44,067 nt of DNA from NCBI RefSeq assembly GCF_004010195.1, contig NC_057718.1:72069469-72113535 (forward strand), written 5' to 3'. Under the pieces are notes generated by a model. It searched no databases. It saw only the letters and a list, made by a program, of their open reading frames with translations, and had not been told where the DNA came from. Every line of letters starts with the position of its first letter. Within the stretch, counting starts at the first letter, position 1. Below, piece by piece: positions 1-44,067 of the stretch. Source of the DNA: Chiloscyllium plagiosum (Eukaryota). A program made the position numbers and the translations under genes.

Positions 1-330
1 ATGCAGGTCGCTGACGTCACTGGGGGCGGAAGTAGCTGCGGCGACCACGGAGACAGAGTTCTTCCCCGTAGCCGCGGAGGTCGACAATCTGTTGGCGATT
101 GTCTTCATGACGATCGCAGAGCAGGTTGTCTGTGCGGCGATCCTGGAGGCGGTTGTTTGGGCCGCGATCATGAAGGTTGCGAGGTCGGTGGGGGCGGAAG
201 TGACGTCATCGGCGGCGGCGTCTGCGGCTATTGCCGCGGGCGCTGTAGCGGCCGCGTGTGTAATGGTGCCAGACTGGTTTCGGAGGCCGATGGAGAAACA
301 TTCTCATGATCTACTCTGTCCATGCTTCTC

Positions 331-763
331 AATTTCAGAAACCAACAACAAACTGCCATTTCTAGATGTCACATTAGAGTGAACAGCTAATGGGGAACTT
401 CAAACCAGCGTCTACAGGAAAACAACACATACCAACCAAATTGAACTACAGAAGAAATCACCTCAACATCCACAAATGAAGCTGCGTCAGAACATTATTC
501 GAACGAGTCACCACACACTGGCAGCACAGAGGAACTATGCAGAGCAGAGGAAATCCCCTACACCACTTTTTACCACCCCGAAGAAAAGGAACAGGAGATG
601 GCATCATCAACTCAAGGAAACTTAAACACGTAAATAAAAAAATGGGCCACATCTGGATGAAGTGTGCTTCATCTGGAAGCTCACTGATGATGTTACCTAG
701 TATGGTGATGAACCATCTGAAAAAGAACCTTCCTGTTCAGCAAGCAAACCTACATCCAGAACC
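331..763 (+). mobile_element. Penelope-like (Poseidon-type) fragment: RT C-terminal part plus 3' end with degenerate hammerhead
   Basis: NNKLPFLDV...QTSVYRKTTHT...CVRTLFERV motifs; tail cactgatgatgttacctag...gcaaacctacatcc is shared with 10136-10447 and 20008-20569. Confidence 0.75.
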
Positions 764-769
764 TTATCT

Positions 770-1840
770 ATGACTCATGATTTTATAGATCTCGATAAGG
801 GGAGCACTCAGTCTCCTACGTTCCAGAGGAGAAAGTTGCAGCCTATCCAACCTCTCCTTATAACTCGAGCCTTTCAGCCCAGGTAGCATCCTAATAAATG
901 ATTTCTGTACTCTTTCTAGTTTAATAATATCTTTTCTATAGTTGATCGAGCAAATTGCATGCAGTACTCCAAATATGGCCTCACCAATACTTTGTACAGC
1001 TGCAATAAGATATCCCAACTCCTATACTCAATGCCCTGACCATTGAAAGGAAGCATGCCGAAAGCATCTTTGCACCCTGTCTACTTGTGACTCCACTTTC
1101 AAGGAGCTATGAACTTTTACCCAGAGATCTCTTTGTTCTATAACACTCGCCAAAGCTCCACCATTGACTGTGTAAGCCCTACCCTGGTTTGACCCACTAA
1201 AATTCAACACCTTGCATTTATCTAAATTAAACTCCAACTGCCATTCCTCAGCCTCCTGGCCCAGTTGATCAAGACCTTATGTCATTCCCACATAGCCTTC
1301 TTCACTGTCCACGATACCACCACTCGAAGTCATCTGCAAACTTATTAACTATACCTCCTAAATTCTCATCTAAATCATTTACATAAATGACAAATATCAG
1401 TGGACCCAGCATTAATCCCTGTGGTACATCATTGGGCACAGGCCTCCAATCTAAATAACAGCTCTCTACCACCACCCTCTGTCTTCTATCATCAAGCCAA
1501 ATTTGTATCCAAATGGCTAGCTCTCCCTGAATCCTGTGAGATTCAACCTTACTCAACAATCTGCCATGCTGCACTTCATCAAAGGCCTTAGTAAAATCCA
1601 CGTTGATTACATCTCCCACACTGCCCTCATCTACTTCTTTGGTCACCCCTTCAAAACTCTCGTTCAAATCTGAGTCTCAATTTCCCACACAAAGTCATGT
1701 TGTTTATCCCTACTCAGTCCTTGCCTCTCCAAATGTCTGTAGATCCTGATCCTCAATCCACTCTAACAACTTGCCCACTTTCACATTAGGCTTACCAGTC
1801 TGCAGGTCCTAAGCATTTTCCTACAACCTTTCTTAAATTA
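770..1840 (-). mobile_element. CR1 LINE ORF2 (RT) fragment, decayed
   Basis: DFTKAFDEVQH, VPQGLMLGPLIF, KFADD, MEFNLDKCKVL, LERVQKSFIRMLPGL on the minus strand. Confidence 0.92.
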
Positions 1841-1930
1841 TGATTTGGAGATGCCGGTGTTGGACTGGGGTGTACAAAGTTAAAAATCACGCAACACCAG
1901 GTTATAGTCCAACAGGTTTAATTGGAAGCA

Positions 1931-1965
1931 CACTAGCTTTCAGAGCAATGCTCCTTCATCAGGTG
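1931..1965 (-). ncRNA. Minimal hammerhead ribozyme (Penelope pLTR)
   Basis: Reverse complement: CAC-CUGAUGA-aggagcauugcucu-GAA-AGCU-A-GUG. Confidence 0.75.
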
Positions 1966-2173
1966 ATAGTGGAGGGCTCGATCGTAACACAGAATTTATA
2001 GCAAAAATTTACAGTGTGATGTAACTGAAATTATACATTGAAAAATTGATTGTCTGTTAAGCCTTTCATCTGTTAGAATACAGTGATAGTTTCACTTCTT
2101 TCATGTGTAAATCACAAAACCTTTTTTTAAAGTTGCATTCTCGGGTTAATTGTTAACAATGGTGATAGCTAGA

Positions 2174-2766
2174 TCTTCCCCTGCCACCACAGGAACTGCA
2201 AAACCTGCGCCCACACCCCCTCCCTCACCTCCATCCAAGGCTCTAAAGGAGCCTTCCACATCCAAAGTTTTACCTGCACATCCACTAATATCATTTATTG
2301 TATCTGTTGTTCCCGATGCGGTCTCCTCTACATTGGGGAGACTGGACACCTCCTAGTAGAGCGCTTTAGGGAACATCTCTGAGACACCCGCACCAATCAC
2401 CCACACCGCCCCGTGGCCCAACATTTCAACTCCCCCTCCCACTCTGCCGAGGACATGGAGGTCCTGGACCTCGTTCACTGCCGCTCCCTCACCACCAGAC
2501 GCCTGGAGGAAGAACGCCTCATCTTCCACCTCGGAACACTTCAACCCCAGGGCTACAATGTGGACTTCAACAGTTTCCTCATTTCCCTTTCCCCCACCTC
2601 ACCCTAGTTCCAAACTTCCAGCTCAGCAGTGTCCCCATGACTTGCCCTACCTGCCTATCTTCTTTTCCACCTATCCACTCCACCCTACTCCCACCCCCGA
2701 CCTATCACCTTCATTCCCTCCCCCACTCACCTATTGTACTCTATGCTACTTTCTCCCCACCCCCAC
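2174..2766 (+). mobile_element. Second Penelope family: GIY-YIG C-terminal fragment
   Basis: FPCHHRNCKTC, IIYCICCSRCGLLYIGET, RFREH, VAQHFNS, RRLEEERLIFHLGTLQP, then a pyrimidine-rich 3' UTR running into the N-gap. Confidence 0.85.
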
Positions 2767-3482
2767 NNNNNNNNNNNNNNNNNNNNNNNNNNNNNNNNNN
2801 NNNNNNNNNNNNNNNNNNNNNNNNNNNNNNNNNNNNNNNNNNNNNNNNNNNNNNNNNNNNNNNNNNNNNNNNNNNNNNNNNNNNNNNNNNNNNNNNNNNN
2901 NNNNNNNNNNNNNNNNNNNNNNNNNNNNNNNNNNNNNNNNNNNNNNNNNNNNNNNNNNNNNNNNNNNNNNNNNNNNNNNNNNNNNNNNNNNNNNNNNNNN
3001 NNNNNNNNNNNNNNNNNNNNNNNNNNNNNNNNNNNNNNNNNNNNNNNNNNNNNNNNNNNNNNNNNNNNNNNNNNNNNNNNNNNNNNNNNNNNNNNNNNNN
3101 NNNNNNNNNNNNNNNNNNNNNNNNNNNNNNNNNNNNNNNNNNNNNNNNNNNNNNNNNNNNNNNNNNNNNNNNNNNNNNNNNNNNNNNNNNNNNNNNNNNN
3201 NNNNNNNNNNNNNNNNNNNNNNNNNNNNNNNNNNNNNNNNNNNNNNNNNNNNNNNNNNNNNNNNNNNNNNNNNNNNNNNNNNNNNNNNNNNNNNNNNNNN
3301 NNNNNNNNNNNNNNNNNNNNNNNNNNNNNNNNNNNNNNNNNNNNNNNNNNNNNNNNNNNNNNNNNNNNNNNNNNNNNNNNNNNNNNNNNNNNNNNNNNNN
3401 NNNNNNNNNNNNNNNNNNNNNNNNNNNNNNNNNNNNNNNNNNNNNNNNNNNNNNNNNNNNNNNNNNNNNNNNNNNNNNNNNN
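2767..3482. other. Assembly gap
   Basis: N run. Confidence 0.99.
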
Positions 3483-6049
3483 GCATCTCCAAATCATGAC
3501 TACTATCGACACCACTAACCGCCAGCTTAAAGTGGAGAGGATCTCCAAGAAGATTGCACATATCGACACAGACATGAAGATTCTACAGGAATGCAGGCAA
3601 GCAGGAAAGATCCCGAAAGGATTACGGATCACGAACCCACTTAGGTCGACCTATAACACAGACTATGCAGAGAGACTTTGCCACCGCACCTCTCGTAAAC
3701 TCCTCAATCATCTCATGCACCAACTCTACAGCAGGCGCCACAACCTTGAAATTCAGATGGAGTCCACACTCTCAGCCTGCACACAGGATACATCAGTACA
3801 ATTATGTGACATTGCCAAACAGACAAGGCGACAAAACTACACCACGTACATGCACACCAAGAACAAAAGACTGGAGAAACTTGGCATTCTCACCAGTAAT
3901 AGCCCTGGAACCACAGTAGACAACATTATCACTGCGAGGAAGTCTACTGTCAACTTATCGGACCACATCCTTCGACCGGAAGAGATTGAAGTCCTGAGTA
4001 GAGGTCTCAACTTCTGCCCCACCACTAAAATGGACCCGTTGGTTCTGGCAGCAGACACAGAGGAGTTCATCAGATGAATGAGACTCCGAGAATTCTTTCA
4101 AGGTGCCGGCAGTGATCCCACTGATGAACTGGAACAGTCATCACAGGGATCTGTAGAAGAGCGACCAAAGGTGGTGTCAACATGGACCCCACTGGAGGGC
4201 CGCTGCCCTGGGCTTGATATGTATGCTCAAATTGTCGGGAAATATATAAATGCCAGATTCATCAGCCGTACCCACAAGGTAGAGCAAAACATCACCCGTT
4301 CACAACGCAATACCATCCAGGCTCTCAAAACCAATCACAACATTGTCATCAAACCAGCAGATAAAGGAGGAGCCATTGTCATTCAGAATAGAACAGATTA
4401 CTGCAAGGAAGTGTACCAACAACTGAACAACCAGGAACACTACAGGCAACTACCAGCTGATCCGACCAAAGAACACACCCGAGAATGAAACACACTGACC
4501 AGAACTTTGGATCCAGTCCTTCAGAGTTCCCTACGCGCCCTCATCCCACGTACTTCTCGTGTAGGCGATTTCTGCTGCCTTCCAAAGGTACACAAAGCCA
4601 AAAGTAGTGTCGGGCAATGGGACCCTATGTGAGAATCTCTCCGGCTATGTGGAAGGCATCTTGAAACCTATTGTACAGGCGATCTCCAGCTTCTGTCGCG
4701 ACACTACGGATTTCTTACAGAAACTCAGCACCCATGGACCAGTTGAACCGGGAACATTCCTCGTCACAATGGACGTTCCCACACTCTACACCAGCATCCC
4801 CCACAATGATGGCATCACGGCAACAGCCTCAGTACTCAACACCAACAACTGCCAGTCTCCAAACACCATCCTACAACTCATCCGCTTTATCCTCGATCAC
4901 GTCTTCACCTTTGACAACCAATTCTTCATCCAGACACACGGAACAGCCATGGGGACCAAATTTTCACCCCAATATGCCAACATTTTTATGCACAGGTTCG
5001 AACAAGACTTCTTCTCTATGCACGATCCCCAACCAACATTGTACACCAGGTACACTGACGACATTTTCGTCCTCTGGACCCATGGCAAGGAGTCACTGAT
5101 AAAACTACACAGTGACATCAGCAAGTTTCATCCCACCATCAAACTCACCATGGACTACTCTCGACTATCTGTCTCATTCTTGGACACATATGTTTCCATC
5201 AAGGATGGACACCTCAGCACCACACTCTACCGCAAACCCACAGGCAACCTCACAATGCTACACTTCTCCAGCTTCCACCCAAAACATATTAAAACAGTCA
5301 TTCCCTATGGACAAGCCCTACGCATACACCGGATCTGCTCAGATGAGGAGGAACGTGACGTACTCAAGGCTGCCCTCACAAGAACGGGGTACGATGCTCA
5401 ACTCATTGACCGCCAGTTCCGTGCTGCAACTGACAGGGTACCCTTCGTTGTTCAGTACTTCCCAGGAGCTGAAAAATTACGCCATGTTCTTCGTGACCTG
5501 CAACACATTATCAATGAGAATGAGCACCTCACCAAGACCTTCCCCACACCTCCACTACTTGCCTTTAAACAACCGCCAAACCTCAAACAGATCATTGTTC
5601 GCAGCAAACTGCCCAGCTCTCAGGACAACTCCATACAACCCTGTCACGGTGGACGCTGCAAGACGTGTCAGATTGTGGACATAGATACCACTATTACCTC
5701 CCACCTTGTACATGGCAGGTACTCATGTGACTCAGCCAACGTTGTCTATCTTATACGTTGCAGGCAAGAATGCCTGGAGGCATGGTACATTAGGGAAACC
5801 GAGCAAAGGCTATGACAACGGATGAATGGGCACCGCACAACAAACAACAGACAGGAGGGTTCCCTCCCAGTTGGGGAACACTTCAGTGGTCCAGGACATT
5901 CAGCCTCGGACCTTTGGGTGACCATCCTCCAAGGTGGACTTCGGGACAGGCAGCAGAGGAAAGTGGCCGAGCACAGGCTGATAGCTACGTTCGGTACCCA
6001 TACGGAGGGCCTCAACTGGGACCTTGGGTTCATGTCACATTACAGGTGA
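3483..6049 (+). pseudogene. Penelope RT + GIY-YIG endonuclease ORF, disrupted by stops and a frameshift
   Basis: LSRGLNFCP, IKPADKGGAIV, GTAMG, YTRYTDDIF, LYRKP, Cys linker PCHGGRCKTC, VVYLIRC...WYIRET (GIY-YIG), RMNGHR, GLN. Confidence 0.92.
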
Positions 6050-6059
6050 TCACCATTGC

Positions 6060-6193
6060 ACTACACACACACTGTCACATACACACGGACACAGGTACAC
6101 ATAGACACGCACACAGACACCCACACACACCCTTATAGACACACACACTCCCACATGCACCCCCTCACAGACTTAAGACACTCTGCACTCACT

Positions 6194-6225
<32 letters not shown>

Positions 6226-6295
6226 TCACTTTCTCACACTCACAACCCCCACCCCAGACAGACACATACACAGACAAAGACCCACATGCACACAT
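6060..6295 (+). repeat. CA-rich microsatellite in Penelope 3' UTR
   Basis: (CA)n tracts, pure run at ~6194-6220. Confidence 0.9.
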
Positions 6296-6657
6296 ATATT
6301 TTGTGGGGTGAATTTGTATTTGCAGAGTTACATTGTACTTTGCTCAAAAACTGCATGAGTTTATGTAACACTCTGTCATCTCACTTTTTAGATTAGAATC
6401 AATCTAAACATCATGGCATAGACAGAGAACACGGGGGCCAACACCTTCAACATATTGTCTAGCTATCACCATTGTTAACAATTAACCCGAGAATGCAACT
6501 TTAAAAAAAAGGTTTTGTGATTTACACATGAAAGAAGTGAAACTATCACTAACAGTTGAAAGGCTTAACAGACAATCAATTTTTCAATGTATAACTTCAG
6601 TTACATGACACTAAATTTTTGCTATAAATTCTGTGTTATGAAGGAGCCCTCCACTAT

Positions 6658-6692
6658 CACCTGATGAAGGAGCGTTGCTCTGAAAGCTAGTG
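6658..6692 (+). ncRNA. Minimal hammerhead ribozyme (Penelope pLTR)
   Basis: CAC-CUGAUGA-aggagcguugcucu-GAA-AGCU-A-GUG: core boxes, stem I CAC/GUG, palindromic stem III. Confidence 0.8.
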
Positions 6693-6726
6693 TGCTTCCA
6701 ATTAAACCTGTTGGACTATAACCTGG

Positions 6727-7478
6727 TGTTGGGGAGATTTCACTGCGGTGTTTAATGTAGGGCTAGGGAGGGTGACACTTCCAGCCCTGAAATGGTTAAC
6801 AACAGCCAAGCGAGCTGCTGCAGGCGATTGCATGACTGCTGGAGCTTGTAAGGGATATGCATAATGTTAATTAAATCTTGGAGCCTGTAAATACCAGCCA
6901 GTATCAATTGCCCCATCGAAACTCGGGATTAATAAAGAAACTGATCGGAATCTGTAACTGTTAGACAAGTGTGAATTGCTCTATCGGAACCTGTAACTAG
7001 TGAGTTTGAATGGCTCTATTTAAGTCTAAAGTTGATAAGTGTAATTGACAATTTAGTTAAACTAAAACTATTGAAAATGGCTAGCCTGTCAGACGCATAG
7101 TAATTCCTTGACACAATGGACTATTGAATACGGGATCGGAACCGCTCCCAGGGATGGTTGAGCCATTGTCAAGCACAGCAGGAGCTGGACAGGCACTTCG
7201 ATGCGGCCAATAGGAGGACGGATCCCCAGCGCGCGCAGATGAATGGACCAATGGGGAAGGCGAACTGACCGGGGACTCCAGGCAGCGCGAAGTATAATTG
7301 TGTCAACTTTGAACGGGAAGGGAGAACGCCTTCTCCAACGAATGCATGCTTGTAGATTCGTTGTATCAGTTAAGATTCTGTGAATAAACTGCTGTCTGCG
7401 TCTAATCATAGTTGCCAGTGTGAGTCTCTCCTTCCAAAAGAACACGCAAAGACGGGACCCTCCGGGTCCGTCTTAACA
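6727..7478 (+). mobile_element. Putative solo LTR of an unidentified family
   Basis: TGTT...AACA termini, internal short direct repeats (ggagcttgtaa/ggagcctgtaa; atcggaatctgtaact/atcggaacctgtaact), two CCAAT boxes, TATA-like site ~7292, AATAAA at 7383. No short TSD. Confidence 0.65.
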
Positions 7479-7494
7479 TTGAGCCCTCCACTAT

Positions 7495-7529
7495 CACCTG
7501 ATGAAGGAGCGTTGCTCTGAAAGCTAGTG
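7495..7529 (+). ncRNA. Minimal hammerhead ribozyme, identical duplicate of 6658-6692
   Basis: Same 35-nt motif inside an 87-nt direct repeat. Confidence 0.8.
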
Positions 7530-7677
7530 TGCTTCCAATTAAACCTGTTGGACTATAACCTGGTGTTGTGTGATTTTTAACTTTCTTAAATTAAATACTC
7601 TTGTTGTTTCCCTCAAATTCTACTTGATGCTCTTATTCGAGTTTGAATTAATTTTCACACTGTACTTTGCATGGGAA

Positions 7678-8218
7678 TGAGATATTAAAGAGTTAATTTG
7701 TTCTGCTGACCTGCAAGAAATTGAATACCCTGGGGGCAGGATGAGATTTCTGTTCTAGAGGTAGAATTTAAGTGATTTTGCATTGTAATTCCTTACCATT
7801 CAGAGCATTTGTATCATCATCACCTATTCAGAAGTCAACTGGAACATTACAATTGAAATTCTGACTGCACCCTACAGTTACAAAAAAACACAATTCACAC
7901 CAGATCTGGCCATTAAGGAATGATTTGCGTTGTACTGTTTCTGGAAATGATGTGGTCACTAAATTGTGTTTTGAGGGGCATGTAACTGTGGGTTTAGATT
8001 AGATTAGATTACATTACATTAGATTGTCTTGTGGGCATTACTGACTGTGATGTAAAGATTTTATATAAAGGAAGGACTGTTCCTTTGTTCAGGGAAACCA
8101 CTCGACATGCTTCTCAAGCTTACTGTACTGACTTAATAAAATTTGGCTGTTGTTCACAGAAGTTGGTGTATTGCAGTTGCATCAAGTGTGAAAGAATGTC
8201 AGGAAAAATAACTTAACA
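7678..8218 (+). mobile_element. Solo LTR of class I ERV family
   Basis: TG...CA termini, alignable to LTR 11580-12182, flanked by 4-bp TSD GGAA (7674-7677, 8219-8222), no PBS after it. Confidence 0.85.
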
Positions 8219-8329
8219 GGAAGGCCTCATAAACAATGCCTGGATGAAATTTTATTTGGCAGCTCATCTGAAATTGTGGATGTTCAAATAAACGAAGCAC
8301 ATGACCTGCCCACCAACTACAAACAGTGT

Positions 8330-8640
8330 CTCCCATTTGATTTATTTTTGGTGATTTCAGATGACAAATTAGATGTGAAGGTATGCTGTGAACAGGATGC
8401 CAAGAATTTACAGCATGATTTGAACAACGTGCGAGAGTGTACATACAATATAGAAGCAGGCCTTTCAGCCCACCATGTTAATGCCGACCAACAAATACCA
8501 AAATATAACAATCCCAATTACCTGCACTTGGTACATAACCTACGACGCTTTGGCATTTTACATATTCATCCAAATGCTTCTTAAATGTTGCATGAGTTCA
8601 TGCCTCCACCACCATTTCAGTAAACATGTTTTATATATTT
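8330..8640. mobile_element. Old CR1 fragments (RT piece on +, 3' tail on -)
   Basis: ISDDKLDVKVCCEQDAKNLQHDL resembles the CR1 FADDTKL...LQ.DL region; the 8450-8640 stretch resembles a CR1 3' end in reverse. Confidence 0.55.
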
Positions 8641-10135
8641 ATCACTGATAGACTGTCTTTATACTGATACCCACCTTGGCAAGGAGGGAATGAGTAATAT
8701 CATATTGTGTACCTGATGGCACCTCCGGTTGAGGCAGGCCAAAAGCATGTCAGATCATGTTCAACATGTCAGCAAAACAATGCCGTTCAAGGGGTACACT
8801 GCATAACAGGGAGAACACCCTTGCCAGGAGGTAAATTTGAATGTATCCAGCTTGATTTCATTTAACTGCCACGTTGTTATAAGTATTGTCTTTTTATTAT
8901 TGACATATTTAGTAGATGGATTGAAGCCTTTCTGATCACTAATAATAAAGCCTCAACAGTGGTAAAATTACTCCTGACCGAGATCATACAGAGGTTTGGA
9001 GTGCCTCGGCAGCTTAGTTCAGACAATGGCCCCCACTTTGTGGCTTGTTGTTGAGTTTCCCTATGTGAGGCACTGCATATCCAGCAGCAATTCCATTGCG
9101 CTTATCACCCTCTGGTGGCAGGAATAGGGGCAAGAGCAAACTGGATTCTTAAAACCAAACTGACTAAGTTAATGTCTGAAACAGGCCTTGCCTTTAGCCC
9201 TGTATCACATGACGCTTACCCCATACTCGACCACTACACTATCAGCAGCAGGAATAATTTATGACTGAACCAGTAGGAACCCTTGGGATGCAAACACAGA
9301 CCCACCCACCCACGTAAACTTAAATATTATGGGAGATGAAATGCAGAGATACTTTCAGCAGCTAACATCGCTGCTGAAGTTTCTCCACTCATGGGTAAAG
9401 CACGCCTTCGGACCACCAATGGATCAAAATTCAGATGACCAGAGCGAGCCCCCCAGACCATAAACAGGAGAACTCATGCTGATCAAGCTTGGACACAGAT
9501 GGAAAATATCATTCCAGATGCTCCTGTAGACACCAATGACAAAGTCCAAGGACAGAGTCGCTCACTCCACCTGACTGACTGTAAACGATGGTCCCCTCAA
9601 GTAGTCTAAAGACTACACTTACAGTCTACATTAGGCCTAGAGGACAATTTGTTTTATAAGACACACACTTTTGCATGGTAATTGAACTGTGTGTTACCCA
9701 TTTGCCCAGTCAGTAGAGACAGCATTTGTAGCCATTCTTGGGTGGACCTCCCCCTCAAGCTATACAGCACAGATACTTCAAACACCCGCTGTATTGGTCA
9801 AAGCTGGAAGTTTATAAGGATGTCATCGGGACAGTGCATAGAGCTGATAAATTCAGATAAGACTCAGTCCCCTAGCTGCACAGGGACGCGGGGAAGATAT
9901 GGTACAACTTGCTATGATCCTATTAGCTATCCACTTTGCTTGTCAGGACGGGGGGCCTGTCCTTACGCTTTGGTTCCCACAAATACCTTGTGCCCAAAAG
10001 CAATGTGTGCATAGGACTGCCAGGTGTGCAATGGAATATTCACCTGAATCTGTGACAAGGAACTGCAGGAAGGCAGTTCATTAGTGGGCATTGCAATGGA
10101 ACCCATGTGAGCTCAGCCTTGGGTCATATCCTTTC

Positions 10136-10447
10136 TTTGGATGTAGGTTTGCTCGCTGAGCTGGAAGGTTTGTTTTCAAACGTTTAATCAACATACCAGG
10201 TAACATCTTCAGTGAGCCTCTAATGAAGCACTCATGGTGTAGCCTGCTTTCTATTTATATGTTTAAGTTTCCTTGAGTCAAATATATAAATAGAAAACAG
10301 GCTTCACCACCAGTGCTTCATTCAGAGGTTCACTGAAGATGTTACCTAGTATGGTGACAAAACCTCTGAAAACGAACCTTCCAGCTCAGCAAGCAAACAT
10401 ACATCCAGAACCTCAACCTGAGCTACAAATCTTCTCAAAAGTTGCTA
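10136..10447. mobile_element. Short palindromic Penelope derivative inserted in env
   Basis: 10139-10260 is an imperfect reverse complement of ~10284-10407; each arm has a decayed hammerhead (cactgaagatgttacctag...). Confidence 0.8.
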
Positions 10448-10983
10448 ATATCTTTTTTATGATTACCAATTGATTGGATCAGAAGAAAACTCCAGTCAGG
10501 AGAGAAACTGGAGATATAAACAATTTGCGACTGCCAATAACCAAGTGGTGAAATGCAACATCCGAAAGAGGGCGTGTGTTCCTTCTCAACGGGACCTTCA
10601 CCATGGCCACTCTGACTCTACCCACCCTGTTTGCTGTAGGGACAGTAGGATCACTCACTGTCCCATGCCCACAGAAGGCACCTGCCCACTGCAGAGTAGT
10701 ATCATGAGCTATTGGTCAGGAGTTTTGTGCAGATTGGAAGGATCCAGTGACTCTGGGCTCTTCCCTTGGTCACAGGTTCCTGGGGACATTACCCTCGGGG
10801 ATTAGCAGGAACAATGACAGCAAAGAACTGAAATTACCTCATTTGTTAACCATCCTGGGAAACAGTACAGTGAGGGGACTAGATGCAGTTAATCGGGAAT
10901 TGGCGGAGTTAAGGCTATACACGCAACTGACCAGATATGCAGTAGACTATCTATTGGCCCAACAAGAGGGTGTGTGTACAATA

Positions 10984-11268
10984 GATTAGATTAGATTACT
11001 TTACAGTGTGGAAACAGGCCCTTCGGCCCAACAAGTCCACACCGACCCGCAAACCACCCATACCCCTACATTTACCCCTTACCTAACACTACGGACAATT
11101 TAGCATGGCCAATTCACCTGACCTGCACATCTTTGGAACTGTGGGAGGAAACCGGAGCACCCGGAGGAAACCCACGCAGACACGGGGAGAATGTGCAAAC
11201 TCCACACAGTCAGTCGCCTGAGGCGGGAATTGAACCCGGGTCTCTGGCGCTGTGAGGCAGCAGTGCCC
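10984..11268 (-). mobile_element. HE1-type V-SINE in env TM
   Basis: tRNA-derived head, V-domain, CR1-like tail, (AGATT)n; TSD ACAATA at 10978-10983 and 11269-11274. Confidence 0.93.
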
Positions 11269-12600
11269 ACAATATTACTCCTACAAATGCATCACCCGGG
11301 TTATGGATGAATCATATAGCACAACCCGTGTCATTCAGTCTATTTAGAACCAACTGAATCATTTCAGACAAGGCCATAAGAATGGAGATGGATGGCTACT
11401 GGAAGGATCCTGGGGATTCTATGTACACCATGGGCTAGTGATTTCTGTTATTATAATTACTGTCTATTGTGTGTCAAAAACTTGTTTAAGTACTGGCTGT
11501 AAGATACTTATGAATAAATTGGTAGCACCTTTTTCATCCTCCATCCAAATAGTTCTCATGGAATGATAAAAGGAGGGAATGTAATATTAAAGAGTTAACT
11601 TGCCCTGCTGACCTGCAGGAAATTCGATATCATGAGGCTAGGGTGGGATAACTCCGACTTACAGGTAGATTGTAAGGAAGTTATATTCCCATCTCTTGGC
11701 ATTCATAGCCATTTGCTTGGCCATTTTCTAGTTCTTCACAATCCATTTTACATTGTCATCTCCTACTATTTACATTTTTATCCCCTATTCAGAAAATCAA
11801 TAAGAACATTACAGTTGGAGTTGACTACTTCCTGTAGTTTAAAAAATTGATTTGCAACAGATTTGACCATTAAGGGATGTTTACATTATATTGTTTCTGG
11901 AGAAGGTCTTGAGTCTTGAGTGGCATGTGACTATGGAGGGATAGCTGTGGGTTGTCTTGTAGGCATTACTGACTGTGATGTAAAGATTCTGTATAAAGGT
12001 TGGACTTTTGTTTTGTTCAGGGAGAGCTTTGACACGACTCTGCAAGCCCTGCAAGGTGTGTGTTAGAAGTTCCTCCAGAAAGTTTGTACTGTACTGTGCT
12101 TAATAAAATTTTGCTTGTTCACATAAATTGGTGTTTGCAGTTGCATCATGTGTGTACGAATCTCAGGAAAAAGAACTTAACAGCTCCACATCCTGTCAAA
12201 TAAGGCATACACTTGGACAAAATATTCAGAACGACTCATGTGGATAGATAAGTCTAAATAAGGCACACACTTTGATTCAGAGACTTGTGTATAAAGAGCC
12301 AGAAGAATACACTTTCTTCAGCAACACTTCGAAGATTGATTTTTTAAAGAAGGTACCTTACGTCAGAAGGCATGGTGAAGACCCCGAGCAGAGTTTCAGC
12401 CAGTTGCCAACTCTCCCAGGTAATAATGTTCGGGTTGAGTTGCAGAAAGTGAAAGACAAGAGATTGAGATATCTCCAATAATTAGAAGTATGTATTATTT
12501 GTTTAAATGTTTAATAAATGAATTGTGTTTTATAGCTCTAAGTGTCACCATGTATCTTCATCTATGTACAGTTGTCTCTCAGAGACAGGCAAGCTAATTT

Positions 12601-12618
12601 TGGCGTCCCTTGGTGGGC
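12601..12618 (+). promoter_or_regulatory. Primer-binding site, tRNA-Asn
   Basis: TGGCGTCCCTTGGTGGGC matches 17/18 the complement of the vertebrate tRNA-Asn 3' end (TGGCGTCCCTGGGTGGGC) and sits just after the LTR. Confidence 0.88.
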
Positions 12619-12699
12619 GTCAATAAGAGGGAGCTTTCTTTTACTCCTACATTAGACCAGGTAACTTCAGACTCTTCCAACAACCAGTCTGAGCCTGAA

Positions 12700-14420
12700 T
12701 TAAGAATGCAACTGCCACATATGATGGCCAGGATTAAGTGGGTACCCGGATGGACGAGGTAGAAATTTGGTCGCAAGAAAGACAAAGGACACACTAAAAA
12801 GGTTAGCACTAACAGAGAATGGTGGGTCTAGGGGACTCTAACTGGAGAGGATTTCGCAAATAGTACATGACTGGGAAATGGCCAAAGTACAGTGAGTATA
12901 GTGGTGATACAGGAACTCTTTGGAATACGACAAAGGATGTTTAGGAAAACAGGCACTTTTCAAGTGCAGAAAGCTATTGAAATAGGCTGCATGTTAAAAG
13001 ACTAGGCAGAAAAGCAGCAGCGAATGCGGAGTCTGCGAACACAGGTAACCGAGCATAGAGAAGAGATAAACAAACTGACTGAGAAGGTAGGGATTTTAAA
13101 AAACCAGACAGATACAGAAATCATGCCTGTGAGCCAGTATCAAATGCAGTGTGAAAAATTGATTAAGAGAAAAGGACAAAAATAAAGAGGAAACGAGAAA
13201 AAGGGCTCACGTACAGACAGAAGAGCTGAAGGAAGTGTAATGATTTGAAAACACCTGTGAATGTAGTACATAAGGCAGCACAGGAGCGAAAAGGGACCTC
13301 AGGCAATCATATAAAGTCAGATATCTGCACAAAGAGGGATAATATGTATATTTGCGACACGACTCTTTGAGAAGGTATGGGAGGAACCTGGGGAGGTCTA
13401 GTAGATGAAGTAGCCAGATATGGAAAGAAAGACCCAGGGGAATGGCGTCCCTCTCTGGATGGAGGGCAGGGGAAAGATCTATTCCCCAATAGTCCCCCGA
13501 TCACTAGGAGACAACAGACAGTAGTCTCAGAGAGCAACAATAACCACCCAACATCACATATACCACCTCTTAAGAGTTCAACAGCTAAGAAACATAGCCA
13601 TAGGGGATTATCAGTTAGGCAACGAACCCTGGGAGCTGTCCCAAGTACCGAACCGTACATGGGTTAGATAATAAGGAGAAGAAGAAACTAATACTGATGT
13701 ATCTCCATCCCAATACACATTCAGCTTTGCCAGAGCCACAGAATGCACCAGCGGGACATCAGGCAAGTTAAGGGAGGCCATGGGAGCTAATAGAGAGGAC
13801 TCAGTGGACGCCCTGAATAAGTGCAGACGGAGGAAAGTAAAGCATTCAAGTGTGTTTGCTGCAAGGCTATACGTATCGCTGCAGAGTGTATATGACGCAG
13901 GGCTAACAAAATCTGGCTGCACCTTTTGACAATCGGTGAGTCCATACACTGGCATCCCACGGGCACAGTGTCATTGTAAAAGATCTCTGACAACGTGTAA
14001 ACACACATACATGTGTACGGAGGAAAATGGTCAGAGCTTTAGGAGAAGGAAATGAGAGGGTATAAGTCTCAGAGAGGAAGATTGATATCTCTTAGAGATC
14101 AACAGGCAGCATGAAGAAATTAAAGAAAGGGACCAGTCCCAACGGGAATACTAGTGCCTATCAAATGGTTGTGAGGGGGCATGAAATGGATGATGAGCCC
14201 TGCTCATGGTCACAGGGAGTGGTAGGGGGTCATGAAAATGTTTTAATTGCGGGAAAGGGCACTATGACAGAGATTGTCCAAAGCCCTGGAGGTGCAGAGC
14301 AAAACAGATCCAGGTCCAACTCTTGCCATAAGAGGGCCCAGTCCATGCCACAGAATTGAGTCCAAGTGGGTTGTACTCCAATCCTCAATGACAGTCTCAG
14401 ACCTCTCAAATATGGATGCG
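12700..14420 (+). pseudogene. gag-like region with N-terminal coiled coil, heavily disrupted
   Basis: Lies between PBS and protease; heptad-like RMRSLRTQVTEHREKINKLTEKVGILKNQ at ~13021-13110. Boundaries approximate. Confidence 0.55.
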
Positions 14421-16779
14421 TGATGCAACATAGGATGGGACAGGGAGGCCCTTAGTGGATGGTAGGGTTGGAGGCCACCCTATCACTTTCCTTTGGGACA
14501 TGAGAGATCCCGCACCACCCTGAACATATCTGCTGTAAACAGGTGACGATTGGAAAATAGAAACAGAAATAATCTTGAGTGTAAAGAAGGACATGTGACT
14601 CGCCCTTTAAATAGACACGGAGGAGGGGTCGGGTTGATGCACGTGATAGTATTTAGAAAACTCCCAGCAAATCGACAGCATATCCTGGGAAATGATTATA
14701 TGGCCACAGCAGGACTGTGCTTTGGCCCAGTGAACTGCATGAGGTGGCAAATGCCAGGAATAAGTGAGTAGTTTTTTTGTTGAAATCCTTGCAGGACAGT
14801 AGAAGGAGAGCACGTGCCTGGTGGGAGAAATATGGACTTGAACGAGGACCTGGTAGTACAAAGATTATTGGACAAAACCAGAAAGCGTTTCCCAAACATG
14901 ACTGTGGACAGATGCAAGAGGTGGTGTGCATTCAGGCCCAGATCCAAAGCCCCAAAAGCAGTATGGATTCCCCAAGTAGGTGGAAGGTGATACAGAAATA
15001 GTAGTAGAAAGACTGGTAGTACAAGGGATGTTAAGGCAAATCGTCTCTACGAACAATTCACTTTTGGCCGTTAAAGAATCCAATTGACTATTGATTATCG
15101 AAAAATAAATAACACCCTTAACAGCATGGTTACTAGCCCCGAAACCATGATTAAACAGAGTGAATCTGCACAGTGGTTTACAGTCCTGATATAAGTAATA
15201 GATTTGGTCAATCCCCCTTGTCCAAGGAGTGTCAGTATAAAATTGCATTTACCCTTAAAGGACAGCAATATATGTGGATAGCTTTGCCACAGCCATTTCA
15301 CAACTCCCCCTCAATGGTTAAGTAATGGTTTGCAGGACTTTTCTAGGCCAGACTGCCTCATACAGTATGTTGAAGGTTTCTGTTTGCAGAAGTAAATCAA
15401 TCAGGAGCATGATCAGCTCCTGAAATGAGTTGTTGCAACTTACTAAAGAAGCTTGGGTTAAAAATGAATCCAAAAAAGGTTCAGATAACGAGGCAGCAAG
15501 TGAGTTGCTTAGGAGTGGTGTTAACACCAGAAAAAAAAAGAGAGCTAGACAAATAAAGAATTGAAACAGCAGCTAGACTCCCTATCCCCACAAATGAGAA
15601 GTGATTAAAGATTTTTTGGGGGGGCTTGATTGGGTATTTACAGAGACTATATTGATGATTTTGTCACAAAGGCAGCACCACTAATGATATTACTGAAGAA
15701 AAATGCCACATGGGAATGGAAGCCAGTACACACAAGCAATAACAGTTTTGAAAAGAGGTTTGGCGATTGCTCCTGCCCAAAAAAATCTCAAATCCAGCTA
15801 AACTATTTTCCATGGAGAATGCTGCAACGGAGTTCACAATATCAGTGATCTTATTGCAGAGGTACATGGTCAGTTGAGACCAGCAGCTTATGTATCACGC
15901 ACACTCATGCCCAGTATATCAAGTGCACATGGCATGCAAAAGGCATTTATTGGCAATATTCTGGGTAGTACATTTTACCTACTTAGATGGTTGAACCCAT
16001 TGACAATTTTGCCAGAACATGCATCCATTCAGATGTTGCTGGATGGACGTATGGCACAGCGAGCCAAAACAGAATTGCTAGATGGATGCTGTTATTACAA
16101 GGGAGGAATATAGAGGTAAAAAACTGTAAAAAAAAAAATAACTTAATTTACCAGGAGACACCCCATGAGTGAAAGGTGGTGATAGCAAATGATTCCAATT
16201 GTATCAAAACGAGAAAGGAGGAAATACCGGTAAACAGAAGACAGAGAATACCCAAGACAAGAGAGAGAAAGAGACTGAAACAGGAGAAAATAAAGAGAAA
16301 AACAAATCACTCTTAAAAATGTTTGTTGACGGCTTTTTTTCTGTCCAGGTTGGAGAATGGAGAACTAGTTGTACTATCTACATGGCAGATGAGCTAGGGT
16401 GAGAAGTGGATAGTATAGCCCTCAATTTGCCAAAGGCCATGAGTGCTCAAGCAGCTGAGTTGGCAGCAGTGGCATATATATGTGAGATAACCAGATAAAT
16501 TCACCTAGAATCTATTATCTATTCAGAAAGTATGTACATGTGCAACAGTTTGATGGACTACCTATCCTTGTAAAAGGCTAGATGCTTTGCATTGACAGAT
16601 GGGAAGGTCCTACCTTCCACCTCAATGCTGAGATACATTTTTGAAAAGGTGCAAGGGAAAGAATGTAGAGTCATGAAAGTGATACTTCGCCACAAAGGCA
16701 GCACTACGAATGATGTTAGTGAAGAAAAATACTAAAGAAAATGATTCAAAATTATCACTAGAGGGAAATAGAAAGGCAG

Positions 16780-16912
16780 GCGAAAGTGAGGACTGCAAAT
16801 GCTGGAGATCAGAATCAAGATTAGAGTGGTGCTGGAAAAGCACAGCAGGTCAGGCAGCATCCAAGGAGAAGAAAAATTGATGTTTCGGGCAGGAGATTTT
16901 CTTGCTCCTCAG
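16780..16912. mobile_element. Short Penelope pLTR insertion splitting the RNase H GNRKA-D motif
   Basis: gctggaaaagcacagcaggtcaggcagcatcc motif shared with 22378-22470. Confidence 0.7.
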
Positions 16913-17724
16913 ATGAATTAGCCAAATGAAGGACAATAGCTGGAGGAGAATGGCAGCTGCAGATGGAGAACACAGGAGCATAGAAATAGAAAGAAGCAGC
17001 CCCAATCGAATTAACAGGAGAACAAAGGAAGCATAGAGAATTATAAAAAAAATTAGTAGGACAGGAGTCAGAGGAATACAAGGAATGAAAAGGCATACAT
17101 GTAAAAGAGGGAGCCATATTATGTGAAGGAAATCTTGGAGTACCATCGAGATAAAGTAATCAGATGATTTATTAGTACCACCATGTATATGGACACCAAG
17201 AGTTGGAAAACACCTTGGAGCGGTTGAAGGAATGAAAGGGGACATGGAACATCATGTGAAAAATTGCTTGATGTGCAAAAAATAACCCCGACAAAAATGT
17301 AAAGAAGGCATTCCTTAGACACATAAGGCCAGTAGAGAGGCCCTGGACAAATTTATAAATAGACTTTATGAGTCCCCTATTCCCAGCTATGGGACGATAG
17401 AAGTGTATTCTGGTGATAGTAGATCCTTCACCAAATGGGTAGAGAAATGTTTCATTCAAAATGATACTGCTAAAATCATAGCAAAAGTCTTGTTAGAAAA
17501 TGATTTTACTTGTTGGGATTTACCAAGGAGGGTTGAGTCAAATCAAAGGACACATTTTAAAGCCCAGGTGATGCAGAATGTCATGACACTGCTAGGGATA
17601 AAACAAAGGTTCCAGATATTCAGTAGGCTACAGTCCAGTCGGATAGTCAAAAAGAATTAATTGAACCTTGAAGACAATGTTGGCCAAAATGGTGCAGCAG
17701 TAGCAGACCACTTGGGTGACAGTG

Positions 17725-18043
17725 ATTAGATTAGATTAGATTACATTACAGTGTGGAAACAGGCCCTTCGGCCCAACAAGTCCACACCGACCCGCCGAAG
17801 CAAACCCACCCATACCCCTACATTTACCCCTTACCTAACACTACGGGTAATTTAGCATGGCCAATTCACCTGACCCTGCACATCTTTGGACTGTGGGAGG
17901 AAACCGGAGCACCCGGAGGAAACCCACGCAGACACGGGGAGAACGTGCAAACTCCACACAGTCAGTCGCCTGAGGCGGGAATTGAACCCGGATCTCTGGC
18001 GCTGTGAGGCAACAGTGCTAACCATTGTGCCACCGTGCCGCCC
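17725..18043 (-). mobile_element. HE1-type V-SINE in integrase
   Basis: Full SINE; TSD ACAGTG at 17719-17724 and 18044-18049. Confidence 0.95.
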
Positions 18044-18579
18044 ACAGTGCTTCCTTATGTCCTAATGATAATAAGAACTGTAGTTTCCTTTACAAAATTT
18101 ACCCCTTAAAGTTTGATGACGGGTCGAGTGATATATGACCTGGAGTCACTGATAGGATTAGATCTGTCTGAACCAGAAGTAGATGGAATAATGAAAGATA
18201 GGTGGGTACAACGGCTGTTTGAGAGTGTAAAAGAAATGAACTCATATCATTTGCAGCCATGGAGAAGGAAGAAACATCAAAGTCAGGTCCACTTTGGTTC
18301 CAAGACAAAGCCAAAGGGGTCAGATGGACTCCTCCGGCTCACCAATAGAAATGAAAATGAAGGAAAAAGGAAAAGGGCAAAAAATAAAATCGATAAAACA
18401 TTTACTCGCCAACCAAAATGGATGAGGTGAAGGGATGGAAGGAAGGCTAGAATCAGCACATGAATTGGCTGAGGGTATGAAGACATTAGCACTATAAATA
18501 CAATAAAAGGAATAAAATCAGATTGACTGCACATAACAGCAGAAACTACATTTGTTTTGTATGAAGAATCACCATAAAA

Positions 18580-19550
18580 TCATGGAAGATCATTACCATT
18601 GTTTTCATTGGAATAAGGATCCTTTCCAGTGAATACTTTGACTGATATTTTTTAATGAATGGGAGGGGCAACATTAGTTGTTGTGAGTGGCACATATTAC
18701 AAATTCAAACAAATGTCATGGTAATGGTCACATGTTGGCAAGAAATGTGGGTTTTTGTGTTGCCATGGCCTGTCCCTGGACATTAGAACCCTACTTTCAA
18801 ATCTTTGCTCCAGTGGCCAAGAAAGCAGCATTATCAGTTACACGGTCTGTGAAAAAATTAATTCACAGGTGACTTGAAAGGTTCAAGGAAAAATTTCCTT
18901 TGGGTCGAAAATTATGTGTACTTGGATTTTTCTCAAATATGCCTTAGTCAGAGATACCGATTATGTCGCCACAGCAGCCTCAGGATAGGTTGTGGTGTAC
19001 CTCAAATGAACAGAATGTGGCAATCAGCAATATCTCTTCTGACTTGACCATTAGCCACAAAGTTATGTTTAACCCAGAACCCAAAGAGAAACTGCGCACA
19101 ACTCTACACATCCACCCAAATGAGACAGACGACAATTTACAATGATTTGCAGCAATGGAATTTCCACTTATTCCACACCACTGCAGATTGGGTAAAGATC
19201 ATTTCTGAGGCAAAGGAAGATATCCATAAATGGGCTATGCACGAGATGGAAATTAAAACTCATGTTGAGGAGGCAATTAGGACTTACAGGTTCCAAGCTT
19301 CGAGAGTAAAGTTTGGGAATTGGGGACTGAACTGTCAGGTCCATCCGTAGATCAGAATTGTGTCTCATGTGATTGTTAGATTACAATTTGTTATACTTAT
19401 TGTTGTGATAGTCTTATTTTGTTTGTGAAAAAGCAAAGTTAAGAAACGGAAGGGACTGACAACAAGGATTGGTCTCAGATACCAAAAAGATAGCTCATAT
19501 AGAAGAGAGTTTGTAATGGTTACTTATTATAGGGTAGGAATATTGTAAAC
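18580..19550 (+). pseudogene. env-like membrane protein remnant
   Basis: Follows IN; helical DWVKIISEAKEDIHKWAMHEMEIKTHVEEAI, then hydrophobic IRIVSHVIVRLQFVILIVVIVLFCL and basic tail KSKVKKRKG. Confidence 0.6.
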
Positions 19551-20047
19551 ATAGCTAGTTAATAGTCTTTCCTACTATTTGTTCTTTACATTGATATCAT
19601 GCATATCTTAGAAGATATGATTTGGAGATGTCAGTGTTAGACTGGGGTGTACAAAGTTAAAAATCACACAACACCTGGTTATAGTCCAACTGATCTATTT
19701 AGAAGCATTAGATTTCAGAGCGCTGCTCCTTCATCAGGTGGTCCTTTCCCATTCCTCCACTTCTCGCCTTCAAACAACCACCAAACCTCAAGCAGATCAT
19801 TGTCCTGAAAGCTGGGCAGTTTGCTACAAACAACGTCATACAACCATATCACGATAGACACTGCAAGATGTGCAAGTGTCTCAACACGGATACCACCATT
19901 ACACGTTGGGACACCTCCCACTGTGTACGTGGTAGGTACTCATGCAATTCAGCCAATGTTGTCTATTTTTACACTGCAGGCAAGGATTCCCTGAGGCATG
20001 ATACATTTAGGGTGTAGGTTTGCTCGCTGAGCTATAGGTTTGATATC

Positions 20048-20085
20048 CAGACGTTTCATTACTTGGCTAGGTAACATCATCAGTG
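20048..20085 (-). ncRNA. Minimal hammerhead ribozyme
   Basis: Reverse complement: CA-CUGAUGA-uguuaccuagccaaguaau-GAA-ACGU-C-UG (GUC cleavage triplet, palindromic ACGU). Confidence 0.75.
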
Positions 20086-20259
20086 GCGACCTCCAAGTAA
20101 AGCGAAACTGTTGTCTCCTGCTTTCTATTTATAGGTTTGTCCTGGATGGGGTTCCTGGGGTTTGTGGTGATGTCATTTCCTGTTCATTTTCTGAGGGGTT
20201 GATAGATGGTATCTAGATCTGTGTTGTGGTTCTGTTCGCCGAGCTGGAAGTTTTTGTTG

Positions 20260-20297
20260 CAAACGTTTCGTCCCCTGGCTAGGCGACATCATCAGTG
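20260..20297 (-). ncRNA. Minimal hammerhead ribozyme
   Basis: Reverse complement: CA-CUGAUGA-ugucgccuagccaggggac-GAA-ACGU-U-UG. Confidence 0.7.
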
Positions 20298-21652
20298 CTT
20301 GGGAGCCTCCTGTGAAGCGCTTCTTTGATGTTTCCTCCGGTGTTTATAGTGGTCTGTCCCTGCCGCTTCCGGTTGTCAGTTTCAGCTGTCCGCTGTAGTG
20401 GTTGGTATATTGGGTCCAGGTCGATGTGTTTGTTGATGGAGTTTGTGGATGAAGCACTGATGATGTTACCTAGCCAGGTAATGAAATGTCTGGATATCAA
20501 ACCTATAGCTTAGCGAGCAAACCTACACCCTAAACCTCAACCTGAGCTACAAACCTTCACAAACCTTGGATGATACATTGGAGAGACCGAGAAGAGGCTA
20601 CAGCAACAGATGAATGGGTACCACACAACAATCAACAGACAGGAGAGTTCCGTCCCAGTCGCAGAACACTTTAGTGATCGGGACATTCAACCTCGGACCT
20701 TCGGGTGACCATCCTCCAAGGGACTGGCAACAACGCAAAGTGGCCGAATAGAGAATGATAGCCAAGTTCAGTACCCATGGGAATGGCCTCAACCGGGACC
20801 TCGGGTTCATGTCACACTACAGGTGACCCGAATGCACTACACACACTACATACATACACACACGCACTCCTACAGACCCTCTCTCATATGCTCACACATA
20901 CACTCCTGCACACATCCTCTCACAGACTTTTATCCCTTTACACTCACACACAAGTTTGTGGGTTGAATTTGTACTTGTAGAATTACATTTTATTTTGCTC
21001 AAAAACTGCATGAATCCATGTAAGATTCCATAAATCTGTTTTGTTAGATTAGAATCAGTCTGAACATTGTGGCACAGACAGTCTCACATAGGGCACCTCA
21101 CACCTTCAAAGCATTATCTGAGCCAACATGACACCAATTGTTAAAGTTCACATGAGAATGTAACTTTAAAAAAAGTTCTGTAATTTACATAAGAACTGGA
21201 ACCAACATGCTCATCCTAAAAGATGAGAGACTTAACTAAAAATCCAGGTCTTTTTCAATATATAATTTCAGTTACATCATACTGTAACTTTTGCTATAAA
21301 TTGTGTCTTATAATCTTATACTTCACAACCACCTGATGAAGGGCTCCGAAAGCTAGTGCTTCCAAATAAACCTGTTGGACTGTAATCTGGTGTTACGTGA
21401 TTTTTACAAGATATGGACAATATATTTGTGCGAAGTGAAACGGATTTGTAATTTTGTTTATGCAATGTCTATAGTTTTGAGAAATATAATGATCTAAATG
21501 GCATTTCAGACTGCACAGCAGAAGTAATGCTACATTGAGCAGACATTGCTGTAAGGGGCTAATGCTCACCACTGTCTGGAGGTGTCCTGGAAGATGTAGA
21601 AAACTAAGTAGAGATGATCCTCAGATAAATCTTTGGGTCAGAAGAGGGGAGA

Positions 21653-22183
21653 TGTTGGATAAGGCTGAAGATGACAGGAACAGATAATAGGCTTAACAAT
21701 GGACTGTTTTTATGTGAATGGAACGTGAATGAATCATGCTGGTATGCCAACAGTTAAAACTGCAGGAAACCAGTAACTGCTGTCTCTACCAGATAAGCCA
21801 TGTATTTGGACAAAATATTTGTGATCGCTCACATGCATAGATTAGTCCAAATAAGGCATACACTTGGCACAGAGACTTGTGCATAAACAGCCTTTGTTCA
21901 GCAACACTTCAAAGATTCACATTGTAAGAAGGTACCACATGGTGGTACCACAAGGCATGGTGAGGACGCCACGCAGAGTTTCAGCCTGGCCAACGGCCAA
22001 CTCTCCCAGGTAATAACATTTGGACTTGTTTATGGACATCAGAGTAGTGAAAGACAATATCTTTAATGTCAAAAGTGTGTTTCTGGTCAAGTAATGAATA
22101 AATTAATAGTGTTTTATAGAGCTCTAAATCTCTCCGATGCATCTTCATCAATGCATGTACTGTTGCCTCAGAGACGGGCAACA
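21653..22183 (+). repeat. 3' LTR of the Loki/spuma-like provirus
   Basis: TGTTG...CAACA termini, directly after PPT, AATAAA ~22098, homologous to 12183-12594. Confidence 0.88.
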
Positions 22184-22377
22184 CAGTGAAATGGATGGCA
22201 TGGTAGCACAATGGTTAGCACTGCTGCCTCACAATGCCAGGGACCAGGGTTAGATTGCAGCTTTGGGCAACTATCTGGAGTTTGCACGCTCTTCCCATGT
22301 CCTTCCTTCCACAATCCAGTAATGGGCTGATTAGATGGTCAGGTTGCTTCTTGCAAGTTAGGATAGAGAGACCAGAG

Positions 22378-23852
22378 CTGAAAATGTGTTGCTGGAAAAG
22401 CGCAGCAGGTCAGGCAGCATTTAAGGAGCAGGAGAATCGACGTTTCAGGCATGAGCCCTTCTTCAGGAATGAGGAAAGTGTGCCAAGCAGGCTAAGATAA
22501 AAGGTAGGGAGGAGAGACTTGGGGGAGGGGCGTTGGAAATGCAATAGGTGNNNNNNNNNNNNNNNNNNNNNNNNNNNNNNNNNNNNNNNNNNNNNNNNNN
22601 NNNNNNNNNNNNNNNNNNNNNNNNNNNNNNNNNNNNNNNNNNNNNNNNNNNNNNNNNNNNNNNNNNNNNNNNNNNNNNNNNNNNNNNNNNNNNNNNNNNN
22701 NNNNNNNNNNNNNNNNNNNNNNNNNNNNNNNNNNNNNNNNNNNNNNNNNNNNNNNNNNNNNNNNNNNNNNNNNNNNNNNNNNNNNNNNNNNNNNNNNNNN
22801 NNNNNNNNNNNNNNNNNNNNNNNNNNNNNNNNNNNNNNNNNNNNNNNNNNNNNNNNNNNNNNNNNNNNNNNNNNNNNNNNNNNNNNNNNNNNNNNNNNNN
22901 NNNNNNNNNNNNNNNNNNNNNNNNNNNNNNNNNNNNNNNNNNNNNNNNNNNNNNNNNNNNNNNNNNNNNNNNNNNNNNNNNNNNNNNNNNNNNNNNNNNN
23001 NNNNNNNNNNNNNNNNNNNNNNNNNNNNNNNNNNNNNNNNNNNNNNNNNNNNNNNNNNNNNNNNNNNNNNNNNNNNNNNNNNNNNNNNNNNNNNNNNNNN
23101 NNNNNNNNNNNNNNNNNNNNNNNNNNNNNNNNNNNNNNNNNNNNNNNNNNNNNNNNNNNNNNNNNNNNGAAATTGCGGTCTTTGAAGAAGGAGGCCATCT
23201 GGGTTGTTCGGTATTGGAACTGGTCCTCCTGGGAGAAGGTGCGGTGGAGACGAAGGAATTGGGAATATGGGATGGAGTTTTTATAGGGGGCAGGGTGGGA
23301 GGAGGTGTAGTCTAGGTAGCTGTGGGAGTCGGTCGGTTTATAGTAAATGTCCGTGTTGATTCGCCTGAGATAGAAATGGAGGTGGTCCAGGAAGGGGAGG
23401 GAGGAGTCTGAGATGGTCCAGGTAAATTTGAGGTCGGGGTGGAAGGTGTTGGTAAAGTGGTTGAACTGTTCAACCTCCTCGTGGGAGCACGAGGCAGCGC
23501 TGATACAGTCATCGATGTAGTGGAGGAAAAGGTGGGGGGTGGTGCCAGTGTAGCTGCGGAAGATGGACATATCCTACGAAGAGGCAGGCATAGCTGGGGC
23601 CCATGCGGGTGCCCATGGCGACTCATTTGGTTTGGAGGAAGTGGGAGGATTGGAAAGAGAAGTTGTTCAGAGTGAGGACCAGTTCAGTCAGTCGAAGGAG
23701 GGTGTCAGTGGAAGGGTACTGGTTGGTACGGCGGGAAAGGAAGAAGCGGAGGGCTTTGAGTCCTTTGTGATGGGGAAATGGAGGTGTACAGGGACTGTGC
23801 ATTTAACACATTTTCAGTTCTGACCTCCAGCATCTGCAGTCCTCACTTTCTC
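22378..23852 (-). mobile_element. Penelope-like element (RT fragment) spanning an N-gap
   Basis: FLHYIDDCI, LKFTW, LPFLD, YYKPTDSHSYLDY; 15-bp TSD ATAGAGAGACCAGAG at 22363-22377 and 23853-23867; hammerhead CUGAAGA...GAAACGUC at 22436-22469 (-). Confidence 0.9.
22551..23168. other. Assembly gap
   Basis: N run. Confidence 0.99.
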
Positions 23853-24349
23853 ATAGAGAGACCAGAGTTAATAAACAGCTAAATTGCCTTTTAGCATCCA
23901 GCGGTGTGCAATCTAAGTGGTAAATGCAGGATGGCAGAGATTAAATGCAGAGTGTGGATCTGTGGGGATGCTCTTCGAAGGGTCTATCCTGTACTGTAGG
24001 AATTCTGTGATTCTATGAAAAGCTCCCCCACTGATTCATCTATCACTTGCCTCGTTTTGTTCTTGAAAATTAGGCCCATCTGTGCTCCCTCTCCTGCTAG
24101 CTTTCTATATGCTAGCTTAAAAAGCTCTCCATTTTAAAAATTCTGTCCTTACTGCATCTTTCACACTTTGTCTATCATAGTTAATATTGGGAAAGTTGAA
24201 TTCCGATTCCCTACAATTATTGGTCTGACTAATAAATGTCAGAAAGAAGGTAATGCTGGAGACAATTTGAAATTTATAACAAAAGCCTGACTCAACAGCC
24301 TGAAACCATCCCCTGTCCTGACCACCAAGGCACTTAGGATGAATTGCCA

Positions 24350-24880
24350 ATCAAAAATCTGAAATGACGCTAAAGAAGATAATGTTACAACAGACAATTA
24401 AAAGCCTGAACAAAGTGATCAATTTTAGGGAACACCCTCAAGAAACAGAGGTTAATGGAGTGAATTTTAGTGGTAAGGGCCTAGGCAACTGAAGGCACAG
24501 CCTTCAATATGGGGAGTAATTAAAACCAGAGGTGATGCATTATAGTCAAGAATTGGAGAAGCACTAAAATCTTGAAGGTTTGAGGATCCAGAAATAAAGA
24601 GGGAAGAGATCACAGAGGTGATGTGAAACCAAATTAAAATCTTACAAGTGTGTTCTTATCAGACCTGAAGCTGATGTCGGCCAGAGAGCGCTGGGTGACA
24701 AGTGAATGAACTTCATACAAGTTGGGATAGAGAGATCAGAGTTAGTAAAGATGGAAGACAGAGCATGGAATGGGCAAATCAAGAGGGAACAAAGGCATAG
24801 ATGAGGGTTTCAGCAACAGAGTAGCTGACCTGTGGTGGGTCAGATTCATAGTATGTTACAGAGGTCAAGGTAAGTGGTCT
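24350..24880 (-). mobile_element. Ancient L2 LINE fragment
   Basis: Reverse complement of 24476-24505 gives GCAFSCLGP, resembling the L2 GRAFS..GP.LWN motif. Confidence 0.55.
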
Positions 24881-24886
24881 TTTTTT

Positions 24887-25198
24887 TAGATTAGATTACA
24901 TTACAGTGTGGAAACAGGCCCTTCAGCCCAACAAGTCCACACCGACCCGCTGAAGCGCAACCCACCCATACCCCTACATTTACCCCTTACTTAACACTAC
25001 GGGCAATTTAGCATGGCCAATTCACCTGACCTGCACATCTTTGGACTGTGGGAGGAAACCGGAGCACCCGGAGGAAACCCACGCAGACACGGGGAGAACG
25101 TGCAAACTCCACACAGTCAGTCGCCTGAGGCGGGAATTGAACCCGGGTCTCCGGCGCTGCGAGGCAGCAGTGCTAACCACTGTGCCACCATGCCGCCC
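24887..25198 (-). mobile_element. HE1-type V-SINE
   Basis: Near-identical to the other full copies. Confidence 0.95.
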
Positions 25199-25685
25199 AT
25201 AAAGTGGGCGTCTTGGAGTGGATATATTGCCCAAAGCTCACTTTGCTGTAAAATATGCCACCAAAGTTGCAGAAATACTAGCTCTACCTAAGGTGGAAGG
25301 GACCGGTGATTAAGAAATAGTTTGCAGCAGGGCCTGAGGAACATGGCTAAAGTTTTCCTAGAAACTTCTGCTCATCCAGAACTGGTTGAAAAAAATACCA
25401 GTGATTGAGAGAGGTAGTTGGATGGAAGTGATCATCAACATATATGCTGAATTTCATGGATGATGTCGCTGAGGAACAGCAAGTGGATGATCTCGAGATG
25501 CAACACATTTATGATAAGTTTTGGCAAGCCCAAAGATCTAAACACTGCAAAACATGCAATTCTGACCATAAAATTTTACAGTTTCCTTTTTTTCATAAAA
25601 AATCTGAGAGCACTCTTTCATAGTAACTTATTCATATTCAATTGAAACATTACAATGATCGCTAAAATTCATACAATTACAGTAC

Positions 25686-25847
25686 CTGTTGATCATCAGG
25701 TGTCCATATTCCACAAGTAATCTGGCTATCCAAATTAATCTCAGAAGACCAATGTCGCTGCCCACTGACAGATCCAACCAGCACAAAGCCATCTCGGTAA
25801 GAAATCAGTGCCTGTGTACCATCATGGCTCCAAGTAAAGTCGCTCAC
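25686..25847 (-). CDS. TULP4: TULP4 coding exon (exon 3 equivalent), WD40 region
   Basis: Reads VSDFTWSHDGTQALISYRDGFVLVGSVSGQRHWSSEINLDSQITCGIWTPDDQQ (162 nt), with TTTTTCAG acceptor and GT donor at 25685. Continues in frame from the 37218-37346 exon. Confidence 0.96.
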
Positions 25848-26159
25848 CTGAAAAACAATCAAAGGGAAAAAACATTGAAGTAAAATAATTCATGCATTTC
25901 TTGATTCTTTTTCCTTTTTATTTCCCCCCAATGCAGTGATCAGTATCCTAGCAAATCACATTACTAGGTGTATGGAGAGAGCATTAAAACCAATCAGAAG
26001 CAGCAGGGCATTGTAAGAAGGGAAATATAAGTTTATGAAACAAAAGTATATGGTGCCATTTCAAGGGAAACAGGATAACCAAGGCGAGAATAGGGCACAT
26101 TAGTATCCGAGGAAGAAACATGTGGAGCTGAAGGACAGGGTGTTAAATGACTATTTCTG

Positions 26160-26700
26160 TAATCATAGTCGTACAGCAGAGAAACAGACCCTTCGGCCCA
26201 CCATGTCTATGTTGATCAACAAACACAAAACTATACTAATCCCATTTACCGGAACTTAATCCGAAGTCACCTGTGCCCTAGCATTTCAAGAGCTCATCCA
26301 AATGCTTCTTAAATGTTGTGATAGTACCTGCCTCCATCACCCAACACTTGGTGGGTTCCATATTTCTATCACCCTCTGGATGAAAAAAAAGTTCTCAGAT
26401 GTCTTCTAAACCAATTGGACCTCACCTTAAACTTGTGCCATCTGGTCTTAGACATGTCCACCATCATGAAAAGATTCTAATGATCTTACCATCTATGCCT
26501 CACTTAATTTTCTATACCTCAAATCAGATTCTTCTTCAGCCTATCCAGTCTCTCATCATAACTGAGACTTTCCATCCAATGCAACATTCAAGTGAATTTC
26601 ATCTGCAACCTCTCCAGTGCAATCTGACCAGAACTGCACACAGTTTTCCAAATGTGACCTAACCAATAGTCTATAAAGTTGTATAAATACTTCCCTGAAC
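26160..26700 (-). mobile_element. Decayed CR1 3' end
   Basis: gaaacagacccttcggccca tail and resemblance to the ORF2 C-terminus of other CR1 copies here. Confidence 0.7.
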
Positions 26701-26859
26701 TATCCTCATCATAATATTTAGTCAGCTTTTCAAAGATTCAGCTAAAATCATCAACAGGAACATCCAACAAATCCACTGACTATCCCGGTCTTTCCAAGTA
26801 TCAATTAATCCTGTCCCTCAAAACATTTTCCAACAATTTCCCTACCAATGACATCAGAC

Positions 26860-27390
26860 TCATCAGCAGCAGCAGAACCTCGCAGACAAGGATCGGTTTC
26901 TTCCACTCTCAGGACAAGTCCATACAAGGCTGTACAGACCTGCTACCACAGCATCTGTTACACATGGGCAATGATGGTCACGGGAAGGGGTCGGTGGACC
27001 ATTGGAGTGGCAGCACGCTCTTTTCACTAGGTTGCCGTTTCTCCCCAGTGGTAAGTCTTGAGATGCTCAATGTCCTCCTGGATGCTTCTCTATTTTGGAT
27101 GGTCTTGAGTCAGTGATTCCCAGGTGTGTGTGTGAATGCCACATTTCACCAGTGAGGTCTTGTTATCACTGAAGCACTTCCTCTGTCCACCTAGGGCTCA
27201 GCTGCCATTTCGAAGGTGGGAGTACTGCTTGGGGAGTTTAGTGCAGGTCATGCGGATGACATGCCCAGCCCATCATACCTGAACAAGGGTGGCCAGTACT
27301 TCAACGCTGGAGGTTTTGGCCTGGTCAAGGATGCTGGTGTTGGTGCATCTTTCTTCCCAGCATTCACAGGATTTGTGCAAGCAGTTTAAA
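26860..27390 (-). mobile_element. RTE-clade LINE 3' fragment
   Basis: WEERCTNTSILDQA, WAGHVIRM, LGGQRKCFSD, WESLTQD on the minus strand. Confidence 0.75.
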
Positions 27391-27557
27391 GGACTGCAAC
27401 AGTATCACCAATATCAGAGCAACTAGTCTGTAATTACCTGGCCAATCCTTATTGCCCTTCTTGAACAAAGAAACCACATTATTTATCCTCCAGACATCTG
27501 CTACTTCACCTGTGGCCAGCGAATCATTGAATATCTGTGTCAGGGCATCAGCAAAAT

Positions 27558-27860
27558 GGGCAGCACGGTGACTCAGTGGCGAATATTGCTGCTTCACAGC
27601 ACCAGGGTTCGATTCCACCCTCAGGCAACTATCTGTGTGAAGTTTGTACATTCACAGTCTGTGGAGGTTTGCTCCCACAATCCAAAGATGTGCACATTAG
27701 GTTGGTTGGCCATGCTAAACCACCCATTATGTAAATATAGGATTAGGTTGTAAATGTAGAATTACAGGGATGGGCTGTGTCTAGATGGGACGCTCTTCAG
27801 AGGGTTGGTGTGGACTCAATAGGCCAAATGGCTGCTTCCACACTGTAGGAGATTCTCTGA
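27558..27860 (+). mobile_element. Diverged HE1-type SINE
   Basis: gggcagcacggtgactcagtgg head, cccacaatccaaagatgtgc, ttccacactgtagg tail. Confidence 0.8.
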
Positions 27861-27921
27861 TCTGCTCCCTTGCCTCCATAGCAGTGTGGGGTTTCTCTCA
27901 TTAGGGCCAGGGGAATTACCA

Positions 27922-28275
27922 TAGAATCACAGAATCCCTACAATGTGAAGACAGGCCCTTCAGCCTAACAAGTCTTTGACCCTCCAAAGAGTACTCCACC
28001 CGAACCCATTCCCCCACACTATTACCCGACATTTATCTCTGACTAATGCACCTAACCTGCACATCCCTGAACACTATGGGCAATTAAGCACAGCCAATTT
28101 ACCTAAGCTGCACATCTTTGGATTGTGGGAGGAAGTCACAGTACCCGAAGGAAACCCACATAGACATGGGGAGAATGTCTGTGTGGAGTTTACACAGTTA
28201 CCCAAAGCTGGAATCAAACCCGGGTCCCTGGAGCTGTGAGGCAGCAGTGCTAGCCACTGAGCCACCATGCCACCC
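27922..28275 (-). mobile_element. Diverged HE1-type SINE
   Basis: Same modules in reverse orientation. Confidence 0.85.
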
Positions 28276-29024
28276 TTGATAAAACACACCTCCGCATTAT
28301 TCTGATCACGTCCTAGAACCTCACCATCCCTACTCAAATTTCCAGTCTCTCTCATTTGTGAATATAGAAGAGAAGTATTCATTTCAGACTTCACCCTCAG
28401 GCTCTATGCAAGATTGCTCCTTCGATCACTATTAGGTCCCACTAATTCCCTGGTAGTCCTTTCGCTCTAAATATACTTAGAAAATGCCTTGGGGGTTTCC
28501 TTTATTCCATCAGCCAAACATATTTTCTGCCTGCCCTTTGTCCTTTTTTCTAAGAACACCCCCCTTACACTCTATTTCCAAAAGACCTCCCTTGTTTTAA
28601 TGCTGCGTACCTAATATATGCTTCCATTATTTTTAATCTTACTCTCAATTATTCCTTGACATCCAGGGCTCCTTGGACATTCTACCCTTGCCCTTCACTC
28701 AGAGAAGCACGCTGGCTCTGAATTCTCACTGTATTACATGTATAATACTCCCACTTTTCAAATGGAGATTTACCTACAAGTAGCTGTTCCCAGTCTATGT
28801 GTACCAGATCCTGTCTAACGATAAAGAAATTTGGCCCTCCCCTAACTTCTGCACAAATATGTTATCCCTTTCCATAATGGCTTTGAAGCTTACCAAGCTC
28901 TGCTCATTATCACCAAAATGTTTGTCCACTGACACTTCAACCACTTTATCCCTAGGATTACATCATGCACTACCCCATCTTTAGTAGGAGCAGCTACATA
29001 CTAGAATGTAATGCCCTCATGGAT

Positions 29025-29497
29025 GCGGTGGCAATACTGTGCCTTTAAAGAAGTGTTCTGTCCTGTGCTCTTGAAGCGGGCTGTTGACACCATGGAACGG
29101 ACATGTCTGCTTTAGAGGTGGGGGTAAACAGCTTAGACTCCGAGAGTGTTTTTAATTTAGACAAAAGAAGCATGAATGGATGGAGTCAGTCACATACAGA
29201 CCCAGGGTTTTAGTCTCACTTTCAGTTGAGGTTTTGAACTTGAAACTCTTTCAGCTCTTTCTCTTGCCGCAGTAAAGCGTTTGAGCACTCTTTCTGCTGC
29301 AAGATTATTTCTCCTGGACTGGAGATCATGTGAGGAGAATCAGTGTTATTGAATTTGTCTTTGCCAAAGGTGGGTTTCGGGGATGCCATTACATTGGAAC
29401 AGGTTAGTAGTTAAATATATATTACCTTGTTAAGTATTTCCACAGAGCTAAAGTTATGTCAATTCTTTTTTGTATGGTAAGAATAAAGTGTGTTGTG
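29025..29497 (+). mobile_element. Possible truncated LTR related to the 29817-32327 LTR
   Basis: Start gtggcaatactgtgcctttaaagaagtgttctgtc resembles tgtgacaatgttgcccctttaacaaggttattttgtc; AATAAA ~29482. Confidence 0.4.
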
Positions 29498-29944
29498 TAG
29501 GGAAATCTTTATGCAAGATGAAATAGCTATAATTACAGGTCAGCTATTTTGAAAGTGATACCCAAAGTGAAACAGGAAGGGATGAAGTGTTAATCATAGA
29601 AAAGCAACAGGACGAAGGGGAAAGCAAATGTTAAAAAATGTTCATCTATTTGAATGCGCTAGTATTTGAAATAAATGAATTAACAACATAAAATCGAGTT
29701 TAATGGATGTGATCTTACAGCTCTTACTGAGACATGGTTACAAGGAGACAAAAGCTAGGAACTAATGTTCAGACATGAGTTTTCAAAAGAACAGACTCTA
29801 AGTAAATGGCAGTGGGTGTTATGGACCAGGTTAGACACCCTCCAAATATTTTACAAAGTAGCTTAGATCTTCACTACTTCTTATTGTAAACCACCCAGCT
29901 TTAAGCAATACAGAATTTATTTAAAAATAGCGAATTCTTACAAG

Positions 29945-31920
29945 AGTATAAAGGCTACAGGAGTATATGTAAGAGGGAAAACAAGAAGGCAAAAAGGGGA
30001 CATGAGATAACTTGGGCAAATAGAGTTCAGGAGAATCCAAAGGGTTTCTATGAATACATTAAGGACGAAAGGGTAACTAGGGAGTGAATAGGGCCCTCAA
30101 AGATCAGAAAGGCAGCCTATGTGTGGAGCTGCAGGAGATGGGGGAGATAATAAACGTGTACTTTGCATTAGTGTTTACTGTGGAGAAGGACATGCAAGAT
30201 ATAGAATGTGATGAAATAGATGGTGACATCTTGAAAAATGTCCACATTACAGAGGTGGTAGTAATGGATGTCTTGAAACACACAGGACCTGACCAGGTGT
30301 ACCCTACAACTCTGTGGGAAGCTAGGAAAGTGATTGCTGGGCACCTCGCTGAGATACTTGTATCATCGATAGTCACAGGTGAGGAGCCGGAAGACTGGAG
30401 GTTGATCTAACATGATTCCACTATTTAAGAAAGATGGGAAAGTCAGGGAACTATAGACCGGTGAGCCTGACATTGGTGGTGGGCAAGCTTTTTTTTTTTA
30501 AGATTAGATTAGGTTAGATTACTTACAGTGTGGAAACAGGCCCTTCGGTCCAACAGGTGGGCGGCACGGTGGCACAGTGGTTAGCACTGCTGCCTCACAG
30601 CGCCAGAGACCCGGGTTCAATTCCCGCCTCAGGCGACTGACTGTGTGGAGTTTGCACGTTCTCCCAGTGTCGGCGTGGGTTTCCTCCGGGTGCTCCGGTT
30701 TCCTCCCACAGTCCAAAGATGTGCAGGTCAGGTAAATTGGCCACGCTAAATTGCCCGTAGTGTTAGGTGAGGGGTAAATGTAGGGGTATGGGTGAGTTGC
30801 GCTTCGGCGGGGCGGTGTGGACTTGTTGGGCCGATGGACCTGTTTCCACACTAAGTAATCTAATCTAATCAAAGGTCCACACCGACCCACCGAAGCGCAA
30901 CCCACCCAAACCCATTCCCCTACATTTACCCCTTCACCTAACACTATGGGCAATTTAGCATGGCCAATTCACCTAACCTGCACATTTTTGGACTGTGGGA
31001 GGAAACCAGAGTACCCGGAGGAAACCCACGCAGACATGGGGAGAATATGCAAACTCCACACAGAGGCGGGAATTGAACCCAGGTCTCTGGCACTGTGAGA
31101 CAGCAGTGCTAACCACTGTGCCACCGTGCCGCCCACTAATTGGCAATGAGCCGAGAAGTGGTAGATAGAGTTTAATTTAGATAAATGTGAGGTGTTGCAA
31201 TTTGGAAAAGCAAATCAGAACAGGAATTATACACTTAATGGTAAGGTGTTGCAGGTTAATAGTTCCTTGAAAGTAGAGTTGCAGGTAAATAGGAAAGCAA
31301 AGGAGGCGTTTAGTATGCTTTCCTTTATTAGTCAAAGCATTGAGTAAAGGAGTTGAGAGGTCATGTTGTTGCCTACAGGACATTGGCTAGGCCACTTATA
31401 GAATACTGTGTGCAATTCAGGTCTCATTCCTATTGGAAGGATGTTGTGAAATTTGATAAGGTTCAGAAAAGATTTACAAGGATGTTGCCAGGGTTGGAGG
31501 TTTTGAACTAATAGGGAGAGGCTGAATAGGCTGGGGCTGTTTTCCCTGGAACATCAGAGGCTGTAGGGTGACCTTACAGAGGTTTATAAAATCATGGAGG
31601 GACATGGATAGGATAAACAGACAAGGTCTTTTCCCTGGGGTGGGGAAGTTCAGAACTAGAGGGCATAGGCTCAGGGTGAGAGGAGAAATATTTAAAAAAA
31701 CCTAAGGGGCACCTTTTTCACAGAGGATGAGCTGCCAGAGGAAGTGGTGAAAGCTGGTACAATTATAGCATTTAAAAGACATCTAATGGATTATAGAATA
31801 AGAAGGATTTAGAGGGCTTTGGGCTAAGTCCTGACAAATGGGACTAGATTAGGTCAAGATATCTGGTCGGCATGGACATGTTGGACTGAAGGGTCTGTTT
31901 CCGTGCTATACCTCTCTATG
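29945..31920 (+). mobile_element. CR1 LINE 3' half with RT core missing
   Basis: ENPKGFYEYIK, GPDQVYP, NYRPVSLT, RFTRMLPGL, tail gggtctgtttccgtgct...ctctatg. Confidence 0.9.
30500..31134 (-). mobile_element. HE1 SINE (-) containing a nested HE1 SINE (+) at 30559-30872
   Basis: Outer tail broken at caacAGGT...AGGTccacacc; inner copy complete and in opposite orientation. Confidence 0.92.
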
Positions 31921-32914
31921 AATACAGTTGAAACATGAATGAAACAAAATAGAATTTAGAATAACTTAATAGCTTGAAAACTCAATTGACTCATTACTGC
32001 AACTTAATAAGGAGCTGATGTAATTCCCACAACATCCCACAAACACACCCCTTGGCAAAAGGTTGATTCAAACACAGGTTCTTACAGGCAGGAGAGATTT
32101 CACAGAGAAAGCGAGTCAGGAACCATCTGCTGAAGCTTGGAACCTTTCTCCATTGCAAGCAGCTTCTCAATGTTACAATTAAACCAAACTAGAAAAAAAT
32201 CTGAACTCTGAGAACTGGTCACTGCCCTACTATTGCTAAACTAGGCTCCTTCCTAGACATCTCGGCACCCCTCTGCCTTTAAAAAGTCCTGACAAAATAA
32301 CCTTGTTAAAGGGGCAACATTGTCACATCTTCCCCCTTAAAAGAATGAACCAGTGTACAAAAATGGCTTCATTTTAAAACCGCTTAGGCTTATCCTGTTC
32401 GTACACTACAATAAATACATTGACTATAACCATGCACACATGCACTACTACATTCTATTTCAGTGTTTACTCCAACCATCGAATGCATTCATTTCTTCAC
32501 CCAAGTCTTTTCAGCCAACACGTCAACAATTACGTTTTCTCGTCCTGTCACATGTATAATTTTCAAACTGAATGGCTGCAATAATAAGCACCATCGAAAC
32601 AGTCTTGAATTTTTGTCAGCTTGGCCAGGTTGGACCGAAGGATCTGTTTCCGTGCTATATGTCTCTATGACTCTATTAAACTTCTCTAAAAACTTAAATG
32701 GGTTATGATCAGCATACATGATTGAATCAGACACATAACTGGCAATATAAGTGTTGAAATGTTTCGGCGCCAACACCAAATTCAAATTCTCCTTCTCAAT
32801 AGTTGAATTTTTCTGTTGACGAACGTTCAATTTCCTGGAGAAACATCAGATAGGTCTTTGTCTTCGCACTGCCTTCTTGTGAACCTTCAGCACCGATACC
32901 CACATCACACATAC

Positions 32915-34630
32915 AGTCAGAGATATACACCACAGAAACAGACCCTTCAGTCCAACTCATCCATGTCGACCAGATATTCTAAACTAATCTCGTCCCATTT
33001 ACCAGCATTTGGCTCATATCCCTCCAAACCCTTACGATTCATATACCCATCCAGACTCCTTTTAAATGTTGTAACTGTCCCATCTTCCACCACTCCCTTG
33101 GGCATCTCATTCCATACACGCATCACCCTGTGTAAAAAGTTGTCCCTTAGGTCCCTTTTAAATATTTCATCCTAAACCTAAGCCCTTTAGTTCTCGACTC
33201 CCCCACCCCAGGACAAGACCTTGTTTATTTATCCTATCCATAAACCTCTAAGGTCACGCCTCAGTCTCTGACGCACGAGGGAAAACAACCCCAGCTTATT
33301 CAGCCTCTACCTGTAGCTCAAACCTCCAACCCTAGCAACATCCTTGTAAATATCTTTTCTGAAGCCTTTCAAGTTTCATAACACCCTTCCCACAGGAAAA
33401 ACACCAGAATTGCACTCAATATTCTAAAAATGGCATAACCAATGTCCTGTACAGCCACAACATGACCTCCCAACTCCTAGACTCAATGCTATGACCAATA
33501 TAAGCATACCAAATGCCTTCTTCACTATTCTATCTAAATGCAACTCTACTTTCAAGGAACTATGAATCTGCACTCCAAGGACTCTTGCTCAGCAACACTC
33601 CCCAGGACCTTACCATCAAATGTTTCATTCCTGCCCTGATTTGCCTTTCCAAAATGCAGCACCTCACACTTACCGAAAGTAAGCTCCATCTGCCAATCTG
33701 CGGTTCATTGGTTCATCTGATCAAGATCTCATTGCACTAAGGTAACCATCTTCACGGTCTACTACACCTCCAATCTTGGTGTCACCTGCAAACTTATTAG
33801 CTACATCTCTAAAGTTCACATACAAATAATTTTATATAAATGACAGAAAGCACCGATCCTTATGGCACACCATTGGTCACAGGCCTCCAAGTCTGAAAAT
33901 CAATTCTTCACCACCACCCTCTGTCTTTTACCTTTGAACTAGTTCTGTATCTGTTTTGAACTAGCCTGAAGAAGGGCTTATGCTTGAAACGTCGATTCTC
34001 CTGCTCCTTGGATGCTGCCTGACTTGCTGTGCTTTTCCAGCAAAACTTTTTTATCCCTACTCAGTACTTGCCTTTCCAAATACATGTCCCTCAGGATTCC
34101 CTCCAACAATTTGCCCACCACTGACGTCAGGCTCACTGTCTATAGTTCCCTAGATTGTCCTTATCACCTTTCTTAAACAGTGGCATCACGTTAGCCAACC
34201 TCCAGTTTTCCGGCACCTCACCTGTGTCGATCAATGATTCAAATATCTCAGTAATAGGCCCAGCAATCACTTCCCTAACTTCCCACAGAGTTCTAGGATA
34301 TACCTGATCAGATCCTGGGGATTTATCCACCTTTATGCGTTTCAAGACATCTGGCATTTCCTCCTCTGTAATATGGACACTTTTCAAGGAGTCACCATCT
34401 ATTTCCCTACATTCTACATCTTGTATGTCCTTTTCCACAGTAAATACTGATGCAAAATACTCGTTTAGTGTCTCCCCCATCTCCTTCAGCTCTACACAAA
34501 GGCCGTCTTGCTGATCTTTGAGATACCCTATTTTCTCCCAATTTACCCTTTTGTCCTTAAATGTATTTGTAAAATCCCTTTGAATTCTCCTTAACTGTAT
34601 TTGCCAAAGCTATCTCATGTCCCCTTTTCA
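32915..34630 (-). mobile_element. CR1 LINE fragment, with Penelope pLTR pieces at 33964-34052 and 34630-34720
   Basis: DKSPGSDQVYPRTL, NWRLANVMPLFKKG, CR1 tail at ~32920-32990; hammerhead CUGAAGA...GAAACGUC at 33964-33996. Confidence 0.9.
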
Positions 34631-35329
34631 GGAAGAAGGGCTTATGCCCGAAACGTCGATTCTCCTGCTCCTTGGATGCTACCTGACCTGCTGCGCTTTT
34701 CCAGCAACACATTTTCAGCTAACTACTAACCTACCCTATAATACAAAATAAACCATAACACTGTGCAAATGAATAAGCAAATAACTAATAGTTCAAAAAA
34801 ATGCAAAAACAAAACCAAAATAAAAACAGAATACAAAACAGCTATGCTCAGCACAAAGCTCCCAAACAAAGGAACGGGAGCATTGTATATATACCTGTAT
34901 TAACTCAGGAGACCACCTCCCCTCCACTCCCCCCTCTCCCAGCTCAGTTGTTTGTTTTGTGGTGCCATCCAAGTGACAATGGAAGGAAGAGTGCTTAGTC
35001 AGAATGAGATGCATCTTGGCTGAGAACATGTAGGTAGTAGTGTTACCATACAGTTGTTGCCCTTCTCTTTGCAGGTCATAAAGATTGTGGATTTAGAAGG
35101 CAGTGTTAAAAGGATCTATGGCCAGTGTAAGTTGGCCATAGTACATCTTGTATATGGCACACTGCTGACACTATACGTCAGTGACGCAGGGTGCAAATAC
35201 TGAAGATGCCAAACAAAAATGTAGAAAATAATTTGGAATCAGTGTTTTCAAATGTACTGAAGCAACAGAACAAGTGGGAACATGCTCAGAACACTGAAAA
35301 GTCAATTTAAAACAGCTGTCAGTATAATT

Positions 35330-35495
35330 AGAACATAGAACATTACAGCGCAGTACAGGCCCTTTGGCCCTTGATGTTGTGCCAACCTGTGAATTTAATC
35401 TGAAGCCCATCTAATCTATGTTATTCCATGCTAATCCACAGGCCTATCCAATGAACACTTGTGTGCCCTTAAAGTTGGCGAGTTTCTACTGTTGC
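35330..35495 (-). mobile_element. CR1 3' tail
   Basis: (TAGAACA)n followed by cagtacaggccctttggccc. Confidence 0.75.
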
Positions 35496-35497
35496 AA

Positions 35498-35571
35498 AAG
35501 CACCGCTGGGTTTTGAACCCAGGATTACCTGTTTACAAGGCAGGTGTTTCAAACAGTTAAGCCACAGCACG
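35498..35571 (-). pseudogene. tRNA-Thr pseudogene (anticodon TGT)
   Basis: Reverse complement gtgctgtggcttaactgtttgaaacacctgccttgtaaacaggtaatcctgggttcaaaacccagcggtgc aligns end to end with vertebrate tRNA-Thr; D-loop GG and T-loop are mutated. Confidence 0.75.
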
Positions 35572-36168
35572 CTCTGTAAACAGACACTGCAAGTTTGAAT
35601 CAGCCACTTGCAAACCCCAACGCTGCACCCGGTCAATTCAAAAAGAATGATCAACAATTTGAAATCTTGAAGTTATTACACTTTGGGCAATGACACAACC
35701 AAAAACTACTAGATATTATAAGCCAGATTTGGAACGCTCGAACTGAAATCAAATTGGCAGAAGATTCTGGTAAACCCATCTTCTGGTTACAAACTGCTTG
35801 GTTTCAGATTAACTTGAATTACTTAGCCAGGAGACAAAGAAAACTCAGTTTTCAAAAGTGGAAAACTTGAAATTTGCCTTTATGAGCAAGAAAACAACAA
35901 TAGAGTTTGGGTTCCAAATCAGATCACAGATCAATGAAAAAGGATACATCATTTATCAGAAGATGACATCCAGGATGATTTAGGATATGAAGCCAACTGA
36001 ATTACAAGTAGTATTTATTTAGGCAAGGGATGTTCTCAATGAAGTAATGCAATTACTGTTTTTAAAGGTTTAAACTATTACAATTCAAAAGTGAAATCAA
36101 GCAACAGAATTTCTTTTGTACAACTTAAGCACGTTACATCGAGACAAGATTTGCAGACCCAGAAAACT

Positions 36169-36472
36169 GGGCGGCACGGTGGCTCAGTGGTGAGCACTGC
36201 TGCCTCACAGCACCAGAGAACCAGGTTCAATTCCCGCCTCAGGCAACTGTCTGTGTGCAGTTTGCACATTCTCCCAGTGTCTACGTGGCTTTCCCCCGGG
36301 TGCTCCGGTTTCCTCCCACAATCCAAAGATGTGCAGGTTAGGTGAATTGACAATGCTAAATTGCCCGTAGTGTTAGGTGTAGGGGAATGAGTTTGGGGGA
36401 GTTGCTCTTCGGAGGGTCGGTGTGGACTTGTTGGGCCGAAGGGCCTGTTTCCACAGTGTAAGTAATCTAAAC
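36169..36472 (+). mobile_element. HE1-type V-SINE
   Basis: Full SINE with head, V-domain and tail. Confidence 0.95.
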
Positions 36473-37217
36473 TAAATAAAATGGAGAAACTCAGCAGATT
36501 CAACAGCATTTGTGGAGAATAAAACTGAGTTAATATTTTGAATGAGTTATCTAATATCATGACAAACTGTTTCACCTAATCAAGAACTAAGAAATGATCC
36601 TGTGTTTGAAATGTACGTAAAGATTATTTCAGTGTGACTGCGGTGAATAGGTGAATTATCTGAATGTTAATTTTTTTTGGCAAGAAATGAAATACAGCTA
36701 ATGCAAAATACAAGACATGAAATAGGAGAGGTACAAATATTTGAGGGGACATATTGACTTTGGGCATGTTTCCCAAAGCTTTCCACCTTCTCTCTTGCGT
36801 CATATCTGGATGTGCTACGCATTAAAAGAGGTGGACTGCTTAACAACTCTTATTATTGTTAAGTCATGTAGTAACAGGATGAGAGATGGTGAAACAGATG
36901 GACACTGAACCATTTAATATAGTAATTTAAATGTTTCTCTTTCTGAATGAACAAAACTACCATTTAACCTAATCGACATTACTCAAATGAAAGAAAAGAC
37001 AAGTCTGAACAGACTTAACGGCATTTACTTGTTGAAAATAAAAGAATACAAAGAATCAAACAAATAAGTGAAACATACATACTATTTCACCGCATTATTT
37101 AAGAAAAATCATGGAATCAGAATTTGATCCCTTTGATACAAGTTTCACATCCATAAAATTCAACAGTGATCATATTAGAAAATATTTTCTCACTTTTCAT
37201 TTGAAAAAAATGCTTAC

Positions 37218-37346
37218 CTGTGCTCCACGATCGTTGACCAGCTCAACCGACCACCTCCCTTCATACTGAATCCACACAAAAATTCCTCCATCGGCATCAC
37301 ATGTTGCAAGTTTCTGAAATGGCTCATTCCATCGCACAAGTACCAC
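37218..37346 (-). CDS. TULP4: TULP4 coding exon (exon 2 equivalent), WD40 region
   Basis: Minus strand reads VVLVRWNEPFQKLATCDADGGIFVWIQYEGRWSVELVNDRGAQ (129 nt, phase 0). AG acceptor at 37348-37347 and GTAAG donor from 37217. Matches the TULP4 N-terminal sequence as I recall it. Not in the ORF track. Confidence 0.96.
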
Positions 37347-37694
37347 CTACACAAAATCAGTAACAATTAAGTACAGGAGTAATTCGGAACGAAAACTGCA
37401 AGATCAGAAGCTTAAAAAGATTCATTTTTAGTAGAGGGATACGATTAAAGAACTTAAAACGCACAATTCAATAAAGTAACTTTTAGTACAATACATCTCC
37501 ATATTCAGACAAATTATCTAAACAGTTGCAAAATAATAAAAATAGTTTTAAAATCTCAAAGATATTCCAGAAAGTTTCCTTGACAATTCTTTCCTTTGCA
37601 TGTCTGGAACAGATTCTGGCAGAATAAATCAGCCAAGTTTGGGGAGGAGGAAACACTTAGATATAATTGAGAATGTCTAAAGAATATAATAGAG

Positions 37695-38295
37695 AACATA
37701 GAACATAGAACAATACAGCACAGAACAGGCCCTTCAGCCTACGATGTTGTGCCGAACATTTGTCTTAGCTTAAGCACCCATCCATGTACCTATCCAATTG
37801 TCGCTTAAAGGTCGCCAATGATTCTGACTCTGCCACTCCCACAGGCAGCGCATTCCATGCCCCCACCACTCTCTGGGTAAAGAACCTACCCCTGACATCT
37901 CCCCTATACCTTCCACCCTTCACCTTAAATTTATGTCCCCTTGTTATACCCGGGGAAAAAGTTTCTGACTGTCTACTCTATCTATTCCTCTGATCATGTT
38001 ATAAACCTCCATCAAGTCACCCCTCATCCTTCGCCGTTCCAATGAGAAAAGGCCTAGCGCTCTCAATCTATCCTCGTACGACCTATTCTCCATTCCAGGC
38101 AACATCCTGGTAAATCTTCTCTGCACCCTCTCCAAAGCTTCCACATCTTTCCTAAAGTGAGGCGACCAGAAATGCATACAGTACTCCAAATGTGGCCTAA
38201 CCAAAGTCCTGTACAGCTGCAACATCACTTCACGACTCTTGAACTCAATCCCTCTGCTAATGAACGCTAATACACCATAGGCCTTCTTACAAGCT
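37695..38295 (-). mobile_element. CR1 3' fragment
   Basis: LYRTLVRPHLEYCMHFWSPHFRKDVEALERVQRRFTRM; (TAGAACA)n tail. Confidence 0.93.
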
Positions 38296-38835
38296 CAAGG
38301 GAAAGAGTTAAGTTCTGAGTTTTGTGAAACAAGAGGTTCAGCTGAACATGACTTAGGTCAGATAAGAACGTGCAGTTAACAACGGGGTGCTAGAGGCAAG
38401 GGTAATGGGTTAACAAGGTGGAAAAGCAGTCATTATGTAGAGCCATTTAACAATATTGGAAGAATTCAGTATGTAAGGTCAGTTAACAAGGTTAAAAGTA
38501 TTCATGATGTGAAGCCAGTTAAGGTTAAGAACGTTCATTGTCTAACACCAGATGGCTTAATCTTTGCTATTGGCATTCACTAATTATAAAGGTCACACAA
38601 TCAATATGTATGTTGCCTTATTTGGATCCTCCGTCCTATAAGATGACAATATAATTTATTAAGAAACTACTCTTCCGAAGAAGACCATGAACTCATGTCT
38701 CTGTGCACATGGACAATCGTTCTCTCTCCCTTCAGGGCCTGGAATGAAAATGGAGGTTAAACTACACTGTGTCTCAGCGTTTTGCATCGATTGGAGCGGG
38801 AAGACAGGATGACAATATTGGCGCAGTCGACCGGA

Positions 38836-39335
38836 NNNNNNNNNNNNNNNNNNNNNNNNNNNNNNNNNNNNNNNNNNNNNNNNNNNNNNNNNNNNNNNNN
38901 NNNNNNNNNNNNNNNNNNNNNNNNNNNNNNNNNNNNNNNNNNNNNNNNNNNNNNNNNNNNNNNNNNNNNNNNNNNNNNNNNNNNNNNNNNNNNNNNNNNN
39001 NNNNNNNNNNNNNNNNNNNNNNNNNNNNNNNNNNNNNNNNNNNNNNNNNNNNNNNNNNNNNNNNNNNNNNNNNNNNNNNNNNNNNNNNNNNNNNNNNNNN
39101 NNNNNNNNNNNNNNNNNNNNNNNNNNNNNNNNNNNNNNNNNNNNNNNNNNNNNNNNNNNNNNNNNNNNNNNNNNNNNNNNNNNNNNNNNNNNNNNNNNNN
39201 NNNNNNNNNNNNNNNNNNNNNNNNNNNNNNNNNNNNNNNNNNNNNNNNNNNNNNNNNNNNNNNNNNNNNNNNNNNNNNNNNNNNNNNNNNNNNNNNNNNN
39301 NNNNNNNNNNNNNNNNNNNNNNNNNNNNNNNNNNN
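38836..39335. other. Assembly gap
   Basis: N run. Confidence 0.99.
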
Positions 39336-39399
39336 ACAGAGAGAGAGACAGAGTCAGATACAGAGAGAAACCCACATTGCTAACTAACAGAGTTAACGG

Positions 39400-42300
39400 T
39401 TACTGCCTTTGCTGTTGAATTCATGTACTGCTGGACATTGGAGTGCGTCTGGGAAAATTAAACAACAGTGAAATTGACAACTGATCTTGGAGGAACTTGT
39501 TTGGGTTAGGTCACAGCACAGAAACAGATATGTGGATGTTTTAAGTCTGCAGTAGTGAGTGGAGTGGGTTCTTTCTTGGTTATATGTTTTATTGAGCTAT
39601 GTCTCTTGAATAAACTTAAAGTATAAGCCATAAGTATTCATTTAACCTGGCGCAGTGTTTTGTAGAGGAATAAGAGAGTGCTATTTTCTGGGTCTGTAGA
39701 CTGAAAGAAGCAAAAATTGCCCTTAGTAGAATGATATGCTTGTCTTGTCAGATGTGGGAGTTTAGGGACAGTTTATGGGTTACTGAGGATTTTATGTGCA
39801 GTAAATGCCATTGGCTGCAAATCCTATCAGATCGAATGGATCAGTTGGAGAGGCAGTTAAGAGGCAAATAGCAAGGGGATGTGATGGACAGCAGTTAATA
39901 GGAAGTGAGGGGGCGGAAGTCTCAGATGCAGTCACATAGATTGGTTAAATACAGGAAACGTAAGAGAGGTAGGCAGGTAGTGCAGGAGTCTTCTGTGGCC
40001 ATCCAGATTTCAAACAAGTATGCTGTTTTGGAAAATGTAGCGGGTGATGGGTTATCAGGGGAACATAGCATGAACAGCCAGGTTTTTGGTATTCAGACTG
40101 GCTCTAACATAATGGGAGATAGGTCAGGTTCCAAGCGATCTTAGGGACTCTTTAATCAGAGGTACAGACAGACATTTCTGCAGCCAGCAACAAAAAATCA
40201 GAATGATGTGTTGCTTCCCTGGTGGCAAGATCAAGGATGTCTCAGAGGGTGCAAAATGTTCTCAAGAGGGAGAGGGGCCAGGAGATGATCATTGTACACA
40301 TTGGAACCAACAACACAGGAAGGGAAAAGGTTGAAATTCTGAAGTGAGATTACAGAGAGTTAGGCAGGAATTTAAAAAGGAGGTCCTCGAGAGTAGGAAT
40401 ATCCGGGGGCTACGAGCTTTGAGGGCAGGAATAGGAGGATAGTACAGATGAATGCATGGCTGAGGAGCTGGTGTATGGGAGAAGGATTCACATGTTTGGA
40501 TCATTGGAAGCTGTTTTGGGGTAGAAGTGACCTGTACAAGGAGGACGGATTGCACATAAATTGGAAGGGGGCTAATATACTGGCAGGAGATTTGCTAGAA
40601 CTGCTCGGGAGGTTTTACACTAGTAAGTAGAGAAGTGGGGGTAGGGAAACCCATGGAGACAGTGAGGAAAGATTTTAATCTGAGACTGGTACAGGGCAGG
40701 CAGGGACAAAGCAGAAAACAAGGTAGGACCGATAAATTAAACTGCATTTATTTCAATGCAAGAGGCCTAACAGGGAAGGCAGATGAACTCAGGGCATGGT
40801 TAGGAACATGGGATGGGATATCATAGCAATTACAGAAAAATGGCTCAGGGATGGGCAGGACTGGCAGCTTAATGTTCCAGGATACAAATGCTACAGGAAG
40901 GATAGAAAGGGAGGTAAGAGAGGAGGGAGAGTGGTATTTTTGATAAGGGATAGCATTACAGCTGTACTGAGGGAGGTTATTCCCAGAAATACATCCAGGG
41001 AAGTTATTTGGGTGAACTGAGAAATAAGAAAGGGATGATCACCTTATCTGGATTGTATTATAGAACCCAGAATAGTCAGAGGAAAATTGAGAAAAATCTG
41101 GAAGGATATCTCATTCTGTAAGAATAATAGGGTGGTTTTGGCAGGGGATTTTAATGGTCGAAACATAGACTGGCATTGCCATAGTGTTAAGGGTTTAGAC
41201 GGAGCGGAATTTGTTCAGTGTCTACAAGAAAATGTTCTGATTCAGTACGTGGATGTACCTACTAGAGAAGGTGTAAAGCTTGGCCTAAACTTGGGAAAAA
41301 AGGCAGGGCAGGTGAGGTGTCAGTGGGGGAGCACTTTGGGGCCAGCTACCATAATTCTATTAGATTTAAAATAGTGATGGAAAAGGATAGACCAGATCTA
41401 AAAGTTGAAGATTTAAATTGGATGAGAGCCAATTTTGATGGTATGAGGCAAAAACTTTCAAAAGCTGATTGGGCACAGATGTTTGCAGGTAAAGGGACGG
41501 CTGGAAAATGGGAACCCTTTAGAAATGACATTACGAAAGTCCACAGAAAGTATATTCCTGTTACGGTGAAAGGAAAGGCTGGTAGGTGTAAGGGATGCTT
41601 GATGACGAGAGAAATTGAGGGTTTGGTTAAGAAAAAGAAGGAAGCCTATGTAAGGCATAGACAGGATAGATTGAGTGAATCCTTAGAAGAGTACAAAGGC
41701 AGTAGGAGTATAGTTAAGAGAGAAATCAGGAGGGCGAAAAGGGGACATGAGATAACTTTGGCAAATACAGTTAAGGAGAATCCAAAGGGTTTTTACAAAT
41801 ACATTAAGGACAAAAGGGAGAGAATTGGGCCCCTCAAAGATCAGCAAGGTGGTTTTTGTGTGGAGCGGAGGAGATGGGGGTGGGGTAGGGAGATACTAAA
41901 TGAGTGCATTAGTGTTTACTGTGGAAAAGGATATGGAAGGTATAGAGTGGAGGAAAATAGATGGTGACAGCTTGCAAAATGCCCATGTTACAGAGGAGGA
42001 AGTGCTGAATGTCTTGAAACACAAAGGTGGATAAATCCCCAGGATCTGATCAGGCGTAGCCTAGAACTCTGTGGGAAACTAGAAAAGTGATTGCCGCGCC
42101 TCTTACTGAGATATTTGTATCATCAATAGGCACAGGTGAGGTGCTGGAAGACTGGAAGTTGGCTAACATAGTGCCACTGTTTAAGAAAGGTGGCAAGGAC
42201 AAGCCAGGGAACTATAGACCAGTGAGCCTGACATCGGTGGTGGGCAAGGTATTGGAGGGAATCCTGAGGGACAGGCTGAGAAGTGGCAGATGGAGTTGAA

Positions 42301-43107
42301 TTCAGATAAATGAGAGGTGCTGCATTTTGGCAAAGCAAATCTTAGCAGGACTTGTACACTTAATGGTAAGGTCCTACGGAGTGTTGCTGAACAAAGAGAC
42401 CTTGGAGTGCAGGTTCATAGCTCCTTGAAAGTGGAGTTGCAGGTAGATAGGATAGTGAAGAAGGCGTTTGGTATGCTTTATTTTACTGGGCAGAGAATTG
42501 AGTACAGGAATTGGCAGGTCATGTTGTGGCTGTATAGGACATTGGTTAGGCCACTGATGGAATATTACATGCAATTCTGGTCTCCTTCCTATCGGAAAGA
42601 TGTTGTGAAACTTGAAAGGGTTCAGAAAAGATTTACAAGGATGTTGCCAGGGTTGGAGGTTTTGAGCTACAGGGAGAGGTCGAACAGGCTGGGGCTATTT
42701 TCCCTGGAGCATCAGAGGCTTAGAGGTGACCTTATAGAGGTTTACAAAATTATGAGGGCGTGGATAGGGTAAATAGGCAAAGTCTTTTCCCTGGGGTGGG
42801 AGAGTCCAGAACTTGAGGGCATACGTTTAGAGTGAGAGGGGAAAGATATAAAAGAGACCTAAGGGGCAACTTTTTCACACACAGGATGTTACGTGTATGG
42901 AATGAACTGCCAGAGGAAGTGGTGGAGGCTAGCACAATTGCAACATTCAAGAAGCGTTTGGATGGGTATATGAATAGGAAGGGTTTGGAGGGATATGGGC
43001 CGGGTGCTGGCAGGTGGGACTAGATTGGGTTGGGACATCTGGTCAGCATGGACGAGTTGGACCAAAGGGTCTGCTTCCATGCTGTACATTTCTATAACTC
43101 TATGACT
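39400..43107 (+). mobile_element. Long CR1 LINE: ORF1 (Zn finger, zipper, SGNH esterase) and ORF2 (APE; RT core deleted)
   Basis: CLSCQMWE...CSKC, ISNKYAVL, HIGTN, DGLH; YFNARGL, AITEKWL, GDFN; NYRPVSLTSVVGK; tail ctataactctatga. 5' boundary approximate. Confidence 0.92.
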
Positions 43108-43204
43108 AGAAGTTTATGGATTGCAATAAAGTTGATAATATAATAAATAGTGAACAGAGTAACAGACATCAAGAATTCAAAGGTTGAAACAGGCAGACAC
43201 AATT

Positions 43205-43350
43205 TACTGTAGTTAAATGTATAACTGTATTCATACTGATAACCACCTTGGCAAGGAAGGAATGAGAGAGGAAATGCAAAGATACTTTCAGCAGCTAACA
43301 TGGTCTCCAGAGTTTCTCCATTCACAGGCAAAGCACATCTTCAGACCACC
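43205..43350 (+). mobile_element. Internally deleted class I ERV integrase remnant
   Basis: atactgataaccaccttggcaaggaaggaatgag matches 8661-8694 and is joined to gaaatgcaaagatactttcagcagctaac matching 9338 onward. Confidence 0.85.
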
Positions 43351-43399
43351 ACCCACCCCTTCACAACCTGATCTGACTGATACAATCAGCTCCCCAGTC

Positions 43400-43726
43400 A
43401 TGAGCAAGAGAAGTGAAGAAGCTAATAACGGTGAAGAGGAGGTCAGTACGCTTTTTGTCAGTAGCGTTCCTGTGTACATTAAACCACGTGAGCTTTACCT
43501 TCTCTTTCGATCATTTAATAGATATGAAGGTTCACTGATCAAGCTAACATCACAATAGCCAATTGGCTTTATTACATGTAACAGCAGGCAGGAGGAGAAG
43601 CAGCAAACAAATGTTGGGTCCACCTAGCCTGCTACTGTAGCTGCAACTGTTGCACTTCACACTCAGATGTGCTGGTATCCTACATCTGAAGCAACTCTGA
43701 CAGGATGGAGGTCTCGTCAGCTTTGT
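43400..43726 (+). pseudogene. RBPMS2: Processed RBPMS2-like pseudogene (RRM start plus C-terminus, internal deletion)
   Basis: [47 protein letters not shown]...ALHTQMCWYPTSEATLTGWRSRQLC; no introns; stop at 43556-43558. PVxIK favours RBPMS2 over RBPMS. Confidence 0.88.
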
Positions 43727-43901
43727 TCAGTATTGAATTGTCCTTATCCAAGAATTCAGATGTCTCCGTGGAGTGATGCACAAGGACAGGCTGAATTTTG
43801 TTTTCACGTTGGACTTTACTAAAGGGGATTTTGGAGAACTGGCTCGTTTCCATTTGACTTGGAGGGTCACCAAGGACTGTGAATTTAAAAACTTTACTGG
43901 T

Positions 43902-44067
43902 GGGGGGATCCAAGATGGCGGCGACCCAGTAAGACTGAGTCTATAGTGCTCCTCCCAAGACTTGGGCACAGTGGGTCACCTACCCCCTACCAAGCTCACC
44001 AAATCATTTATAAATCATTTATAATAGTTTAGTAACTGAATTAGTGGTGTAATATTATATTTAAGCA
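43902..44067 (+). mobile_element. Probable 5' end of an L1-type LINE
   Basis: GGGGGGATCCAAGATGGCGGCG: G-run plus YY1 motif typical of L1 5' termini; runs off the window. Confidence 0.5.

Follow-up and report, generated by a model that had tools for sequence, protein, structure and literature searches.

Since a first-pass annotation of a 44,067-nucleotide stretch of Chiloscyllium plagiosum contig NC_057718.1 (the window) had described a lokiretrovirus/foamy-like provirus at 12183..22183, we asked whether a provirus is present at this locus and to which retroviral lineage it belongs. Our analyses indicated that it is probably a dead germ-line copy of an ancient elasmobranch retrovirus family of an unclassified, Ovex1/SpeV-type lineage; taken alone, this copy is an ordinary genomic fossil. 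Its features, in window coordinates, are as follows.

12183..12597, plus strand: remnant of the 5' LTR that lacks ~130 bases at its start; similarity to the 3' LTR 70% over 423 columns
12601..12618, plus strand: primer binding site (PBS) for tRNA-Asn(GTT), 17/18 bases matching the tRNA 3' end
12706..14350 (start and end approximate), plus strand: decayed gag region, N-terminal coiled coil at ~13000-13230, C-terminal CCHC knuckle at 14239-14277
14434..14770, plus strand: decayed aspartic protease, recognised by FLWD at 14488 and its place ahead of RT
14938..15713, plus strand: RT with 7 frameshifts, 4 stops and a degenerate catalytic motif, 45% identical to protein P0026
15736..16166, plus strand: tether (first, Ty3-like RNase H), usual catalytic motif absent, 5 frameshifts, 44% identical to P0026
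16316..16781, plus strand: second RNase H, of the retroviral type, interrupted by stops and carrying an internal duplication of ~55 bp; identity to basking-shark P0001 56%
16782..16903, no strand assigned: short inserted repeat matching repeats at 22386 and 34645, a coverage gap in sister copies
17090..18315, plus strand: integrase with HHCC and core, interrupted by a SINE; the C-terminal ~350 bp with the GPY-type motif are absent; 46% identical to P0026
17727..18045, minus strand: SINE inside the integrase, with further window copies up to 96% alike, absent from sister proviruses
18580..19506, plus strand: env remnant, hydrophobic N-terminus at 18586, membrane-proximal helix and TM anchor at 19399-19425
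19616..21406, no strand assigned: nested repeat block in the 3' untranslated part, matching other window repeats, absent from sister copies
21640..21652, plus strand: polypurine tract (PPT), a purine run abutting the LTR start, also found in L025, L056, L136 and L137
21653..22183, plus strand: 3' LTR of 531 bp, TGTTG...CAACA, behind the purine tract

Paired LTRs, a tRNA-Asn PBS, gag, protease, RT, tether and second RNase H, integrase, an env remnant and a PPT were thus all identified, and all genes of this copy are broken. The motifs quoted in the annotation were found at their places (PKPQKQYGFP at 14944, QQYMWIALPQPFHNSP at 15263, PAAYVSRTL at 15880, RHLLAIFW at 15941, FVDG at 16322 and SAQAAEL at 16442, besides FLWD), which bears out its claim of a real provirus. 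Two of its details hold in part: GNRKA is present at 16764, but the final D of the reported GNRKAD is not contiguous and an insert follows; and of the reported LTR pair the 3' member is whole, while the 5' member is a remnant. The Pfam matches follow the order RVT_1 (E 3.8e-5, under the curated cut-off), RT_RNaseH_2 in the tether (E 0.011, weak), RNase_H in the second RNase H (E 8.5e-6, over the curated cut-off) and Integrase_H2C2 (E 0.077, weak). Apart from these families and weak coiled-coil ones, no match or at most unrelated weak families were obtained for 13 of the 19 scanned pieces. A homologue search with the window RT piece, a weak search with a broken query, matched 0 of 101 candidates. 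About 35 sister loci, decayed to a like degree and 67-80% alike in pol, were found in the genome. Measured against six sister copies, the integrase deletion spans 328-363 bp; the GPY-type motif is preserved in the natural frames of L022 and L025.

The gag region gave weak coiled-coil Pfam matches only, which agree with the coiled-coil gag-like region noticed earlier. The CCHC knuckle that closes gag at 14239 had been overlooked; it was found in 6 of the 21 family copies examined. Comparison with five intact Gags yielded scores of 38-59, against 32-57 for shuffles, with likeness confined to the knuckle and no capsid domain demonstrated. The protease region had no Pfam match, and sister copy L026 carries FLWDTG. 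In both copies in which the two motifs matched, knuckle and protease lie a multiple of three apart, a sample too small for calling stop read-through.

The phylogenetic tree constructed using RT sequences (LG+G4, 58 rows) grouped the retroviruses without Loki (100/98) and, among them, the family with a 'NYNRIN-like' clade (92/94, under the threshold for a starred branch), while under a mixture model (45 rows) the same grouping reached 97/93. This clade contains an ostrich Ovex1-type Pol and 'NYNRIN-like' Pols from frog, turtle and coelacanth; the ostrich protein, P0027, is the sole stored protein with the three Ovex1 motifs quoted in PMC2717909. The trees did not include Ovex1 itself, SpeV, ERV-L, ERV4, CmiERV lineage I, fish or amphibian foamy-like ERVs (FLERVs), published shark foamy ERVs or Odin. 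The clade was not recovered with integrase, whose tree (without a CGIN1 row) is a polytomy, nor with RNase H. The best explanation, which we hold with good confidence, is that the family RT belongs to an unclassified lineage comprising Ovex1/SpeV, the frog, turtle and coelacanth Pols and, probably, CmiERV lineage I. This lineage lies outside class I, class II and Loki, and outside the spumaviruses in the strict sense. The Pfam matches and RT trees agree with the annotation in that tether plus new RNase H mark a deep-branching retrovirus and not a Ty3/Gypsy element.

Judged by the Ovex1 literature (PMC2717909, PMC4299795), Ovex1 relatives (SpeV and CrocERV37-39 included) resemble the shark family in the RT clade shared with the ostrich Pol, in tether plus RNase H, and in an env-like third ORF without ISD or CX6CC. 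Related ERVs of the Ovex1/SnRV group are unclassified there, and some have a GPY/F motif and/or zinc finger (Chong 2014, PMC4299795), both of which occur in the shark family. Ovex1 differs in being a single-copy, LTR-less, conserved bird locus, whereas the shark family is multicopy, LTR-bearing and decayed; its env type is left open in Carre-Eusebe 2009 (PMC2717909). CmiERV lineage I, from the elephant shark (Han 2015, PMC4422223), likewise has a cartilaginous-fish host, TG...CA LTRs and a coiled-coil gag with a CCHC knuckle, and by eye its RT, tether and RNase H motifs are the same as in P0024, a member of the clade. It differs in its PBS, its longer LTR and an env with gamma-type ISD and CX6CC, and is far younger (LTR divergence 0.033 versus 0.22 in the window provirus). 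Since CmiERV lineage I has a gamma-type env, a swap of env would have taken place inside this lineage. Bird and frog members of this deep, poorly classified branch, and by eye a chimaera member, were on record before; the proposed filling of a cartilaginous-fish host gap does not stand, the closest named relative being Ovex1 and the same Pol type being visible by eye in the elephant shark.

The TM-bearing 3' ORF of the annotation proved to be an env remnant. About 1.1 kb of its centre is absent near 18925 (size from L012, L022, L025 and L027), and positions 19076-19506 align to residues 565-710 of the intact shark Env P0143 with a score of 107, compared with 31-46 in eight shuffles. The remnant had no profile match at iE<0.05. 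Sister copies contain a furin-type site and a hydrophobic stretch. Intact shark Env homologues were assigned to Gypsy-Env/Baculo_F/Fusion_gly at 0.91-0.94 by Atlas (language-model features), in which shuffled proteins reach 0.9 in 4-10 cases per 100. Pfam revealed no fusion family, PF00523 included, in seven env pieces of sister copies and one intact homologue; the env profile had 0 matches among PDB sequences at E<=10; and AlphaFold on P0143 (13-row alignment) gave a pLDDT of 29.6 and no usable fold. The ISD motif was absent in 7 of 7 copies, both gamma controls being positive, and CX6CC-like strings occurred in three copies solely outside the env-matching frame. On these sequence features the family appears to have entered cells with a paramyxovirus-like F-type fusion protein. 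Env would be cut at the furin-type site seen in sister copies, and cleavage would free the fusion peptide of a class I fusion protein with a predicted F-type (paramyxo/baculo/foamy-like) fold.

Of the alternative placements, the best surviving, though unlikely, is that the whole clade represents foamy-like ERVs in a broad sense, as sister to or basal part of foamy viruses. A topology with the wider clade sister to foamy viruses was compatible with the data (p-AU 0.36), the combined RT, RNase H and integrase tree showed, in place of the clade, a basal polytomy that also held foamy viruses, and the family RNase H grouped loosely with foamy and Loki RNase H (84/90). Like the family, foamy viruses and FLERVs (PMC5512871; Jing 2023, PMC10699275) have a PQKQY RT start and a WD-type protease motif, and foamy Env is F-like (Fernandez 2024, PMC11468914), as is predicted for the family Env; a published newt FLERV uses tRNA-Asn, and a cluster of frog and shark FLERVs (XtrFLERV, CmiFLERV) has been described (Aiewsakun and Katzourakis 2017, PMC5512871). 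On the contrary, foamy viruses formed a separate long branch outside the clade in both RT trees (90/89 and 85/88, unstarred), and union of the family with mammalian foamy viruses was rejected (p-AU 4.5e-4; four mammalian-type rows, fish and amphibian FLERVs left out). The RNase H text of teleost FLERVs also differs in look. Foamy Gag is not known to carry a CCHC box, and foamy viruses carry accessory genes between env and the 3' LTR, where bel genes are also placed in the literature. The shark family has the knuckle, and has neither accessory genes nor long LTRs. With the insert set aside ~350 nt separate the env end from the PPT, and there is no room for accessory genes. Together with the AU result, these traits indicate that this is no foamy virus in the strict sense, and the family is better placed in the Ovex1/SpeV-type lineage.

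The 5' LTR remnant adjoins an unrelated 600-bp LTR, and its missing ~130 bases were sought in 1-12200 of the window and not found. The two LTRs are 81% alike when gaps are left uncounted, corresponding to a K2P of 0.22 over 373 ungapped columns, and the median for LTR pairs of the family is 0.26. The rates quoted in PMC7947760, PMC10699275 and PMC4422223 translate 0.22 into about 50, 220 or 500 Myr; this dating is loose, and the 500 Myr figure is implausibly old. CpG observed/expected ratios are 0.26-0.38, and such CpG decay inflates the LTR distance. We also considered whether two proviruses were joined here, as a genuine chimera or by the assembly, in which case LTR divergence would date no one insertion. 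The element lacks its 5' end together with the target duplication there, and the pair's K2P (0.222) is barely below the distance to other family LTRs (0.224-0.24). Such a join is nevertheless improbable: of the 27 LTR sequences compared, each of the two is nearest to the other, the genes follow the same order as in sister copies, and 79-81% of the pol words recur in sequencing runs from a study not flagged as the source. Runs of two other organisms contain 20-29% of these words. The sequencing-run search listed no RNA runs holding pol words.

ARAGORN called tRNA-Asn at 2 of the 3 scanned loci with genomic genes matching the PBS. Target duplications, unmentioned in the annotation, are of 4 bp (62% of positions agree, 5 of 20 exact), whereas lengths of 3, 5, 6 and 7 bp give 19-31%. 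The 3' LTR query returned at least 46 genomic matches, mostly 67-75% identical (40 scored of 231 candidates), and many genome copies align across its whole length. As the PBS sequence shows, reverse transcription was primed by host tRNA-Asn; plus-strand synthesis was primed by the PPT, and the integrase left the 4-bp duplications observed. By analogy with known retroviruses, the second RNase H would remove RNA while the first would act as a tether. The family probably spread in a single old burst, after which most copies became solo LTRs and every examined copy decayed. The window copy later gained three insertions and lost two segments, and no protein can be made from it.

That the family is a lokiretrovirus of cartilaginous fishes, as first proposed, is very unlikely. 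The Loki traits described by Wang and Han (2021, PMC7947760) that the family has or is predicted to have are dual RNase H, a Ty3-like tether, a coiled-coil N-terminus, an F-like env with an RxKR site and a NYNRIN/CGIN1-type integrase. The predicted Env type, the tether and the integrase type fit the proposal, and RT position does not. Loki integrases were among the better-scoring references, the env is like the published Loki-Xtr Env in layout when judged by eye, and sister copies show the layout of cleavage site, fusion peptide, coiled coil and TM. Tether and second RNase H are both present, but are common to all retroviruses and hence non-diagnostic for Loki. The group is defined by an RT position as sister to all other retroviruses, and the family lies inside retroviruses proper with Loki outside; union with Loki was rejected for the family (p-AU 4.8e-5) and for the wider clade (p-AU 0.03), the four Loki rows being database proteins labelled by likeness to published Loki Pol text. 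RT signature motifs also differ: in the supplement text searched, PFGY of published Loki RTs occurs at least 92 times and the family's FHNSP 0 times. A Loki Pol query gave at best <=46% identity in the genome among 42 scored of 24192 candidates. In PMC7947760, the Bik-1 Gag has a Gly-rich patch where the shark family has a CCHC knuckle, at least five chondrichthyan genomes were screened, one order row is 0/3 positive, and the host list contains no cartilaginous fish.

An origin from a Ty3/Gypsy or Odin-like retrotransposon by independent gain of a second RNase H and an F-type env is hardly credible: Atlas ranks a Gypsy-Env/Baculo_F cluster first for the env homologue, and dual RNase H has arisen outside retroviruses too, but two starred branches split the family RT from 8-11 Gypsy rows (Odin not among them). 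Membership in class I (gamma/epsilon) or class II was ruled out by the separate RT branch of those rows (97/97, mixture model), the absent ISD and the off-frame CX6CC-like strings. ERV3 (ERV-L) and ERV4 are characterised in Chong 2014 (PMC4299795) by a 5-bp target duplication and by absence of zinc finger and GPF/Y motif, while the shark family has 4-bp duplications, CCHC and, in sister copies, a GPY-type motif; the trees held no ERV-L or ERV4 row.

The Ovex1/SpeV-type placement also bears on Env history. L099, which we take to be snakehead retrovirus (SnRV) from its 10,688-nt length and tree position, resembles the family in a Gag with coiled coil plus CCHC. Its Env lacks TLV_coat, scores as F-type and aligns weakly to shark Envs (hhalign E 0.013, probability 3%). 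It differs in being sister to the clade in one tree only (82/84; unresolved or apart in others), in an RNase H that groups with class I and in a complex genome. The F-type score is common to Loki, foamy viruses, SnRV and a second, younger shark family. Four scenarios for the origin of retroviral Env are left open by Wang and Han (PMC7947760). An F-type Env in a retrovirus outside both Loki and foamy viruses, with SnRV apparently another case, favours an ancestral F-type Env that gamma-type Env replaced later. We tentatively propose a basal lineage, still without a name, that spans the vertebrates (sharks, chimaera, coelacanth, frogs, turtles and birds), of which this and two sister shark families may be the first members recognised to have an F-type env. 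The lineage would retain an ancestral kit made up of an F-type Env, a Ty3-like tether, an RNase H of foamy/Loki type and an integrase of NYNRIN type. Cell entry in the last common retroviral ancestor would then have relied on an F-type protein, for which gamma-type Env would have been substituted later and more than once, CmiERV lineage I being one case. The lineage has been hidden in databases as 'protein NYNRIN-like' and still lacks a formal class. Naturally intact Env homologues occur in several sharks, and the question of the fold can therefore be settled computationally.

Inspection of the window indicated that the motifs quoted in the first-pass annotation are present and that the provirus at 12183..22183 is real and was correctly seen; the most fitting label is an unclassified basal endogenous retrovirus (ERV) that is related to Ovex1 and has a probable F-type env. 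Its order over 10 kb is LTR remnant, primer binding site (PBS), gag, protease, RT, two RNase H (RH) domains, the first being the Ty3-like tether, integrase (IN), env remnant, polypurine tract (PPT) and a 531-bp LTR. All its genes are disrupted: relative to the intact related Pol P0026, the RT carried seven frameshifts and four stops, the tether five frameshifts, the second RNase H three stops, and the integrase two frameshifts, five stops and one insert. Inserts of the window provirus that are not in the sister copies, the other loci of its family (family A) in the same genome, are as follows.

16782-16903, insert
17727-18045, SINE insert
19616-21406, nested insert block

A short duplication is also missing from the sister copies. 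Positions 16686-16743, within the second RNase H, repeat the RT part 15665-15704 (90% over 40 bp), a local duplication made after insertion. At the start of the 5' LTR ~130 bases are missing, and an unrelated LTR adjoins there. This LTR (11581-12182; ~600 bp, TG...CA), which truncates the 5' LTR, belongs to another, younger family with 44 matches, mostly 76-84% identical (best 40 of 1215 candidates scored), and a second, more divergent copy lies near 7673-8219.

When pol DNA was searched against the 3.56-Gb genome from which the window comes, 53 matches resulted, representing about 35 other loci with longer pieces 67-80% identical (40 of 63 candidates scored); the LTR gave 46 matches (40 of 231 candidates scored). 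The host was judged to be a shark by the closest named proteins. The first 20 sister regions fetched were as decayed as the window copy where examined. Family LTRs end in TGTTG...CAACA. Ends were intact in 20 of the 29 LTR copies; across these, 62% of flank positions agreed when a 4-bp target duplication was assumed (five exact), and 19-31% for other lengths. The PBS matched tRNA-Asn(GTT) at 17 of 18 bases in the window copy and sister locus L022, at 15 in L021 and at 14 in L027; a CCHC knuckle was legible in 6 of 21 family copies. The gap between LTR end and PBS (window 12597-12601) is about 5-6 bases in L022, L026, L027 and L134; in orthoretroviruses this spacing is usually 2 bases, shorter than in the family copies. 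This genome also contains two more decayed families from the lineage, B (L124, L125) and C (L126, L128, L129, L131), and A, B and C form a single branch (100/99) in the RT+RH+IN tree.

The exogenous references in the phylogenetic trees (foamy, gamma, epsilon, beta, lenti and SnRV-like) are viral records whose genus labels were set by tree position, motifs and lengths. Omitted from the trees were copies without the domain, viral records that nearly duplicated others, and most Gypsy hits. The RT tree (58 rows, LG+G4) showed lokiretroviruses (Loki) on a separate branch (99/97) and all other retroviruses plus the family on another (100/98), within which the family grouped with the NYNRIN-like Pols of frog, turtle, coelacanth and ostrich (92/94); adding class II and using a mixture model (45 rows) brought the support of this grouping to 97/93. 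The Loki labels are reliable: P0030 is a close match to a teleost Loki Pol from the literature, and published Loki RTs have PFGY at the site of the family's FHNSP-type motif. Counting against the NYNRIN-like/Ovex1 placement, the IN and RH trees left deep branches unsettled, the family RH showed a loose grouping with its Loki and foamy counterparts (84/90), and in the RT+RH+IN tree the branch of shark families A, B and C (100/99) came out of a basal polytomy shared with the rows for foamy viruses, ostrich, frog and coelacanth.

Strict foamy virus identity was rejected by the AU test (family+foamy, 4.5e-4). Lokiretrovirus identity, under which the provirus had been wrongly filed, was rejected by the RT position and by the AU test (family+Loki, 4.8e-5). 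Both groups were named from that earlier hypothesis; for groups named after the tree was seen, the wider clade gave p=0.03 with Loki and p=0.36 with foamy. The provirus resembles a simple enveloped retrovirus, several of whose parts are like those of Loki and foamy viruses, but it is a member neither of Loki nor of the strict foamy viruses.

As for the Ovex1-related reading, the ostrich Pol row has three motifs given for Ovex1's RNase H and its integrase by PMC2717909, which describes Ovex1 and SpeV as a distinct branch close to SnRV and spumaviruses. Chong 2014 (PMC4299795) added crocodilian members and lists the Ovex1/SnRV-related ERVs as unclassified; a zinc finger or GPY/F motif occurs in some of them. 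Han 2015 (PMC4422223) places CmiERV lineage I of elephant shark beside SnRV; by eye, the sequence deposited for it shares its RT, tether and RH motifs with database protein P0024 and has a CCHC gag and gamma-type env. A shark and frog cluster of foamy-like ERVs (Aiewsakun and Katzourakis 2017, PMC5512871) may be the same group as the NYNRIN-like/Ovex1 clade. In a DIGS screen, clade III comprised most cartilaginous-fish ERV RTs. Members of the lineage have thus probably been reported from these fishes before; no named description of the family was found in the literature searched. What is new is the pairing of this Pol lineage with a predicted F-type env.

The second RNase H as query recovered five proteins among 1.8 billion. 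Its relatives are RNase H-like ORFs of basking and white shark (56%), two frog Pols, one NYNRIN-like and the other class I-like, and fragments from a whale shark and a metagenome. The two lamniform ORFs (P0001, basking shark; P0006, white shark) are intact, ~200 aa long and 93% identical to each other, which may reflect either slow decay or co-option. The RH tree joins them to the family as its sister group (100/95); the lineage thus extends across shark orders, owing either to its age or to transmission. The frog Pol as query retrieved intact Pols of frogs, turtle, ostrich and coelacanth, Loki-type Pols of teleosts and many Gypsy Pols; blastx sums for the window were 330-405 against the frog, turtle, ostrich and coelacanth Pols and at most 129 against Loki-type rows.

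About 1.1 kb of central env is missing from the window copy. At that site the sister copies carry a basic cleavage site, then a hydrophobic Gly/Ala-rich stretch and heptad-like helices, and their central env matches that of another family in this genome, a younger one (21-25% identity, best E about 1e-7), whose Env has intact homologues in four shark genera (15 hits). A profile of 13 intact shark Envs matched seven family loci (best iE 1.5e-9) as well as families B and C; the window env and the foamy, gamma, epsilon and SnRV controls gave no match at iE<0.05. The window's C-terminal env remnant scored 107 against the intact shark homologue P0143, compared with 31-46 for shuffles. Atlas, which places proteins by language-model features, grouped P0143 with clusters for Gypsy-Env, Baculo_F and Fusion_gly at 0.91-0.94, with 198-208 features in common, and SnRV Env likewise. 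Because of the shark Env homology and these clusters the family env is likely F-type; no backing for this type came from Pfam, a PDB sequence search or AlphaFold. The Env of an SnRV-like record (L099:6131-9532) fell with the Baculo_F, Gypsy-Env and Fusion_gly clusters at 0.90-0.92, with no TLV_coat match; the literature entries listed make no F-type statement for it. Family D (L075, L127, L144, L151-L153) is a much younger ERV whose stop-free frames span 300-900 aa, with a CCHC gag and predicted F-type env; its RT may belong with either SnRV or class I, and Env homologues occur in Chiloscyllium, Mustelus, Pristiophorus and Heterodontus.

Features that can be read from sequence are the dual RH, the tRNA-Asn priming site and the PPT, a target duplication of 4 bp, and in Env a cleavage site and a TM anchor. 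By analogy with known retroviruses, the virus would have entered cells via an F-type fusion protein, removed RNA with the second RNase H and integrated into the germ line. Star-like trees and LTR pairs at median K2P 0.26 suggest one old burst of spread, presumably followed by neutral decay and by collapse of copies to solo LTRs. Between the two LTRs of the window provirus the K2P distance is 0.22, which would make the insertion at least about 50 Myr old, and plausibly a few hundred Myr.

A repeat unit (L157:3207-4451 and L158:5900-7177) of ~1.2 kb between ~180-bp inverted repeats holds ~450 bp of family env (72% to sister copy L012). These two copies are 99% identical, and a nearly identical env match occurs at nine places on different contigs; it looks like an env fragment captured and spread by a younger repeat.

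Follow-up and report, generated by a model that had tools for sequence, protein, structure and literature searches.

How did part of the RNA-binding protein RBPMS2 come to be read in one frame with the remains of a retroviral integrase in the shark Chiloscyllium plagiosum, and could this union ever have mattered? The window, i.e. the whole stretch of 44,067 nucleotides that we analysed, contains the chimera close to its 3' end. A reading made from the sequence alone had proposed either transduction of a host mRNA by an endogenous retrovirus (ERV) or a LINE-made retrocopy that landed in ERV debris. We favour the first option over a single LINE retrocopy; the second is tenable only if the ERV that received the retrocopy then amplified it. 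With a probability of roughly 0.82 we propose a single template-switch capture in a class I-like ERV, followed by non-autonomous spread and then by neutral decay.

The chimeric frame was confirmed as a 113-residue ORF (43217-43558), which runs, as had been claimed, from integrase through a linker into the RNA recognition motif (RRM) of RBPMS2. Pfam has no match for the ORF, for the ORF tail or for the integrase remnant alone, and ORF residues 68-112 match RBPMS/RBPMS2 RRM structures in the PDB (E 1.6e-14). The feature is wider than the ORF and than its earlier bounds and spans about 43107-43901 (Table 1).

Table 1. The RBPMS2 element, its neighbours and the reference ERV (window positions).
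Feature	Position	Strand	Basis
5' internal segment of element	43107..43223	+	high summed depth from ~43107-43124; diverged contigs run into integrase pieces
Integrase remnant 1, first half of zinc-binding region	43224..43266	+	39/43 nt to 8652-8694
Integrase remnant 2, helix after catalytic core	43262..43351	+	76/89 nt to 9329-9418
Linker with virus/host breakpoint	43352..43399	+	same linker in P0001, P0002, P0005
Spliced rbpms2a codons 1-72, RRM to second helix	43400..43615	+	45/63 aa to rbpms2a P0003; PDB match
rbpms2a codon 158 to C-terminal tail	43616..43726	+	junction identical in P0001, P0002, P0005
3' segment of element, host 3' UTR or viral	43727..43901	+	high copy; diverged contigs connect it to the RBPMS2 tail
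Later insertion, 5' end of higher-copy repeat, presumably L1-like	43902..44067	+	depth jump; other copies stop matching at 43902
LINE, presumably CR1-type, 5' end approximate	39700..43106	+	endonuclease and weak RVT_1 matches
Reference ERV of donor family: LTR - integrase - env - LTR	7673..12183	+	LTR pair; rve; env HR1-HR2

The first part of the chimera is of viral origin. Both remnants align with integrase sequence of an ERV that is bounded by LTRs and lies within the same window (z 18.8 for the first and z 24.3 for the second, 30 shuffles each), and they overlap by 5 nt with one mismatch, 639 nt (213 codons) being absent between them. The region between the two targets in this reference ERV matches the Pfam rve core (E 5e-12); the catalytic core is thus among what has been lost. 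The C-terminal integrase helix named by the sequence-only reading is indeed the helix that follows this core; its 'IN N-terminus' stands as to integrase origin, but not as to extent, as only the first half of the zinc-binding region is present.

The reference ERV lies 31 kb upstream of the RBPMS2 element and all its frames are broken. Its LTRs are identical at 408 of 509 nt (80%), an env HR1-HR2 stretch is recognizable at E 0.00097 (below the curated cut-off), and neither an RBPMS2 match nor a reverse transcriptase was seen in 7673-12183; only integrase and env are kept, and a SINE and other repeats have been inserted. The donor ERV is presumably of class I (gamma/epsilon-like), to judge from its integrase and env motifs; PDB matches were weak (best E 0.024). 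No relative was found among the viral contigs searched. A second, different ERV (12193-22181, plus strand) begins ten bases after the 3' LTR of the reference ERV; its LTRs (12193-12592 and 21786-22181) are 70% identical, a primer-site-like motif lies near 12598, and decayed gag, pol and env are apparent by eye.

The element most likely lies in an intron. It is located upstream of, and on the opposite strand to, a minus-strand exon (37221-37346) that matches the Pfam WDR35/TULP4 N-terminal domain (E 2.1e-10, below the curated cut-off) and the peptide of which is presumably that of TULP4. A second exon of this type was read by eye at ~25690-25850 (minus strand), and both window ERVs as well as the RBPMS2 element are antisense to the WDR35/TULP4-type gene.

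The second part of the chimera is a spliced host message. From 43400 on it is 71% identical to C. plagiosum rbpms2a (P0003), and the C-terminus of RBPMS2 is recognizable in 43622-43726 (66% to the turtle protein over 35 aa). The poly-alanine-type tail and the N-terminus identify the parent as RBPMS2 rather than RBPMS. Two earlier claims about this part, that it is intronless and that its C-terminus follows an internal deletion, both hold: the sequence is continuous over at least two exon borders (between EEE and VRT, and after HAQ), which were inferred from isoform break points of C. plagiosum, and codons 73-157 (85 codons) are missing, the sequence resuming at 158. The deletion begins two codons before the isoform exon border that follows ALN and is therefore not the result of plain exon skipping, which was rejected since the deletion also ends off isoform borders. 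In the window copy the host part is interrupted by stop codons at 43556-43558 and 43625-43627, and there is local frame damage near 43588-43612. The C-terminal peptide of rbpms2a isoforms X9 and X6 (P0003/P0004) has counterparts in antisense LINE sequence in several parts of the window and seems to be an exonised or mis-predicted repeat.

Virus and host are joined in frame, a short distance from the start codon of the host gene. In the reference ERV as in P0002 the integrase helix is followed by the peptide PMD, and contigs have a cluster of loose ends at 43373-43383; on these two grounds our best guess for the breakpoint is a position near 43385, within 43352-43399. In direct DNA alignment with the window ERV this linker gave no significant score (z -0.1).

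Both ends of the window copy are hidden by later insertions. Summed depth climbs at ~43107-43124, at the end of the CR1-type LINE, and the match to other copies of the element breaks off at 43902, where the summed depth of the public DNA run X1 rises from 1,119 to 40,940; the segments 43107-43223 and 43727-43901 therefore belong to the element. The LINE on the 5' side contains endonuclease (E 1.1e-5) and weak RVT_1 (E 0.012) matches and resembles, at its 3' end, the ends of other LINEs of the window; it presumably belongs to the CR1 family. The insertion on the 3' side is presumably L1-like, to judge from L1 5' ends and the target motif; a T-rich/A-rich target motif is located at 43884-43891, and 43887-43901 could form one half of the target duplication of this repeat.

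The segment 43107-43223 has no clear match to the window ERVs, and 43107-43225 gave no significant score as an LTR on either strand. The visible 175 nt on the 3' side (43727-43900) do not resemble the interior of the reference ERV (9419-11575; z 0.5, 80 of 300 shuffles as good). Compared with the 5' LTR, 0 and 2 of 300 shuffles were as good (z 3.2-3.5, among ~20 comparisons), compared with the 3' LTR 83-84 of 300 (z 0.5-0.6), i.e. the LTR likeness of 43727-43901 appears weak and concerns one of the two LTRs only. An LTR-like stretch (38296-38835, plus strand), just before an N gap, ends in a primer-site-like motif that we take to resemble a tRNA-Ser site. Its likeness to the reference LTR is weak (8 of 200 shuffles as good); it is an unlinked candidate for the element's 5' LTR, on the far side of the CR1. 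Upstream of 43107, the loose ends of four contigs of run X15 resemble positions 8121-8139 (minus strand) of the reference LTR with 3 mismatches in 19, a motif for which 2 of 100 shuffles were as good against the 5' LTR on the opposite strand and which may be due to chance.

These borders bear on the strongest competing explanation, according to which a LINE made an rbpms2a retrocopy within an ERV copy, its hallmarks were deleted and the ERV amplified the passenger. L1-like and CR1 elements do flank the window copy, and as its 3' side is cut at 43902 a poly(A) could sit beyond the window. Such a course is nevertheless unlikely: as the sequence-only reading had noted, poly(A) and target-site duplication are lacking in the visible part, where the longest A-run in 43727-43900 is 5, AATAAA and ATTAAA do not occur and the two flanks of the host part have no common repeat above 6 nt. 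Moreover, ERV sequence does not resume in the 175 nt visible past the host part, and the position of the join, in frame and near the host start, argues against it. The same reading had set against its proposal a single copy bounded by poly(A) and duplication, with ERV sequence resuming behind it; what was found are many copies, neither hallmark in the visible part and no resumption match in 9419-11575.

The chimera is not confined to the window. Three RefSeq models of C. plagiosum (P0001, P0002 and P0005; XP_043545055.1, XP_043563611.1 and a third, annotated RBPMS2-like) carry the same integrase-derived extension, which occurs in 3 of the 121 proteins examined (scores 72-89, next best 36). The deletion junction KNA/xFT is found in the same three of 121, all of which are without parent residues 73-157. 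Parent position 38 is Ser in the three models and in the window copy, as against Pro in 118 of 118 other proteins; the pattern search for this position missed P0002, the serine of which was seen separately. The models are 66-70% identical to the window ORF and thus represent other loci; they lie on three different chromosome-size contigs (138, 72 and 157 Mb), and the parent rbpms2a is located on one of 27 Mb. All four copies have one common viral 5' flank. The dispersed copies thus have junctions and derived changes in common, i.e. a single founder was re-mobilised, and the three 'RBPMS2-like' genes are copies of the element with virus-derived N-termini. In the representative search one of the 150 matches listed (P0005) aligns from the start of the profile. 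Window 43553-43555 and residue 79 of P0001 encode Gln, the corresponding residue being Lys in the parent, P0002 and P0005, a difference that hints at subfamilies within the element.

Public sequence data indicate how far the founder has spread. In 4 of 24 listed runs, compared with positions 43095-43935 at 80% likeness, the same junctions recur in many diverged contigs of two organisms. DNA run X1 (organism A) contains 1,565 and DNA run X5 (organism B) 1,967 related contigs. A single position of the RBPMS2 part is covered by as many as 87 distinct contigs in X1 and 93 in X5; from these counts there are at least tens of copies and probably hundreds. On the RRM part the summed depth in X1 is 5,557-10,223 versus 23.2 for the locus-identical contig, a ratio of 240-440 that is not to be equated with true copy number. 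Among the longest 24 of ~3,900 pieces, contigs bridge the integrase-RBPMS2 junction (X1 record 2, X5 record 19, X15 records 10 and 13) and the transition from the end of the RBPMS2 part into the 3' segment (X1 records 6-8, X5 record 23), all at 82-85% identity, and further diverged contigs link 43107-43223 to the integrase pieces (records 1, 9, 17 and 18).

One might suppose that the chimera arose once and was then spread by segmental duplication, LINE transduction or a DNA element, all the more as no LTR is tied to any copy. We consider this less probable than even the LINE retrocopy, as the copies are spread over at least three chromosome-size contigs with a star-like pattern of divergence, and as the region that they have in common contains defined internal sequence to either side of the chimera. 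That a single retrocopy came to lie beside ERV debris and in frame by chance, as might be thought from a window copy that is decayed and boxed in by other repeats, is ruled out, as the junctions recur at three further loci and in numerous diverged contigs from two organisms.

We therefore return to capture by template switching, for which the following course may be envisaged. A class I-like ERV of the bamboo-shark lineage would have packaged spliced rbpms2a mRNA, and its reverse transcriptase would have switched templates just past the integrase helix and copied the host message; co-packaging and template switching of this kind have precedents (PMC5131818, in excerpt). The founder would have fixed the two deletions common to the copies, one of which removed the integrase core and the other rbpms2a codons 73-157. 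This defective founder may then have been multiplied by proteins of a helper virus via the LTR route, its presence in multiple copies being observed; non-autonomous spread of LTR elements has been described before (PMC4299795, PMC11905727, both in excerpt). The copies have since decayed neutrally, and the window copy, presumably intronic and antisense to the WDR35/TULP4-type gene, was later struck by the CR1 and the L1-like element and is now without function. Abundance of rbpms2a mRNA in the germ line would explain its capture: zebrafish Rbpms2 resides in the Balbiani body and in germ granules, and fish mutant for it become males (PMC6049948, in excerpt).

The capture appears to be old. A contig of organism B matches the window locus at 96.8% (10 differences in 311) and is probably its orthologue, and paralogous contigs differ by 15-18%; because of these two values we roughly infer that the burst is, in terms of divergence, about five times older than the split of A and B. 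The mutation rate available for the epaulette shark is given per generation (PMC10587355, in excerpt). Moreover, Ser62 is retained in the copies and Ala64 in two of three, as in the catshark protein, and present-day C. plagiosum rbpms2a has Cys62 and Val64, which likewise points to an old capture.

The copies themselves have decayed, to judge from their substitutions without purifying selection. Host-invariant positions are altered in 4, 7 and 8 of 51 cases in the three models and in 12 of 45 in the window, and copies agree with the parent in 40-44 of 51-52 residues, with each other in only 35-40. The stop at 43556-43558 is absent from most related contigs; the stop at 43625-43627 coincides with the point where P0005 also ends, and P0001 reads through it. 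With its stops and frameshifts the window copy lacks an intact, selected cargo ORF and is a dead relic. In the raw RNA run X21, 23 of 12,955,460 reads matched, all partially and none at 95% or above, and 331 contigs matched in run X15, the RNA status of which is a guess; neither run gives expression of the window locus.

Could the cargo nevertheless have mattered? It seems doubtful that the capture was selected, be it because its product could have acted as a decoy of oocyte Rbpms2 granules and aided the germ-line spread of the element, or, alternatively, by copies feeding small RNAs against rbpms2a, which zebrafish require for ovary fate. In the founder the integrase deletion, the virus/host join and the rbpms2a deletion are each in frame, a combination for which chance alone would give ~1 in 27. 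This evidence is weakened, as the feature was noticed for being in frame and as open frames are what RefSeq models are selected for. In-frame joins are favoured both by nonsense-mediated decay and by switches from one coding sequence to another. Two of the four copies stop before the C-terminal tail.

The composition of a putative product can be compared with what is known of the parent. The match to the RBPMS RRM structure ends at chain residue 67 of 98 for P0001 and at residue 97 for the parent. Glu97, Lys100 and Thr103/Lys104 are needed for CAC binding, and a loop forms part of the dimer face (PMC4783296, in excerpt); with a numbering offset of 8 the deletion is predicted to remove the equivalents of these residues as well as this loop and to retain helix 1. 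The C-terminal 20 residues of RBPMS2 drive oligomerisation (PMC10570038, in excerpt) and are kept in the DNA. The product would thus lack the CAC-reading residues of the RRM and keep helix 1 of the dimer face, with the oligomerising tail in one copy. AlphaFold2 was uninformative (mean pLDDT 49.1 for P0001, 44.6 for the full-length host control). For the small-RNA version the PxyMasc retrocopies of a moth are an analogue (PMC9674220, in excerpt); if copies did make small RNAs against rbpms2a, this would touch on shark germ-line biology.

For annotation the element is a warning, as three C. plagiosum RefSeq 'RBPMS2-like' genes are copies of it, and reads of true rbpms2a may be confounded by such copies. 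In the largely open-access literature covered we found no paper on an RBPMS2-ERV family; shark ERV surveys may list it in their supplements.

The element resembles several known systems. Like a LINE-made processed pseudogene it is an intronless, decayed copy of a host mRNA, but the shark copies share one fixed viral junction, and neither poly(A) nor target-site duplication is seen. In LTR-mediated retroposition (PMC5131818, in excerpt) host mRNA replaces part of the internal ORFs, as it may have done in the shark; poly(A) and target-site duplication are likewise lacking, further cycles are non-autonomous, and a single switch is recognized by differences from the parent that the copies have in common. 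Those cases are young and low-copy, with LTRs and microsimilarity demonstrated, whereas the shark event is old and heavily amplified. In ERV-Hako with SUSD6 or SPHKAP (PMC11905727, in excerpt), too, part of a host mRNA is propagated by a defective ERV subtype; ERV-Hako is a Group II ERV with 3' UTR pieces and few copies, whereas the shark element joins coding sequence in frame to what is left of an integrase. CrocERV31-nectin3 and CrocERV29-KIT-ligand (PMC4299795, in excerpt) share with the shark element an ancient ERV, a spliced host mRNA after pol and several copies with common indels, their capture predating speciation. The crocodilian elements, as described there, are present in 6 and 9 copies with ORFs under purifying selection; the shark element has tens to hundreds of copies, an internally deleted cargo and no integrase core, and is decaying. 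Taken together, the RBPMS2 capture extends gene capture by ERVs to cartilaginous fish and is unusual for its copy number, its oocyte-fate cargo and its three in-frame junctions, and as its apparent copy number greatly exceeds the 6-9 of the crocodilian elements, the family could be used to find out whether a captured cargo is driver or passenger.
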